From an uncultured Phycisphaerales bacterium (GTDB lineage Bacteria > Planctomycetota > Phycisphaerae > Tepidisphaerales > Tepidisphaeraceae): a stretch of 64,000 nucleotides of DNA. The notes beneath the pieces are model-generated. The model saw only the letters and a program-made list of their open reading frames with translations, ran no database searches and was not told the origin of the DNA. Position 1 is the stretch's first letter. Each line of letters opens with the position of its first letter. The position numbers and the translations under genes were made by a program. The stretch covers positions 4,384,001-4,448,000 of the forward strand of contig CAVWLP010000002.1 of the NCBI GenBank assembly GCA_963755915.1, written 5' to 3'. Below are positions 1 through 64,000 of the stretch, one piece after another.

Positions 1-1
1 C

Positions 2-541
2 CTGGGCTGGACGCCCCAGGGTCTCTACGTCGCCCTCCAGGTCTTCGACAAGGACATCATTACCACCCCCGCCAGCGCCTGGTGGTGGACGCGCGACAAC
101 GTCGAACTCTTCCTCTCCACCCGACCCGTAACCACCGATGAGATCAATTACGACGTCTTCTGCCAGCAATTCTTCCTCATCCCGCGCGACGCCACCTTGA
201 AAGACGCCCCCGTCGTCGGCCAATGGCACCGCGACGGCGACGCCCTCAAAGACAACCTCATCCCCCATCCCCTGATCCAGCGGACCGTTAAAATCCTCCC
301 CGACCGCTACATCGCCCAGCTCTTCATCCCCGCGGCCGTCATGCACGGCTACGATCCCCAGCACCACGCCACCCTCGCCTTCAACATTCACGTCCGCAAC
401 TTCTCCCACGCCGCCGACTTCTTCTGGTCCGCCCCCAAATCCAGCCGCACCGAGCTCCGCCCCAACACCTGGGGAACCCTCTACCTCGACCCCCCGCTCC
501 CTACAACTGTCGCCCACTCCGCTCAAGCGCGACTTGACTGA
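2..541 (+). CDS. C-terminal part of a CBM9/DOMON-like sugar-binding domain protein (5' end outside window)
   Basis: Frame open from position 2 (LGWTPQGLYVALQVFDKD...WWWTRDNVELFLS), in frame with ORF 197..541; the W..gLYva..V.D and W..D.vElf patterns resemble CBM9-like domains. Confidence 0.55.
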   Translation: MGWTPQGLYVALQVFDKDIITTPASAWWWTRDNVELFLSTRPVTTDEINYDVFCQQFFLIPRDATLKDAPVVGQWHRDGDALKDNLIPHPLIQRTVKILPDRYIAQLFIPAAVMHGYDPQHHATLAFNIHVRNFSHAADFFWSAPKSSRTELRPNTWGTLYLDPPLPTTVAHSAQARLD

Positions 542-618
542 AATTGTTTAGCCGCGACCCCCCGAGCGAAGCGGTAACCTTATCTCGGGGAGCGCTCCGC
601 AACTATCATTGAATCGCA

Positions 619-3513
619 ATGCCCGCCCAGACCCTGGAAAATCGCACCCACGAGATCGGCCGCGAGATCTTCACGCGCATTAACCACGCCAATCGCCGCG
701 GCTGGCCCCTGCGCACCATCGACGACGCCATGATGGCCTGGTCCATGCGCGACCCGCGCCGAAAATCCCAGCTCTTCCGTTTTGTCGATTGCCTCCCCGC
801 CCTCCACTCCACCGATTCCGTCGCCGCCCACCTCCACGAATATCTCGGCATCTCAGGAAACGGCATGGCCCCCCTCCTCGCCGCCGCCGCCAGGCTAGGC
901 GTAGGCCGAATGGCCAGAAAATTCATCGCCGCCGAAAATCCCCAGGCCGCCCTCTCCGCCATCCAGCGCCTCCGCGCCCAGCATCTCGCCTTCACCGTCG
1001 ATCTCCTCGGCGAAGCCGTCGTTTCCGAATCCGAGGCCGACGAATACCAGCGCCGATACCTTCAGCTCCTCCAATTCCTCCCCCCCAAATCGCCGCGCTC
1101 CCCGAAGACCCCCTGATCGACCGCGACGCCACTGGCACAATCCCCCGCGCCAATATCTCCGTAAAACTCTCCGCCCTCTTCAGCCAGTTCGACCCCATCG
1201 ACCCCTTCGGCACCACCCAATCCGTCCTCGCCCGCCTTCGCCCCATCCTTCGTCTCGCCCGCTCCCAGGGCGCCTTCATCAATCTCGACATGGAGCAGTT
1301 TGCCTTCAAAGACCTCACCCTCGAAATCTTCCGAACCGTCCTGATGGAACCCGAATTCCGCGACTGGCCCGACGTCGGCATCGCCATGCAAACCTATCTC
1401 CGCTCCACCCTCGATGACCTCAAATCCCTTGCCGACTGGTCCCGCCACCGCGGCGTCCCCGTCTCGGTCCGCCTCGTCAAAGGCGCCTACTGGGATTTCG
1501 AAACCGTCATCGCCGCCCAGCACAACTGGCCCATCCCCGTCTTCACCCACAAATCCCAAACCGACGCCAACTTCGAATCCGCCGCCGCCTTCCTCATCGA
1601 AAACCGCGCCCTTCTCCGCCCCGCCATCGCCGGCCACAACGTCCGCAGCATCGCCTCCGCCATCGCCCACGCCGAAAAATTCGCCGCTCACCCCGCCGAG
1701 ATCGAATTCCAGATGCTCTTTGGCATGGCCGACCCCATCAAATCCGCCCTCATCGAAATGCACCGCCGCGTCCGAATCTACGCCCCCATCGGCGACCTTC
1801 TTCCCGGCATGGCCTATCTCGTCCGTCGACTCCTGGAAAATACCTCCAACGAATCCTTTTTGCGGGCTGGCTTTCTCGACCACGCCCCCGAGGAGCAATT
1901 GCTCATGAACCCAGCTTTAATCAAACACGCCTCACCGACCCCAACCAAACCCGTCTTCCAAAACGAACCCCCCACTGATTTCTCGCAGCGCGGCTTCCGC
2001 GAGACCATGGCCTGGGCCATCGACCATTTCTCCGCCAAACCCCCCGCCTCCCATCCCCTCCTCATCAACGGCCGTCGCATCGAAACCGGCAAATGGATCG
2101 ACTCCGTCAACCCCTCCCACAAATCCCGCCTCGTAGGCCGCTGCGCCTGCGCCGGCCCCGACCAGGCCCACCAGGCCATCGCCGCCGCAAAATCCGCATT
2201 CGCAACCTGGCGTGATATCCCCCCCGATCAGCGCGCCTCCCTCCTCGATCGCGTCGCCGAAATCCTCCGCTGCGACCGCTTCCACCTCTGTGCGATCGAA
2301 ATCGCCGAGTGCGCCAAACCCTGGCGCGACGCCGATGCCGACATCGCCGAAGCCATCGACTTCTGCCGCTACTACGCCGCCCAGATGCGCGAGCTTTCCC
2401 AACCCGCCGGCGCCGACCTCCCCGGCGAACGAAACGACTGGACCTACGAATCCCGCGGCCCCGCCGTCATCATCGCCCCCTGGAATTTCCCCCTCGCCAT
2501 CCTCACCGGCATGGCCGCCGCCGCCGTCGTCACCGGAAATCCCGTCATCCTCAAACCCGCCGAGCAATCCCCCATCATCGCCTGGCATCTCGCCAAAGCC
2601 TTCGAAGAAGCCGGCGCCCCCCGGCGTCGTCAACTTCCTCCCCGGCATCGGTGAAGAAATCGGCCCTCTGCTTGTGGATCACCCTGACATCGCCATGATC
2701 GCCTTCACCGGCTCCAAAGCCGTCGGCCTCTCCATCAACTATTCCGCCGCCAAACCCCGCGACCACCAGGATCACGTCAAACGCGTCATCGTCGAAATGG
2801 GCGGCAAAAACGCCATCATCATCGACGAAGACGCCGACCTCGACGAAGCCGTCGCCGCCCTCCTCGCCAGCGCCTTCGGCTACTCAGGCCAGAAATGCTC
2901 CGCCTGCTCCCGCGCCATCGTCCAGCCGGCAAATTACGACGCCTTCCTGGCTCGCCTGATCAGCGCAACGTCGAGCTTAAAAATCGCCCCCGCCGAAGAC
3001 CCCGCCTGCCGCATCGGCCCCGTCATCGACGCTGACGCCCACACTCGAATCCTCGCCGCCATCGAGCGCGGCAAAACCGAAGCCCGCCTCGCCTATGCCG
3101 GCAACCCCGGCCCCCTCTCGAGCGAAGGCTATTTCATCCCCCCCCACATCTTCACCGAGGTCCCTCCCAACAGCTCCCTCGCCACCGAAGAAATCTTCGG
3201 CCCCGTCCTCTCCATCTTGAGAGCCGACAACCTCGATCACGCGCTGCAACTCGCCAACGGCGCACAGTACGCCCTGACCGGCGGAATCTTCTCCCGCAGC
3301 CCCGCCAACATCGCCCGCGCCCGCCACGATTTCCGCGTCGGAAATCTCTACATCAACCGCCCCACCACCGGCGCCCTCGTCGGCCGCCAACCCTTCGGCG
3401 GTTTCAAACTCTCCGGCGCCGGCACCCAGGCCGGTGGCCCCGACTACCTCCGCCACTTCCTAATGCCCCGCTGCGTCACCGAAAACACCATGCGCCACGG
3501 TTTCACAGACTAA
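619..3513 (+). CDS. putA: Bifunctional proline dehydrogenase / P5C dehydrogenase, split by two frameshifts in C runs (~1085, ~2620)
   Basis: LFRFVDCLP, DLLGE, ISVKLS, DME, VRLVKGAYWD, EFQMLFGM, YLVRRLLEN (PRODH); PWNFP, KPAEQ, FTGS, EMGGKN, GQKCSACSR, EEIFGP, QPFGGFKLSG (ALDH). Confidence 0.95.
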
Positions 3514-3604
3514 TTTTCCACCTAAAATTCGGCGCGACGCACCCTCTCCTCGTTTAGCCGCAACCCCGAAGGGGTGCGCGTTCTGTGCTATCATCCACAT
3601 TCCC

Positions 3605-4315
3605 GTGCCACACACCTTCAAACATTCCGGTGACATCGGCGACGTCATCTGGAGCCTCCCCGCCATCCGCGCCCTCGGTGGTGGAATCCTCTACCTCGAC
3701 CCCGACGGCGGCCTCTCCAGCCCCCTCGTCAAATGGGAAGGCCGCACCCAAACCCGCATGAACGCCGACATCATCCGAGCCGCCATCCCCCTCCTGAAAT
3801 TACAACCCTACCTCGAAGACATCCGCCCCTGGCAAAACAACCCCATCGATTTCGACCTCGACCGCTTCCGCAAATCCGGCAGCTTCAACAACGTCTCCGA
3901 CTCCCACCTCGCCGCCTTTTCCCTCCCCTTCCCCGAGCGCGACCGCGCCTGGCTCACCGTCGACCACCCCCTCTCCATCCCCGATCGCCCCTTCATCCTC
4001 GCCCGCAATCTCCGCTATCACGGCAACGATGGTTTCTGGGAAGCCACCCTCCCCCACATCAAAAATGACGCCCTCTTCGTCGGCTCACCCAAGGAGCACG
4101 AAATCTTCGAACTCACCTTCGGCCACAAAATCCCCTACCACCCCACCCCCGACCTCCTCTCCCTCGCCCGCCTCCTCGCCGGCTGCCGCCAATTCATCGG
4201 CACCCAGGGCCTCCCTCACGCCATCGCCGAAGGATTGAAAATTCAACTCGTCAACGAATACTACCGCTACTACCCCTCCGCGATATTCAATCGCCCCGGC
4301 GCCCAATACGTCTAA
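3605..4315 (+). CDS. Hypothetical protein, GT9/heptosyltransferase-like fold
   Basis: N-terminal HSGDIGDVIWSLPAIRAL and C-terminal FIGTQGLPHAIAEGL resemble GT9 motifs; host-type codon usage. Confidence 0.5.
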   Translation: MPHTFKHSGDIGDVIWSLPAIRALGGGILYLDPDGGLSSPLVKWEGRTQTRMNADIIRAAIPLLKLQPYLEDIRPWQNNPIDFDLDRFRKSGSFNNVSDSHLAAFSLPFPERDRAWLTVDHPLSIPDRPFILARNLRYHGNDGFWEATLPHIKNDALFVGSPKEHEIFELTFGHKIPYHPTPDLLSLARLLAGCRQFIGTQGLPHAIAEGLKIQLVNEYYRYYPSAIFNRPGAQYV

Positions 4316-4346
4316 ACAAAAAAACCCACGGCTCCATGCCGTGGGT
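4316..4346. terminator. Hairpin between convergent genes (terminator or REP-like)
   Basis: ACCCACGG-CTCCATG-CCGTGGGT preceded by an A-run (U-tract on the - strand). Confidence 0.6.
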
Positions 4347-4370
4347 CATTATCAATCAGCCAAAACCGCA

Positions 4371-5209
4371 CTACCTGTGTCCACCACCGCCCCCAAACCC
4401 ACCACCTCTCATCCCCCCGCCCACAAATCCACCGCGACCACCCCCACCCCATCCACCACGATAGCCCCACCCGCCACGGTAACCGCCCCAATAGCGCCCA
4501 CCCCCGCCGATCACCACGATCCCGCCATAACCGAAATACGGATACCCGTAGTAACCGCCGTAGTAACCACCATAATAGGGATACGAATACACATACGAAG
4601 GCTGCGCCGGATAAACATACGTCGGCTGCTGCGCCTGCCCATACACATACGTCTGCGTCGGCTGCACATCAGCCGTATCCGCCGTCGCATAAGTCGGTGG
4701 AACCGTCGATTGATCCGGCCCATACGTCGAGATCGGCATCTGATTCGCCGCCTGCGCCTGCGGCAGCGCCGCACTCACCTGGTTTGAAATCGCGTCCTCG
4801 ATCTTAAACAGATCCGTCAGCGCCCCCGTCGACGTCAGCGCCGCCACCGTCCGGTTATTCACCGTATCGTACACCTGCCCCGTCACCCGAAGCTGCGTAT
4901 CCGCAAACTGGTAAGTCCCAAAAATCACCAGCGGCGCTCCACATGTTGGGCCGCGCTCACCGCTTCCGCCTGCCCGTTCAGCGGCACGTTCAAGTTGATC
5001 GCCCGCACCGCCGAATTCCCCGCAACCTGCGTCACCAGGTTCTCGTTGATCGCCTGCCCCACCCATTCATGATCCGTCGCACCGATCTGCACAAAGGGCA
5101 CCACCAGCACCTTCGTCTGCACCGCCGGATCAGGCATCGTCGTCGCCTGCCCCAGGCTCATAGACACACACCCCAAAACCACCAGCAACAAATAGGGGAT
5201 GTTTTTCAT
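4371..5209 (-). CDS. Secreted TolB-N/CsgG/FlgO-like domain protein with Tyr/Gly/RGG-rich tail (frameshift ~4945); paralog of 5296..6126
   Basis: Signal peptide MKNIPYLLLVVLGC..., KVLVVPF..IG...HEWVG, then LVIFGTYQF..QLRVTGQVYD in the next frame; colinear with the neighbour. Confidence 0.65.
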
Positions 5210-5295
5210 AACTGGCTCCTGTTCTTCCACCATTATACGCGTCATCAAAGAGCAAACCGCGCATCCCCTATAAATAATCCCCCCATTTGCACCGT

Positions 5296-6126
5296 TTATC
5301 GCCCATGCCCACCCCCGCCGCCCCCACCGCCATGGAATCCACCCCCAAAACCCCCACCCCCATGGAAACCGCCTCCCCCATGAAATCCCCCGCCTCCATG
5401 AAATCCGCCGCCCCCATGAAATCCACCATGGAAATACCCCCCACGATAAAACCCTCCATGCGGATATCCCCAACCTCCATATCCGCCCGACAGATACACC
5501 GGCCCACCGTAATACGGATACCCATAATCAGCACTGTCATCCGAATAAGCCGGGTAAGGATAAACGTACGTCGTCACTGCATTGCCCCCGCTTTCATCCG
5601 CCGACGTGTAATACGGCACCGGTGATCCCTGCGCCCCATACGTCGCGCCCGCAAGCTCCCCCGTCGGCTGCGGAAGCACCGCCCCCAGTTGCGCGCTGAT
5701 CGAATCTTCCATCTTGAACAGATCCGTCAGCGCCCCCGTCGCCGTCAAAGTCGTCAGCGTGCGCTGATTCGCCAGATCATAAACCTGCCCATTCACCCGA
5801 AGCTCACTCTCCGAAAACTGATACGATCCAAACACCACCAGCGTCGCCCCCGCATTCGCCGCCGCCGCCGTTGCCGCTGCTTCCCCGTTCACCGGCCCAC
5901 TCAGACTCATCGCCTGAAGCTCCGGATCCCCCGCAATCTCCGTAAGCAGATTCTCCTGCAACGCCGCCCCCACCCATTCATGACCGTCGCCCCCAATCTG
6001 CGTAAACGGAACCACTAGCACCTTGACCAGCGGCTGCGCCTGAACAGCCGGCATCGTCGTCGCCTGCCCAAACGCCATCGACGCCACCCCAAACACCACC
6101 AGCAAAAACCAAATCACCTTTCTCAT
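5296..6126 (-). CDS. Secreted TolB-N/CsgG/FlgO-like domain protein with (GGGGFH)n tail
   Basis: Intact 276-aa ORF with GGAG SD, signal peptide, VLVVPF / LVVFGSYQ / LRVNGQVYD motifs and Gly-rich tandem repeats. Confidence 0.7.
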   Translation of the reverse strand: MRKVIWFLLVVFGVASMAFGQATTMPAVQAQPLVKVLVVPFTQIGGDGHEWVGAALQENLLTEIAGDPELQAMSLSGPVNGEAAATAAAANAGATLVVFGSYQFSESELRVNGQVYDLANQRTLTTLTATGALTDLFKMEDSISAQLGAVLPQPTGELAGATYGAQGSPVPYYTSADESGGNAVTTYVYPYPAYSDDSADYGYPYYGGPVYLSGGYGGWGYPHGGFYRGGYFHGGFHGGGGFHGGGGFHGGGGFHGGGGFGGGFHGGGGGGGGHGR

Positions 6127-6218
6127 AACGCACTCCTTGAACGTCTAAGCGAATTCTATGGACATTCACCAGGAGTATTCGCGCCACCCGCTAAAAATAC
6201 CCGCAATTTCTAAGCGGG

Positions 6219-6602
6219 CTACTTCACCAGCCTGTTCCACAGCGGAGGCCCCAGAATCACCACTCCCACCACAACAGCCATGATCGAAGCAATAAGCACC
6301 ATCCCCGCCGCCACGTCCTTGCCGGTTTTCGCCAGCGGATGCACCTCCGGCATCGCCAGGTCAATCGCCGCTTCAATCGCCGTATTCACCCCCTCCAGAA
6401 TTAGCACAATCGCAATAGTTATCGCCAAAATCGCCCACTCCACCCTCCCAATCCCCACCCACCACCCCACCCCACACGCCCCCGCCCCGATCACAACTTC
6501 AACCCGCGCATTTCTCTGCGTCCGCAAGAGATACCCCAACCCCGCAAACGCAAACCCAAACGACCGAAATATTCCCCCGCGACCAGGCTTCTCGTCACCC
6601 AC
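6219..6602 (-). CDS. dgkA: Diacylglycerol/undecaprenol kinase (DgkA family)
   Basis: SFGFAFAGL..RTQRNAR, LEGVNTAIEAAIDL, HPLAKTGKDVAAG; GTG start at 6602 with GAGG SD gives a typical 127-aa length. Confidence 0.9.
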   Translation of the reverse strand: MGDEKPGRGGIFRSFGFAFAGLGYLLRTQRNARVEVVIGAGACGVGWWVGIGRVEWAILAITIAIVLILEGVNTAIEAAIDLAMPEVHPLAKTGKDVAAGMVLIASIMAVVVGVVILGPPLWNRLVK

Positions 6603-6609
6603 ATGTGCC

Positions 6610-6840
6610 TCACGACTAGCTTTACGGCTATCTCTGGCCTTGTCTCCGAAGCCACGACTCGAACCCAAGCGCGCTCCGGGCAGGTCGGACAAGCGGGGCT
6701 GTGAAGGACGGTTGAGGTCGAGCATGTGCTCGAAACTCCTTAGCGCCCTGCCGCCGTAGGCGGCGACTCCCTGCCGAACACCTCAAGGCGGTCCCGATTG
6801 TCACCAAGGCAGCCTTGTGCTCCCGCAGCGGAACCGCCTG
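6610..6840 (-). ncRNA. Candidate structured RNA / long structured 5' leader (unassigned family); partial second copy at 22564..22693
   Basis: Stem AGGCGGTTCCG/CGGGACCGCCT, plus a TTGAGGT/ACCTCAA stem enclosing GCCGCC-TAC-GGCGGC and TCGAGCA-CA-TGCTCGA hairpins; preceded by a conserved GTGAC-N17-CGWAT motif. Confidence 0.5.
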
Positions 6841-6946
6841 TTACATACGAGTCAACGCATCTCCTCGTCACACAAACCGCAACCGAAAATAATCCGCCTT
6901 CTCTTCTCGGCCCTACCAAACCATCTCGCGAAACAAAACCTCAACA

Positions 6947-7861
6947 TCAAATCTTCCAAGAATCCCCCACCTCCCGATTCACAACTCTTTCACTCTCCCT
7001 CCCCGCCGCCGTCAGCATCCTCTCCATCGGCTCCGTCATCGCCTCATGGCTCAGGCGAAACGTACTATGATGCATCGGCATCACAAATTCCGCCCGCACA
7101 TGCCCCGCCATCGTCCACGCCTGCTCCGGCGAAGCATGCGCCCGGATATAAGGGTCATACGCCCCGATCCCCAGGATCGCCAAATCCACCCGTCCCACAT
7201 CCTTAAACCATTCCTGGTAAGCCGTATCCCCGCCGTAGAGAATCTTGCGGCCGCTCGTCTCCAGAAGATAAGCGTTATACCCCCGGTAGCTATCGATAAA
7301 CGTCCGCGCCCCCCAGTGCTCCACCTTCCGCGCCGTCACCGCCAGTCCGTTAAACCGCGCCGACTCCCCCCACCGCAGCTCAGTAACATTTCGAAACCCC
7401 AAATCCCACACCAAATCGCGCGTCCGATCCGCCATCACGATCGGCGTCTTCTTATCCAGCCCCGCCAAACTCGGTCGATCCAGATGATCAAAATGCGCAT
7501 GGGAACTGAGAATCAAATCGATCTTCGGCAACTGATTGAGTCTCAGCGCCGCCCCGATATATCTCCGCGGCCCCAGCGTCCCCAATCCCAATCCCAATCC
7601 AATCCGATTCCCAAACACCGGATCCGTCAGCACCGTCATCCCCCCAATCCGCATCAGAATCGTCGCATGCCCGATCCAAACCGCGGACAATTCCCGATCC
7701 TCCCACCCGCGCAGATCCGGCCGAACCTTCGCCGCCGGCGGTGGATTGATCTGATCGAATATCCGCATCTGTCCCCGCCCCCGTCCCAGCCGTGCCGCCA
7801 GCTCCATCGCATACGGCCTGCGCTTCAAAACATCCGTCACCGTGCGCCACACCGATTTCAC
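6947..7861 (-). CDS. MBL-fold metallo-hydrolase (NAPE-PLD/RomA-like)
   Basis: WIGHAT, LTDPVF, SHAHFDHLD, HWGAR, GGDTAY, GIGAYDP, PMHHSTF. Confidence 0.9.
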   Translation of the reverse strand: MKSVWRTVTDVLKRRPYAMELAARLGRGRGQMRIFDQINPPPAAKVRPDLRGWEDRELSAVWIGHATILMRIGGMTVLTDPVFGNRIGLGLGLGTLGPRRYIGAALRLNQLPKIDLILSSHAHFDHLDRPSLAGLDKKTPIVMADRTRDLVWDLGFRNVTELRWGESARFNGLAVTARKVEHWGARTFIDSYRGYNAYLLETSGRKILYGGDTAYQEWFKDVGRVDLAILGIGAYDPYIRAHASPEQAWTMAGHVRAEFVMPMHHSTFRLSHEAMTEPMERMLTAAGRESERVVNREVGDSWKI

Positions 7862-8619
7862 AAAATCTCCGAGATGACCGGAAAATGATCGCTCGCATAT
7901 TTCGCCAGCCGATCCCGCTCGATCCCCGCGTCCTTGATCTTCGAGATATCGATCCCAAACGTGAAGATATAATCCACCCGCTGCCCCGGAAACTGCGTCG
8001 AAAAGCTCCCCGTTTTCGCCGCCTTCCAGGGATCGTGCGCGTAAAACGTATCCAGATACCCCGCATCCAAAAGCTTATGCACCGCCGTCCGCGGCAGCAT
8101 CCCCCCATTCGCCTCATAATCCCCCTTCGTCCGCTCCTTGCACTTCTCTATCTCAATCGCCTGGATCGGCGAATTCGCATTAAAATCCCCCGCCAAAACA
8201 TGCGGCCGATTCCCCTTCCGATGCCCCGCGAAAATCTCCAATATCGCGTCAATCTCCCGCTCCCGAACCTTCTCATCCTCGAGCTTCGCATGCGGATGCA
8301 AATGCACCGCCGCCACGGTCCACTCCTGCCCATCGACCGACACCGTCGCCTCCAGCAGACAATCCGAAAGCACGATCCGCAGCACTGAATGATTCACCGA
8401 CTCAATGATATTCCCCCGCACGAGGATCGCGGCTCCGTGCTTCTTCCCATCCACCCGCAGATATTCCATCTTCAGCCGCTTCGCGATCCGCTCCACAACC
8501 GCATCATCATCCGCCTCCACCAGCGCCACAATATCCGCCCGCTGCGCCTCAATGACTTCCGCGAGCGGATCGGCACGTCCGACGCCTCCGTCGAGAATGT
8601 TGTACCCGACGATCCTCAT
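7858..8619 (-). CDS. Endonuclease/exonuclease/phosphatase family protein
   Basis: YNI, DIVALVE, VHLHP, LAGDFN, RVDYIF, ASDHFPV; 4-bp overlap with the MBL gene. Confidence 0.9.
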   Translation of the reverse strand: MRIVGYNILDGGVGRADPLAEVIEAQRADIVALVEADDDAVVERIAKRLKMEYLRVDGKKHGAAILVRGNIIESVNHSVLRIVLSDCLLEATVSVDGQEWTVAAVHLHPHAKLEDEKVREREIDAILEIFAGHRKGNRPHVLAGDFNANSPIQAIEIEKCKERTKGDYEANGGMLPRTAVHKLLDAGYLDTFYAHDPWKAAKTGSFSTQFPGQRVDYIFTFGIDISKIKDAGIERDRLAKYASDHFPVISEIL

Positions 8620-8725
8620 CCGCGTTTGATGGTAGCGCCACCCGCCCCAAAAGCAACGGGGAAGCCCACTCAGCTTTCCCCTCCCCGGGTATGGCGGGGC
8701 AGGGCGACATAATTTTACGTTTTGT

Positions 8726-10215
8726 TAATCCCGTTCGGCACGCAGGCTTCATCGGAGCATTCCAAAGCTGTGGAGGACGCGAAACAATTGAAGCTTAGAT
8801 ACTTTTACTTTCCCCTGCTGCACGCCGGCGTCCGCAAGAGCGCAGCATCAACCGCGAGGTCTCCGCGGCGACGGATTCCCCTTCAGTTTACTCCCAGTTT
8901 TTTCAAGGCCTCCGCTCTTGCCCTCAGCTTAATCCCGGTGTTATCCGGCTTGTTCAGGAATCGAAGCACGTCCTGTTCCTCGGCCAGCCCCAGCAGATAC
9001 CAGCCGATCATGTTCCGCATCGCCTTGTTCGGCTTCCTGCCGCTGATCAGCTGAATCAGCACGCAGACGATCAGCGCGCAGTGGATTTGGATGTCGATCC
9101 CCTCCTGGCGTTGGCTCAGCAGGTGACGCATGCCCAGCAGTTGCTTGAAGATCCGGAAGAACAACTCAACGGTGTAGCGGTACAGATAAATCAGGGCGAT
9201 CAATTCCGCCGGCAGGTCCAGCAGGTTCGTGTACAGGATGATCAGGTCCGTCGGCTTGTTGCCGCTGCGCGTGCGGCGCGGATGGGGTTTCACCTGCACT
9301 TCCACCCGTCGCACCACCCTATCCGCCGCCGTCTCCAGGCCGTCGAGTTTCACCAGCGCGTCTCGCACCACGCCGCCGTCCAATGCTTCCTGTGAAAGCA
9401 ATCGTTCTTCAAACAGCTCAAACACCGAGTTTTCCGCGGCCCGCATCACAAAGGAGCTTTGCGCCGCGGCGATGTCCGCAAAGAGGCTCCGGTCGGCGTA
9501 GCCGCCGTCTCCTACATAGCACCGTCCTGCTTCCAGGCTGCGCCGCAGGACGTTGTTTTCACGGTTGGCCCCCGCGTTGCGAGCGCCAGTGCGGTCGAGG
9601 CGATGGACTTTGAACGTCTCCAGATCGAATTGAACGTGCAAACGCCAGCCATAGACCGCTTTCCCGTCCCGGGAGGTGTTGTAGCGCGCATCGATGCCGC
9701 AAGCGGATTTGGCCAGCCGACTCAGCGCCGTCAGCACCGTCCCGTCGACCAGCGTGATCGCCTGCCCAAAGTCCGCAAGACGCGGATCGGGCGCCTGGGG
9801 CAGTTCCCCCGCCAATTCCTCAATCAGCGGCGTCAAACGCCCCGGCTCGAACACCCGAACCGATTCAGAGAAACTGCCCACGGAAAAACGCTTAATTCCC
9901 AGCGCCTTGGCCACCTTGGGCAGTTCAGCAACCTCCTGAAGATCCCGCAGGGATTGGATCAGCGGATTCCAGGTGTAAAGCAAAACCAGCTTGCAATAAT
10001 CGTCGAAGTGAAGCTGGCGGTTCCCGGCTCGATCCCGCTCACAGCCCACATCCCGCAGCGTGGGCAGCAGCGCGAAGACGCGCCGCAGATGTCCGAGGCA
10101 CAGGATCTCTTTTTCCTTCAGTCTTGCCTGCACGTCCGGCAGCATGCCATAAAAAGATCAAAGGCGCAATCTCAATATCTTGCTGCTTGCGCGAACCCCG
10201 TGCCGAACGGGATTA
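8726..10215 (-). mobile_element. IS4-family insertion sequence, copy 1 (1490 bp)
   Basis: 17-bp perfect terminal inverted repeats TAATCCCGTTCGGCACG; DDE transposase inside. Confidence 0.92.
8883..10145 (-). CDS. IS4-family DDE transposase (intact)
   Basis: LVDGT, YVGDGGY, YLYRYTVELFFRIFK (Y-R-E-K signature). Confidence 0.93.
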   Translation of the reverse strand: MLPDVQARLKEKEILCLGHLRRVFALLPTLRDVGCERDRAGNRQLHFDDYCKLVLLYTWNPLIQSLRDLQEVAELPKVAKALGIKRFSVGSFSESVRVFEPGRLTPLIEELAGELPQAPDPRLADFGQAITLVDGTVLTALSRLAKSACGIDARYNTSRDGKAVYGWRLHVQFDLETFKVHRLDRTGARNAGANRENNVLRRSLEAGRCYVGDGGYADRSLFADIAAAQSSFVMRAAENSVFELFEERLLSQEALDGGVVRDALVKLDGLETAADRVVRRVEVQVKPHPRRTRSGNKPTDLIILYTNLLDLPAELIALIYLYRYTVELFFRIFKQLLGMRHLLSQRQEGIDIQIHCALIVCVLIQLISGRKPNKAMRNMIGWYLLGLAEEQDVLRFLNKPDNTGIKLRARAEALKKLGVN

Positions 10216-10345
10216 ACAAAACGTAAAATTATGTAAAATCCGCAGCTGGCGGCAGCCGGAAGCTGCCGGGCGGTACGCCGCAAAACTTTAGGCCGGAAGC
10301 CGCTCCGTGGCTGGACGCCACGGCGGGCGGTACCCCCCAGTGGTA

Positions 10346-10420
10346 CGTAGGGTGGCGCGTACTCGCCCACCATTCCCTGATCGGCAGACCAAACGGTGGG
10401 CGAGTACGCACCACCCTACG
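10346..10420. repeat. REP doublet (REPIN-like), GTAG family
   Basis: CGTAGGGTGGCGCGTACTCGCCCACC (10346-10371) and its inverted copy (10395-10420); a third copy at 22510-22534. Confidence 0.8.
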
Positions 10421-10455
10421 GTCTTGCTAAAATCGCGTAAAACGTAACAAAACGT

Positions 10456-11944
10456 TAATCCCGTTCGGCACGGGGTTCGCGCAAGCAGCAAGATATTGAG
10501 ATTGCGCCTTTGATCTTTTTATGGCATGCTGCCGGACGTGCAGGCAAGACTGAAGGAAAAAGAGATCCTGTGCCTCGGACATCTGCGGCGCGTTTCGCGC
10601 TGCTGCCCACGCTGCGGGATGTGGGCTGTGAGCGGGATCGAGCCGGGAACCGCCAGCTTCACTTCGACGATTATTGCAAGCTGGTTTTGCTTTACACCTG
10701 GAATCCGCTGATCCAATCCCTGCGGGATCTTCAGGAGGTTGCTGAACTGCCCAAGGTGGCCAAGGCGCTGGGAATTAAGCGTTTTTCCGTGGGCAGTTTC
10801 TCTGAATCGGTTCGGGTGTTCGAGCCGGGGCGTTTGACGCCGCTGATTGAGGAATTGGCGGGGGAACTGCCCCAGGCGCCCGATCCGCGTCTTGCGGACT
10901 TTGGGCAGGCGATCACGCTGGTCGACGGGACGGTGCTGACGGCGCTGAGTCGGCTGGCCAAATCCGCTTGCGGCATCGATGCGCGCTACAACACCTCCCG
11001 GGACGGGAAAGCGGTCTATGGCTGGCGTTTGCACGTTCAATTCGATCTGGAGACGTTCAAAGTCCATCGCCTCGACCGCACTGGCGCTCGCAACGCGGGG
11101 GCCAACCGTGAAAACAACGTCCTGCGGCGCAGCCTGGAAGCAGGACGGTGCTATGTAGGAGACGGCGGCTACGCCGACCGGAGCCTCTTTGCGGACATCG
11201 CCGCGGCGCAAAGCTCCTTTGTGATGCGGGCCGCGGAAAACTCGGTGTTTGAGCTGTTTGAAGAACGATTGCTTTCACAGGAAGCATTGGACGGCGGCGT
11301 GGTGCGAGACGCGCTGGTGAAACTCGACGGCCTGGAGACGGCGGCGGATAGGGTGGTGCGACGGGTGGAAGTGCAGGTGAAACCCCATCCGCGCCGCACG
11401 CGCAGCGGCAACAAGCCGACGGACCTGATCATCCTGTACACGAACCTGCTGGACCTGCCGGCGGAATTGATCGCCCTGATTTATCTGTACCGCTACACCG
11501 TTGAGTTGTTCTTCCGGATCTTCAAGCAACTGCTGGGCATGCGTCACCTGCTGAGCCAACGCCAGGAGGGGATCGACATCCAAATCCACTGCGCGCTGAT
11601 CGTCTGCGTGCTGATTCAGCTGATCAGCGGCAGGAAGCCGAACAAGGCGATGCGGAACATGATCGGCTGGTATCTGCTGGGGCTGGCCGAGGAACAGGAC
11701 GTGCTTCGATTCCTGAACAAGCCGGATAACACCGGGATTAAGCTGAGGGCAAGAGCGGAGGCCTTGAAAAAACTGGGAGTAAACTGAAGGGGAATCCGTC
11801 GCCGCGGAGACCTCGCGGTTGATGCTGCGCTCTTGCGGACGCCGGCGTGCAGCAGGGGAAAGTAAAAGTATCTAAGCTTCAATTGTTTCGCGTCCTCCAC
11901 AGCTTTGGAATGCTCCGATGAAGCCTGCGTGCCGAACGGGATTA
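10456..11944 (+). mobile_element. IS4-family insertion sequence, copy 2 (1489 bp), inverted relative to copy 1; transposase 10526..11787 frameshifted at ~10594
   Basis: Same TIRs and same protein; CGCGTTTCGCG versus CGCGTCTTCGCG in copy 1 (1-bp loss). Confidence 0.92.
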
Positions 11945-12259
11945 ACGTTTTGTTACGTTTTCGGCGAATTAGTTAGTATATGCTAACTCATTTTGATTTA
12001 AGTCTGTGTGGGGGAGGTGGTTGCGTGGGGTTTGGTTAATTTTCAATAAACGCGGGGTGTAACATTGCTGGATAGGAATTCGCCCGCTCTTTCCACTTTC
12101 CACCGCTCTGCTCTCTCACGAAGCGAGGCGGAGATCGTGCGGGTCCGCGATGTTTCATCCGCAAGATTGTCCGGCAGTAATCTATCGAGTAACTTGTATG
12201 CGGACTCCGATCCGGAGTAACTGTGCTCTGAGTCGCGACATACGTAAAGGTGGTGCCTG

Positions 12260-12499
12260 ATGGCCGAATCTCAATTCGAAAAAGGCGACACGGTAATGCT
12301 AAAGAGTGGCTCGCGGTTGATGACGATTAAGAGCTTTCAGGACAACGACGCGGAGTGCCATTGGGTGGATAAAGACGGAAAGCCGGAGTCGGCCAATTAC
12401 GATACTTCAATGTTACGTCACGCAACGCGCGCTGTACCTCGCATAATCGCCTTGCGGCGGCCCAGTGTCACCCCAAGTAATTCGCCAGAATATTCTTGA
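12260..12499 (+). CDS. YodC/DUF2158-family small protein
   Basis: FEKGDTVMLKSGSRLMTI...AECHW pattern; AAGGTGG SD-like sequence upstream. Confidence 0.7.
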   Translation: MAESQFEKGDTVMLKSGSRLMTIKSFQDNDAECHWVDKDGKPESANYDTSMLRHATRAVPRIIALRRPSVTPSNSPEYS

Positions 12500-12820
12500 T
12501 ACCGGCGATCATTGCCTCCACGTCCTGCCGAGTAAATTGATCGAATTCGCCGTGGGCGGCTTTGTTGCGAATGTGTGCCCAAGCCTCTAGCTGTGCAGCC
12601 ATCGTTTGTTTGAACACATCAGCTTTTTTGAGCGCTACGATAAGCGGGCTGAGGGTCAGCGGATTGCCTTTGGCATTCGTTGTCGGTATCGACGGTTTCT
12701 GCTTTTGGCACAAAGTCCTTAGAGTTTTCTCTAAGACCGCGCCAGCTAGGACGGCTGCGGGGACATGGTCATTCTTGCCGGATTGACCCTCAACGAGAAG
12801 TTCGTCCGCTTGTCCCATGG
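12468..12820 (-). pseudogene. C-terminal fragment of a HEPN/DUF4145-like protein, 5' part replaced by the IS3 remnant
   Basis: PAAVLAGAVLEKTLRTLC...IRNKAAHG (RxxxxH); the upstream part of the ORF is antisense IS3 sequence. Confidence 0.7.
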
Positions 12821-12821
12821 C

Positions 12822-13502
12822 GGATCGGCAGGTGAGCGTCTGCGTGAACACGGTGGCGCGTCTGATGAAACAGGCCGGATTGCAATCGCGGATTCGCCGG
12901 CGATTCGTCGTCCATACCACCGATTCGAATCACGATGAGCCGGTCGCGGCCAATGTGCTGGACCGCCAGTTCGCAACTGAGCGCCCAACCGCAAGTGGTG
13001 CTGCGACATCACCTACGTTCCGACGGATGAAGGATTCCTATACCTGGCGGCCGTGATCGACCTGTGCAGTCGGAAAATAGTCGGCTGGTCGATGGCCGAT
13101 CATCTGCGAAGTGAGCTGTGTCTGGAAGCGATATCGATGGCGCTGACACATCGCCGACCGGAGCGAGGTTTGCTGCACCACTCCGATCGCGGTGTCCAAT
13201 ACGCCTGCGAGACTTATCGACAGATGCTGGCGGAGCATGGGATGGAGCGGAGCATGAGCCGCACCGGCAATTGCTACGACAACGCGGTGATGGAGAGCTT
13301 TTTCAGCACGCTGAAGACGGAGCTCATTTATCACGAGCACTACGCAACGCAAGCGGAGGCTCGGCGTTCGATCTTTGAGTACATTGAAGTGTTTTACAAT
13401 CGCCAGAGACGTCACTCGGCGATAGGCTACCAAAGCCCCGAAGCGTTCGAGGCCAGCCTGAACTGACGATTTGGCCGCGCCCACCGAACGTGGGGAAGGT
13501 CA
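12822..13502 (+). mobile_element. 5'-truncated IS3-family element (OrfB integrase core, frameshift ~12988)
   Basis: TTDSNH, NVLDRQF, DITY, HHSDRGVQY, GNCYDNAVMESFF, FYNRQRRHS; ends ...GGGGAAGGTCA; no OrfA or left end. Confidence 0.9.
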
Positions 13503-13586
13503 CTACGGAGGATCAGAAAAATCGCGTCCTCTTCGTTGGCCACTTTGTTTAAACTTGGATCGCTTAACCGCAAATGGCCGACCGGG

Positions 13587-13795
13587 TTGGGCCGAAGAAA
13601 AAATCCGGATGCCGTGAAAACCGAATGGATCGAGATGCGCGTCGAGAAGTCCGAAAGGGATACGTTCCGCGCCGCCGCTGACGCAGCCGGATTGCCGCTG
13701 TCCGGCTGGATAAGGCAACGCTTGCGCCATGATGCGAAATAGGAATTGGAGGATTTGGGGTTGCCTGTGCCATTTGTTGAGCGCCTAGGCGTCTG
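13587..13795 (+). pseudogene. Ribbon-helix-helix/DUF1778-like small DNA-binding protein with a probable premature TAG at 13740
   Basis: IEMRVEKSERDTFRAAADAAGLPLSGWIRQRL; the frame continues ELEDLGLPVPF after the TAG. Confidence 0.45.
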
Positions 13796-15164
13796 ATCGC
13801 GGCTCCCCGCTCTGAACAGAGACAACATGCACAGTCGCTAAAGCGCCAGCAAATACAGAAAAAGGGCTTCGCGACCCAGAGAAATCGGCTTGCTCTGTCA
13901 ACTTAAGGAATCCGTCAACAGAAATAGAAAAAGACGAATTCCTATAAACCAAATCGAAGGTGTGCAATTCATTTTTGGTGATTCGGCCAGCATCCCTTTT
14001 GTCGTAGGCCTCGTCCTTAAAGCGTCGCGCGAATGGTCCCTTCCAAATGTGGAGGTAGCCCTCATTCATGTGTTGTTCCCAATTGAATATGATTTCTTCC
14101 TCCACATAACTAAGTCGGACATTTGTTGAATTGGTCATTGCGACTACGCGGAAAGCGATTGGAACGGTAAACGGATCGGGGGTCTGAATGCGATTTTTCC
14201 TCTCGTCATCCAATTCATAGATTCCGTTTTCGAACGATTTGTAGTTTTGCCCCATTCTACCAATCCATTCGGTCGGATTACCGGCAAATGGCGATCTGAT
14301 TTCAGGCAGCCGGCGGTCAATCGCTTTTCCAAGAACTGCCGCAGCGGAAACTTGCTGACTTGCACGGCGACTGATCTTAAAGAGGGAATCACGACCGAAT
14401 AATCGAACGCCGGGATCGAGCCGAAGAAGGCTTTCCGCCGTAGACGTGTTCTCCGGAAATTTTATATACCTGCCGTCAGGATATATCAGCCTTAGTTCTT
14501 TTGCCCGGCCGTATATGGGTGGGTCGTCACTCATTTCCAACACTTGATGTTCAACTTTTTGCGGCGATCCATCATCGCCAGCGCAGAGCAAGAGGATTAC
14601 CTTATCCCTCAATGGAAAGCCCCTAAGCGTCGTATCAAACCAATCTAGGCCTGTCCCCCATGCGGCCTCAAATGACCATTTGCCGTATGTCTTTATGAGC
14701 CGATCAAAATCAGTTTCCGCACGAACTGCCTGAGTAGTGGGGGGCGACAAGCCATTTTGTCTCGACAGCAGATTTCGCAGAACAAGCAAAAAACCCATCC
14801 CCACAATAAGCAGAGCTGCCAGATAGTAAATCGCAAATTTGCGGTCGCTAGAGTTGTTGATAACAGCCGCCCACATGAAAGCTACCACCAGCCATCCAAG
14901 CAGCAAATAGCGGGCTTTCTTGCCAGAAGCGGTGATCGATGAGAGGCCCATTTGAATTTTCGTCAATCTATTTTGCTCGGCAAAATGCTGGTTTGACTGC
15001 TTCCCCTGAAGGAATGTCGTCACCGCCGAAATTATTTGAACAATGGTTTGAATAAGAAGCAGAATAGTGCCGAATATGGCCGTCAACGCGAGAATGTTTG
15101 GGAGGGTCATCCCAAACATTACTTTTGCCTCAGTTTCTGCAATGGGTGGCAGGACTATCGACAT
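13785..15164 (-). CDS. Hypothetical membrane protein (three N-terminal hydrophobic segments, C-terminal beta-rich lectin/ConA-like region), low GC
   Basis: Long ORF in AT-richer DNA; C-terminal HTFDLVY..SFSISVDG pattern. Confidence 0.6.
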   Translation of the reverse strand: MSIVLPPIAETEAKVMFGMTLPNILALTAIFGTILLLIQTIVQIISAVTTFLQGKQSNQHFAEQNRLTKIQMGLSSITASGKKARYLLLGWLVVAFMWAAVINNSSDRKFAIYYLAALLIVGMGFLLVLRNLLSRQNGLSPPTTQAVRAETDFDRLIKTYGKWSFEAAWGTGLDWFDTTLRGFPLRDKVILLLCAGDDGSPQKVEHQVLEMSDDPPIYGRAKELRLIYPDGRYIKFPENTSTAESLLRLDPGVRLFGRDSLFKISRRASQQVSAAAVLGKAIDRRLPEIRSPFAGNPTEWIGRMGQNYKSFENGIYELDDERKNRIQTPDPFTVPIAFRVVAMTNSTNVRLSYVEEEIIFNWEQHMNEGYLHIWKGPFARRFKDEAYDKRDAGRITKNELHTFDLVYRNSSFSISVDGFLKLTEQADFSGSRSPFSVFAGALATVHVVSVQSGEPRSDA

Positions 15165-15481
15165 ATCTATTCTCCAGAAACCGGGTTCGCCCGGCGCTAT
15201 GCCGCCGCTGGAGAGGCAACGGCATAGCGCCAAGGCTTCGACGGATAGCTATTCCGCCGTTCCCGAATAACTGGATTATCGCAAAATTGGGAAGGGCGGT
15301 CACTTTAGCCACTCCCTCCCGCACAACCCGTCATGCAGACGTCGGTTCCGTTGTGCAAACCGCTTCCCTTGTGCAAAGCCCGCGGACCGTAAAGCTTTGT
15401 ATTCAATTGTCCGTACCAAAATCTCCATCGCTCCGGCCACCCAAACGCCCCACCCCCGTCTTCGCAACTATAATCCCCCCA

Positions 15482-17479
15482 GTGAATCTCCTCCCCCCCA
15501 TCGACCTCGCCTGGCAGCACCAGCAGGCCGGCCGCCTCAACGAGGCCGAAGCCATCTGCCGCCAGCTTCTCACCCACGACCCCAACAACGCCCCCGCCCT
15601 GCATCTGCTGGGCGTCATCGCCAAGCTCACCGGCAATGACGACGCCGCCCTTGAGCTTCTCGGTCGCTCGGTCGCCGTTGCCCCCAACGACCCCTTCGCC
15701 CAAAGCAATCTCGGCAACCTTCTTCGCGACAAAGGGCGTTTCGACCTCGCCCTGGCCGCCTATCACAAAGCCATCGCGCTTGACCCCAATTTCGCCGCGG
15801 CCTTCTTTAACCTGGGAATGTGCCACTGGCAGATGAACCAGGACGACCACGCCATCGCCAATCTCCGCCAGGCAATCCACATCTCCCCCGGCATGACCAA
15901 CGCCTGGTTCGCCCTCGCCACCGTCCTCAAGGAGGCCGGGCAGATCGAGCCTTCTATCGCCGCCTGCCAGAAGGCGATTGAACTCAACCCCAACGCCGCG
16001 GGGTACCACTACTCGCTTGCCGACGCATACGAACTCAAATCTCCCCCCTTGCACGACCAGGCCATCGCCGCCTACCGCCGCGCGATCGAGATCGATCCCA
16101 ATTACTCCGAAGCCCGCTGCGACCTCGCCGTCGCCCTCGCCGCCCTGGGCCGCGCCCCCGAATCCGAAGCCGCCCTCACCGACGCCGCCGCCCACGGCGC
16201 CGCCCCCGCCCTCCTCGCTCTCACCCGCGGCCGAATCCTCCACCGCGCCGGCCAATCCGAAAAAGCGATCGAATTTCTCCGCCGCGCCGCTCAGCTCGAT
16301 CCCGATTCCTGGCGCGCCTGGTTCAACCTCGGCAACGCCCTGCGCGAAACCGGCCGCTTTTCCGAAGCCGCCCAGTGCGTCCCCCGCATCCTCGCCCGCC
16401 GCCCAAATTCCTCCCACGCCTACGGCCTGCTCTCCAGCCTCGGCGCCGATCTCGACCCCTCCGAAATCTCCCGCCTCTCCCAATCCCTCGACGACCCCCA
16501 GCTCTCAAACGCCGATCGCGCCGCCCTAGGCTTCGCCCTCGGAAAATTCCTCGACAAATCCGCCCGCTATGACGAAGCCTTCACCCACTTCACCCGCGCC
16601 AACGCCGCCGCCCGCGATCTCCGCCGCGCCGCCGGCGAACGCTACAGCAGCGAACAATTCTCCCGCCACATCGACGACCTGATCGCCCTCACCACCCCCG
16701 ACTTCTTCACCCGCTGGCACACCGCCGGCGTCCGCTCCGATCTCCCCGTCTTCATCGTCGGAATGCCCCGCTCGGGAACCACCCTGATCGAACAAATCGC
16801 CGCCAGCCACCCCCAAATCTTCGGCGCCGGCGAGCTCAATGACATCCCCACCCTCGCCGCAAAATTAAATTTCCCCCACTGTTCCCCCGATCAAATCACC
16901 CAGACCGCTCAGCATCACCTCGACCACCTTCGCTCGCTCGCCCCCTCCGCGGCCGGCGTCATCGACAAGATGCCCGCGAACGTCGAGCATCTGGCCCTGA
17001 TCGCCGCCCTTTTCCCCGAAGCCAGGATCATCTTCTCCCGCCGCGACCCGCGCGACACCTGCCTCTCCTGTTTCTTCCAACCCTTCCTCGAAGGAAATCT
17101 TTTCAGTTTCGACCTGGCCGACTGCGCCCGCCATCACGCCCAGATCGACCGCCTCATCGAGCATTGGAAATCAGTGCTGCCCCTGCGCATGCTGGAAGTC
17201 CAATACGAAACCCTGGTTCAGGACCCCGACCCCCAATCCCGCCGAATCATCGAATTCCTGGGCCTTCCCTGGCACCCCGCCTGCCTGGATTTCCACCACA
17301 CCCAGCGCCCCATCCACACTGCCAGCGCGTGGCAAGTCCGCCAGCCGCTCTACAATCACTCCATCGGCCGGTGGAAAAATTATGAGAAATATCTTGGCCC
17401 ACTTTCGGACGCCCTGCGCCTTACCCCCTCTCCCGGTACTCCGGGAGAGGGCAGGGGTGAGGGCCTTGGAAAAATCTGA
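15482..17479 (+). CDS. TPR-repeat sulfotransferase
   Basis: Multiple TPRs; FIVGMPRSGTTLIEQI, DKMPAN, RDPRDTCLSCF, TASAWQVRQPLY; likely GTG start at 15482. Confidence 0.92.
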   Translation: MNLLPPIDLAWQHQQAGRLNEAEAICRQLLTHDPNNAPALHLLGVIAKLTGNDDAALELLGRSVAVAPNDPFAQSNLGNLLRDKGRFDLALAAYHKAIALDPNFAAAFFNLGMCHWQMNQDDHAIANLRQAIHISPGMTNAWFALATVLKEAGQIEPSIAACQKAIELNPNAAGYHYSLADAYELKSPPLHDQAIAAYRRAIEIDPNYSEARCDLAVALAALGRAPESEAALTDAAAHGAAPALLALTRGRILHRAGQSEKAIEFLRRAAQLDPDSWRAWFNLGNALRETGRFSEAAQCVPRILARRPNSSHAYGLLSSLGADLDPSEISRLSQSLDDPQLSNADRAALGFALGKFLDKSARYDEAFTHFTRANAAARDLRRAAGERYSSEQFSRHIDDLIALTTPDFFTRWHTAGVRSDLPVFIVGMPRSGTTLIEQIAASHPQIFGAGELNDIPTLAAKLNFPHCSPDQITQTAQHHLDHLRSLAPSAAGVIDKMPANVEHLALIAALFPEARIIFSRRDPRDTCLSCFFQPFLEGNLFSFDLADCARHHAQIDRLIEHWKSVLPLRMLEVQYETLVQDPDPQSRRIIEFLGLPWHPACLDFHHTQRPIHTASAWQVRQPLYNHSIGRWKNYEKYLGPLSDALRLTPSPGTPGEGRGEGLGKI

Positions 17480-17548
17480 CGCACACACGGCCCTCACCCG
17501 CGCGGACTTCGTCCGCTTGCCCTCTCCCGGAGTACCGGGCGAGGGGTG
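17424..17548. repeat. Inverted pair of CCCTCTCCCGGTACTCCGGGAGAGGG..GGGGTGAGGG palindromic repeats
   Basis: Two inverted copies; further copies at ~21193-21236 and degenerate ones at ~8678-8704 and ~22386-22427. Confidence 0.8.
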
Positions 17549-17589
17549 GAGCCGCAAAAGTGCTCGCATTGGTAGAGCAGTATTCCCGA

Positions 17590-18384
17590 TCAAATATGCA
17601 AAATAAACGCCGCCCCAATCAAACACCCAATCCCCCCGCACACGATCCCCGCGATCGCCATCCCCTTACCACCGCGCGTAGCCGAATCCATGCTCGCCAC
17701 CTGCTTTAACCCCACGATCCCAAAAATAACCGCCAGCATCGCCGGTATCACGATCATGAACGCCGGCAGACTAATGATCCCCAGCACCAGCGACGCCACG
17801 CAGAACCCGTTGTTCGTCCCCGTCGCCTCCAGCGTCGTCCCCTCCATCGTGAACGGCATGCCACAGCTCTTGCAGTTATTCGCCGTAATCGTGCTGCTCG
17901 CCATGCACCGCGGGCAAATGATGATCTGTTTCCCCTCCTTCGTCCGCTGAATCTTTGGCGCCCTTCCCCCGGCGGCGGCATACGCATGAACCGGATGCGG
18001 ATCCTGCCGGATGATCTCCCGGGTCTTCGGATCGATCAGCCGCCCATACCGGTCGAGGATCGGAATCGTTATCTGGTTCCCGCACGTCGGGCACGTCCCA
18101 TCCTGCCCCCCCATCGACTCCGTCGCCTCCAGCCGGCTGGAGCAATACCCGCAGTTAAACCCATACCGTTTCCCCCCAATCCGCGGCGGCGCAATCGTCC
18201 GCGACATCACCGCCCCACCCACCGCCCCACTCGCAGACCCCACCGAGCTCTGCCCCGCTCCAACCGACTCGGTCACCGGCACCCGCACCGTCGTCCGGCA
18301 CACCGGACAACGCACAACCTGCCCCGCCTGCTCCGGCGCTGCCGATATCGGCGTACGGCAAACGTGGCACGCAAATACAATCAT
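17590..18384 (-). CDS. Multi zinc-ribbon + DUF4190 membrane protein
   Basis: Six CxxC motifs; NGFCVASLVLGI...GGKGMAIAGIVCG. Confidence 0.85.
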   Translation of the reverse strand: MIVFACHVCRTPISAAPEQAGQVVRCPVCRTTVRVPVTESVGAGQSSVGSASGAVGGAVMSRTIAPPRIGGKRYGFNCGYCSSRLEATESMGGQDGTCPTCGNQITIPILDRYGRLIDPKTREIIRQDPHPVHAYAAAGGRAPKIQRTKEGKQIIICPRCMASSTITANNCKSCGMPFTMEGTTLEATGTNNGFCVASLVLGIISLPAFMIVIPAMLAVIFGIVGLKQVASMDSATRGGKGMAIAGIVCGGIGCLIGAAFILHI

Positions 18385-18438
18385 GCTCCCTCAAAATCCT
18401 AAACGACCGCGACGCAATTTCAAACCGATCGCTGGGGG

Positions 18439-18572
18439 AAAACCAGAAACCCGAAACCAGAATTCCGAATCAAACCCGAATGACCGAATGACGAATAAAA
18501 GTGGCACCCATTCGGATTTCGTCATTCGGATTTGATTCTGGTTTCGGGTTTCTGGTTTCGGATTTCAATTTC
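18439..18572. repeat. Long imperfect palindrome built from heptamer-like repeats
   Basis: AAACCAGAAACCCGAAACCAGAAT...ATTCTGGTTTCGGGTTTCTGGTTT; inner CGAATGAC/GTCATTCG. Confidence 0.75.
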
Positions 18573-18575
18573 CAT

Positions 18576-19043
18576 TCACACCACCGCCTCCACCGCCCTC
18601 CGACTCCCCTCATCCATCTCATCCATCCTCGGCAACTCATAAATCGTCCCATCCGCATCCTTCACCGTAAACCTACCATCGGCCATAAACCGGATATCCT
18701 CCCGTTCCTGCACCCGAAAATCCGCCGGCCCGCGGTCCGTTTCCACCGTCCACTGCTGAAACCCAAACCGCACATCCACCGCCATCACCCGCGTAATCCG
18801 CGGGATCATGCTCGTCCCCGCCAGATAATTCTCGACGATTCCCCGCAGCCCCTCGGAAAGCTTCCCCAGATCGTCGATCATCACCAGTTCCTTCCCCTCC
18901 TTGCTGCGAATGCTGACGTTCCTCTCCGGCGAAGACCACGGAAACGACCGCCGCACGCGCACGTCCACCACCTCCTCCACCCCCGGCCGCACCAGCACCA
19001 TTCGCCCTTGCGGATCCACCTTCAAATCAAACGCCTCGCTCAT
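18576..19043 (-). CDS. DUF1854 domain protein
   Basis: VRRSFPWSSP...IPRITRV...WTVETDRGPADF...KDADGTIY; follows the ABC transporter. Confidence 0.85.
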   Translation of the reverse strand: MSEAFDLKVDPQGRMVLVRPGVEEVVDVRVRRSFPWSSPERNVSIRSKEGKELVMIDDLGKLSEGLRGIVENYLAGTSMIPRITRVMAVDVRFGFQQWTVETDRGPADFRVQEREDIRFMADGRFTVKDADGTIYELPRMDEMDEGSRRAVEAVV

Positions 19044-19051
19044 AACTCTCC

Positions 19052-21471
19052 TCACCGCAGCGCCAACTGCGAGTTCAGTTCCACTTGCGTCTTAAAGAGC
19101 TTCGCATACACGCCCCCCTCCTTGTCCACCAGTTCCCGGTGCGTCCCCTGCTCCACGATCTTGCCGCTTTCCAGCACCACCAGCCGGTCGGCGCTCGTCA
19201 ACGTGCTCAGCCGGTGCGCAATGGCAAACGTCGTGCGCCCCTCAACTAGACGGTTCAGCGCCTGCTGAATTTCCCGTTCCGTCTCCGTATCGACCGAGCT
19301 GGTCGCCTCATCCAGGATCAATATCCGCGGATTGTGCAGGATCGCCCGCGCGATGCTGATCCGCTGCCTCTCCCCGCCCGACAGGCTCTGCCCGCGCTCC
19401 CCCACGAGCGTGTCATATCCATCCGGAAATCCCACGATAAAATCATGCGCGTTGGCCGCCCGTGCTGCCGAGATCACCGCCTCCTCGCTCGCCTCCGCGT
19501 TCCCATAGCGGATATTGTCCGCGATCGTCCCGTGAAACAGGTACGGCTCCTGCAAGACCAGCCCAATTTGCCTCCTCAAAAACTTCACGTCAAAATCGCG
19601 AACGTCAATCCCATCGATCAAAATCTGCCCCTCCGTCACGTCATAAAACCGGCACAGCAAATTCACCAGCGTGCTCTTCCCGGCCCCGCTTTTTCCGCAC
19701 AGCCCGATCATCTGCCCCGGCTCCGCCGACATCGAAACCTCGCGCAGCGCCGGCTGCGCCCCCTCATAACTGAACGAAACATTCCGAAACTCAACCCGCC
19801 CCTCCAGCCGATCCTTCACCACCGCATCCGCCCGCGAATAAACGTCCGGCGGTGTATCCAGAATCTCGAAAATCCGCTGCGCACTCGTTGCCGCCCGCGT
19901 CACCATCCGGTTGCTGTTCGCCAGCTCCATGATCGGCTGATAGAACTGCCACACAAACTGCGTAAACGCGATCAGCACCCCCAGCGTATACCGCGGATCG
20001 TTCGGATGCTTGATCACCAGCCACCCCCCGATCACCCAGATCAGCAGCGCCCCAAACCGCATCAACCCGCTGACCCACGGCGCCAGCGCCGTCCAGACGA
20101 TGTGAATTTCGCTCGCCTTGTCGGTATATTCATTGCTCCGCCGATCAAACCGCCGGATTTCCTTCTGCTCATTGGCAAACGCCTTCACCACCCGCACGCC
20201 CGGCAGCGCATCCCCGACCACCGCGCTCATCCGCGAATAGTAGGTCCACAATCTTCCAAACATCCGCTGCATCTTCATGCCGCGCTTGTATGTGAGTACC
20301 CCCAGCACCGGCAGTGGCAGCAGCGCGATCGCCGCCAGCTCCCAGTTCATCTTGAACATCATCGCCGCGATTGCCGCGATCATTGCCACGTCGCGAATCA
20401 GATCGATCGATCCAAACACGATGAAATCCCACAGCCGGTCCGTGTCGCTGGTCACCCGCGTAATCAGCGACCCGGTCCTCCGCTTGGAAAAATAGCGCGG
20501 GCTCAGGTCGTGCAGATGCTCATACACCTTGTGCCGAAGATCGGCGGTGATCCTCTCCCCCATCAGCGCCAGCGTGCGCAGGCGAAGCGCGTTCAGCCAT
20601 TCGCTGACGACCACCACGATCAGCAGCGCCGACGACCACACCACCAGCTCGTGCACCCGATATCCGAGCGTCATCGCGGCCGCGCTGGCGTGCGCCGGCG
20701 CGATCGCCCGGTCCACCAGTTGCCGGTTCATCCACGCCGGTATTGCCGCCATTGCAGAAACCAGGATGGTCAGCACCAGCGCAAACCGCGTCCGCCACTT
20801 ATACGGCTTGGCCACATCCAGCAATCGCGACAAAATCTTCCGCTTCGCCGCGCACTGCGGGCACACCCCTTCGGCATACGATGGAATTAGCTCCCCGCAC
20901 TTCGGGCAATGCGCCTTTCGCTCCGCCTCCCGCTCAACCGCATCCAGCCACTCCGGCCTCCCCTCCGTCTTCTCCTTCGAATCGTCCGCCCGTCTGATCT
21001 GCCTCTGCAATTTCCGGTTCAGCCGCGTCATCGTCGTCCGATGCCGCCGCGAATACCGCAGTTCCCCCGCCGCCTTCCCCTCAGACACGATCACCAGCCG
21101 GTCCACCCCCAGCCCCTCCACAATCCGGCTCTCCTCGATCTTCTCCAAAGCAATCGACCGGCGCCTTCTCTCCCCCCACCGGACGCCCCTCTTTCCCCCT
21201 CTCCTGGTACTCCGGGAGAGGGTTGGGGTGAGGGCCGTGAATTCTCCTCATAGCCCACACCATCGCCCCCCACCCCAATCTGCACCAACTCCCGATCGGT
21301 GAGCACCACAAACTGCCGCGCAAACCGATTCCGAGAATCCAAATCGAACTCTGACCACCCCAAAATCGTCTGCCCCGCCAGCTCTCCATCCAGCCGCGCC
21401 GCCACCGCCGGCGGCAAGCCGCCCGTCCCCACCACTTCCATTTCCATCTCACTCGTTGTCCCCTGACTCAT
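19052..21471 (-). CDS. ABC exporter, fused permease/ATPase with N-terminal extension and Zn ribbon (DUF1854-associated type); frameshift in a G run ~21172
   Basis: GKSGAGKST, LSGGERQR, ILILDEATS, IAHRLST; CPKC..CPQC; N-terminal FDLDSRNRFARQFVVLTDREL in the adjacent frame. Confidence 0.9.
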
Positions 21472-21481
21472 CGCCATCTCC

Positions 21482-21520
21482 AAAAAAAAGCCACGCGGTC
21501 TTGATTCAAGGCCGCGTGGC
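21482..21520 (-). terminator. Intrinsic terminator directly upstream of the ABC transporter start (attenuator)
   Basis: GCCACGCGGCCTTGAATCAAGACCGCGTGGC followed by T8, then GGAG-N6-ATG. Confidence 0.85.
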
Positions 21521-21546
21521 GGGAATTTCCAGTTCTATGGGCAGAT

Positions 21547-21648
21547 TCAGCCTCGATCCGCCTCCCGCCTGCGCACCGTAGCAACCATTTCCGAGCGGCT
21601 GCGCCGCCTGATGGTTACTGCAAAGTTGTGCGTCGAGTGGTTGAGCAT
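21547..21648 (-). CDS. Putative Arg-rich leader peptide MLNHSTHNFAVTIRRRSRSEMVATVRRREADRG
   Basis: 33-aa ORF with AAGGAGGAG SD, lying between a promoter and the terminator; below the ORF-track cutoff. Confidence 0.65.
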   Translation of the reverse strand: MLNHSTHNFAVTIRRRSRSEMVATVRRREADRG

Positions 21649-21678
21649 GTTACGGATATTTCTCCTCCTTGAGCCGGA

Positions 21679-21707
21679 ACAATGCCCGAACTCTCAGGCG
21701 TTGTCAA
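21679..21707 (-). promoter_or_regulatory. Sigma70-type promoter
   Basis: TTGACA-17 nt-CATTGT immediately upstream of the leader SD. Confidence 0.65.
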
Positions 21708-21764
21708 CAACAATCTTCCCCAATTTTGCCCGGCAGCACCCATTTCGTTATCGTCTCCGCCCAC

Positions 21765-22373
21765 ATGCACCATTCTATTCCCTCTCTTCTCCGCCGGCTA
21801 CTTCTCCCCCTCGCCGCCCTACTCTGCACCGCCTGCGCCGCCACAGACTCCCCGCCCCAAATCACCACCCTCGAATCCCAGGTCACGACCATCCTCGCCC
21901 AGATCCAGCAGCAGGACCCCAACATCCAAGCCCAGATCGACCGCTCCTACGGCTTCGCCCTCTTCCCCTCCATCCTCAAAATCGCCGCCGGCGTCGACAT
22001 CGGCTACGGCCGCGGAATCGTCTTCCAGCACCACCGCCAGATCGGCGAAGCCTCCGTCCTCCAATACAACGTCGGCGCCGCCATCGGCGGTCAGCAATAC
22101 TGGCAGCTCATCCTCCTCCCCGAAAAAACCGACCTCGACGACCTCCGCGACGGCCCCACCCTCGCCGTCGGAAACGCCTCCGGAATCTTCATCCATTCCG
22201 GCTCGGGTTTAACTCTCGCCGTCCCCAGCGGGTCCGCCTCCATGGTCCAACCCACCTCCGGTCTCATGTTCGAAGTAGCCATCGGCGGCCAAACCTTCTG
22301 GTTCCAAAACCTGAAGCCAGGTGAATGGAACTACTCCGCTACCGTCTCCTCACCACTTCTTGCCCAACGATAA
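21765..22373 (+). CDS. SYLF/Ysc84-like lipid-binding lipoprotein
   Basis: Lipobox-like LCTAC; SYGFALFPSILK..G.GYGRGIVF; VGAAIGGQQY; GLMFEVAIGGQTF. Confidence 0.75.
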   Translation: MHHSIPSLLRRLLLPLAALLCTACAATDSPPQITTLESQVTTILAQIQQQDPNIQAQIDRSYGFALFPSILKIAAGVDIGYGRGIVFQHHRQIGEASVLQYNVGAAIGGQQYWQLILLPEKTDLDDLRDGPTLAVGNASGIFIHSGSGLTLAVPSGSASMVQPTSGLMFEVAIGGQTFWFQNLKPGEWNYSATVSSPLLAQR

Positions 22374-22458
22374 CCGGCAAGTATTTCCCCCACCCACGGT
22401 AATCCGGGGGAGGGTTAGGGAGGGGGTTTTTCCGAATGACGTGTTAAATCCTCATCCC

Positions 22459-22506
22459 CTACTGCCCCACAATATCCTTCCTCGTCCCCTCAATGATCCC
22501 CATCAG
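22459..22506 (-). repeat. 48-bp direct duplicate of the globin gene 3' end (22778..22825)
   Basis: Encodes the same LMGIIEGTRKDIVGQ-stop; two synonymous differences. Confidence 0.9.
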
Positions 22507-22563
22507 GATCGTAGGGTGGATGTACTCGCCCACCGATTCTCCACCGATCACCGATCACCGCCA

Positions 22564-22693
22564 CGACTCCCGTCCAACACCCCAAGGCCGTCCCGACCGT
22601 CACCAGGCCAGCCACGTGCTCCCGCGGCGGAACCGCCTGTTATATTCGAGCCCCCGCACCCTCTCGTCACCCAAACCATAACCGAAAATAATC
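22564..22693 (-). repeat. Second copy of the 6764..6894 promoter + structured RNA element
   Basis: About 23 differences over 131 aligned positions (manual alignment). Confidence 0.85.
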
Positions 22694-22777
22694 TTCCCAG
22701 TCTTCCCCCCGAACCAAACAAAAACCCATCATTTGCAGAAATAAGAATACCGCTAAAACTTGGATTTCAGAAAGCGA

Positions 22778-23233
22778 CTATTGCCCCACAATATCCTTCC
22801 TCGTCCCCTCAATAATCCCCATCAGTTCATTCGTCTCATTCACCCCCACCTGATATTTCTCCAGCGACCTCTTGAAGTCCTGCTCCGCAGCGTTGAACTG
22901 CGCATCGGTAATCTGCATCCCCGCATGCGCCGCCTTCATATCCTTCCCCTCATATTCCTGCGGCCCCCCCGCCGCCGCCTCGATGAACTCCACCAGATGC
23001 CCCCTCACCATCTCCACATTCTCCGGCGTCGCCTGCCACTCCGCGCTCGTCCCCGCCCGGGTAAAATTCACCCGCGGATCCCCCATCGCATTATTGATGA
23101 AATCATCCACAATCGCCGAAATCATCATCTCCCCCCCAACCCGATCATAAAGCGGCTCCGGCCGATTCAACGCGCACCCCTCCCCCACAATCGCCGCCGA
23201 CAAAACCGCCACCAGCACCCACGCTTTACCCAT
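22778..23233 (-). CDS. Group I truncated hemoglobin with signal/lipoprotein peptide
   Basis: LYDRVGG, IVDDF, DPRVN, GGPQEYEGKDMKAAH (proximal His), ITDAQFNA. Confidence 0.9.
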   Translation of the reverse strand: MGKAWVLVAVLSAAIVGEGCALNRPEPLYDRVGGEMMISAIVDDFINNAMGDPRVNFTRAGTSAEWQATPENVEMVRGHLVEFIEAAAGGPQEYEGKDMKAAHAGMQITDAQFNAAEQDFKRSLEKYQVGVNETNELMGIIEGTRKDIVGQ

Positions 23234-23378
23234 CCCATTCTCCCTTCTTTTTGCCCACGCCGATAGATACTCGCATCACCTCCTCACTTCAACCATTTCC
23301 AGGGTTCAAACAGATTTTGCCGCATTCTCATTCGGCATTCGGCATTCGGCGTTCGCCATTCGCCGCTACAATCCCCCC

Positions 23379-24605
23379 ATGGACCTCCCTCTCCTCACCC
23401 GCGACATCCCCGGCATCGGCGGCTCAATCAAGCAACGCCCCGAAGATTTCTTCGTCCAGGAAATCCCCCTCTACGAACCCTCCGGCCAGGGCGAGCACCT
23501 CTACTGCGAAATCGAAAAAATAAATCTCTCCACCTTCGACGCCGTCGACCGCCTCGCCCGCGCACTCAACATCCCCTCCCGCGAGATCGGCTACGCCGGC
23601 CTCAAAGACGCCGCCGCCATCACCCGACAGCTCTTCTCCCTTCCCGGTCTCGACGAATCCGCTGTCGCCAATCTCCATCTCCCCCAGATGACCGTCAAAT
23701 GGGCCGCCCGTCACGGCAACAAGCTCCGCCTCGGCCATCTCCGCGCCAATCGCTTCGCCATCAAAATCCGCCACGTCAATCCCACCGACGTCGTCAAGCT
23801 CACCCCCGTCATCCAAACCCTCCAACAGCGCGGCATGCCCAACTATTTCGGCGAGCAACGCTTCGGCCGCCGCCAAAACAACCACCTCCTCGGCGCCGCC
23901 CTTCTTCGCGGCGACGACTCCGAAGTCCTCAAACTCCTCCTCGGCTCCCCCGACAAATCTCTCGACAACCCCAAACAGCGTGCGGCGCGGGAAGCTTTCG
24001 ACGCCGGCGACCCCCGCGCCGCCATGAAACACTGGCCCCGCTCCAGCGGCATGGAACGCCGAATCCTCGCCCGTTTCATCAAAACCGAAAAACCCGCCGC
24101 CGCCGTCCGCGCCGTCGATCAGCGCGTCCGCCGCCTCTGGATCTCCGCCCTCCAGTCCGACCTCTTCAACCTCGTCGTCGCCAGCCGCATCGACTCCCTC
24201 GACAAGCTCCTCGCCGGCGACCTCGCCCAGAAGCACGAAAACGGCGCCGTCTTCCGCGTCATCGATCCCCAAACCGAGCAACCCCGCTGCGACACCTTCG
24301 AGATCAGCCCCACCGGCCCCCTCATCGGCTACCGCATAACCCTCCCCGAAGCAGAGCCTCTGCAAATCGAGCAGGAAATCTTCGCCTCCCGCCACATCCG
24401 CCCCCAGGATTTCCGCGCCGCCGGCCGCCTGAAAGTCAAGGGCCAGCGCCGACCCCTCCGCGTCAAGCCCGAAGATATAGAACTCTCCGCCGGCGTAGAC
24501 GATAACGGCCCCCACATCACCGCCGCCTTCACCCTCCCAGCCGGTTCTTTCGCTACAGTTTTCCTCCGCGAACTCATGAAAGTGGAACCCGATTCATCAA
24601 CCTAG
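23379..24605 (+). CDS. truD: tRNA pseudouridine(13) synthase
   Basis: PEDFFVQE, GYAGLKD, LGHLRANRF, PNYFGEQRFG, SALQSDLFN, FTLPAGSFAT. Confidence 0.95.
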   Translation: MDLPLLTRDIPGIGGSIKQRPEDFFVQEIPLYEPSGQGEHLYCEIEKINLSTFDAVDRLARALNIPSREIGYAGLKDAAAITRQLFSLPGLDESAVANLHLPQMTVKWAARHGNKLRLGHLRANRFAIKIRHVNPTDVVKLTPVIQTLQQRGMPNYFGEQRFGRRQNNHLLGAALLRGDDSEVLKLLLGSPDKSLDNPKQRAAREAFDAGDPRAAMKHWPRSSGMERRILARFIKTEKPAAAVRAVDQRVRRLWISALQSDLFNLVVASRIDSLDKLLAGDLAQKHENGAVFRVIDPQTEQPRCDTFEISPTGPLIGYRITLPEAEPLQIEQEIFASRHIRPQDFRAAGRLKVKGQRRPLRVKPEDIELSAGVDDNGPHITAAFTLPAGSFATVFLRELMKVEPDSST

Positions 24606-24646
24606 CCGATTTTAACGTATGATTCCCGGTGAAAGGAGACTCCCCC

Positions 24647-25168
24647 ATGACCGCCACCGCAACCTCCACCATGAAGCCCGGCTCCCCCCTCGCTTACCTC
24701 TACCTCCACTTCATCAGCTTCGCCGAAAAATGGCGCTCTCCCTTCCTCCTCTTCATCCGCCTCTACATCGGCTACCAGTGCATCATCTCCGGCTGGGCCC
24801 ACATCCATAACCTCCAGGCCACCACCAAATTCTTCACCACCCTCCACATCCCCTTCCCCGAGCTCAGCGTCATCATGTCCGCCACCACCGAACTCTTCGG
24901 CGGCATCATCCTTATCGTCGGCTTCGGCTCCCGCCTCATCTCCCTCATCCTCACCGTCAACTTCTTCGTCGCCATGCTCACCGTTGAGCTTTCCCAATAC
25001 GCCTTCTCCTACAAACAGCTAGGCGCCCAAATCTGGAAAGACCAAACCCCCATTCTGAACGACACCGCCTTCCCCTTCCTCGCCACCACCATCATCATCC
25101 TCCTCTTCGGCCCCGGCTGGCTCTCCATCGACGGCCTCATCAAATTCGCCCGCGGCAAGAAAAAATAA
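24647..25168 (+). CDS. DoxX family membrane protein
   Basis: LLFIRLYIG, IPFP, ELFGGIILIVG, FGPGWLSID; AAGGAG SD. Confidence 0.88.
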   Translation: MTATATSTMKPGSPLAYLYLHFISFAEKWRSPFLLFIRLYIGYQCIISGWAHIHNLQATTKFFTTLHIPFPELSVIMSATTELFGGIILIVGFGSRLISLILTVNFFVAMLTVELSQYAFSYKQLGAQIWKDQTPILNDTAFPFLATTIIILLFGPGWLSIDGLIKFARGKKK

Positions 25169-25200
25169 CCCCCTCTTTCCCCACCTGATACGAATTTGTA

Positions 25201-25338
25201 TTTCTTGGCGCTCTTCGCGTCTTGGCGGTTAAAACGGAGCCGCGGACGGCGACGGGCGGTACTCCGCGAAAGGTAGGCCGGAGGCCGATCAATTTTTTAA
25301 CCGCCCGCTTCGCTCAAGACGCCAAGAGCGCCAAGAAA
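25201..25338. repeat. Inverted repeat pair (AACCGCCAAGACGCCAAGAGCGCCAAG family)
   Basis: TTTCTTGGCGCTCTTCGCGTCTTGGCGGTTAAAA ... TTTTAACCGCC..CAAGACGCCAAGAGCGCCAAGAAA. Confidence 0.75.
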
Positions 25339-25694
25339 TTCAATTAAAAAAGCCCATTTTGATTTCCCTCCCCGTTCTCCGCGGTGAAAAAAACCAAAAA
25401 AAAATCCGCGCCATAGGTACAAAATACGTCCAAAACGTGCACCTTTGGCCCTGTATATAGAGGCACCACATGATGACAATCGCCCCAAACCCCCTTCAAC
25501 CCCGCGTCGCAATTCGCGAAAAAAAAACGTACACCCTCCGCCCCCGTTTTAAAAATATCCAAAGTGTCAACGGTAACGAAACCCCGCGCCGCAGCGCAGC
25601 GTCAACGCGTTTGCCACCACTAACATCTCATGATTTTCACCCCGCTAAATATGTTGACGCAATCGCGGAAACAGGGCGACTTGTGGATATTCGT

Positions 25695-28279
25695 TTAGTG
25701 GTTGAGCTCTGGCGATTTGAGCGCCGCCGCGAGGCTTTCGCTCGCCTCCTCGAACGTCGGATCCAACTCGACCGCCCTGCGATATTGCTCGATCGCACCA
25801 GGAAAATCCCCCTTCGCGCGGAGGATTTCTCCCAGCCCGTAGTTCGCCCGCCCGTGCCAGGAAGACTGCGACAGCACCAGTTGATATTCCGCCGTCGCCT
25901 CCGCGAATTTATGCTGGTCTCGGTAAACCTCCGCCAGCGCAAAGTGCGCCCGTGTGAAATCCGCCTGCAGCTCGATCGCCCGTTTGAATTCTCCAACCGC
26001 CTGGTCGACTTTCCCCTCCGCCTGGAATAACTGGCCCAGCCCGAAGTGCGTCAGCGCCTTGTTCGGATCGAGCTGAAGCGATTGCCAGAATTGCTCCGCC
26101 GCTTCGTCAAAACGCCCTTCCATCCACAATGCCTTCGCCAGGTTGTACCGAGCCGTCGCGTTGGTCGGCTGAAGGCGAATGATGTGCTCATACTCCAGAA
26201 TCGCCTGGGTGTGATTGCCTCTAAACCAGAACACCTTGCCGAGGAACCCATACGCCCAGGGGTAATCCGGATTGATTTTGACCGCCTCCTCGAACGCATC
26301 CACCGCGTCGTCCGTGTGGTCGGCGTATTGCAGGGCGATCCCCAGGTTTGCATAAACGATCGCCGTCCCCGGACGCAGCGCCAGGGCAGCCCGGAAATAT
26401 CCCACCGCTTCCTCGGGATCGCTTTTACGCAGCGCCCGGCCCAGCCAGAAGTTCGCCCAGAAATCGTCCGGATGCTGCCGCTGGATCGAGGTCAGCAGCG
26501 GCCGCGCGTCCCCCCCTGGCCTTCCAGCGAGACCGCCAGCGCCAGGAGCAAATGCACCGAGTTTTCGGTGCGGGGAACGCTTTGCACCAGCGCCGTCACT
26601 GCCGCCTTGTTGCTCCATTTTGCCGGGTCACGGGCGATATCTCGCCACGGGTCGGGGTCGGCCCGGCGCCACGTCCATCAGCCACGCCCGGCGGGTCTGA
26701 TTTTTCGCGCAACCCGACCAATCGTCCAGCGCCGCCACCAATTCCGCGCGAAACGGAGAAGCCGCGATCCTCGCCGCCACGATTTTCGGCGCGTCCCCGA
26801 CCGAACCCAGCCCCGAAACCCGGAACTCGTTCTCGTATCCCTGGTCGGCCTGGGCATTGCTCACCAGCCCATCAACCTCCGATGCCCGGTCCAGGCAGAT
26901 CGCGTCGAGCCGGTTAATAAGCTGGTGGCCCTGGCTCAATTGTTCCAGCAGAAGCAGTTGCTGCCGCAAAACATCCGGCCCACCCGCTCCGAGTTGAACC
27001 TTCACGCGCTCCAGCTTTGCATCGCCGCCCGACCAATCCGACTGAAGCTGGAGCTGTTTGACTTCGTTCAGCTCATCCGTCACTTCGCGCACGTTTTCGG
27101 CGCGCTGGGATGCGAGCACGAACCCGGCCGCCCCGATCAGCAGCGCCAGCAGAACCGCGCTCGCCGCCGCGGCCGCTTTCGCCGGTTGCCGCCGGGCCCA
27201 CAGGAACATTCGCTCGACAGCCCCCACCGGACGCGCGTGAATCGGCTGCGCCGCAAGGAACCGCCGAAGATCGGCCGACAAGTCGCCCGCCGTCCCGTAC
27301 CGCCGGGTAGGATCCTTGCTCAAACATTTGAGGCAGATCGTTTCCAGATCGCCGGGAACCTTGGCGTTCAACTTCGACGGAGCCGCCGGTTCGTTCTGCA
27401 TCACCTGCCGGCGCGTTTCGATGGACGTCACCGCCCGAAACGGCGGCCGCCCCGTCAGGAATTCGTACAGGATCGCCCCCAGCGAATAAATGTCCGTGGA
27501 CGCATCCAGCGCCCGGAGTTGCCGCCCGCTTGTTCCGGCGACATATAGCTCGGCGTCCCGACGGGCATGCCCACTTCGGTCAGCCCCGACTGGCCGTTCA
27601 TCTGCCGGGCCAGTCCGAAATCAGTCAGCTTCGGGATCCCATCCGCCGTCATCAGCACGTTGGCCGGTTTGATGTCGCGGTGAATGATTCCTTTTCCGTG
27701 GACCGCCCCGATCGCATCCGCGAGCGTTGCCGCCAGGCTCGCCGCCTGCCGCGCGTGCAGCGGAGCCCCCGTGAGTCGCTGCGCCAGGTTCCCGTCTTCC
27801 ACGTATTCCATCGTGAAATAGGCAACGTCGTTGTGATTGCCGATGTCGAACACCTGCACGATGTTCGGATGGCGTATGCCCGCAATCGCTTCCACTTCGC
27901 GGTGGAACCGTTCGAGCTGGTGAAGCTGGGCATATTCGCCCGAAAGGAGCATTTTCAGCGCCACCGGGCGATTGAGTCGCAGGTCCCAGGCTTTGTAGAC
28001 GACTCCTATGCCGCCGCGCCCGAGCACCGCCTGGAGTTCGTAACCGGGGATTCGCGGCAGATCGAAGGCCGATTGCCTCGCCCCCCCATCCGCATCCGGC
28101 CGCGTCGACCCGGCCGGTGGAAAGAGCAGGTTCACCCGCGCTTCCACGGCGCTCAAAACATTCAGTCGCTGGCGGACGACCGGAAGAAGCTGCGGGTAAT
28201 CGATGCAGACTTCCTCGGCCGCTCGATTTGATTCCAGGATCTGATCGACGAGCTGTTGGATGCTGGGATCGGGGGACAT
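25695..28279 (-). CDS. Hanks-type Ser/Thr kinase with TM segment and C-terminal TPRs; frameshifted (~27520, ~26650, ~26515)
   Basis: LGRGGIGVVY, VALK, HRDIKPAN, DFGLAR, GTPSYMSPEQ, DLETICLKCL, RRY; HPDDFWANF followed by TPRs. Confidence 0.9.
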
Positions 28280-28302
28280 ACTTGGCTTACCAGCCGTCGC
28301 CG

Positions 28303-28923
28303 CTAACGCGCACCGGAGGAATCCTCATCAGGCTTAAGATCCCCCAGTTGTTCCGCCAGCAGTTGAAGGCTCCGATTCAGCCGGCGCTGGACTGTCTTTA
28401 CCGACACCCCAATCACACCAGCGACTTCGGCGTGAGTCAACCCCTGAATTCGCGCCAGTTCGAAAACTTCACGCTCGTCGTCCGGCAGTCGGCCGATCGC
28501 CTCCATGATCCGCGAATACTCAGGGGTGATGTCCCAGGGCGCATCCGTCTCGGCCGGAATGATGCTTTCATGCAGTTCCACCGAGCGGGGCTGCTTGTCC
28601 AGCCGGCGTACGAGGTCGTTCAGCTCCCAGAGAATGTGCTTGTTCGCAAGCGAAAAGAACTGCCGCACGTTTGTCGGACGAGCGACCCGCATGGCTTTGA
28701 GAACCCGCTCGATCACCGCCCCGAGCAATTCATCCGGCTGCAAATTCAGCGGCGGCTGCTGAAGCCGGGGATAATTGCGGTGCAGCAGATTTGTGCAGAG
28801 AAGTCGCAGGCGACGTATCGCCCGATCGAGCAGCGCACGCACGACCGGTTGAACCGGGGCATCTCCCGTGAGCTCGTTGAGGTAGCGCTGGACGGCGTCG
28901 GTAGTGCGCTCTTCGGCCATCAT
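28303..28923 (-). CDS. ECF sigma factor, kinase-associated type
   Basis: Region 4 LPDDEREVFEL..IQGLTHAEVAGVIGVSVKTVQRRL; directly upstream of the STK. Confidence 0.88.
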   Translation of the reverse strand: MMAEERTTDAVQRYLNELTGDAPVQPVVRALLDRAIRRLRLLCTNLLHRNYPRLQQPPLNLQPDELLGAVIERVLKAMRVARPTNVRQFFSLANKHILWELNDLVRRLDKQPRSVELHESIIPAETDAPWDITPEYSRIMEAIGRLPDDEREVFELARIQGLTHAEVAGVIGVSVKTVQRRLNRSLQLLAEQLGDLKPDEDSSGAR

Positions 28924-29159
28924 GATGGCCCCCGTCGCTGTGACCCAATCATACCATAAACCTGCGATGTCCACCTGTTGCGCCTAGGACGTTGGAAGTC
29001 ATTGAACCTCCAAACATACGTGAACGCCCGGTCGGAATTAACACGTTGAAAGACAAGGCACTTATGCCAGTTGCTCTGGAAAATACGAATACGTGCCGCG
29101 AGAGGGAAACGGACTTCCATCTCGAAAGAAAGGAGATTTTTTTGGCGAGTGAACGCCCC

Positions 29160-29837
29160 ATGGTCCTGGTGATCGATGGGAATTTCGACAATCGAGAGAT
29201 ATTGCAGGCTTTGCTCCAGCGGCATCACTATAACGTCAAGATCTCCGAAGACGGTGAATCCGCAGCCGATATCGCGATCGCCTCTCCACCCGACGTGGCG
29301 ATCGTCGATATGCACGTCTCCCCCTCCGGCGGGTTGGCGGTCTGCCGGTATTTTCGTGCCCAGCCCAAAACCGCCCAGCTTCCCATCCTTCTCCTGACTG
29401 CCCCCGAGGACAAGGACCAGGGAATTACCGCACTGGAACTTGGAGCGGATGATTTTGTGCTCAAGCCTTTCCATCCCCGCGAGCTGGTCGCCCGGGTCGA
29501 TTGCCTGGTGAGACGCAACCGCCGGGGAAAGGTTGGCGGACGCCTGGAGATCGGCCGACTGGCCATCGACCCCGATCAGCATGAAGTTACCTACGGCGGA
29601 TCGAGAGTGCGGCTTACCGCCGCGGAGTTCCGGATCATGAAATTCCTGGCCGAGAAACCCGGTTCCGTCCATTCCCGCCAGGCGATCTATGCCTCAACCG
29701 GAGGCGACGCCGGCGGAATGCAGGACCGGGCAATCGATGCCCACATCAAGAATATCCGCAGGAAGCTCGGCGACGGCGAGAACGCCATCGAGACCGTGAG
29801 GGGATGCGGGTATCGCTTGCGCCGCGACGACCCGTAA
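29160..29837 (+). CDS. OmpR/PhoB-family response regulator (no cognate kinase in window)
   Basis: VLVID, PDVAIVD, LLLTA, GADDFVLKPF, LTAAEF, DRAIDAHIKNIRRKL, IETVRGCGY. Confidence 0.9.
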   Translation: MVLVIDGNFDNREILQALLQRHHYNVKISEDGESAADIAIASPPDVAIVDMHVSPSGGLAVCRYFRAQPKTAQLPILLLTAPEDKDQGITALELGADDFVLKPFHPRELVARVDCLVRRNRRGKVGGRLEIGRLAIDPDQHEVTYGGSRVRLTAAEFRIMKFLAEKPGSVHSRQAIYASTGGDAGGMQDRAIDAHIKNIRRKLGDGENAIETVRGCGYRLRRDDP

Positions 29838-29991
29838 ATCCGCGCGGCATCCGGGGGAAATTTCCGCACGCCTTGCTGCTGGTCTCCCCCACATCATTTT
29901 TTTTGCGCCTTTCCATATGCAACTGTGTTGCATTTAATCTTTGAGGCGGATATTCTGCTGAAAATCTCCGCCGCGCGGAGATCGTTCCTGC

Positions 29992-30297
29992 ATGCACCTC
30001 CGCCTGCTCAATCTTCTGCTCCTCGCGTCCTTTGGGTATTGGGCGACCGGAGTGGGGCAATTTCTGCATGAGAAGATTGAGCATCATCATGATGGCGGGG
30101 AAGCGGATGATCATGATGGGTGTTTGACGTGCCAGACCCTCAAGGCGATGAAGGCGCATCCGCCCGATTCGCCCAGAGTGCCCGAGCCTTCCCTGCCGGC
30201 GATTGAGTGCGCCCCCCTGCCGCTCCCGGCTGCGCCGCAGACGGTGAGAGTTCTCATTCATCTGGCCCGCGCGCCTCCAGTTCCTTCGGCTCTTTAA
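29992..30297 (+). CDS. DUF2946/CruR-like leader protein (His-rich, CxxC, C-terminal RAPP)
   Basis: Hydrophobic N-terminus, HEKIEHHH..DDHDGCLTC, ARAPP; upstream of a TonB-dependent receptor. Confidence 0.75.
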   Translation: MHLRLLNLLLLASFGYWATGVGQFLHEKIEHHHDGGEADDHDGCLTCQTLKAMKAHPPDSPRVPEPSLPAIECAPLPLPAAPQTVRVLIHLARAPPVPSAL

Positions 30298-30414
30298 TCG
30301 TGGATTGAGCTTGTACCAAACGGGGTGTGGTCTGGTGTGCGCCTAATCCGCGCGAAGAGCCGGGGCTGAACTTTTTCACGGGACAACAAATAGATTCTTG
30401 GGAGGCAGAACCTC

Positions 30415-32635
30415 ATGCGAATTTTATTCGTCTGGGCCGCGGCGGCGTTAACAACCTGCGCCGCATTGGGCTGGGCCGACGCCACGACGCAGCCCAGCAG
30501 TGCCACGGCAACCACAACTCCAAGCTCGGTTGAGGCCCCACCGATTCCGGGACCGCCGCCAACGCAATCGGTGGCCGCAACTCAGCCGGCAAGCACGCAG
30601 CCGGCGCAAGTTACAGCGCGGTTGAAGAAGGTGGTCGTGACCAGCGATCTCGATTTGCTGCGCGATCAAATTGCCCCGGGCCTCGGCGCAACTGAATACA
30701 CCCAGGGGCCAAACCAGATCGCCAACATCCCCGGCGGCCAGAACGCGACCTTCCAGCAGGTCATCCTTCGCGATCCCGGCGTAGTGGCGGACTCCTTCGG
30801 GCAGTTTCACGTCCGCGGCGAGCACGCCAATGTTACCTATGACGTCGATGGCGTGCTCCTTCCGCAGCCGATCAATACGTTCGGACAGGAACTGGATACG
30901 CATTTAATTCAATCGGTGACTTTGGTGGACGGCAGCCTGCCGGCCCAATATGGATTTCATACGGCGGGAATCATTGATGTCACCACCAAAACGGGAACGG
31001 CTTTGCAAGGCGGCGAAGTTTCACTTTACGGCGGCAGTTACGACTGGTTTGAGCCCTCGGTGGAACTGGGGTGGTCAGACGGCAAGTGGGATATTTTTGC
31101 CACGGGATCGTACAAGCACAACAGCATCGGGATTGAAAATCCGACGGGAAGCGTGCGGCCGATTCATGATGACACCAGCCAGCAGCGCGGGTTTATCTAC
31201 GCCGCATATCATATCGACGATACGAGCCGGCTCACTTTTATCGTTAACGGCGCCAACCAGGATTTTCAGATTCCCAATGTTCCCGGTGCGCCATCCTTGT
31301 TTCAGCTCGGCCCGATCACGAACTTCGATTCCGCCGATCTGAACGAAACTCAGAACGAGCAGGAATACTACGGCGTCGTCTCTTATCAGAAGAGTCTGGA
31401 AGACTTTTCGATCCTGGCGTCGGCATTTTACCGGTATGGGCAAATTCATTTCGTACCGGATTTCACGGGAGATCTGATTCTCCAGGGCGTCGCCGGTGAG
31501 GTGTTCAACTCTTATTCCACCGAAGGATTCCAGATCGACAGCTCCTTTAACCTCAACGACCAGAACACCCTGCGCCGGCCTGATCGGGGACTATACCGTC
31601 GAGCGGAATAACACCAATACGAATGTTTTTCCCGTCGATCCCGTGACGGGAGCCCAGACTTCCACGATACCGGAAGACATCACTGACGACACGCGCAACG
31701 ACGGACTGGAGATCGGCGGATATCTGCAGGATGAATGGAAATTGACAAAAACGGTCACCGTGAATTTCGGCGCCCGCCTGGACGAATTCGATGCAAATTT
31801 TGACAACGAGGGGCAGCTTAGCCCGCGCGTGAACCTGGTGTGGAAAGTGACGCCGGAAACGACGGCCCATATCGGCTACGCGAGGTATTTCGTTACCCCG
31901 CCGATCCAATATGTGCCGCCCAGCACATTGGCGAAATTCACCAACACCACCAACGCCCCGGCCAACATCCTGGACAACGCGCCCGTGGCCGAGCGGTCGA
32001 ACTATTACGATGCCGGCCTCTCGCAGCAGATCACCAAGTCGTGGACGGTGAATCTCGACGGCTATTATAAGCAGGCCCACAATCTGATCGATCTTGGCCA
32101 GTTCGGCGATGCCGTGATTTTCACTCCATTCAACTATAAATACGGGCTGGTGTATGGCACCGATGTCAGCACCACCTACAAACAGGACGGCTTCTCTGCC
32201 TTCGGGAATTTCGGATGGGTGGAGACGAACGGCAAAGACATCGTTTCGCAGCAGTTCACCATCGATCCCGCCGAGCTGAGTTACATCGCGTCGAATTTCA
32301 TCAAGCTCGACCACGAGGCGCAATACAGTGCATCGTTGGGCGTCTCCTACGAATGGAGAGACAACGACGTTTATCTCGATTGGGTTTACAGCTCCGGCCT
32401 GCGGTCGGGATTTGCGAATCTGCTGGAAGAGCCCTCTTCTTACCCCGTCAACATCGGTTATGCCCACACCTTCCAGGTGGATGATGACCGGTGTGATTTG
32501 GTGAAGCTTCGCTTCGACATCGTGAACTTGTTCGACGAGGTTTATCAGATTCGAAGCGGGACCGGCGTGGGCGTGGCGGCGCCGCAATATGGGCAGAGGC
32601 GCACCTTTCTCGTGGGGCTCTCCTATGTCTTTTGA
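30415..32635 (+). CDS. TonB-dependent receptor (frameshift ~31575)
   Basis: Signal peptide, VVVT TonB-box-like segment, plug HVRGEH..YDVDGV, YLQDEW, SPRVNL, IVNLFD, C-terminal YVF. Confidence 0.9.
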
Positions 32636-33305
32636 GAGACGGCCAAATTTTGAGGAAGCGGGGCTGCTGCCGATAGCGACGCTGGTAGTGTGGTGCGGAT
32701 GTTTGGTGGTTGGGGTGGTGGGGATCGTGCTGAGCGGTCATCGATCGAAGGGGCCGCTACCGCCCCTGATTGTAGAAACGGAATTGCTGAGCGTGGAGGA
32801 AGCGGGGCCACGGGCGACGGAAGCGCCGCCAGCCCAAGCGCAGCAGTCGCAATCGGCGGCGACACCGCCTCCGGATGTTCCACCTGTTGCCGCGCCGGCG
32901 TTCACACAACCGCTTGAGCAGCCGAAATTGAAATCAACGCCAAAGCCAGTCATTGCGGCGAGCAAGCCGTCGATGGTTGCGGCAGCAACGAAACCGGCTG
33001 CAGCGCTGGCGGCGAATCGCGGAGTGCCCGGGGTCACTCATCTGATCTATGGCGAAGGGGAAGGGGATCAGCCGGCGCCGGAGGAACCGGAGGAAGCCGT
33101 CCTCGACGGAGAGGAGGGGACGGTCGTCGTGCGCATGACGGTTGATGAAGACGGCAGGGTGATCGAGGCGCACGCGGTTTCCCCTTGCCGGTGGCCGCTG
33201 CTGAACAGCGCGGCCGTTCACGCGATTCGCTCCACCTGGCGTTTTCGCAGGGGTCCGGTGCGAATTTATGAGGTCGCTATCGAGTTTGTCATTAATCGGC
33301 AATAA
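32625..33305 (+). CDS. tonB: Energy transducer TonB
   Basis: N-terminal TM, Pro/Ala-rich linker, [16 protein letters not shown]...[13 protein letters not shown]. Confidence 0.85.
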
Positions 33306-33319
33306 CTGGAGCTGTTTTC

Positions 33320-34003
33320 ATGAACGTCATTCTGGCCAATGTCATCGTGGATTATTTTCAAGAGGGTGGGCCGATCATGTGGCCGATCCTGGTCGCCTTA
33401 ATCGCTGCGCTGACAATAATCATCGAGCGTTCGCTGTGGTGGTGGACACTTTGGAGGCGGACGAATTCTACCGCCGCGAAAGAAAGTTTTGAGGCGATTT
33501 CCGACGGAGAGTTTGATCGGGCTCTAAAGATCACCGATGTGCCGCACGATCCGATGTTGGAGACAATTCATGAAGGGCTGGTGCACGCGCACAGCTCGCT
33601 GCTGGGCGCGATGCAGCTTCGGGCTTCGAAGGAGCTGGAATCCGGAGAGCGGCGGCAGTGGGTACTTGGGACGCTGATCACCCTCGCCCCCCTCCTGGGG
33701 CTGCTGGGCACGATCACCGGAATCATGCGGTCATTCAATTTCGTTGGGGAAGAGCAGCTTGCCCCCACCAAAGTAAGCGGCGGGATCGCCGAGGCGCTCA
33801 TCGCAACCGCATGCGGGCTGGGAATCGCCATTATGTGCCTCATTCCCTACAACTATTTCAACCGCCAACTATCGCATTTCCGGGCCCGGCTGGAACGGAC
33901 GATCAATCACGTCGAATTGCTCGTCGAATCCGCAAAGCATCACGGACACGATCTGGAAAAGTTTGCGCGCGAGCGCGCGCTGGGAGGCAGCCATGCCCGT
34001 TAA
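33320..34003 (+). CDS. exbB: ExbB/TolQ/MotA proton channel
   Basis: [35 protein letters not shown]. Confidence 0.92.
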
Positions 34004-34418
34004 ATTGGATACGCGACTGCCGGGCGAGAGCGCGGAGGCCAGGATCGAAATCATTCCCCTGATCGACATCATGTTTTTCCTGCTGGCTTCGTTCATGCTG
34101 GTCAGCCTGAGCATGGTCAACCTGAAAAGCGTGAAGGTGAATTTGCCGACGGCGGCTTCGGCAACCACGGAGGAAAAGCGAAATTTTGCAGACATCTCCG
34201 TAGACAAGGCGGGGTCGGCCTATCTGGATAAGAAGCCCGTCGATGACAATCAGCTCATCGCCGCACTTTCCCGATTGCGGCAGGCAAATCCCGATGTGCG
34301 GATCATCATCAGCGGCGATGCCGAGGCCCGGCATGGGGATATCATTCACGTCCTGGACCTGGTGCGGCTTGCCGGGATTGAGAAGGTGGCGTTTGAAATC
34401 CGGGGAGGCAAGCCGTGA
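33993..34418 (+). CDS. exbD: ExbD/TolR
   Basis: [30 protein letters not shown]. Confidence 0.92.
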
Positions 34419-34855
34419 GTCGATTCTTTTCGATTTTCAATTTCGTAGGCATTGTTGCGGTCGCACTTCTCTGCGCGATTCAATGGGAGATCAACAGCCG
34501 TTTGGAGGCGCGGGCGCAGCAGCTCGACCAGACGCGTATCGAGCAATCGGCGAAGATCGACGAGCAGACGCGGGAACTGAAGGATGACGCGGCCGACCTG
34601 GAGGACCTGCGCGGGCGGTTGACGACGTGCGAATCCGATCTCAGCAAAGCGATCGCTCAGCGCGATCAATTGGAATTGGAAAATCAACAGCTCGGGGCGG
34701 CGCTGGACAAATGGATGGCCGCGGTAAAGGCACGCGACGCGGCACTCAGTGAGGTCCTGAAACAGCGGAACGATGCGATCGCCAAATTCAATGATCTGGC
34801 GGGTAAATACAACGGACTGGTGAAACAAACCGAGGATGGGCAGGGATGGAAATAG
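34415..34855 (+). CDS. Membrane-anchored coiled-coil protein
   Basis: GTGA overlap with exbD; N-terminal TM followed by a heptad-rich helix. Confidence 0.7.
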   Translation: MSRFFSIFNFVGIVAVALLCAIQWEINSRLEARAQQLDQTRIEQSAKIDEQTRELKDDAADLEDLRGRLTTCESDLSKAIAQRDQLELENQQLGAALDKWMAAVKARDAALSEVLKQRNDAIAKFNDLAGKYNGLVKQTEDGQGWK

Positions 34856-35064
34856 CGAATCCGCACGAATTTGTTCGCTATTCGCCGATTACCAATTGCA
34901 CATTAAGATTTATTTAAGATTTTGCTGGCTTTGCGGCTGCTAACAATTAAAATCCTGGATCAGTTCGCTGGAACGGTCGGCGCTCGTAAGGGCGTCACAC
35001 CTGAAATTGTCTTTCGGATTGTTTCTTTCACGATCGGGCAAACGCGGGGGGAAAGGAAAGCGCA

Positions 35065-36034
35065 GTGCCGGAGGCGAGGGAGAACGCCGAGCATATGCGG
35101 ATGGTGGGCGAACATCCGGCGATGCGGCGTCTGCGCGAACTCTCGGCGGCGGTCGGCCGCAGGGAATGCACCGTTCTTATCCGCGGGGAAAGCGGCACCG
35201 GCAAGGAACTGCTGGCGCGGCAAATCCATTTGGCTAGCCTCCGGGCCTCGGGACCGTTTGTTCCCGTCGACTGTTCAACGCTTAGGGATTCCCTTTTGGA
35301 ATCGCAACTCTTCGGGCACGTGCGCGGCGCGTTTACCGGGGCGGCGTGCAATACGCTGGGGTTCTTTCGGGCCGCCGATGGGGGGACGATTTTTCTGGAT
35401 GAGATTGGGGAGTTGCCGCCTGAGGCGCAGGCGCGGTTGCTGCGATGCCTCCAGGAGCGCGGTTGTGCCGCTGGGGACCGTCCGGGCGATTCCCGTGAAC
35501 GTGCAGATCATTGCGGCCACGCATCGGCCTCTGGCGGAGATGGTCAGGCAGGGTTCATTCCGCATGGACCTTTATTTTCGAATCAACGTGGTGGCGCTCG
35601 AGATACCGCCGCTACGGAATCGCCGCGAGGACATCGCCCTGCTGGCGGAACAGTTTTTAAGGGATATGGCCCGTGCGTATGACGAGCCACAACATGCCAT
35701 TTCGCAGGAGGCGATGAACCGGCTGGTGGAATATGACTGGCCGGGCAATGTTCGCGAGCTGCGGAACGTGCTGGAGCGGGCGTGCGCGCTGACGCAGAAC
35801 CAGACGCTGGGCGTGGAGGACCTTCCGGCGGAACTGGGGACGCGAGCGGTCGAGCAACCACCAACTGTAGCGAAGGCGATAGCGTCCCTGGCCGACATGG
35901 AACGCCAGATGATCGCATCGGCCCTGCGGGACAGCGGGGGAAACCAGACGCGCGCGGCGGTCGCGCTGAAGGTCGAGCGGCACCGGCTGGGCCGGATGAT
36001 TCGGCGGCTTGGCTTGCAATCTCTGATTCATTGA
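35065..36034 (+). CDS. Sigma54 enhancer-binding protein with no N-terminal regulatory domain (frameshift ~35460)
   Basis: GESGTGKE, ESQLFGHVRGAFTGA, FLDEIG, FRMDLYFRI, WPGNVREL, GNQTRAA HTH. Confidence 0.9.
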
Positions 36035-36079
36035 ATTCTCGATCACAATTTCCGGGGCTCCGCCTGCGCGCCGCGGCTT

Positions 36080-36175
36080 GGAGCAAAACGTTCCAATCGG
36101 TACGAAGCGTTCCTGGCTCGCGCAAGTCGTGATTTGCGTTTGGCTCCCGCCTGAACCGAGGAACAATACGTTCCT
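36080..36175. promoter_or_regulatory. Three GGAAC-N5-GTTCC-like palindromes (candidate enhancer)
   Basis: GGAGC-AAAAC-GTTCC 36080, GGTAC-GAAGC-GTTCC 36099, GGAAC-AATAC-GTTCC 36160. Confidence 0.55.
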
Positions 36176-36274
36176 GAAACCCGCGAATTTCGGTAACTGG
36201 GGTGGTTTTCGAAAAAGCGATGCAACCCGCCGGCTTACCGGTGGTTGAGAACATTCCGCACGCCCCGCGGGATG

Positions 36275-36290
36275 TGGTTCGGCTTTCGCT
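36275..36290 (+). promoter_or_regulatory. Candidate sigma54 -24/-12 promoter
   Basis: TGGTTCGGCTTTCGCT (GG-N10-GC), about 50 bp before the next start codon. Confidence 0.5.
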
Positions 36291-36342
36291 TTAGCCCTCC
36301 AGTGCGATTGAAACATTCAACCCTTTTGCAACGGAGAGAACC

Positions 36343-36528
36343 ATGAGCAAGCGACAAGCATTGTTGGAAACGCTCCTTGGAGCGGCGGAACTCAACGGTA
36401 ATCGATTGATTTCCGATCACATTCGGCACGACCTTTTCAAAATCATCGACGCGCAGGAGACCGACGGCTACGAGCGCCTCGCCCGCGCGGCGGCGCAGCC
36501 GTGCGACCGCCAACGTAAGGCCGCCTAA
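36343..36528 (+). CDS. Small hypothetical protein
   Basis: GGAGAG SD + ATG; first ORF after the candidate promoter. Confidence 0.5.
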   Translation: MSKRQALLETLLGAAELNGNRLISDHIRHDLFKIIDAQETDGYERLARAAAQPCDRQRKAA

Positions 36529-36567
36529 ATCAGCTTTTCAGTTCAGTGTGCCGGGCGACCGGCGCGT

Positions 36568-37614
36568 TTGAAGCACGAAGCGCAGCCGGCGTCTGCCGGC
36601 GAAACGGAACAGGCCGTCCCTGGTCGGCCAGGAGAAAATCATGTCAGAGTCCCAATCATCCCGGCGACACGCTTTCGCACACTCAGGCGCAGCGCAAAAT
36701 CCCCGGCCCCGCGCAGGCATACTCGGACCGCTTTGGCGGCCGGCGCTTTGGCTTTCGGCGCCGCCCGGGCGGCGACGGCGCAGATCGCAATAAACTATCT
36801 TCAGAACACCAACGGCACCGACTTCGGCCCCTTCACCGCCAGCAGCCCAACGCTCCAGCCCTCCCCAAACTTCAGCAATCCAAACGAAATCGGGCCGGAG
36901 AATTTTCTCTTGCCGGGATACGGGACGCTCGCTGTTTCATTGACGGCCAGCAATTTCAATCCAGTCACTTCACAGTACACCGGTACTTTATACGACAGCC
37001 CCTCGGAAGAGACTCGGTCTACAGCGCAGGTGACAAATTCCGGCCCTTCGCAGACGGTGTCAAATTCCGGCACCGGCTATGTTGGAACGGGCGTCCCCAC
37101 GGGTAACACGTTCACCTGGGGGACCAATGCCGACAACGTCGGCATCAACAACCTCAACAGCTTCAACGAACAATACACGCTCAGTTTCGATTTCCTCAAT
37201 GGGGTGCCCAACCTGTCGGATCTCTACCTGGTCGTCGCGGGACTCGCCGGCCCGAACGACAACGGCGGCACCACCGCAACCCTTGCTGCAATAAAAGACT
37301 TACCCTCGCTGGTCGGCGAAGATCACGGCCCCTATGCCAACTCCCCCTCATCCACGACGCTCCTGAGCCAAACAACAGGCGGCTGGACGTATAGCAGCAT
37401 CGGCGATGGCGACGTCTACAACACCGGCTGGTCTCTCACGCAGTTTGCCGGGGCACCCTTCACCAGCCTTGATCTCGATGTCAATCAGGTCGCGGGCGAC
37501 GGAATCGGATTCAGCGTGGGGTACGTTCCGGAGCCGGGCTCCGCCGGCTTATTGTGCGTTGCGGTCTTCGGCCTGCTGAATCGCCGACGCCGTCGACCGA
37601 GTTGTTCTCCATGA
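36568..37614 (+). CDS. PEP-CTERM protein 1 (start uncertain)
   Basis: Signal-like TALAAGALAFGAARAATA; VPEPGSAGLL...RRRRR. Confidence 0.85.
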   Translation: MKHEAQPASAGETEQAVPGRPGENHVRVPIIPATRFRTLRRSAKSPAPRRHTRTALAAGALAFGAARAATAQIAINYLQNTNGTDFGPFTASSPTLQPSPNFSNPNEIGPENFLLPGYGTLAVSLTASNFNPVTSQYTGTLYDSPSEETRSTAQVTNSGPSQTVSNSGTGYVGTGVPTGNTFTWGTNADNVGINNLNSFNEQYTLSFDFLNGVPNLSDLYLVVAGLAGPNDNGGTTATLAAIKDLPSLVGEDHGPYANSPSSTTLLSQTTGGWTYSSIGDGDVYNTGWSLTQFAGAPFTSLDLDVNQVAGDGIGFSVGYVPEPGSAGLLCVAVFGLLNRRRRRPSCSP

Positions 37615-37682
37615 AACACCTGCGGCGGATGCAGCGTTTTTGCTTTTTTCAGGTTCATCGCGCGGCAGGAAGGACCAATCAG

Positions 37683-38216
37683 ATGATGTCGGCAATCGTC
37701 ATGACGATGATCGGCGACGTGCGGCGGCCCTGGCAAGGGGAACGCGACGAGTTCTTTCTTGCACCGCCGGGATTTTGCTGGCGGTTTGTCCCGGAAGGTC
37801 CGTTCGCAGTTCAGTTTCGCTCGATTTTGAGGATGCACCCACGGGCCGTTGTGGTATGGGTCGGCCCAGGCGAAGCCGTCGATCGAGCGGCAAACATGAT
37901 TGCCCGGCTCGTGGAAATCGGGCCCGCGGTCGTGATCGGCATCGCCGAAGAGCACGACCCCTCCAGCGAATCCGTGCTCCGCAGTGCAGGCGCGTTGTAC
38001 ATCTGTTCTCACGAAGCTGAGCAGCGACTCGACCATCTTCTGGGGTCGATCCTCGAGGCGCATCGCGTTCAAATCCGGCTGGATCCAACGGCGAAGTCAA
38101 ATTCGATTCCGGCTAAGGCTTTCGATGGACCTTGGCCCCCATCGATGTCATGCGACGCTCCCCGCGGAAGGTGCAAAGGAGCATCGGCCTGGGAAATGTT
38201 TCGACCGAGCAATTAG
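37683..38216 (+). CDS. Hypothetical protein, degenerate receiver (CheY-like) fold
   Basis: AVVVWV...VVIGIAEEHDPSSESVLRSAGALY resembles the receiver C-terminal half; no obvious phospho-Asp. Confidence 0.4.
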   Translation: MMSAIVMTMIGDVRRPWQGERDEFFLAPPGFCWRFVPEGPFAVQFRSILRMHPRAVVVWVGPGEAVDRAANMIARLVEIGPAVVIGIAEEHDPSSESVLRSAGALYICSHEAEQRLDHLLGSILEAHRVQIRLDPTAKSNSIPAKAFDGPWPPSMSCDAPRGRCKGASAWEMFRPSN

Positions 38217-38239
38217 ACCCCATTTCAAAGGAGAATCAC

Positions 38240-38938
38240 ATGTCACGCAAAACCAGTTTCACTCGTATCGCCGTATTAACGGGTGCATCGGCGCTAACGA
38301 TGGAAGCCAGAAGTGCCCTGGCCCAGATCACTGCCGGGCCCGGATCCGGGCCCGCTACCAATCTTTCCGTGAACGAAACCCCCCTCGGCCAGTTCAACAT
38401 CGGCCCCCTTACCGTGACTTACGATGGCAATGCCGGCCCCATCGATAAACAACTCAACGATATCGAGGACCGCAACGGCGATGGACGCATTGACGGCTCC
38501 GACGTCTCCGAACTGCTCGGCACTGGCTTCCAGCTCAATGAAACGATCGTCGTCGCAGGGCCTGCCATCTCCGACTGGGAAGAAAGTATCCTCACCCCCG
38601 GCCTCTCCTGGGTAACCGCCAGTGCATCCCTGGCGGGAGTCGGAGCGGTCCCGGGTTTGGTCACAACCGTCACGCCCACAAACGTCGCTTTCAACTTTGA
38701 TCCGCTTCCCGCCGGGTCCACTCTCGATATTTACAAGACAATAGATGTCACCAGCACTGCCGGACTCCAGGCCCTGTTCCCAGATTTAGGGCAAAACGTG
38801 CCCAACGGCACCGTGGACTACGGAAGCTTTGAAGTACAGGAATATCCAACCTCCTCGGTTCCCGAGCCTGCCTCGCTAAGCGTTGTGGGCATCGGCAGTA
38901 CCGCTCTGATGATTCGGCGGCGCAGGGCGCGTGTTTGA
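38240..38938 (+). CDS. PEP-CTERM protein 2
   Basis: AAGGAG SD; DRNGDGRIDGSD EF-hand/dockerin-like loop; VPEPASL...RRRR. Confidence 0.88.
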   Translation: MSRKTSFTRIAVLTGASALTMEARSALAQITAGPGSGPATNLSVNETPLGQFNIGPLTVTYDGNAGPIDKQLNDIEDRNGDGRIDGSDVSELLGTGFQLNETIVVAGPAISDWEESILTPGLSWVTASASLAGVGAVPGLVTTVTPTNVAFNFDPLPAGSTLDIYKTIDVTSTAGLQALFPDLGQNVPNGTVDYGSFEVQEYPTSSVPEPASLSVVGIGSTALMIRRRRARV

Positions 38939-38993
38939 GATGACTCGAATGGTTCCCAACAAAAGCCAGCGAACCAAAAAAGGAATTACTACC

Positions 38994-39755
38994 ATGAAAC
39001 GAACAACAAACACCCTGATCGCGATTATTGTATTGTCTCCGGCCGTTGCGAGCGCACAGTACACCGTGACCGTCGATGCCGACAACGACTACGCCCTCTA
39101 TACCGGCAACAGTACCGCCGCCACGACTTTCTACGGCAATGAGTACAATTCTCTGTCCAGCGAACTCCACGTCGCCCAGTCCTACAACGTCACGTTGAGT
39201 GCCGCGAACAATTACATCTATGTTGCCGCGTGGAGCGACATCAGTGACGCGCAGGGGCTTTTGGTCGATCTTTCCTCGTCAATATCGGGCAACCTGTTGC
39301 TGGGCAGCGGATCCGTCGGCGCCGGACAATGGCAGGTGGCCGCGACGGGCATGTCGCTTCCGGCAAGCGCTTCCCCTCCGGACGTTTATTTCGCCGATCC
39401 GGGCCTGGCCAGCGCCATCGCCGCCGCCAACAATTCCACCGACCCCTCCGGGGGGTGGGTCACGCCGAGCGTTTACACGACCTACGACAACGCGCAAGGC
39501 GGCGTGTACACCGCACTCTTCGGCCCCCCCGGCATCGACGTACCGCAAATCGCGCCCACTTCCGAATGGATGTGGTACAACGCCCCCGGCGTCGGCGTCG
39601 GCGATCCTGATGCTCCGTTCGCCCCAGGCCTGAATGAAGATGAGTACCTCATTTTCCGCCTCCCCGCCCCCACCGTGCCCGAGCCGGCATCCACGGGGCT
39701 GATGATGGCCTCGGGAATCGGCATGCTGGCGAGGCGAAGACGAAAAACCAACTGA
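38994..39755 (+). CDS. PEP-CTERM protein 3
   Basis: Signal peptide; TVDADNDYALYTG; VPEPAST...RRRRK. Confidence 0.88.
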   Translation: MKRTTNTLIAIIVLSPAVASAQYTVTVDADNDYALYTGNSTAATTFYGNEYNSLSSELHVAQSYNVTLSAANNYIYVAAWSDISDAQGLLVDLSSSISGNLLLGSGSVGAGQWQVAATGMSLPASASPPDVYFADPGLASAIAAANNSTDPSGGWVTPSVYTTYDNAQGGVYTALFGPPGIDVPQIAPTSEWMWYNAPGVGVGDPDAPFAPGLNEDEYLIFRLPAPTVPEPASTGLMMASGIGMLARRRRKTN

Positions 39756-39830
39756 ATGGCAAAACACCCGCGCAGGTCGATGTGGTTCGACTGCGCTTCC
39801 AGATCAATCTCTAACTGTTAGGAGCTTCCC

Positions 39831-40832
39831 ATGACACGGTCTACTTTCAAAACTCGTTCGATCGGAATTACAACAATCGGAGTTTTCACATCTCTAAGCA
39901 TCGGCTCTTTCGCCTCTGGCGACCCGCTGCCAAATGAGCAGCTCAAGTTCTATCAATCGCCGCTGAATAACGCGCCTCCCGGAATATATCCGGTCGGGGC
40001 AACGCCGCTGTCCACGGACACTCCCGAGCCATTTCCCGGGCAGGATATATCGAGCACGGCGAACTACGACGCCGCCAGCGGAGTCGCCCAGGGAACCATG
40101 GTGGCGGACGATTTTTCGGACAACAATCCGCTGCCCATCGGCCACATCACCTTCTGGGGCTCTTACCTGAACGGCACCAACGCCAGCGGCACCGACCCGG
40201 TCCCCGCGTTCCAGATTTCGCTCTATACCGACGTGCCGGCCGTCCTTGGAACCACCGCGGATTTCAGCCATCCCGGAACGCTCATCGCAACGCAGACGGT
40301 AACCCAGGCGCTCTCGCTGAGCTATTCCTCGGGAACCTTCACAGCTACTCCGGTTGCGCCCGGAAAATCTACCACAGTTGCGCCTCCCCCCGGCGACAGC
40401 GGATTGATCGAGTACAACGCCGAACTGAATTGGCAGAACATCACTTTTCCCGACGCGACCAACGGAAATGTCGAATGGCTCAGCATCGTCGCCTTGGTCC
40501 CAAACACCTCGACCACCCCAATCGACTGGGGCTGGCACGATCGGGACTACGGCATCGCCGATCCGTACGCTGCGGCGGGAGACGAAACTTCGCCGGCTCC
40601 CTACCACTTCCTCGATGACGCGGTTTCCGGCGCTTTCAGCAGCCCATCGAGCGTCGGCGGGTTCGGTCCGCTGGACTACAACCCGCAGTTCGACGGGATC
40701 AACAGCTCGATGGATATGGCGTTCGCCCTTTACACGATTCCCACCAGCGTTCCGGAACCGGCGACGCTCGGATTGTTCGGCCTGACGGTCCCTGCCCTGC
40801 TCATGCGCCGGCGAAAACGGCTGTCCACCTGA
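39831..40832 (+). CDS. PEP-CTERM protein 4
   Basis: AGGAG SD; VADDF, ITFWGSY, WGWH, DMAFAL; VPEPATL...RRRKR. Confidence 0.88.
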   Translation: MTRSTFKTRSIGITTIGVFTSLSIGSFASGDPLPNEQLKFYQSPLNNAPPGIYPVGATPLSTDTPEPFPGQDISSTANYDAASGVAQGTMVADDFSDNNPLPIGHITFWGSYLNGTNASGTDPVPAFQISLYTDVPAVLGTTADFSHPGTLIATQTVTQALSLSYSSGTFTATPVAPGKSTTVAPPPGDSGLIEYNAELNWQNITFPDATNGNVEWLSIVALVPNTSTTPIDWGWHDRDYGIADPYAAAGDETSPAPYHFLDDAVSGAFSSPSSVGGFGPLDYNPQFDGINSSMDMAFALYTIPTSVPEPATLGLFGLTVPALLMRRRKRLST

Positions 40833-40887
40833 AAGTGAACGCCAGTGCGTTCCAATTTGTGTCGTTCTTACAAAGACGGGAGAGAAT

Positions 40888-41613
40888 ATGTTTTCGAGAG
40901 GATTATCAACCCTCCTGATTGCCGCCGTTGGTTTGGGACTGCTCACGTGCGGCGCGGTCCGCGCGAACCTGGTAACCAACGGCGGGTTTGAGTCGACGAC
41001 GAATGGAAACGGGCAGTTGGGATACAACACCAACGCGATTGGCTGGACCGCCACGGGATATACATTCATCTTCGCGCCGGGGACGGCGGATACAACCGGC
41101 GCCCCCGGCTCGATCGGGACGGATTATCTCTGAGGTCCGGGCAATGGCTCGGCCAACGGGCTGACGATCAGCCCAAATGGCGGGAACTTCGTCGCCGCGG
41201 ATGGGGGCTATGACCCGGGGCCGCTTTCGCAGTCCATCAATGGATTGACCCTCGGCGAGCCGGTCTCCGTTGGATTCTGGTGGGCCGGGGCGCAGTTGCG
41301 CCCCGGATCCGGGCCAACCACTGAGCAGTGGCAGGTCAGCTTCGGCAGCCAGACGCAGTTCACCCCCGTCGTTAACAACGCGAGCGAAGGCTTTACGGGC
41401 TGGCAGTATCAGACGATGAGCTTCACCGCCAGCGGCGCGAGCGATCTGCTCTCGTTCCTGGCAGTGGGAACGCCGACGGGAGAACCCCCATTCTCGCTGC
41501 TGGATGGCGTCGACGTCGAAGTTCCGGAGCCGTCTTCGGTGCTTCTGATTGCCGGCGTTGCAGTGCTTGCCGCCGGCCTCCGCAAGCTGCGCCGCCGCGC
41601 CGCCTCCTTGTGA
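40888..41613 (+). pseudogene. PEP-CTERM protein 5 (DUF642/galactose-binding-like) with in-frame TGA at 41131-41133
   Basis: 40888..41133 and 41245..41613 share a frame; the intervening codons read GPGNGSANGLTISPNGGNFVAADG, matching the paralogs. Confidence 0.8.
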
Positions 41614-41646
41614 GTGCCGGTCCTCGTTCACAGAAGGGAGAAAAAA

Positions 41647-42366
41647 ATGTTCTCGAAAAAATCGTTCAAAATCGTTTTATCCATCATCGGGTGGGCATCG
41701 TTTGCCGCCGACGTAGCCCGCGGGAACCTCGTCACCAACAGCGACTTCCTTTCCTACACCGGTTCCCCTCCCAAGGACTTTTTCAGCCATGTCCTGCCCA
41801 CGGACTGGAGCAGCGGCGGTTATGTTTTTGTCGATACCCCCGGCAGCGCGGATAATCCCTTGGATCTCGGCATACCCGTCTATCCGTCTTTCCCCGTGAA
41901 CACCCCTCTCGGTGGAAATTTTATCGAGGCCGATGGCACCACGGGATTATCCAGCCCCCTCACCCAGACCATCAATACTTTGATTGCCGGCGACAGCTAC
42001 ACCCTTTTCTTCTATCAGGCCGCCGGACAGCAGTTGGGTGACGCCTTCGCCGGCCCCACCACCGAGCAGTGGCAAGTCAGCCTGGGGAGTAGCCCTTCTC
42101 AATCTTCCACTTTGATGTCCGATCCGGCGGGCGGCGTCATCCCCTGGCAGTCGCAGACAATGACCTTCACCGCCACCAGCAGTTCTGAACTGCTCAGCTT
42201 TGTCCCCATCGGCACCGGACTCCCGCCGATCGTCTTTCTCGGCAACCCAGACCTGGAAGCCAACGTCCCCGAGCCATCCGCTTGTCTGCTGCTCGCCAGC
42301 GTGGGCACCGTTGTCGGCATCGGCAGGCTCGGACGCCGATTGCGCGCCAAACCCTCCACCGCCTGA
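41647..42366 (+). CDS. PEP-CTERM protein 6 (paralog of 5 and 7)
   Basis: NLVTN, GGNFIEADG, QTINTL, TTEQWQVSLG, LLSF, VPEPS. Confidence 0.88.
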   Translation: MFSKKSFKIVLSIIGWASFAADVARGNLVTNSDFLSYTGSPPKDFFSHVLPTDWSSGGYVFVDTPGSADNPLDLGIPVYPSFPVNTPLGGNFIEADGTTGLSSPLTQTINTLIAGDSYTLFFYQAAGQQLGDAFAGPTTEQWQVSLGSSPSQSSTLMSDPAGGVIPWQSQTMTFTATSSSELLSFVPIGTGLPPIVFLGNPDLEANVPEPSACLLLASVGTVVGIGRLGRRLRAKPSTA

Positions 42367-42420
42367 CTCGGCGCCGGCTCCCTTATCAATTGCCGTCTTG
42401 TGCACCCAAAAGGAAAAACT

Positions 42421-43140
42421 ATGCTCGCGACAAAATTTTCCATCCTCGTAGTTCCCGCAATCGCGCTGGCCCTGCTTACCTGCGGTATCGCTAACGCGAA
42501 CCTGGTGACCAATCCCTTATTCTTGTCCTACACCGGCCTCGCGCCAAAGAATCAAATACAGCAAGTTTCGCCGACTGACTGGACCGGCGCGGACTTCACA
42601 TACGTCGATGCCCCCGGTACCGCCGATGATCCCTCAGCGCCCGGCATACCCGTCTATCCACCGTTCCCCGTCAACAGCCCCGCCGGTGGCAATTTCATCC
42701 AGTCCGACGGCACTCCGGGTTTGTCCGTTGCGATCACTCAAACCATAAACGGCCTCACGAACGGACAGAATTACAGCCTGACTTTCTATCAGGCCGGTGA
42801 CCAGGAACTGGGCGGTGCCGTCGGGTCGTTGGAGAATTGGGAGGTCAGCCTGGGCAGCGATACCCAGTATTCGACCGTGATGAACGTTCCGCAGGGCGCC
42901 GTGGTGCCCTGGCAGCCGCAAACGATGTCGTTCACGGCCACGGGCACCTCCGAGCTACTGAGCTTTTTCGCCATCGGCACCCCCGGAGATCCGCCCATGG
43001 TCTTTTTCTCTGATCCAGACCTGGAGGCAAACGTGCCGGAACCCTCCGCCTTCCTATTGCTTGCGGCCGTGGGTATCGTTATCGCCATCGGCAGAGTGGG
43101 CCGCCGGGTGATCGCGAATCGAATGCATATGCCGGCGTAA
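42421..43140 (+). CDS. PEP-CTERM protein 7 (paralog of 5 and 6)
   Basis: NLVTN, GIPVYP.FPVN, GGNFIQSDG, DPDLEANVPEPS. Confidence 0.88.
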   Translation: MLATKFSILVVPAIALALLTCGIANANLVTNPLFLSYTGLAPKNQIQQVSPTDWTGADFTYVDAPGTADDPSAPGIPVYPPFPVNSPAGGNFIQSDGTPGLSVAITQTINGLTNGQNYSLTFYQAGDQELGGAVGSLENWEVSLGSDTQYSTVMNVPQGAVVPWQPQTMSFTATGTSELLSFFAIGTPGDPPMVFFSDPDLEANVPEPSAFLLLAAVGIVIAIGRVGRRVIANRMHMPA

Positions 43141-43214
43141 TTGGGCCCCATCGACTGATCTGTCCTCTTCTCCGATTGGAAGAAGGGGATTCGCCACTTC
43201 CAGAACTTGACATC

Positions 43215-44050
43215 ATGGCCGTTCAATTCCATGCAATGCTTTTGACGGTTTTGCGGCTTTCTGTCTGGCTGACGATTCTGGTCGTCATCTTCGTCCCGCT
43301 TGAGCGTCTCTTCGCCGCGCACCCGCAGAAAATTCTTCGGCGGGGGATCGGCGCCGATCTGGGATATTTTTTCATCAGCAGCCTTATTCCCGCCGCCGTG
43401 ATCAGCGGACCGATGGCTTTCCTGGCTGTGATCATCCACCGCGCCGTTCCGAGCAGTTTTCTCGCGGTCACCGGATCCTGGCCGATTTGGGTCCAGGCCA
43501 TCGCGGCACTTTTCGTTTCTGAGATCGGATACTACTGGGCCCATCGCCTGAGCCACGAAATTCCTTTTCTCTGGCGTTTCCATTCCATCCACCACAGCGC
43601 CGAGCATGTCGATTTTCTGGTCAACACGCTGCGCACCCCGTGGACCTGGTCTTCAGCCGATTCTGCGCCCTGGTTCCGATCTACGTTCTGGGCCTCGGCA
43701 GCCCAAGAACCGCCGCCGGCAGCCTGGTGCCCGTGATCGCCACATTGATCACCACCTCGTGGGGTTTTTTCATTCACGCCAACATTCGTTTGCGGTTCGG
43801 TCCCCTGGAGCGGCTCGTTTCCACCCCCGCTTTCCATCACTGGCATCACACCCTCTCCGGCCCCATCAACCGCAACTACGCCTCCACTTTGCCCTGGCTG
43901 GACCGAATCTTCGGCACCCACCACCTCCCCAAGGAATTCCCGACCGCCTACGGCACCGTGGATAAGCTTCCGGAGTCACTTACCGATCAGCTCTTTTATC
44001 CATTGCAAAAACCAGCGCGAGATGCGCAAAGCTCGACAACTCCGCGATAA
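43215..44050 (+). CDS. Sterol desaturase / fatty-acid hydroxylase family (frameshift ~43630)
   Basis: His boxes HRLSH, HSIHHS, FIHAN, FHHWHH; WLDRIFGT. Confidence 0.9.
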
Positions 44051-44216
44051 TAGAGAAACACTGCACTCCTAAATCGCATCATCACTGATTACTCGAGTGA
44101 TCCAGATCAATCCCGATGACGGCGTTGCCGATTACGATCTGCTCGTATCAGGATTTTCCATTCGACTAACCGTTGGCATTACAATCGATGCCCGACGACT
44201 CTTTGAGGCCTCAGCC

Positions 44217-45452
44217 ATGAAGCTTCGCATCGGTATTTTGCCGTATTCAGAGCTGCCGCATCTGGCGCCGTGCCTGCGCATTTGCCGGGAGCTGCTGAAA
44301 TCGGACCACGAGATTCATATCTTCCGTTCTGAGGTCTTCGCCATCTTCCCCGGAGAAAAGCAGGCATGGGGCGAACTGCTGCCGAAGTTTGGTTTGAACG
44401 GGCTTCAGGTCATTCACCGGACCCAAAGCACGTCATTTGTCGATTGGCTGGTGATGCAGGCAAAAGAACGGCGTCTTGACGTTATCATTCTCGACGCCGT
44501 TTGGCAGGGATTGGCCTTCGAACTTCGGTCATTGGTCAGACACGTCGTCGTCCATCATGCGGGGCTGCCTGATTTCAGGTCGCCCGACTTGCCGCCGTGG
44601 TCGTTCGCCCAGCCCAATCACTCCGCGGAAATAGTGACCCGGACGCGACGCGCTCTGGAATCCGCCGACCTTGTTCGCGCCGTGCGCGGCGCCCTTTCCA
44701 CCGTGAAGGCACTTTCACCGGCGGGTAAATCGATCGCCGATAAATACGAATTTGGATGCACAGAACTCGGCAATTTACCTGCGATTCGTGCGATGAGTCT
44801 ATCTCCTTGCGTCGAATTTCCTGCCGAGCGGGGGCGAATCGAGTATTTCGGAACACTTTTGCCTTCGCCCCGGGACATCGATTGGACGCCCATTCCCCTG
44901 GAGCTGTTGGAGGATTCTAGGCCTCTGATCGCCTGTGTGTTCGGAACGACAGGCTTGCAAACGCGGGCCGAGTATCAATGGCTCTACGCACTGACCAAAA
45001 CTCTTGCAGACTCGCTGCCGCGGTGCCAAGTGATAACAGTCATCCCGCAATGGGCGCGTTCGCCCCAGATGGGAAGCGATTTGCCAAACAATGCCGCTCT
45101 CTATTCGTGGGTACCCTTGTGGGAGCTTCTTTCGATGCGCAGAACGACGAAGCTCTTGGTGAGTACGCCGGGTGTTGGCGCATTTCGAGAAGCGATTGCT
45201 TCGGGTACGCCCATTGTGGCCGTTCCTCGCCGGCTGGATCAATTCGGAGTAGCGGCTCGCGTGCAATTTTTCGGAGTGGGCGCCATGCTGGTTTCGCACA
45301 CACTGCCTTCCACAGACGCCGTGGTGCGGCACGTCGCCAAAACCTTTGAAGATCCGCAGATCCAGGCGCGTACGGATCGCCTCCGCCGGGAATTTGCCGC
45401 GTTCGATTCAACGATGCCCCTACGGCACTTCATTGAAACACGTATTTCATGA
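44217..45452 (+). CDS. GT-B glycosyltransferase, GT1/MGT-like
   Basis: PHLAPCLRICREL, YSWVP, PGVGAFREAIASGTPIVAVP..LDQF..AARV. Confidence 0.75.
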   Translation: MKLRIGILPYSELPHLAPCLRICRELLKSDHEIHIFRSEVFAIFPGEKQAWGELLPKFGLNGLQVIHRTQSTSFVDWLVMQAKERRLDVIILDAVWQGLAFELRSLVRHVVVHHAGLPDFRSPDLPPWSFAQPNHSAEIVTRTRRALESADLVRAVRGALSTVKALSPAGKSIADKYEFGCTELGNLPAIRAMSLSPCVEFPAERGRIEYFGTLLPSPRDIDWTPIPLELLEDSRPLIACVFGTTGLQTRAEYQWLYALTKTLADSLPRCQVITVIPQWARSPQMGSDLPNNAALYSWVPLWELLSMRRTTKLLVSTPGVGAFREAIASGTPIVAVPRRLDQFGVAARVQFFGVGAMLVSHTLPSTDAVVRHVAKTFEDPQIQARTDRLRREFAAFDSTMPLRHFIETRIS

Positions 45453-45489
45453 CCTGGACGAGAATTAAAGGCAACATGCGAACGTGCGG

Positions 45490-45733
45490 TTTCGGTTCGG
45501 CCCACTCGAATGGCTTCTTTCCACCCCCGCGTTTCATCACTGGCACAACACGCTTTCAGGTCCCATCAATCGCAATTGCCCTTCGACCCTCCCCTGGCTC
45601 GACCTCCTAAGGCACTGTAGATAAGCTTCCGGAGTCACTTACGGATCAGCTCTTTTATTCATTGCAAAAACCGGCGCGAGATGCGCAAAGCTCGACAACT
45701 CCGCGATAATAGAGAAACACTGCACTCCTAAAT
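45490..45733 (+). pseudogene. Degenerate duplicate of the desaturase 3' end and its downstream flank (43790..44074)
   Basis: Reads RFGPLEWLLSTPAFHHWH..; ~41-bp deletion between GACC microhomologies; last ~120 bp nearly identical. Confidence 0.85.
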
Positions 45734-46058
45734 TGCGTTACGGAAGCGCACAGGCCGATTTATGGCTTCTTTCGCCTGCCAGAGCCTGCCTGATTCGATC
45801 CTCATGCCAAAAATCGCTGCGGGTTTTTCGGCCGGTCGTCGCGGTCGATTACGGCAGGTCAACGCTTTGTCCTTAGGGGTAACTGCAATTACCAATGTGA
45901 CGGCGGGCAATCTGTCGATGAAAGTTGCTGGATTTTATCGGCCAAATCGGTTTGATTGGTAGAGAGATGAAAACAGATTAGGGGGTCCGCAAGGCGGTCG
46001 GGCCCAATCAGGAAATCGTTTAACCAAGCATTCGTAGTTCACTAGCGGGATTTGCAAA

Positions 46059-47306
46059 TTGACCACTATAAAAGACCCTCAACGCCCTATCGTCGCGCCC
46101 GATCATCAGCTTCCGCCGCCGCGCTCAACCACGCGTCACAAGATCGTCACCGTGATTTTGTGGCTGGTGATCATTCTCGTGTTCGCGGTCGCGTTCATCC
46201 TGGTCTTGCGAAAGCAGAATGAGCCACAAGCGGCCGGTGGACGCTTTGGCGCGGCAGGGCAAGCCGTCACGATTTCCGCCGCGACGGCGCGCACCGGTAA
46301 CGTCGGGCTGTACCTGGATTCGATCGGGACGGTGACGCCGGTTTATACGGTTTCCATTACCAGCCAGGTCAATGGGCAGGTCGTCGCGGTACATTTCACC
46401 GAGGGACAATTGGTGAAAAAGGGGGATCCGCTGATCGATATCGATCCGCGGCCGTATGCGGCCACCCTGCTCCAGGCGCAAGGGACATTGGAACGCGATC
46501 AGAATCTCCTGGCGCAGTCCCAGATGGACCTGGACCGTTACCAGCAGGCGTGGGCGCGCAATGCAATTCAGAAGCAGACGCTGGACGATCAGGAAAAGCT
46601 CGTGCTTCAAAATCAAGGTACGGTGAAAAACGATCAGGGCGCGGTGGATTACGACCAGGTGCAGTTGGAGTTTTGCCACATCACGTCGCCGATTACGGGG
46701 CGGGTTGGCCTGCGGCTGGTGGATCCTGGCAATGTCGTGCAAGCTGCGGGCAATACGGTGCTGGCGGTGGTGACGCAGATTTCGCCAATTACCGTGGTGT
46801 TCCCGATTGCGGAGGACAATCTCGACCTGCTTGAGTCGCACATGCAGAATGGGGCGAAACTTGAGGCGGACGCCTATGACCGGGCGGACCAGAAGAAGCT
46901 GGATACGGGAAATCTGATTACGATCGACAACCAGATCGATACGACGACTGGGACGGTAAAGGGGCGGGCGCTATTTCCGAATAAGAATACGCCGCTGTTT
47001 CCCAATGAGTTTGTGAACGTGCACCTGTTGGTGACGACGCTGAAGGGAGTGACGCTGGTGCCGGCGTCGGCGATTCAGCATAACGGAGATGATTCGTTTG
47101 TGTACTCGATTGAGGACGGGGTGGCGCACCTTGTGAACGTCACGCCAGGAGTTACCGACAACGGGCGCACTCAGGTGACGGGAATTAAGCCGGGGCAGAA
47201 GGTGGCCAACAGCGGATTTGAGCGGCTGGACGATGGTTCGAAGGTGAACGTGACAACGAGGCCGTCGACCGCGCCGTCGAGCAGCGTCGAAAGCGAAGCG
47301 CCGTGA
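46059..47306 (+). CDS. mdtA: RND periplasmic adaptor, MdtA-like
   Basis: SIGTVTP, SQVNGQV..VHFTEGQLVKKGD, ITSPITGRVGLRLVDPGN, IDNQIDTTTGTVK. Confidence 0.9.
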   Translation: MTTIKDPQRPIVAPDHQLPPPRSTTRHKIVTVILWLVIILVFAVAFILVLRKQNEPQAAGGRFGAAGQAVTISAATARTGNVGLYLDSIGTVTPVYTVSITSQVNGQVVAVHFTEGQLVKKGDPLIDIDPRPYAATLLQAQGTLERDQNLLAQSQMDLDRYQQAWARNAIQKQTLDDQEKLVLQNQGTVKNDQGAVDYDQVQLEFCHITSPITGRVGLRLVDPGNVVQAAGNTVLAVVTQISPITVVFPIAEDNLDLLESHMQNGAKLEADAYDRADQKKLDTGNLITIDNQIDTTTGTVKGRALFPNKNTPLFPNEFVNVHLLVTTLKGVTLVPASAIQHNGDDSFVYSIEDGVAHLVNVTPGVTDNGRTQVTGIKPGQKVANSGFERLDDGSKVNVTTRPSTAPSSSVESEAP

Positions 47307-50300
47307 GCCCTTCCCGCCAGTTCATTTTAAGGCCCGTCGCAACGTCCCTGCTGATGGCGGCGATTCTGCTGGTGGGAATTGTCTGTTACACGCAGTTGCC
47401 GGTCTCGGCGCTGCCGCAGGTTGATTATCCAACCATTCAGGTGCTGACGTTTTATCCGGGAGCGAGTCCCGACGTGATGGCGACGACGGTGACCGCCCCA
47501 CTGGAGCGCCAGTTTGGTGAAATCCAGGGGCTCAGCCAGATGACCTCGACCAGTTCCGCCGGAACGTCGGTCATCGTCCTTCAGTTTGATCTGAGCCTGG
47601 GGCTCGACGTCGCGGAAGAGGAAGTACAGTCGGCGATCAACGCGGGGCAGAGCTATCTGCCTTCGGATCTTCCATCGCCGCCGATCTACAGCAAGACCAA
47701 TCCGGCCGACGCCCCGATTCTCACGCTGGCGGCGACCTCCAATTCGATTCCGCTCTCGCAAGTGGAAGACCTGATCGACACGCGGCTGGCGCCGAAGATT
47801 TCGCAGCTCAGTGGCGTAGGGCTGGTGAGCATCAGCGGCGGCCATAAGCCGGCGGTAAGAATCCAGGCGAATCCGACGGCGCTGTCGGCCTACGGAATCA
47901 ACCTGGAAGATTTGCGCACCGCTCTCACGCAGGCGAGCGTGAACGCAGCAAAGGGAAACTTCGACGGGCCGCGGCAGGACTGGCAGATTGACGCGAACGA
48001 TCAACTCGTGACCAGCGATGATTACAAGAACGTCGTAGTGGCCTATCGGAATGGATCGCCGGTGATGCTGACGGACGTGGCCAAGATCGTCAACGGGGTT
48101 GAAAACAGCTCGCAGGCGGCCTGGATGAACCTGACGCCGGCGGTCATCGTCAACGTGCAGCGCCAGCCGGGCGCCAACACGATTAATGTTGTCGCCAGCA
48201 TCAAAAAGCTGTTGCCGTCGCTGGAGACGAACCTGCCGGCGGGGATCGAACTGACGACGCTGACTGACCTGACCACGCCGATCCAGGCTTCGATTTCAGA
48301 CGTGAAATTCGAGTTGTTTCTTACCATCGCTCTGGTGGTGATGGTGATTTTCGTTTTTCTGCGGAATCTTTATGCGACGATCATCCCCAGCGTGGCGGTG
48401 CCAGTATCACTGGTGGGGACATTCGCTGCGATGTGGGCGTTTGGGTATAGCCTCGACAACCTGTCGATGATGGCCCTGACGATTTCGACCGGTTTCGTCG
48501 TCGACGACGCGATCGTCATGATCGAAAACATTTCGCGGTACATCGAAGAAGGCGAATCGCCAATGGAGGCGGCGCTGAAGGGGTCGGAGCAGATTGGGTT
48601 CACGATTATTTCGCTGACGGTTTCCCTGATCGCCGTGCTGATCCCCCTGCTGTTCATGGGCGACGTCGTCGGGCGGCTGTTCCGCGAATTCGCGGTGACG
48701 CTGGCGGTGACGATCATCGTTTCGGCAATCGTTTCCCTGACGCTTACGCCGATGATGAGCTCGCGCATTTTGCGGGCGAGGGGGGACCAGTCGCACGGCC
48801 GATTCTTCCAATGGTCGGAATGGGCGTTTAACTCGATGATCGCCTTTTACGGCCGGACGCTTCAATTCGTTCTAAGACACCAGACCGCAACGTTGCTCGT
48901 GGCCGTCGGCACCATGGCGCTGACGGTGCTCATGTACATCGTAATTCCAAAGGGACTGTTCCCCGTGCAGGACACGGGCGTGATCCAGGGGATTTCGCAG
49001 GCGGCGCCGACGATCAGTTCCACGGCAATGGCGCTGAAACAGCGCCAGCTTGCGGAGGTGATCTTGCAGGACCCGGCCGTGGAAAGCCTTTCGTCGTTCA
49101 TCGGCGCCGACGGGACGAACACGACGCTGAACAGCGGACGGTTTTCGATCAATCTCAAGCCGCTTGAGGATCGGAAGATCAGCGCTTCGGATGTGATTCG
49201 GCGCTTGCAGCCCAAGCTCCAGCAGGTTGAGGGGATCACGCTTTACATGCAGCCGGTGCAGAACATCACGGTGGATGACCGCGTGAGCCGCACGCAGTAT
49301 CAGTTCACGCTTGAGGATGCCGATCAGACTGAGCTGAACAAATGGACGGCGCGGTTTGTCACTCGTCTCCAGCAATTACCGCAACTGGCGGACGTGGCCA
49401 CCGACCAGCAGTTAGGCGGCGCGGCCGTTGACCTGGTAATCGACCGCGTAACCGCCTCGCGCCTCGGCATTGCCCCGTCGACGATCGACAACACGCTTTA
49501 CGACGCCTTCGGCCAGCGGCAGATCAACACCATGTACACGCAGGTGAACCAATACCACGTGATCCTGGAGACAGACCCGAAATTTCAGCAGGACCCGCAA
49601 CGGCTGAACCAGATTTATATCCGTTCCAACACTTCTTCCGGCGCAAGCGGGGCAGCGGCGGCATCATCGTTTTCGGCGTCGGGCTCCGCGACGGCCGGTT
49701 CGAACGCGCTGACCGGCTCCGTGCTCTATACACCGTCGGCAAATACGCTTGCCCCCCCTACCAACGCGCTGGCGCCCACTTCCTCGACGCCGGCGACCGG
49801 AGCCGGTTCGGCGGGAACTCCAAGCTCGCAGATGGCCGAGGCCGTGCCTCTGGGGGCCTTCACGCATTTCCACTCAACCAGTGAGCCGCTTTCCATCAAT
49901 CACCAAGGACAGTTTCCGGTCATTACCGTTTCCTTCAATCTCGCGCCCGGCTATGCCCTCAGCCAGGCGATGACCGCGATCGATAAGGTGCAGGCGGATA
50001 TAAATTTCCCGGCCAGCCTCCAGGCCTCATACCAGGGGACGGCCGCATCGTTCCGAAATTCACTGACCAATGAGCCGATACTGATCCTCGCGGCCATTGT
50101 GACCGTCTACATCGTGCTCGGCGTCTTATACGAGAGCTTTATTCACGCGATCACGATTCTCTCCACGCTTCCATCTGCCGGTGTCGGCGCGTTTCTGGCT
50201 CTAATGCTCTTCCACCAGGACCTGAGCGTCGTAGCGATCATCGGAATCGTTTTGCTGATCGGCATCGTGAAGAAAAACGGAATCATGATGGTGGACTTCG

Positions 50301-50617
50301 CGCTGGAGGCCGAGCGCAAGCAGGGAAAGAACTCGACCGAGGCCATTTACGAGGCGTCGCTGCTGAGATTTCGGCCCATCATGATGACGACAATGGCCGC
50401 TCTGCTCGGCGGACTTCCACTGGCGTTTGGCGGCGGCATCGGCTCCGAGCTGCGCCGGCCGCTGGGAATCGCCATGGTCGGCGGCCTTCTGCTGAGCCAG
50501 GCGCTCACGCTCTATACAACGCCCGTCATTTACATTTTCTTTGATAATCTCGCGCATCGCATCGGGCGCAAGCCGGAGATGAATCCGAACGACATTCGTG
50601 GAGCGCAGCTTGCATGA
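47303..50617 (+). CDS. mdtB: RND transporter, MdtB-like
   Basis: [53 protein letters not shown]. Confidence 0.93.
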
Positions 50618-53600
50618 ACGTCTCGGACCCATTTATCCGCCGGCCGGTTGCGACCACGCTGATCACCGCGGCGATCGCCATCGCGGGCATGATTGCATTC
50701 AAGGTTTTGCCGGTTTCACCCCTGCCGCAGGTGGATTTTCCGACGATTTCGGTCGGAGCCGGCTTACCCGGGGCCAGCGCGGAAATCATGGCCTCTTCGG
50801 TCGCCACCCCGCTGGAGCGGCAGTTTGGGCATATCGCGGGGGTGACCGAGATGACGTCCTCCAGCTCGCTGGGGACGACAACGGTTACCCTTCAATTTGA
50901 TCTGAGCCGCAATATCGACGGCGCCGCTCGCGACGTGGAAGCGGCGATCAATAACGCCCGCACATATTTGCCCGCGAATCTGCCGTCGAATCCCACCTAT
51001 CGCAAAGTAAATCCCGCCGACGCCCCGATCCTCATCCTGGGCCTTACCTCCGACATCTACGGGCCCGACAAGCTTTACGACGTGGCCTCGACGATCATCG
51101 AGCAAAAGCTTTCGCAGATAGAGGGGGTCGGCCAGGTGAGCGTGGGGGGTGGAGCCTTGCCCTCGGTGCGCGTCGATGCCAATCCCACGCAACTGGCGAA
51201 TTACGGCCTGGGCCTCAGCGATGTGCAAAAGGTTCTGAGCCTCCAGAATTCGGACATGCCCCGCGGGCAGATCGCCAATGCGGGGACGACGGCGGACATC
51301 ATCACCAATGGCCAAATATCGCATGCCGCCGATTACGCCCCGCTAATCATTGGCTATCACAACGGTCTTGCCGTGCGCCTGGAGGATGTGGCGAAGGTGA
51401 CCGACTCGGTACAGAACATCCGCGCGGGGGGATTTCTGAACGGGAAGCGCGCGGTGATCGTGATCGTTTTCCGCCAGCCGGGGGCAAATATCATTGAAAC
51501 CAATGAGCGAATTCTTGCCCAATTGCCCGCGGTCAAGGCGTCGATTCCGCAAGGTATAGAGACCACTGTCGTGCTCGACCGGACCACCACGATTCGCGCT
51601 TCGGTGAACAACGTTGAAGTAACGCTGATCATTGCGGTCAGCCTCGTGGTTGTGGTGGTTTTCGCGTTTTTACGCAATGCGCGGGCAACACTGATTCCGG
51701 GCGTCGCCGTCCCGATCTCCCTGATCGGCACGTTCGCGATCATGTACCTCTTCGGTTACAGCCTGGACAACCTTTCGCTGATGGCGCTGACGATCTGCAC
51801 GGGGTTCGTGGTAGACGACGCCATCGTGGTGATGGAGAACATCACCCGCCACCTCGAGGCGGGCATGAAGCCGTTCGAAGCGGCGCTGAAGGGACGCAGG
51901 AAATCGGGTTTACGGTCGTCACCATCAGCATTTCGCTCATCGCGGTCTTCATTCCGCTGTTGCTGATGGGCGGGATCGTCGGCCGGCTGTTCCGCGAGTT
52001 CGCGGTGACGCTTTCCACGGCCATCATGGTCTCAATGGTCGTCTCGCTGAGCACCACGCCCATGATGTGCGCTCACTTTCTCAAACCCATTCAAAATCAA
52101 AAGCACGGTCGCATTTATGCGGCGTCCGAACGAATATTCGATTCCATGCTCAAGCTTTACGACCGTACGCTTCAGTGGGTCCTCCTCAATCCCGCCCCAA
52201 TACTTTTCGTCCTTGCCCTGATCGTCGCTCTGAACGTCGTCATGATTTTAAAACTCCCCCAGGGGTTTTTTCCCCAGCAAGATACCGGCGCAATCGCGGG
52301 CGGCCTGCAGGGGCCCCAGGATGCGTCGTTCCCGTTTATGAATAATTCGATAAAAATGATTGCCGGTGTGGTCAAAAACGATCCGGCTGTGCAGAACGTT
52401 GTCGCATTCACCGGCGGCGGCGGGGCGACGAATACGGGCTTTGTATATATCGCGCTAAAGCCGCTCAAACAGCGGAAGGTGAGCGCGTTCGACGTGATCA
52501 ACCGCTTGCGGCCGAAGCTCAATCATCTCCCCGGGGCGTCGGTCTTCCTGCAGGCGGCGCAGGATTTGAGGATGGGCGGGCGAAGCAGCAACGCGATGTA
52601 TCAATACACGATCCAATCCGACAACGTGAACGACCTGCTCACCTGGGGACCGAAAATGCTGGCGGCGATGAAGAAACTGCCGGGCTTGCAGGACGTGAAC
52701 ACCGACCAGCAAAACGGCGGGCTCGATGAAATGTTGACCTATGATCGTGCGGCGGCGGCCAGGCTCGGCGTGACGCCGCAAACCCTCGATTCGGCACTCT
52801 ACAGCGCCTTCGGCCAGTCCGAAGTTTCGGTGATTTACACGCAGCTCAACCAATATTACGTCGTGCTCGAGGCCGCGCCGCAATATTGGCAAAGCCCCGA
52901 TGGGCTGAAGGCGATTTATCTCCAAAACTCGGGGCCCAATGGCGTTCCCATCGCGACGATGTCCGAGAATAGCAGCGGCACCACCCCGCTGGCGGTAAAT
53001 CACACCGGCCTGTTTCCATCGGTCACACTTTCGTTCAACTTGGCCCCGGGTGTTTCCCTCAGCCAGGTGACTACGCTACTCAACAACATGCAGAAGAAGA
53101 TCGGATTGCCGGACACGGTCCACGGGTTCTTCGCGGGCACGGCCGCCGCCTATCAGCAATCCAAAAACTCCGAATACGTCCTCGTCGTCACCGCCCTGCT
53201 AGCCGTCTATATCGTGCTTGGGATCCTCTATGAGAGCCTCGTCCATCCCATCACAATCATCTCCACCCTCCCCTCCGCCAGCGTCGGCGCAATGCTGGCC
53301 CTGATGATCTTCAAGCAAGAGCTCGACGTCATTTCCATCATCGGCATCGTTCTGCTGATCGGCATCGTCAAGAAAAACGCGATCATGATGATCGACTTTG
53401 CCCTACAGGCCGAAAGGAATGAGGGAAAGACCAGTGCCGATGCGATCTTCGAAGCCTGCATGCTCCGCTTCCGCCCGATCATGATGACGACGACCGCGGC
53501 GCTCTTCGGCGCTGTCCCCCTGGCGTTTGGAACGGGCACCGGATCCGAACTGCGCCGCCCGCTGGGAATCACGATCGTCGGCGGCCTGATCGTGAGCCAG

Positions 53601-53726
53601 TTGCTCACGCTCTACACGACGCCGGTGGTATACCTGGCGTTTGACCGCATGCGGCTGTACATGCAGGGCAAGCCCCAGGATACGTTCCATGGAAATGCGG
53701 GATTGATGCCGGCGCCGGCCAACTGA
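50614..53726 (+). CDS. mdtC: RND transporter, MdtC-like (frameshift ~51895)
   Basis: [44 protein letters not shown]. Confidence 0.92.
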
Positions 53727-53745
53727 GGGCTTTTAACAAACTATC

Positions 53746-55254
53746 ATGACCATCAAACTTCGATTTGCTCATATCTCTGTGGCCGGGGCGCTGCGCGTCG
53801 CGCTGTCAGCGTGCATGGTCGGCCCGAAATACCAAACCCCGCCGCCGCTTGCGGAATCGCCGCCCGACGCATATAAGGAAGTTTCCACGCAGCCCAGCGA
53901 CGCCGGCGAGTGGAAAGTCGCCGACCCGCGCGATGCCATGCTCCGCGGAAACTGGTGGGAGATTTTCAACGATCCCCAACTGAACGACCTGGAAAACCAG
54001 CTCAACATCAACAACCAGAACCTCAAGCAGTTCTTCCAGAATTTCATGGAAGCGCGGGCCCTGATCGGCGAAGCCAATTCCCAGCTCTATCCAACGGTGA
54101 CCGTTGGGCCAAGCTATTCTTATTCCCGTACTCCGTCTTCCTCCGCCCAGTCGTACGCCGGAACTGCCAATAACTTCTGGAGCGTCCCGTTTGACGCTTC
54201 CTGGGAAGTCGATCTCTGGGGCAAGCTGCGCAACGCCGTGAATTCAGCCGCTTTTACCAGCCAGACGAGCGCCGCCGACCTAGCCAACGAGCAGTTGTCC
54301 GAGCAGTCGAGCCTGGCGGTTTATTTCTTCGAAATCCGCGGAGAGGATGCGCTGATCAAGCTCTTTAACGACACCATCGACTTCGACAAGAAGCAGGTCC
54401 AGTACACGCTGGGGCAATATGAGACCGGCGTGGGTGACCAGATTTCGGTCGTCGAGGCGCAGAGCAATCTCGCCGGCACCGAGGCGGCCGCGACCAACCT
54501 TCAGATCGCCCGGGCACAGTACGAGCATGCCATCGCCGTGCTCGTCGGCAAAAATCCATCACAGTTTTCGATCCCGGTGAAGCTGCTGACTGCAACTCCC
54601 CCCACGATTCCAATCGGCCTGCCTTCGCAGCTTGTCGAGCGCCGCCCCGACGTCGCCGCCGCCGAGCGCACCATGGCCGCCGCCAACGCCCAGATCGGCA
54701 TCGCCGACGCGGCTTATTTTCCCGATCTCACCCTCAGCGGCGACGCTGGGTTTGAAAATGAGGATCTCGGCTCCCTCTTTAACTGGCCTTCCCGGTTCTG
54801 GTCGGTTGGGCCGTCCGTTTCCTACACGATCTTCGACGCCGGCATGCGACAGGCGACGGTAAACCAGTTCGTCGCAACCTTTAACGCCGACCTTGCCGCC
54901 TATCGCCAGACCGTTCTCGTCGCATTCCAGCAGGTGGAAGACAACCTCGCCGCCCTGCGGATCCTTTCACACCAATTGGTTCAGGAAAACCGTGCCGTGC
55001 AACTCGCGAGCAACTATGTAAACCTTGAGCTGGGACGCTATCAGACCGGCATCGATCCCTATCTCGACGTCGTCATCGCCCAGACGACGCTGCTCGGCGA
55101 TCAGCAGACGCTTTTGAACGTACAAATCGAAGAAATGACCTCGGCGGTACAATTAATCACCGCCCTTGGCGGCGGATGGGACAGCACGCAACTGCCCACC
55201 ACCCGCCAGGTCGAGCAATGGCCCACAACGCAGGAGACGGCGATTCAGAAGTGA
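53746..55254 (+). CDS. Outer-membrane efflux lipoprotein (NodT/OprM family)
   Basis: LSACMVGPKY lipobox, WWEIFNDPQL, ERRPDVAAAER, ALGGGW. Confidence 0.92.
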   Translation: MTIKLRFAHISVAGALRVALSACMVGPKYQTPPPLAESPPDAYKEVSTQPSDAGEWKVADPRDAMLRGNWWEIFNDPQLNDLENQLNINNQNLKQFFQNFMEARALIGEANSQLYPTVTVGPSYSYSRTPSSSAQSYAGTANNFWSVPFDASWEVDLWGKLRNAVNSAAFTSQTSAADLANEQLSEQSSLAVYFFEIRGEDALIKLFNDTIDFDKKQVQYTLGQYETGVGDQISVVEAQSNLAGTEAAATNLQIARAQYEHAIAVLVGKNPSQFSIPVKLLTATPPTIPIGLPSQLVERRPDVAAAERTMAAANAQIGIADAAYFPDLTLSGDAGFENEDLGSLFNWPSRFWSVGPSVSYTIFDAGMRQATVNQFVATFNADLAAYRQTVLVAFQQVEDNLAALRILSHQLVQENRAVQLASNYVNLELGRYQTGIDPYLDVVIAQTTLLGDQQTLLNVQIEEMTSAVQLITALGGGWDSTQLPTTRQVEQWPTTQETAIQK

Positions 55255-55744
55255 ACGGATTGCTCGCCAACGCCGAGAGCTGGGACCCGTCGCAAACGGA
55301 ATTGGTCCTGATCCTGCTCTGCGCCGGCGGAATCATCGGCGTTGCCGCGATGGTCGGCCTCGTCATCATCGCAATCAAGCGTCGGCAGCACACGCATACC
55401 CAGCCAATTTTCACGGCCGTCATGTTCTGGGGCCTGATTTCGCTGGGCTCGATCGTCTATGCAACGATCACGCAGTTGAACTGGGACAAACAGTATTTTT
55501 GCAGCTCCTCAGCGGGTATGGCGATCCGAATGACGTGGGGCCGGCCTTGCCGTGGATTACCTGGACCCTGTTGCTCGCCGCTTACTTTGGGCTGTTGCTT
55601 TGGACTTTCGCAAACGTAAGCCCGCGCGAAATCAAACCCGCGCATTCGGACGCGGGGAACAATGGAAATGGTCAGTCGAATAAAGGGCCGTATGAATCGA
55701 GAACATCCAAGCATCCTTCGGATCGTCTGGACCGGCCGAAATAA
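55251..55744 (+). CDS. Hypothetical membrane protein (frameshift ~55500)
   Basis: GTGA overlap with the OMF stop; hydrophobic segments in two successive frames. Confidence 0.5.
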
Positions 55745-55752
55745 ATCAGCCC

Positions 55753-58038
55753 TCATTGAATATCAAAATCAACCGCCGCGCTTTTGAGGCCTGCCGATGA
55801 TACGGCGAGGCGCGCCCGCCCCACCGCTCCGGTAGTTTCCAGGTAGATCAGCATTCGCCCGCGATAGGCGCGGTGATGGGGAGCCTGATAGCTTTCGTGG
55901 CTCGATGCATCGCCGTTTTCGATGCCGAGGATTCGCACGAGGCCGGTGATTTCGGCGGTGATTTCCGGGGCAGCCGCAGCATCGCGATTTCCGTTTTCAT
56001 CCACGCATTGAATCTCGACCTGCGCGACCCGCCCATCGCCGCCGGCGGAGAGTTTTGTCTTGTCAGCCTCAATCGATAGTGCCTGGGCCGGGTTCGCACG
56101 TGCGAGATTAAATCGGCACACCTCTGTTGACTGCCCCTCGCGCGAATCGCGCCCGATTGCCGTCAGCTTTCCGGAATCGAACACCAGCGGCCAAACGAGT
56201 ATATGGCTCGCCTCCAGCCGCCTTACGCCCAACGAATTCCCATCGTGAATTAGCTCCACCGAATCGCAATTGGTGTAGCAAACCACAAAGTGCGCCGTCG
56301 GCCACAGATAGCACATCGGCTCCGATGACCAGAGGCTTTTACGGAAGTAATAGCGCGGCTTCGGAAAACCCGCCAGGTCCAACAAGCCCGCTTCATTGCT
56401 GCGCCGCGGCCACGGTGGCGCCTCTCCCAGATAGTCAATTCCCGTCCAGAGGAATTGCCCCGCGACGTAAGGGTTATTCTGCACCGCCAGCCACGCTGGA
56501 AGGGCCTGCGCGTTTTCGCTCCCCATGATGATGCGCGACGGATATTGCGCGTGATCCTGTGCGTAGCGCATTTCCTGGTAGTTGTATCCGACGACATCGA
56601 GCTGATTGCAATAGAGATTGGTCGCGATCGAGGCGCAGGCCGCCGTGATCGGCCGGGTGTTGTCCAGTCCACGGACTGTACGGATTAACCGGGCCGCGAT
56701 TGGCGGCAACTCGGGCGAGTTAGGCGGATAGGCATCGTTGCGATAGTCGATTTCGTTGCCGATCGACCACAGGACAACCGATGGGTGGTTGCGATCGCGG
56801 CGGATCATCGCCGACAGATCGAAGGTCGACCAGTCATTGAAATCCTTCGAATATCCGTCCGTGACGAACTTGCCCTGGTTGTGCCCGTTGGTCCATTTCC
56901 GCTTGCCGCGCGTCCATTCGTCAAAGGCTTCGTCCATCACCAGAAATCCCATGCGATCGCACAGATCAAGAAATTCCGGCGCTGGCGGGTTGTGACTTGT
57001 GCGGATGGCGTTGGCGCCCATTTGCTTCAGCAATTCGAGACGGCGCTGCCAGACCTCGATGGGAATCGCCGACCCAAGCGCCCCGGCGTCCTCGTGTAGG
57101 CAAACGCCCTTGAGCTTCATCGACTTGCCATTAAGGGAGAACCCAGTGTTAGCGTCGAAATCGAAAAAACGAATGCCGACCGGCACCAAATGAGAATCGA
57201 CGATCTGGCCAGAAAATTGAATATTGATATGCAGGCGATAGAGATAGGGATCGTCGGTGGACCAGAGATGGGGATTAGGAATCGTCAAAGAATCCGAAAA
57301 ATGGCCGGGATCCTGGGCCGGCAGAACGAATGGCCGAGCCGTGCCGGCGACTTCCTTTCCGTCCGCGTCCAGCAGCGTATAGACCAGGGTCCCCGCGCGA
57401 TTGGCCGTATCGTGATCCACATCGACGCCGACCACCACCCTCGCCTCGCCCCCGCTGATTTGCGGCGTCGTGATGACAATGTCATCGGAATCGAGGTGAA
57501 GAGGATTGGCAGATTCAAGGAAGACGTGACGATAGATCCCCGAACCCGTATACCATCGGGCGTCGGCCACGGCGGAATGATCCACGCGGACGGCGATTTC
57601 GTTCGGAACGTTGCCGAAGTTCAGATACTTATCGATGTCATACTCGACCGGCAGATAGCCATTGGGGCGCTCGCCTAGGAAGTGGCCATTGATCCAAACG
57701 CTTGAGTTGTCGTAAATACCGTCGAAGCGGATCCAGACGATTTTGCCGCGTGCGCTTTGGGGGACGGTAAACTGTTTGCGATACCACCCGATGCCATTGG
57801 GAAGATATGCGTTGCAACTGGCGTTTTTCTGATCGAATGCCCCCTCGATCGACCAGTCGTGCGGCAACTCCACATTCCGCCAACTGGAATCATCGAAATT
57901 CGACGCCGGCGCGTCCGGCGTATCACCCAAATGAAATTTCCACCCCTCATCGAAAGGCGAAGAGACCTCCGCCGCCGCACGCGAAATGAGCGCGAGCAGC
58001 GCGAATGTCGCAAGCAGAGTTGATCTCATCGATCCCAT
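55753..58038 (-). CDS. Glycoside hydrolase family 2 (beta-galactosidase-like), secreted
   Basis: LPHDWSIE, GWYRK, RWYTGSGIYR, KGVCLH, IRTSHNP, RDRNHPSVVLWSIGNE, WTGIDYLGE. Confidence 0.93.
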   Translation of the reverse strand: MGSMRSTLLATFALLALISRAAAEVSSPFDEGWKFHLGDTPDAPASNFDDSSWRNVELPHDWSIEGAFDQKNASCNAYLPNGIGWYRKQFTVPQSARGKIVWIRFDGIYDNSSVWINGHFLGERPNGYLPVEYDIDKYLNFGNVPNEIAVRVDHSAVADARWYTGSGIYRHVFLESANPLHLDSDDIVITTPQISGGEARVVVGVDVDHDTANRAGTLVYTLLDADGKEVAGTARPFVLPAQDPGHFSDSLTIPNPHLWSTDDPYLYRLHINIQFSGQIVDSHLVPVGIRFFDFDANTGFSLNGKSMKLKGVCLHEDAGALGSAIPIEVWQRRLELLKQMGANAIRTSHNPPAPEFLDLCDRMGFLVMDEAFDEWTRGKRKWTNGHNQGKFVTDGYSKDFNDWSTFDLSAMIRRDRNHPSVVLWSIGNEIDYRNDAYPPNSPELPPIAARLIRTVRGLDNTRPITAACASIATNLYCNQLDVVGYNYQEMRYAQDHAQYPSRIIMGSENAQALPAWLAVQNNPYVAGQFLWTGIDYLGEAPPWPRRSNEAGLLDLAGFPKPRYYFRKSLWSSEPMCYLWPTAHFVVCYTNCDSVELIHDGNSLGVRRLEASHILVWPLVFDSGKLTAIGRDSREGQSTEVCRFNLARANPAQALSIEADKTKLSAGGDGRVAQVEIQCVDENGNRDAAAAPEITAEITGLVRILGIENGDASSHESYQAPHHRAYRGRMLIYLETTGAVGRARLAVSSAGLKSAAVDFDIQ

Positions 58039-59138
58039 TTACTTTTGAGATTCCCCCAGCAACTCCTCGAGATACTGTTTCCACACCGCAGCCATCATGC
58101 AGGTGCCATGTCCATCCGTCTCTTCGCTTTCCGGAATGACAACGGCTTTGCCATTTTTCACCAGGCGCATGTTCGTTTCCAGCAACCCAAGGTCCGGCGG
58201 GTTGATCAGATCGTCCGCCGAATTGACGGCAATGAGCGGGGCTTCGATTTTTCCCAGCTTATTCGTCGGATCGTAATCGGTTGAGCTTTCAACCGCATAA
58301 AGCACATTATTGGCGTCGAGGGTTTTCATCGCGCCGTCCGCGGAGGCGTCGAGGATTTTGTCGGCCGACTGTGCCGACGGCGCCTGCCGATATCGATGCG
58401 CGGGATTGCCGCTCATGAAATAAAGCATCTCCGCCGCAAGGCGGAGGCTATGTGGCTCGGAAGTGTAATTCCCCCCCTGCCACTGCGGGTCGGTGCGAAT
58501 CATCTCGCTGATCATCCGCCGCCACATGCGGTTGCGCCCGCCAATCGGCGCCGGCAGGCTCGCCAGCGGCATCAGCGCATCCATAAACTGCGGATACATT
58601 TCGCCCCAAAGCCAGGTGTGCATTCCGCCCATCGAAGTCCCGATCACCAGCCGAAGGTGATTAACCCCCAGCCCTTCAACCAGAAGCCGATGCTCGGCTT
58701 CCACCATATCCACGTAACGATAATCGGGAAAATTGGCCCTCAATCCGTCGCTGGGTTTGGTGGATTTGCCATGCCCGATGTCGTCCGGAAAAATCAGATA
58801 ATATTTCTGCGCGTCCAGAAGCTGCCCAGGATTGAAAAGCTCGCCGGCAAATTCCTTCACAAAAAACTGTTTTCCGCTTCCGGTAGTGCCGTGGAGGACC
58901 AGAACGGCATTGGTGACGAGGCCGTTGCCGTTAGTTTTAGGCCGTCCGAGTGTGCGGTAGTGGATCCGAAGCTGCGGAAAGTTTTCGCCGGCGTGGAAGC
59001 GGAAGTCGTGGATAACGAAATCGCCTTCTGTCGGCTGCGGAAAATCCGCCGCCCGCGCGGCAACGCCGATCGCCAGAAGGCACAGTGCCATGACAGCCGC
59101 AAATCCGCGTTCAGGTTTGAACGGCACAGATGGGGTCA
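58039..59138 (-). CDS. Alpha/beta hydrolase, homoserine-O-acetyltransferase-like (start uncertain)
   Basis: LHGTTGSG, IGHGKS.KPSDG, GTSMGGM, NSADD, GHGT. Confidence 0.85.
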
Positions 59139-59480
59139 TATTCCTGGTAAGAATGCTGATCGCCTCTATCGGAATCGAACGCTGCGCCGATTTCAAGTGA
59201 GCCTGGCAATTTTATAAGCTCGTAGTCCTCCCATTTTCCCACCACCGTCGCACCATCGCTGTACGCTTCAGCGACAACCCGCCTCGCAGGACGCGACAAA
59301 AGCGGTGGTGGTCGTTTTCGAGCGGATGATACCCTTCCGATTTCCATCCTGAACCCGCCTTCGGCTTCACACAAAAATAGCCCATTTTCGGCCGAAAAAT
59401 TGCGAGTTTTGTTTGATTTCGCTCCGGCCCAGCCGCTAATTTCCAGCCCAGAAAGTCTTGTCGAGTCCGCTAGTGAGAAA

Positions 59481-60257
59481 ATGCTTGCGGACGGCTCCGG
59501 CACTGCCGGGTGGCACAAACCCGGTGATGCCCATTGGAGCCGATCCGCGATTGAAAACAGGAGGCACCTTGAGCACGGCACGTCTGAGCGCGCAAGCGCT
59601 TTTGTGTTCGTCGTTGGAATTTGTCTGAGCTTCGTACCCAGCATAGCCGGTGCCCATGCCCCGGGCGGCATTGGCTGCACTACGACCCGGCCGTCCTGGC
59701 CAGGTAGTGATGGCCAGTGGTATTCCTGCAAAACGCCAACCACGCGCCCCGACCGCGCCGATTGGCCCGACCGTTTCAAATGGCATTACGACCTCACCGC
59801 CCCCGGCGATTGCTCCGGCGCCCAGCCCACAACCCGTCCGGCGTGCGGCGACTCCGATGACTCCGGCGATTCCCCATGGAACGATCCAAACTGGTGGAAA
59901 TCGCCTGGCAAACAGGATTGCTCCAATTCCGGCGACTCCCAATCGTCCTCTGATGGGCAAACAGATCCCAACGGGCAAGACTGCGGCACATGGCCCCAGA
60001 ATAATGATTCCAGTTCATCGTGCTCGACCAGCGGTGATTCAACCAGCGACGACACATCGTCAAACTGCGGCAACCCCAGCGACTGCAATTCCAGCGGGGA
60101 CGATTCTTCCACCAGCGACAAATTCTCCTCGTCCTGGTGCATGACCGGGAGCAGCGGCAGCACCGACCCGGCAGCAGTGCCGGAGCCGGCCTCGGCCGGA
60201 TTGGTCGCTGTGATCGGCTCAGCAATGCTGGCACGCCGCCGTCAGCGCCGCGGGTGA
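59481..60257 (+). CDS. PEP-CTERM protein 8, Ser/Asp/Cys-rich low complexity (start uncertain)
   Basis: VPEPASAGL...ARRRQRR; signal-like AFVFVVGICLSFVPSIAGA. Confidence 0.75.
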   Translation: MLADGSGTAGWHKPGDAHWSRSAIENRRHLEHGTSERASAFVFVVGICLSFVPSIAGAHAPGGIGCTTTRPSWPGSDGQWYSCKTPTTRPDRADWPDRFKWHYDLTAPGDCSGAQPTTRPACGDSDDSGDSPWNDPNWWKSPGKQDCSNSGDSQSSSDGQTDPNGQDCGTWPQNNDSSSSCSTSGDSTSDDTSSNCGNPSDCNSSGDDSSTSDKFSSSWCMTGSSGSTDPAAVPEPASAGLVAVIGSAMLARRRQRRG

Positions 60258-60317
60258 GTTTTTCGCGGTGAGTTTTTCGCCCAGCAAATAAATTGCAGCG
60301 ACTGCATTTCCTCCGTC

Positions 60318-61296
60318 TCACTGCACCAGCGTCCACGTATCGTCCGGATCGTACGTATCGATCTGCGATGCAATCTCCTGCGTGTTTGACCCCAGATCCT
60401 TTTGGTAGACTTTCCCTTCATGGTTCACGATGAAGCTCATGATCCCCGTGTTACCGTATTGCGGGGTAGGCAATCATGGCAAAGCCCGCGAACATGCGGC
60501 CATTGATGATGTAGCTGTAAGCCCCTGCCGGTGTGTCGGGCCCTTGCTTGGTGAGAATTCGGAAAAAGTAACCACGATACGGCTTGGCGCCGGAGCCGAG
60601 TTTTTTCCCGTACCCCTGCGCCTGTGCATCCGCCACCAGCGGACCGAAGGGGCTTTCCTCTTCGCCTTCACCAGCCGGCCAATAAAGGCCGTCCTTTTTG
60701 CCCGGAGATGATTTTATCTTCTGCGCGTATTGCAAAACCGAATCACCCATCCGGTCCTTCGAGGCATATTCGCGCTGCGCCTCCACGTAGGCGTGCATCA
60801 CGCTGATGGTGGTCAATTCGTCGTCACCGATCCGGCGATTCAGGATTTCGTCTTCCCCCGACGCGGTGTCGAAATACCATCGCCCCGAACCCTCTTTTAA
60901 AATCGGAATAGGGAACGGCCAATCCTTGTTTCCGATATGGACGATCGCCTTGCCGTCATCCACCTGCTCGACGCGGTCTGCTTCACCGGCGTGCTTGGCG
61001 AAATGGTCCATGTCATTGGCGTCCTGAACCGGATCCCCGGAAACCAGGTCGTCCAGCGCGGGTCCAAGGATTTTGCGAAGTTCCGATTTGTCTTTGTCCT
61101 TCGCCGCGCCGATCAGCGCGTTGGCCGCGTCCTTAGGCGAATCGTAGGTAGCCTGATCCGCCGACGGACCCGACGGAACGGTGGTCGGCGCGACTTGGTC
61201 ACCGCGGGCCGGGCTGAATGTGAGCACGAAACCGGCCGCGAGGAATATCTGGCTCAGGATCAGCCATGAAATGGAGGATTCATAAATTCTGGCCAT
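60318..61296 (-). CDS. DUF2950 family protein (frameshift ~60460)
   Basis: WPFPIPI, EILNRRIG, YAQKIKSSPGKKDGLYW, PYRGYFFRIL; continues YGNTGIMSFIVNHEGKVYQKDLG. Confidence 0.88.
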
Positions 61297-61348
61297 AACA
61301 CTACTCCCAACAAGTCCGCGAAATTCACGAGTTGATTTTCGCAATTCC

Positions 61349-62696
61349 TCATTGACGCCGACCGCCCCCACTGCCCCCACCACCACTGCCTCCACCACCA
61401 CTTCCGCGGCTACCACCGCCGCCTCCCCCGCCCCTGGCTGCGCCGCGGCTCTCCGCGCCGCGCTGGCTTTGTGCCGCGGCGGAACGAGCCGAGCCGTCGC
61501 TCCCCATCCCTGGCCTGGAACCGCCGGAAGGCGGAGCCGGCCTTGAGCGGCTGTCGCGGCCGCGATCGGAATCCGGTCGTCCGCCGCTCGGGCGGTCGGC
61601 ATCGCCAATCCCCCCGCCCCGACCTGGCGGAGGTGGCGAAGCGCCCGGCCGCCCGCCGCCCGGATTACCGGGGCCCGGTCGGCCACGATCGTCACCCGGC
61701 TGCCGAGGCGGCGGATAAATTCCCGGAGGGCGATTGACCGGCGGCCGATTCGCCGGCGGGCGCGCCAGGCCCCCCACCACCCGGCCACGGACGATTTGGA
61801 TTCGGCCGGCCGGGAATAATTGGCGGCCGCATCGGTGGACGATACGGCGGACGGCCCGGACGCGGACGCCACGGATGTGGCCTCCCATCCCACCCAGGCC
61901 GATATCCATATCGATACGGCGGCCAGCCCCCAGGGCGGTTATAGATCGGCACCCACACGCCCCCGCGCCAGTATCTCCATCCCCCGCCGACGACGATGTA
62001 ACCGCCACGCCAGCTCCAACCGTTGTCCAGCCAGATTCCCGTAGCCAGCGGCGGTCCAAAAGTGATCCGCGCATTTGCCACGATCCCCGGCGGCGGAGCC
62101 ACGTAAACCACCTGCGGATCGTAAACGGGAACGTAAACGTATTGCGGATCGGTTGGCACGATCTGAATGCCATCATCGTCGCTGACGACAGTCTGCTGCT
62201 GCGTGTTCACGAGCGACCCCACGCTGGCGGCCTGAGCCCGAAGCCGCTGGATCGAGGCCGCGACATCCGCCTGTTGCGTGGCGAAGGCGTTGCCGACTTC
62301 CGCCGTCCAGTCCGGATACCCCGCCAACATTTGAAGAACGCTTGGATACCGCGCAATCGCCTGCACCGACGGGTCCCACGGCTGGTCGTCAATCTGATTG
62401 GGATCGTTGCCCGCGGCAATCCACGCCGCCGCCGCCGCGATGTCATCCGGCTCCGCCGCCGCAGGGAGAATCTGCGCCAGCAGTGGGTCGGGATATAGCG
62501 CGATGGGCGAAAGCAACTCGTCGAGCTGGTCCGCCGTCATCGGCGGCTGACCGACCCCCTCGGGAGGCGGCGTCACCGGAGGAGCGGTGTAATCCCCATC
62601 AGCGAATACGGGCAGGCACGCGAGCACCGTCGCGAGAACCATGGCGGCCAGCACCATCCCCATGATGTGCCTGATTTCCCTCACGACATCTCCCAT
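61349..62696 (-). CDS. DUF3300 family protein with Pro/Gly/Arg tail (frameshift ~61775)
   Basis: LDELLSPIALYPDPLLAQIL, WDPSVQA, IQRLRAQA, VYVPVYDP; the usual partner of DUF2950. Confidence 0.88.
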
Positions 62697-62800
62697 CGGT
62701 GCCCAGAGCCACCACAATAAACCGACGCCCCTCCCATTCTATTCGACCTTGGGCCGCAATTCGATGAGCGATCCCCCCTCCCAGAGGGATTAACCGCCAC

Positions 62801-62884
62801 TGGCCTCTATCGGAGTCGAACCGATACGCCCTTGCGGGCATTGGATTTTGAGTCCAACGCGTCTGCCAATTCCGCCAAGAGGCC
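62801..62884 (-). tRNA. tRNA-Leu(CAA), CCA not encoded
   Basis: GGCCTCT/AGAGGCC acceptor stem, GGCGGAATTGGCAGACGC D arm, TTGGA-CTCAAAA-TCCAA anticodon arm, long variable arm, GGTTCGACTCC. Confidence 0.96.
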
Positions 62885-63094
62885 GAACTTTTTCGGATGC
62901 TACAAAATCCCATTTTAATCCGCCAGTCGCCACCACCGCGCCGCAATTTCCACGACCGAAATGTAACGCCGTCGCGTCGTTACACACTGCGCCAATCTTA
63001 ACCAGGTTTTGCTGGCAAAACGGGATTCGTCCGTTACCATAATTCCTGATTCGCCAAGCTTACGATTGTTGTAGCCACTTTTTTGGGAGGAATC

Positions 63095-64000
63095 GTGGTG
63101 AAGGCCTATCGAGGGGTACCAGCCCGGCGGCGAATTCGTTCGCGCACCGTCCAAGCGTTTGCTGCTATTTCAGCGGCCACCGCATTCGCCTCCTGTCTTT
63201 CCTCCGCTCGGGGCGACACCTACGGAAATATTTACGAGACCGACGGTGGCATCACCGATCTCAATTCCAGCAGTGCATGGACGGACGAAAGCTCTTCAAC
63301 CACGGACTCTCCGCCGCCGGGTGCGTCGGATATCGCGCAGTTCGACAGCAATACGGGGCTGACCTCAACAACCACGTTCGCGCTCGGCGGCGAGACCTCC
63401 TGGCTCGGTGTGTCGGTCCTGAACCCCGGCGCGGCAGTCGTCATCGGAAACGACGGCAACACCCTCACGCTCGGCGCCGGCGGAATTAATCTGGGCAGCG
63501 CTTCTCAAAACCTGACCATCAACGATCCGGTGATCATCAGCGAGCCCCAAACATGGTCAGTCGGCGGCGGCAGTTCCCCAATTCTTGACGTGCCATCCTT
63601 CACCCCCACGCCCGGCACCACCGTCGAATTCAACGGCCCCGCCACAATCAACGGATCCGGAAACGTCCCCGCCACCGGCGAAATCGAAACCTCCGTCGGG
63701 TCAGCCGGCACGATCCTGAGCGCATCAAGCACCTTCGGTGGATTCGCCGGCGAATTCGCCACCGTCGGCCTCTACGATTGGGCCGCTATGGATCCGACCG
63801 ATTCGTTCATCGTCGGCGGCAGCCAGATCTCCCACTTCTATACCGACGCCTCCGGCGCCTATCAAAATTTCACCGGCACACAAAACATCGACATTACCGG
63901 AAATATCACCACCTCCCACCAAATCAGAGTCGCCAGCATCCGTTTCAATACGCCCGCCGCCACTACCATGAGCGATTCAGAAGCCATCGCCACCGGAGGA
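63095..64000 (+). CDS. Large secreted autotransporter-associated beta-strand-repeat-type protein, runs off the window
   Basis: GGAGG SD + GTG; open frame (PGASDIAQFD, TLTLGAGGI, SQNLTIN, QTWSV, SIRFNTPAA) missing from the track because it has no stop. Confidence 0.75.
   Translation, partial: MVKAYRGVPARRRIRSRTVQAFAAISAATAFASCLSSARGDTYGNIYETDGGITDLNSSSAWTDESSSTTDSPPPGASDIAQFDSNTGLTSTTTFALGGETSWLGVSVLNPGAAVVIGNDGNTLTLGAGGINLGSASQNLTINDPVIISEPQTWSVGGGSSPILDVPSFTPTPGTTVEFNGPATINGSGNVPATGEIETSVGSAGTILSASSTFGGFAGEFATVGLYDWAAMDPTDSFIVGGSQISHFYTDASGAYQNFTGTQNIDITGNITTSHQIRVASIRFNTPAATTMSDSEAIATGG

Follow-up and report, generated by a model that had tools for sequence, protein, structure and literature searches.

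A conserved two-copy intergenic module from an uncultured Phycisphaerales bacterium: a possible alternative-sigma promoter with a short RNA

Introduction

The small RNAs that depend on alternative sigma factors include RybB, MicA and MicL of the enterobacteria, in which a strongly conserved promoter lies directly before a short RNA and the 5' end of the RNA is its best conserved part. Other small RNAs form multicopy families, as do Qrr1-5, OmrA/B and RsmX/Y/Z, and the defined hairpins and terminators of these families are their Rfam signatures. Intergenic space is also occupied by repeat families, of which ERIC, the Correia elements, MITEs and REP are examples.

We describe a module of about 140 nt that can be compared with all three groups. 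It occurs twice in a 64,000-nt stretch of DNA from an uncultured Phycisphaerales bacterium, referred to below as the window. Like RybB, MicA and MicL, the module is compact and able to stand alone in an intergenic gap; unlike those RNAs, it is not matched by Rfam, the conserved unit carries no intrinsic terminator, and there are two diverged copies, about 80% alike and 15.8 kb apart. With Qrr1-5, OmrA/B and RsmX/Y/Z it has in common the appearance of diverged paralogues that keep a promoter architecture and a conserved segment, but it differs from them in showing no conserved helix and in that its GGGA motifs are not demonstrably in loops. Its length (about 130-150 nt), intergenic position, presence in more than one copy, possible outward promoter and repeat-filled neighbourhood recall ERIC, Correia elements, MITEs and REP, whereas terminal inverted repeats, a long imperfect palindrome and a short target duplication at the ends are all missing. 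Word searches of the literature, which cannot retrieve a sequence motif, returned nothing on such an element. The explanation that we prefer, tentatively and as somewhat short of probable, is that the module consists of an alternative-sigma promoter and the short RNA transcribed from it, the 5' end of which is conserved and unstructured.

Two copies of a non-coding module

An earlier note on this DNA had proposed an approximately 80% repeat between 6764-6894 and 22564-22693, and this is what alignment recovers: blastn of 6894-6764 against 22693-22564 gives 82.4% identity across 131 nt (E 1.5e-32). Without gaps, 6770-6906 and 22569-22705 are 80% identical, with 107 of 135 bases the same. From the alignment and the family boundaries given below, copy 1 is placed at 6764-6906, between a gene for an MBL-fold protein (6947-7861) and dgkA, and copy 2 at 22564-22705, between a globin gene (22778-23233, - strand) and a convergent gene (21669-22373, + strand). 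The copies are co-oriented, both on the - strand. A two-copy nhmmer profile finds them in the 64 kb at E 2.9e-66 and 1.3e-61, the next best match being at E 2.4; neither this DNA profile nor a protein-level profile run on the six-frame translation finds a third copy in the window.

Upstream of 6906 or downstream of 6764 there is no significant likeness between the copies: that which extends upstream to about 6950 and 22745 is equalled by 92 of 500 shuffles, and the two copies have no sequence in common past GGGAGTCG. A continuation of the homology downstream by way of a shared GAGTCGTGGC was rejected, 62 of 500 shuffles being as good. Derivation of the module from the 5' end of dgkA was likewise rejected; GGGTGACGAGA and ATATTTCGGT recur at the start of that gene, and 352 and 112 of 1000 shuffles, respectively, do as well.

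The differences between the copies are spread evenly over the three codon phases (9, 10 and 9), and in all six frames non-synonymous differences (13-17) outnumber synonymous ones (2-6). Because of this evenness and this excess in every frame, the module is, as judged from its pattern of substitution, non-coding. Read as a small protein gene it has no synonymous or third-position excess in any frame; the open frame of the - strand (59 and 57 aa in the two copies) gave 24 word-sharing candidates among proteins, none of them at E <=10, and a search of the ESM Atlas gave no usable match. Ten kinds of change separate the copies, among them A>G (9), G>A (5), T>G (3) and C>G (3). Since they are not confined to the adenines of one copy, a template/variable pair of a diversity-generating retroelement was rejected; no reverse transcriptase domain was found among the 76 ORFs scanned, which extend to 41 kb.

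Relatives in metagenome sequences

The + strand, antisense to the module, has a frame that is open through both copies. Its translation was run on 1.84 billion protein representatives, and five proteins were returned at E <=0.001. P0126 is a repeat protein of low complexity; the remaining four carry the module translation, namely P0122 (E 8.1e-14), P0123 (E 2.9e-11), P0124 (E 1.6e-05) and P0125 (E 2.9e-05), and are 150-184 aa long. In each the module is embedded in otherwise unrelated sequence and the ORF is spurious. The frame is no gene, and the amino-acid identity of the module in it is about 40-68%. A word-index search of longer proteins, with the six-sequence alignment as query, returned the same four. 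Each comes from one metagenome contig of 940-2201 nt. In tblastn of the four against the window, likeness ends at the module edges, beyond which there are stop codons or compositional matches; the flanks of P0123 and P0124 differ in composition from the window, and the flanks of the relatives are unrelated to dgkA and to one another. The P0125 ORF stops inside the module. The occurrence of the same module in four spurious ORFs with unrelated flanks shows that it is a discrete, conserved and autonomous unit, present in other uncultured bacteria and delimited alike in at least five sequence contexts, and not a chance local duplication.

This route, in which the translation of a non-coding repeat recovers relatives from protein collections through spurious ORF calls, may be useful more widely. 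It has a price: the relatives are known as amino-acid proxies that leave every third base undetermined, and tests of structure that include them are of low power. In 38 columns at least three relatives are determined and identical; copy 2 agrees with them in 37 and copy 1 in 34, and the four departures of copy 1 are all among the differences between the two copies. That copy 2 is a decaying orphan, an idea drawn from its 15 gains of G as against 6 in copy 1, was rejected on the strength of this agreement. Because the copy that is closer to the consensus is the one with no downstream gene, the orphan is not decaying, and the module does not depend on dgkA.

Genome contigs were searched with a 20-position pattern from the core of the module. 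Among the 118 matches listed, none fits the module profile at E <=1e-3; the best stretch reaches E 0.01, with an alignment confined to the surroundings of the pattern, which is not selective enough where genomes are G+C-rich. Neither blastn nor tblastn found a match to the module in plasmid and phage collections.

Conserved blocks and the promoter question

Four blocks are conserved: an A/T-rich block, GTGAC, CTCG(T/A)A, and a core of about 33 nt just past the proposed transcription start. The A/T-rich block GATTATTTTCGGTT, at 6881-6894 (copy 2: 22680-22693) on the - strand, is the same in both copies and appears as 'TE(N/K)N' in the relatives, for which the - strand read-back is ATTATTTTCGGT. 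Relative to the proposed start it would span about -57 to -44, the place expected of an UP-type element. On the same strand, the -35-like and -10-like blocks read GTGAC-N17-CGTA at 6846-6871 and GTGAC-N17-CGAA at 22645-22670. In the antisense-frame alignment the GTGAC codons ('VT') are kept in all five sequences that cover them and the CTCG(T/A)A codons ('(Y/F)E') in all six, with T in three and A in three; the 'E' and the 'V' are separated by exactly five variable codons in 5/5 sequences. The N17 spacer is the most diverged stretch between the copies. The GTGAC-N17-CG(T/A)A pattern that the earlier note had read, with a diverged spacer of fixed length, is present at 6871-6846 and 22670-22645 and extends to the relatives. 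The best-conserved core, CGGTTCCGCTGCGGGAGCACAAGGCTGCCTTGG, lies at 6804-6836 (copy 2: 22603-22635) on the - strand and reads 'GQP.AP.AAE' in the antisense frame. A complementary match to this core (14/16) inside the gene at 5296-6126 is at chance level (E 5.7). The final 45 nt or so of the module are less conserved.

The fixed, free spacer and the pattern of blocks give the module its promoter-like appearance. A simple consensus scan found no sigma-70-type promoter on the - strand of either copy. GTGAC-N15-19-CGWA is not enriched in the window, with five matches against 4.0 expected, two of the five being the copies themselves, and the ECF sigma gene of the window has no such motif upstream of it. 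In the -10-like block the T is variable (CGTA in three, CGAA in three), which is unusual for ECF promoters. Intrinsic terminators were sought in and right after the module: there is none at copy 1, and one weak site lies about 170 nt downstream of copy 2.

One published ECF motif was compared, that of the ECF41 target promoters, TGTCACA-n16-CGTC (PMC3426412). The module is alike in having two blocks, a spacer of 16-17 nt and a downstream block that starts with CG, but on the reading strand its upstream block is (T/G)GTGAC and not TGTCACA, and its downstream block CG(T/A)A and not CGTC (PMC3426412). The gene context of the ECF41 type is absent at the module. Of the earlier description as ECF-promoter-like, the two-block pattern with fixed spacing stands, but it amounts to a resemblance, with no enrichment in the window and no fit to the ECF41 motif.

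The ECF-type sigma gene of the window lies at 28303-28974 on the - strand, with a gene for a Ser/Thr protein kinase (27455-28279, -) immediately after it; beside it a response regulator gene is divergent at 28992-29837.

The same blocks can be read from the other strand. TCGTCA-17-AATAAT, a sigma-70-like site on the + strand at 6865-6893 (copy 2: 22664-22692), is the sole promoter found in the consensus scan, is present in both copies in the same register with 9/12 matches, where shuffles have on average 0.2-0.3 sites, and is made of the two best-conserved upstream blocks. The module might then be a regulatory device at the level of DNA, with a promoter firing away from dgkA and a core that holds the upstream sites of a regulator. 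We consider this unlikely. Transcripts from the + strand would enter the MBL-fold and globin genes in antisense, with no conserved sequence downstream of their start; P0122 has AAY-GCN ('NA') in place of the second hexamer; and a conserved upstream region of 100 nt is long for an array of operators.

Copy 2 and the repeats around it

Copy 2 lies 72 nt downstream of the globin gene (22778-23233), within the 404-nt gap that precedes the convergent gene (21669-22373), itself recognised by its 65% C at third codon positions. Copy 2 is followed by half of a REP-like palindrome (22504-22550, - strand; the full palindrome is at 10346-10420), then by a duplicate of the final 48 nt of the globin gene with its stop codon (22459-22506, - strand; 96% identical to 22778-22825), then by a second REP (22383-22431) and finally by the convergent gene. 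That copy 2 has no downstream gene and ends near a REP, as had been noted earlier, is therefore correct. The 48-nt direct repeats, 22459-22506 and 22778-22825, bracket 271 nt that contain copy 2; they differ at two positions, both synonymous by reading of the sequence, and may have arisen by integration, by repair or from a lost paralogue. Because the bracketed 271 nt has only the module in common with copy 1, the 48-nt repeat does not mark the ends of the module. The REP-like family to which the second REP belongs has three copies (17420-17468, 21191-21239 and 22383-22431), which are CCGG-centred palindromes with 69-100% identity to the reference.

Such a setting suggests a dispersed intergenic repeat with a role like that of ERIC or MITEs, spread or copied between sites and with any promoter activity incidental. 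The 64 kb is rich in repeats, with two copies of the module, two identical copies of an insertion sequence (IS), two REP-like families and the 48-nt duplication, and copy 2 sits in a convergent gap packed with repeats and bracketed by one of them. The contigs of all four relatives measure 940-2201 nt, and that of P0125 has an ORF that stops in the module, as would be the case where assemblies break at repeats. In addition, a metagenome relative of DgkA, P0102, has the MBL-fold part and DgkA in one ORF, which leaves no space for a spacer of 344 nt such as the one around copy 1. Indeed, for two copies per 64 kb and relatives on very short contigs, a high-copy repeat is an explanation that fits at least as well as a promoter with a short RNA. 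On the other hand, the module has no terminal inverted repeats and no palindromic build (the only internal pair, of 11 nt, is in copy 1, and copy 2 has none); its ends are not those marked by the 48-nt repeat, since the bracketed 271 nt terminate in sequence that copy 1 does not share; and it is unlike the IS of the window and any plasmid or phage record. Moreover, the blocks and their fixed spacing are kept across hosts of visibly different composition, and the orphan copy agrees with the consensus at 37/38 positions, which argues for selection on the sequence. A dispersed repeat is a serious possibility, although on this evidence rather an unlikely one.

The two identical IS copies, each of about 1.5 kb, are at 8707-10234 and about 10430-11970, encode a DDE_Tnp_1 transposase and have 36-nt terminal inverted repeats. 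They stand head to head, with arms 8724-10076 and 10594-11946 that are 100% complementary, and the roughly 195 nt between them hold the REP-like palindrome at 10346-10420. The suggestion that the module could be a fragment of an IS end finds no support in comparisons with the IS family present in the window and with plasmids and phages, as it is unlike either IS copy and any plasmid or phage record.

Copy 1 and dgkA

Copy 1 occupies the 344-nt gap between the MBL-fold gene (6947-7861) and the diacylglycerol kinase gene dgkA (6219-6602, - strand). The latter starts at GTG 6602 and not at ATG 6725: the closest relatives of equal length, P0002 (127 aa, 87% identical) and P0005, begin at the same residues, most of the 120 DgkA relatives listed span only about 61-84% of the 168-aa reading, and third-codon-position G is 22% in 6603-6725 versus 62% in dgkA. 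The closest DgkA relatives listed are all metagenome proteins.

Between the module and the start of dgkA lies a stretch (6603-6763, - strand) that is absent from copy 2 and contains two hairpins, GCCGCC-TAC-GGCGGC and TCGAGC-ACAT-GCTCGA. Close relatives of DgkA do not retain this stretch, since P0003 and P0004 (76-92% identical) have an unrelated upstream reading. That this leader is a structured RNA, its G and C being balanced in a G-rich context, was rejected on account of its ordinary folding (z 0.18 and 0.13) and its lack of conservation in those relatives. Of the earlier proposal that copy 1 extends some 160 nt further to dgkA, the position of the gene stands, as it does begin there, but the leader is ordinary in its fold and is not conserved.

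In P0102, whose DgkA is 57% identical, the C-terminal part of the MBL-fold protein and DgkA form a single 230-aa ORF. This fused reading implies that the adjacency of the MBL-fold gene and dgkA is older than the 344-nt spacer that bears copy 1. Directly downstream of dgkA, two - strand genes without Pfam domains belong to the tandem paralogue pairs and arrays of the window, which are 71-94% identical in DNA (4371-6126, 41400-43140, 43775-45736 and 50085-53484).

Tests of the proposed RNA fold

The earlier note had called the module a structured RNA element, closed by a stem. In copy 1 the stem exists: AGGCGGTTCCG and CGGGACCGCCT form an inverted repeat with arms of 11 nt, 6829-6839 and 6786-6796, that would close 6786-6839 on the - strand. 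It is perfect only there. In copy 2 the stem has a G.G mismatch, and a search for inverted repeats finds none there; G is the base of the family at the variable position (copy 2, P0122, P0124 and P0125), giving G.G, and the perfect stem of copy 1 is the exception. In the four relatives 9 of 44 cells are unpairable, while controls in which the partner was slid by 1-3 columns have 5-11 of 42-44. The stem is thus present in copy 1, as claimed, but it is mismatched in copy 2 and does not exceed chance.

Folding energies are similarly ordinary. The z scores of the minimum free energy are -1.24 and -0.43 for the 82-nt domain of the two copies; for the module as a whole they are -0.94 and -0.67. When the two copies are folded together, RNAalifold reaches -32.4 kcal/mol and breaks no pair. 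Against column-shuffled alignments the whole has z -0.37, and the 3' domain, which is matched by 117 of 300 shuffles, has z -0.15; the 5' third is marginal, at -1.97 (14 of 300), and the alignment fold of the + strand has z -0.95. None of the 14 pairs of the earlier structure has a change in each of its partners, and the two pairs that vary are broken in copy 2. A compensatory U-A/C-G pair had been claimed; RNAalifold does contain one such pair, with a different and distant partner, so that it is not in the proposed helix and 0/14 pairs of that structure are compensatory. A search of all column pairs in the six sequences found only five helices of at least five pairs that fit every row, none of which covaries and none of which is in the 3' domain; covariation, which the earlier note had asked to be checked, does not appear among these sequences, four of which enter as amino-acid proxies and give the test low power. 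The - strand is locally rich in G+U, the GC skew reaching -0.36 in 1-8 kb and 16-28 kb, and on such a strand stems that tolerate wobble pairs arise easily. Stems that convince by eye form as readily in shuffled sequence here, which is a caution.

No recognised RNA family had been seen in the module, and the Rfam search agrees: at gathering thresholds Rfam 15 finds only the tRNA-Leu at 62801-62884 in the whole window, and a permissive scan of copy 2 gave four matches, all with E >=3.4. A weak + strand match of radC RNA (RF01754) to 6733-6862 (19.7 bits, E 0.14) was rejected, as it has half of the gathering score of 40; it leans on a hairpin found only in copy 1, bases that do not pair abound in its 3' hairpin, and there is no match in copy 2. 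A conserved fold is thus not supported for the module: with z from -0.4 to -1.2, a column-shuffle z of -0.15 and no compensatory pair, the description as a structured element finds no support, and the results, although the proxy tests are of low power, speak against the proposed fold.

These results bear on another explanation, that of a riboswitch-like, structured cis-regulatory leader of dgkA, with copy 2 a relic whose gene has been lost. Copy 1 does lie in the 344-nt gap upstream of dgkA and is co-oriented with it, its 11-bp stem can close a domain of about 54 nt, and the 5' third has the marginal alignment-fold signal mentioned above (z -1.97, 14/300). A leader of this kind is nevertheless very improbable. 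There is no Rfam match, the z scores range from -0.15 to -1.24 with 0 compensatory pairs, and the stem is mismatched in copy 2 and the relatives. Furthermore, it is copy 2, and not copy 1, that is closer to the consensus; the stretch from the module to dgkA is unconserved in close relatives; and there is no consistent placement upstream of one class of gene, copy 2 having no gene and the relatives having unrelated flanks. As no helix is conserved, an RNA segment that is read by its sequence fits better than a riboswitch.

Composition of the wider window

The GC skew of the window is a mosaic. It is -0.32 to -0.36 in 1-8000 and 16001-28000 (-0.21 over 24001-28000) and near zero (-0.12 to +0.11) in 8001-16000 and 28001-64000. 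Third codon positions within the skewed parts are 60-76% C in genes of the + strand and 53-68% G in those of the - strand, a bias that is absent from genes beyond 27 kb, from the IS and from 13785-15233. The unskewed block of 28-64 kb, which ends near the tRNA-Leu (62801-62884), might be a large acquired island.

Two genes are split. That for putA (proline dehydrogenase / aldehyde dehydrogenase; 619-3513) is spread over three overlapping frames (619-1116, 789-2654 and 2212-3513), as a result of frameshifts that reflect either a pseudogene or errors of assembly. A gene for a sigma-54-dependent activator is divided between two frames (34922-36034 and 35065-35682), with the AAA+ core in one and the lid and HTH_8 in the other.

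A promoter with a short RNA

We return to the preferred explanation, under which the module would be an autonomous small transcription unit of the - strand. The strand, the transcription, the type of sigma factor and the mode of action are inferred from the sequence. The first 70 nt or so would be the promoter, made up of the A/T-rich block, GTGAC as a -35-like element, the free spacer of 17 nt and CG(T/A)A as a -10-like element; these elements would indicate an alternative sigma factor of the ECF type and not the housekeeping one. Transcription is predicted to start near 6837-6840 (copy 2: 22636-22639), which would place the nearly invariant segment of about 33 nt, free of conserved helices, at the 5' end of the RNA. 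Such a segment might act through its sequence, either as the seed by which a trans-acting small RNA pairs with its targets or as a binding site for a protein. As nothing is shared after GGGAGTCG, the small RNAs of the two copies would have non-homologous 3' ends.

Both copies are oriented as are the - strand genes that flank them. Copy 2 would be an RNA gene that stands by itself where two convergent genes leave a gap. In copy 1 this unit would lie upstream of dgkA, and read-through would make it a promoter of dgkA as well and the beginning of the dgkA leader. Among the candidates put forward earlier, a multicopy small RNA or a unit that carries a promoter is still the best reading, but nothing that was tested supports the further suggestion that it titrates CsrA. 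A more specific proposal, that the module is the founding member of an undescribed family of small RNAs driven by an alternative sigma factor, with several copies per genome, an invariant 5' seed of about 33 nt and copy 1 co-opted as promoter and leader of dgkA, a gene of lipid metabolism, in a lineage that is little studied and mostly uncultured, can be entertained, although we doubt it.

In either event the module is a compact, conserved sequence that lends itself to testing. If it should turn out to be merely a dispersed repeat, it would still be a useful marker; if it is a promoter and small-RNA unit, it would provide a first handle on RNA regulation and on recognition by alternative sigma factors in a lineage with close relatives known only from metagenomes.

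Follow-up and report, generated by a model that had tools for sequence, protein, structure and literature searches.

A putative ribosome-read transcription attenuator in the 5' leader of an ABC/DUF1854 exporter operon

An intrinsic terminator that lies directly before the start codon of a gene raises the question of what it ends and under which conditions transcription passes it. Such a terminator precedes an ABC exporter gene and an adjoining DUF1854 gene on the minus strand of the window (the whole stretch of 64,000 nucleotides that was analysed, from a planctomycete), and the DNA between it and a promoter-like sequence contains a short uORF. The original prediction described positions 21471-21707 as a complete leader-peptide attenuator in which runs of Arg codons might report on Arg-tRNA shortage or on drug-induced stalling; all of the listed elements are present and, taken as a whole, this observation is partly confirmed. 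We consider it roughly an even chance (probability about 0.5) that the ~200-nt 5' leader of this operon acts as a transcription attenuator that is read by a ribosome translating the 33-codon uORF. The features on which this reading draws are the following.

21679-21707, minus strand: promoter-like sequence, TTGACA (21707-21702), 17 nt, CATTGT (21684-21679), read directly from the DNA, its function putative
21662-21670, minus strand: SD-like sequence AAGGAGGAG, 13 nt before the uORF ATG
21547-21648, minus strand: predicted uORF of 33 codons plus TGA, peptide MLNHSTHNFAVTIRRRSRSEMVATVRRREADRG
21595-21609, minus strand: Arg run 1 of the uORF (codons 14-16 and 18), RRRSR
21565-21573, minus strand: Arg run 2 of the uORF (codons 26-28)
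21565-21640, minus strand: long imperfect hairpin that consists of P1 and, stacked on it, an outer helix of 21640-21628 and about 21578-21565; predicted anti-antiterminator that would tie up the antiterminator strand
21580-21619, minus strand: hairpin P1, spanning codons 10-23 of the uORF, whose apical stem contains Arg run 1; it may act as a pause hairpin or as the anti-antiterminator core
21510-21577, minus strand: predicted antiterminator, GGUGCGCAGGCGGGA (21577-21563, codons 24-29) with UCCCGCCACGCGGCC (21524-21510)
21535-21537, minus strand: in-frame TAG four codons past the TGA (ATC TGC CCA TAG), aligned with the invariant ...CCN TAG of distant leaders, homology putative
21482-21520, minus strand: intrinsic terminator, a stem of 9 bp plus 4 bp (21520-21490) and U8 (21489-21482), found by folding, shuffles and a terminator scan
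21469-21481, minus strand: GGAG (21481-21478), 6 nt, and the ATG of the ABC gene (21471), placed by ortholog starts
18576-21471 (operon span), minus strand: ABC exporter gene with an N-terminal domain, TMD and NBD, recognised by Pfam, orthologs and reading frames
18576-19055, minus strand: DUF1854 gene, directly after the ABC gene

The position of the ABC start is important for all that follows. Since orthologs begin MSQGTTSE or MAQGT, and the start residue is matched by the orthologs P0001, P0003 and P0005-7, 21471 is taken as the real start of the gene, so the GGAG-N6-ATG that had been proposed holds at 21481-21471. In this assembly the ABC gene occupies two frames (21471-21091 and 21148-19052, minus strand), and the frameshift falls within a REP-like insertion (21239-21191, repeat family D9) that a 93%-identical relative carries in frame. 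This break in the operon to be controlled counts against the main reading. Apart from it, the ABC and DUF1854 proteins are complete and well conserved, with 61-85% identity to their orthologs. Splits or truncations also affect at least five further genes of the window.

The terminator provides the clearest evidence for control at this site. As had been described, it is G+C-rich and ends in U8; its hairpin folds at -23.1 kcal/mol (z -6.0, 0 of 200 shuffles folding as well). No other terminator-like site on either strand of the 64-kb window has so low an energy, and among the canonical ones it is the strongest. The intergenic region upstream of the ABC gene measures 287 nt and is divergent, with the ATG of the neighbouring gene at 21765. 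Because the region is divergent and the terminator lies directly before an ortholog-confirmed ABC start, with its end 18 nt from that start, it ends no upstream gene; as there is also no room for a promoter before the ABC start, only a regulatory role makes sense for it. Service to the plus strand was rejected, since that side has neither a convergent gene nor a T run, and an internal ABC promoter within the terminator loop (CTGGAA-17-TTGAAT) was likewise set aside as a weak by-eye match that the consensus scan does not report.

Upstream of the terminator, the leader is predicted to adopt alternative folds. Hairpin P1 (-20.3 kcal/mol, z -3.6) is matched by 0 of 200 shuffles, which bears out the proposal that the first Arg run lies inside a hairpin. 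The long hairpin built on P1 reaches -31.5 kcal/mol (z -1.8, 11 of 200 shuffles) and is present in the full-length MFE structure. The antiterminator pairing comprises 13 bp, sequesters 9 of the 13 pairs of the terminator 5' arm, and encloses a loop in which a small hairpin (21562-21540) contains the TGA stop. When the alternative structures were folded, as had been suggested, every transcript cut short of the terminator 3' arm had the antiterminator in its MFE structure, and the full-length transcript folded into the long hairpin plus the terminator. The claim that the second Arg run can form an antiterminator is thus upheld as to the pairing and its overlap with the terminator 5' arm, but not as to its strength, which does not go beyond chance: the antiterminator fold has z -1.1 with 26 of 200 shuffles as good, and its duplex energy of -22.9 kcal/mol is equalled with 21% of random window segments and in 15.5% of shuffles (p 0.16-0.21). 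The fold of the whole leader has z -1.4. Taken together, the predicted structures reproduce the attenuator geometry that had been proposed, that is, an anti-antiterminator and an antiterminator, both traversed by the uORF, followed by a terminator.

In the mechanism that we infer from this arrangement, transcription would begin near 21672. By default, a ribosome would pass the antiterminator strand (codons 24-29) to reach the UGA, where it would sit in the antiterminator loop and cover the 3' end of that strand; the terminator (21520-21490 with its U8) would then form, and transcription would halt 18 nt short of the ABC start. In the absence of a loaded ribosome, the long hairpin (21640-21565) would keep the antiterminator strand, and the terminator would form again. 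If the ribosome were instead slowed before it had read two thirds of the uORF (at about codons 5-20, RRRSR included), it would open the long hairpin, the freed strand would pair with 21524-21510, and RNA polymerase would read into the ABC gene. It follows from these proposed steps that the signal would be slowed translation of the uORF, for which the candidate causes are Arg-tRNA supply, a ribosome-directed compound or a peptide-specific arrest; Arg-tRNA supply is just one of these candidates and, by itself, a doubtful one. The statement that no such leader was known for this operon agrees with the searches, as none was found in Rfam or in the literature on DUF1854/PF08909. In a search of Rfam (4227 families, E up to 10), no leader match reached half the gathering score, the sole one being SmY (18.2 vs 39 bits).

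Comparative analysis adds a group of distant leaders to this picture. Distant orthologs were taken from a tblastn scan of genome contigs with a 36-protein alignment, a query of generic ABC signature motifs that matched at least 606 stretches; for the orthologs listed, the best tblastn segment is mostly 38-48% identical, and up to 61% in four partial matches. Among the matches listed, a leader of the same architecture (uORF, antiterminator and terminator) precedes at least 11 distant ABC/DUF1854 loci, which belong to Gemmatimonadota, a Planctomycetota MAG and a deltaproteobacterial MAG. The uORF ends in ...R-x-R-A-P-UAG in 10 of these 11 leaders (L011, L015, L017, L019, L021, L022, L039, L043, L047 and L053; L002 is a variant). 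All ten have an ATG uORF of 21-48 codons whose TAG lies inside the antiterminator strand, the one that pairs with the terminator 5' arm, and this strand extends from between -6 and -10 to between +6 and +16 relative to the stop. A purine-rich, SD-like stretch upstream of the uORF was seen by eye in eight of the ten, and the terminator stem shows compensatory changes in 5 of 11 pairs. The stop codon is invariant in the distant family, and the residues able to pair with it vary; at -3 and -5 Arg persists under different codons (CGA, AGA, AGG and CGG), which points to translation of these uORFs. As flanking genes differ between the distant loci, the leader belongs to the two-gene ABC/DUF1854 module. 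No Rfam family matched at its gathering score in the 11 loci. A second ‘conserved uORF’ (M[FL]GPR[RK]...) in 10 betaproteobacterial loci was rejected, as its ORF length ranges from 6 to 55 aa and its three-base periodic conservation ends in CAT, which identifies it as the 5' end of a conserved divergent gene, read in antisense.

By sequence comparison, membership of the window's leader in this R-x-R-A-P-UAG family cannot be shown. The two share the operon and the order of an SD-like stretch, ATG uORF, antiterminator, terminator and ABC start; the distance from stop to terminator is 26 nt in the window and in 4 of 10 family members; and T-I-R-R-R in the window stands where the family has T-S-[IM]-R-R, with CCN TAG RA also aligning. 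However, the window's stop is a UGA, and the antiterminator strand (-28 to -14) ends 14 nt upstream of it, whereas the family has UAG inside the strand, and both the terminator arms and the peptide end (...ADRG in the window) differ. Searches with models from which the window had been left out gave a similar picture: the family covariance model R1 matched the terminator part alone (10.1 bits, E 0.18), and nhmmer with the distant family found no match in the window leader. The peptide HMM of the distant family did not place the uORF frame near the top and scored a different frame of the same region at E 0.1, while a protein profile search with six family peptides plus that of the window returned four matches, each closely related to L019 or L039, with nothing like the window among them. 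In a midpoint-rooted FastTree tree of the ABC proteins, that of the window pairs with L003 and lies outside the leader-bearing clade, and no family leader was detected at L003.

An SD and a 33-aa ORF with eight Arg codons, including RRRSR, RRR, AGG and CGA, are present at 21670-21547 as described. Upstream of them, TTGACA-17-CATTGT is also present, but as a promoter it is a poor one at its -10, where CATTGT agrees with TATAAT at 3 of 6 positions, and a consensus promoter scan of 21000-22200 reported 0 promoter-like sites. The uORF was reported by no gene caller, and its peptide had 0 matches among 1.84 billion representative proteins, itself included, so this search is uninformative. Openness of the ORF and GC3 were set aside as coding evidence, since they do not discriminate in this DNA: an open frame of 33 codons is common here and, going upstream from the stop, each of the three frames stays open for 21-48 codons.

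These properties bear on a rather unlikely alternative, in which the attenuator is real and its switch is an RNA-binding protein, a small-molecule-binding leader RNA or an sRNA, with the ORF incidental to G+C-rich stems. Both Arg runs do coincide with such stems (the P1 apical stem and the antiterminator strand), both open frames and Arg-rich translations are usual in this DNA, the 13-nt spacing between AAGGAGGAG and the uORF ATG at 21648 is long for an SD, and P1 is a well-defined hairpin that could serve as a binding site. On the other hand, of the window's 255 first-ATG ORFs of 20-60 aa, only 7 have an SD-like pentamer at -20 to -5, so that chance would supply about 0.01 SD-preceded ATG ORFs per 180-nt stretch. 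In addition, none of the 4227 Rfam families matches the leader, and the invariant stop and differently encoded Arg residues of the distant leaders point to translation in that family.

If a translating ribosome is the switch, the Arg runs could still make the leader a classical attenuator that senses charged tRNA-Arg, with a stall at RRRSR (codons 14-18) opening the antiterminator; we regard this as unlikely, and the proposal that the Arg runs act as a sensor is not supported. The geometry of run 1 is suitable, as a ribosome with its A site at codon 16 would have its edge at ~21590, close to the beginning of the strand at 21577 (a geometry estimate), and two RRR runs occur in just 1.2% of 33-aa six-frame windows. 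In contrast, the total Arg content is ordinary for G+C-rich DNA, with at least eight Arg in 12.3% of all 33-aa six-frame windows and in 18 of 159 short ATG ORFs. The eight codons are three CGC, two CGG, two AGG and one CGA, and the use of AGG (2 of 8 vs 6.5% in the window's genes) is not significant (p ~0.09, binomial). Run 2 is the antiterminator strand itself, and therefore a stall there would favour termination. Among the distant leader peptides, RR[RL] stands at residues 11-13 in 5 of 10, but an Arg run is absent from half of these leaders. The only link to arginine is an indirect one from two betaproteobacteria, in which DUF1854/ABC genes are reported to be cofit with cyanophycin-synthetase-like genes, cyanophycin being an Asp-Arg polymer (bioRxiv 10.1101/072470). 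Yet a cyanophycin-synthetase-like Pfam domain was reported in 0 of 43 scanned window ORFs and 0 of 39 ORFs flanking the leader-bearing loci, and it is hard to see why a shortage of Arg should induce an exporter.

A broader and decidedly unlikely proposal would unite the window with the distant loci. It holds that one old sensory leader-peptide family governs ABC/DUF1854 exporters in several phyla, that the window's leader belongs to it in a diverged or nonsense-mutated form, and that R-x-R-A-P is kept by amino-acid selection. A RAPP-like arrest would then act on release and not on elongation, and ribosome dwell, perhaps tuned by arginine, a cyanophycin-like product or the exporter substrate, would decide between terminator and antiterminator. 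The window's own peptide ends in ...EADRG and contains no RAPP-type R-A-P-P/G arrest motif.

The least probable account is that of a decaying relic or unregulated small transcription unit, with the uORF end lost (CGA to TGA) and the ABC gene disrupted; the terminator would do no more than close a short transcript, and any ABC expression would be leakage. It draws on the resemblance of CGA GGC TGA ATC TGC CCA TAG (R G * I C P *) in the window to AGA GGT CGA GCA CCC TAG (R G R A P *) in the family and on the split ABC and other genes, but frameshifts in G runs and many split genes fit assembly indel errors at least as well as decay, the relative keeps the insertion in frame, both proteins are otherwise conserved, and the leader's own alternative folds are complete.

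Leader-peptide attenuation by a translating ribosome, the reading preferred here, is textbook biology in Proteobacteria and Firmicutes; we know of no description of it in Planctomycetota or Gemmatimonadota. The classical attenuators of trp, his, leu, thr and phe combine a promoter-proximal uORF, three alternative helices and a terminator before the first gene with a run of one amino acid's codons, at which a stalled ribosome leaves the antiterminator strand free. The window's leader resembles them in its uORF, three predicted helices, terminator and one-amino-acid run in the putative stall zone, but its operon is not one for Arg biosynthesis and its Arg runs are not statistically distinctive. 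The trp case is summarised in PMC4191407. The window also departs from the classical arrangement in having its second run in the antiterminator strand and its stop downstream of that strand, not between regions 1 and 2.

TnaC arrests near its C-terminus with Arg-Pro-stop. RAPP-type arrest of ApdA and ApdP needs Pro-tRNA (or Gly-tRNA) in the A site, and these peptides regulate Sec/YidC genes by translation, not by a terminator (PMC10951233). [quoted passage not shown] With its invariant UAG in the antiterminator and its R-A-P end, the distant family is a compact system in which to ask whether a RAPP-like nascent chain can delay peptide release as well.

The bmrBCD ABC exporter of Bacillus subtilis has an experimentally established ribosome-mediated attenuator, in which slowed translation of the bmrB leader favours the antiterminator and read-through (PMC4191407). 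Differences include the terminator, which in bmrB lies inside the 53-codon ORF and 119 bp before bmrC (PMC4191407) and in the window lies after the stop and 18 nt before the ABC start, and the transporter, which in the window is a homodimer-type ABC protein with an N-terminal cytosolic domain and DUF1854, in a different phylum. If the main reading is correct, the leader gives a handle on what an uncharacterised ABC/DUF1854 exporter responds to, and its physiological inducer would be whatever slows the leader ribosome. Like bmrB (PMC4191407), this locus has a short, putatively translated ORF before an ABC exporter together with a predicted anti-antiterminator, antiterminator and terminator.

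All elements of the original prediction, an arginine-run leader-peptide attenuator 5' of an ABC/DUF1854 operon, were found by direct reading of the minus strand, as follows:

21707-21702 and 21684-21679, minus strand: promoter-like TTGACA and CATTGT, 17 nt apart, read in the sequence
21670-21662, minus strand: SD-like sequence AAGGAGGAG, 13 nt from the uORF ATG
21648-21547, minus strand: uORF of 33 codons from ATG to the stop TGA, encoding MLNHSTHNFAVTIRRRSRSEMVATVRRREADRG
21520-21490, then 21489-21482, minus strand: predicted terminator hairpin (9+4 bp), then U8
21481-21478, minus strand: GGAG, 6 nt before the ABC ATG at 21471
19055-18576, minus strand: DUF1854 protein gene, after the ABC gene

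The gene 3' of the leader encodes an ABC exporter (ABC_membrane and ABC_tran domains plus an N-terminal cytosolic extension) whose best named relatives are from Tepidisphaeraceae and Fontivita, names which suggest that the window probably comes from a planctomycete of this group. Full-length orthologs have their N-terminus (MSQGTTSE or MAQGT...) at the corresponding position, so ATG 21471 is the true ABC start. The next upstream gene, which likely encodes a lipoprotein, is divergent (ATG 21765). The terminator therefore does not close a preceding gene, and a promoter would not fit between it and the ABC start. Both hexamers of the proposed promoter are present, but the -10 hexamer CATTGT has only 3 of 6 consensus positions and a consensus scan of 21000-22200 reported no promoter. 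The uORF ATG (21648), its TGA (21549), the next TAG (21537) and the ABC ATG (21471) share one frame, which is probably coincidental, as the ABC start alone would fall in this frame one time in three.

As assembled here, the ABC gene is split, its first ~65 codons (from 21471) lying in a different frame from a 698-codon ORF (21148-19052). The frameshift falls among G runs within a REP-like palindromic insertion (21239-21191, repeat family D9) that interrupts the N-terminal domain (region 21080-21300, minus strand), and further copies of this element lie at 17420-17468 and 22383-22431. A 93% identical ortholog (P0001) reads through this insertion in a single frame, and truncation or splitting also affects at least five other window genes (putA, a Ser/Thr kinase, a TonB-dependent receptor, a sigma-54 activator and a second RND pump; 789-2651, 26631-28279, 30415-32632, 35065-35679 and 50614-53723). 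Assembly indel errors are therefore no worse an explanation of the ABC frameshift than gene decay. The broken genes across the window suggest an indel-prone assembly or widespread pseudogenes. The window also holds two identical DDE-transposase genes head to head (8724-11946), which make up a perfect inverted repeat of 1353 nt (8724-10076 and 10594-11946), lengthened by another perfect pair of 140 nt.

The terminator is far more stable than expected by chance (z -6.0; none of 200 shuffles folds equally well), and no other terminator-like site on either strand of the window reaches so low an energy. The first Arg run lies, as predicted, inside a hairpin, namely the apical stem of the structure at 21619-21580 on the minus strand (z -3.6; 0 of 200 shuffles). 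An SD-like pentamer precedes only 7 of the 255 short ATG ORFs in the window, and ~0.01 SD-preceded short ORFs are expected per 180-nt stretch. As for arginine itself, at least 8 Arg in 33 residues occur in 12.3% of all six-frame windows, and so high an Arg content is also seen in 18 of 159 ATG ORFs 25-50 aa long; two RRR runs are found in 1.2% of 33-residue windows, and the rare codon AGG serves 2 of the 8 uORF Arg residues versus 6.5% in genes (p ~0.09 by our own binomial calculation).

Transcripts ending 5' of the terminator 3' arm are predicted to pair GGUGCGCAGGCGGGA (21577-21563, codons 24-29) with UCCCGCCACGCGGCC (21524-21510), giving a 13-bp antiterminator (-22.9 kcal/mol) that occupies 9 of the 13 pairs of the terminator 5' arm. 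The full transcript is instead predicted to form the terminator plus a long hairpin (21640-21565, minus strand), a candidate anti-antiterminator that holds the antiterminator strand. The parts of a leader-peptide attenuator are present and its alternative folds are predicted, with the second Arg run placed as proposed, but the antiterminator pairing does not exceed chance: its fold has z -1.1 (26 of 200 shuffles as good), its duplex energy is matched by 21% of random segments of the window and by 15.5% of shuffled sequences, and z is only -1.8 for the long hairpin (11 of 200 shuffles) and -1.4 for the whole leader.

The regulatory behavior of this leader can be proposed from its sequence and predicted folds, with the edge of a stalled ribosome placed according to usual ribosome footprints. 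If the A site were at codons 14-16, the ribosome edge would fall near 21590, opening the long hairpin and freeing the antiterminator strand, whereas a ribosome at the UGA (21549) would occupy the antiterminator loop and overlie the final few bases of that strand. These positions suggest that early delay in the uORF would lead to read-through, while smooth or absent translation would lead to termination. Because the second Arg run is itself the antiterminator strand, a stall there would favor termination.

A genome scan with a generic ABC signature as the pattern gave distant loci, 80 of which were among the matches listed; identity over the best matching segment is 38-48% for most of the 80 and reaches up to 61% in four partial matches, and 56 align from the N-terminal domain onward. 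A recurrent leader module was found in 10 of these loci, comprising seven from Gemmatimonadota (L011, L019, L021, L039, L043, L047, L053), one from Longimicrobiales (L015), a Planctomycetota MAG (L017) and a deltaproteobacterial MAG (L022). It consists of an ATG uORF of 21-48 codons that invariably ends in TAG and, 15-31 nt further, a terminator (consensus GGCCUUYCGGG...CCYGRAAGGCC) in which compensatory changes keep the pairing at 5 of 11 pairs. In all 10 loci, a strand across the stop (-6..-10 to +6..+16) is predicted to pair with the terminator 5' arm when the transcript is cut before the 3' arm, using GCACCC with GGGUGC in most and GAGCGCC with GGCGCUC in L011 and L015. The peptide ends in R-x-R-A-P in 6 of 10 (near variants are R-G-G-R-A-P in L022 and R-K-R-T-P in L021), and 5 of 10 contain [ST]-x-[IMT]-R-R-[RLP] at residues 8-14. 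The C-terminal residues are encoded by varied codons (CGA in four, AGA in three and AGG in one for Arg at -3; AGA, CGA, CGG or AGG for Arg at -5; GGT, GGC or GGA for Gly at -4), which suggests that selection acts on the amino acids. The flanking genes vary from locus to locus, and DUF1854 follows the ABC gene wherever sequence extends. The protein collection contains four annotated peptides closely related to those of L019 and L039, with the C-terminal half kept.

A covariance model trained on the 10 loci also recovers a site outside the training set (L002:4184-4449, E 6.7e-4) and, where the L007 contig ends, a fragment (E 0.072), with no match at a comparable position elsewhere among the 80 listed loci; Rfam holds no family for this module. 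In four of the six Gemmatimonadota loci folded (L047, L053, L043, L039; segment starting one base 5' of GUGAUCC, which precedes the terminator, and running to the ABC ATG), CGUGAUCC, immediately 5' of the terminator, pairs with GGAUCACG, which stops 3-7 nt short of the ABC start codon. This predicted helix could mask the ribosome-binding region in read-through transcripts too. Separately, an apparently conserved betaproteobacterial uORF, M[FL]GPR[RK] (L037, L051, L054, L058, L066, L067, L068, L070, L075, L078; where the distance was measured, ~215-270 nt 5' of the ABC start), was rejected because it proved to be antisense to the 5' end of a divergent gene that is itself conserved.

The window leader shares with this distant family the order of elements, a stop-to-terminator distance (26 nt) found in 4 of 10 members, a T-I-R-R-R that resembles T-S-[IM]-R-R, and CGA GGC TGA ATC TGC CCA TAG (R G * I C P *), which resembles AGA GGT CGA GCA CCC TAG (R G R A P *). 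However, the covariance model matched its terminator part alone (E 0.18), nhmmer with the family found nothing in the window leader, and the family peptide HMM did not place the uORF frame high among its matches to the window. In addition, the antiterminator strand lies 14-28 nt upstream of the stop in the window and spans the stop in the family, and a FastTree analysis of the ABC proteins places all 12 leader-bearing loci in one clade (with L005, L035 and L041) and the window protein outside it, beside L003, where no family leader was detected. The distant loci are therefore taken to support this kind of mechanism, and not to be the family of the window leader.

The mechanism class is classical; its occurrence at this operon was proposed as undescribed, and indeed the window leader has no Rfam match and the accessible text of the literature found on DUF1854 or PF08909 mentions no leader of such an operon. 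Arginyl-tRNA supply is a possible signal, although the chance statistics do not single out arginine. It gains a little from the cofitness of DUF1854/ABC genes with cyanophycin-synthetase-like genes in two betaproteobacteria, as indicated in the accessible part of one preprint (bioRxiv 10.1101/072470); no cyanophycin-synthetase-like Pfam domain was found among 43 window ORFs or 39 ORFs flanking leader-bearing loci. By analogy with the available account of bmrBCD (PMC4191407), a general slowing of translation would fit equally well. While the RAPP arrest, as outlined in PMC10951233, uses an A-site Pro-tRNA and the distant family has a stop codon after R-A-P, the R-A-P end of the family peptides recalls the peptidyl-RAP-tRNA of RAPP-arrested ribosomes.
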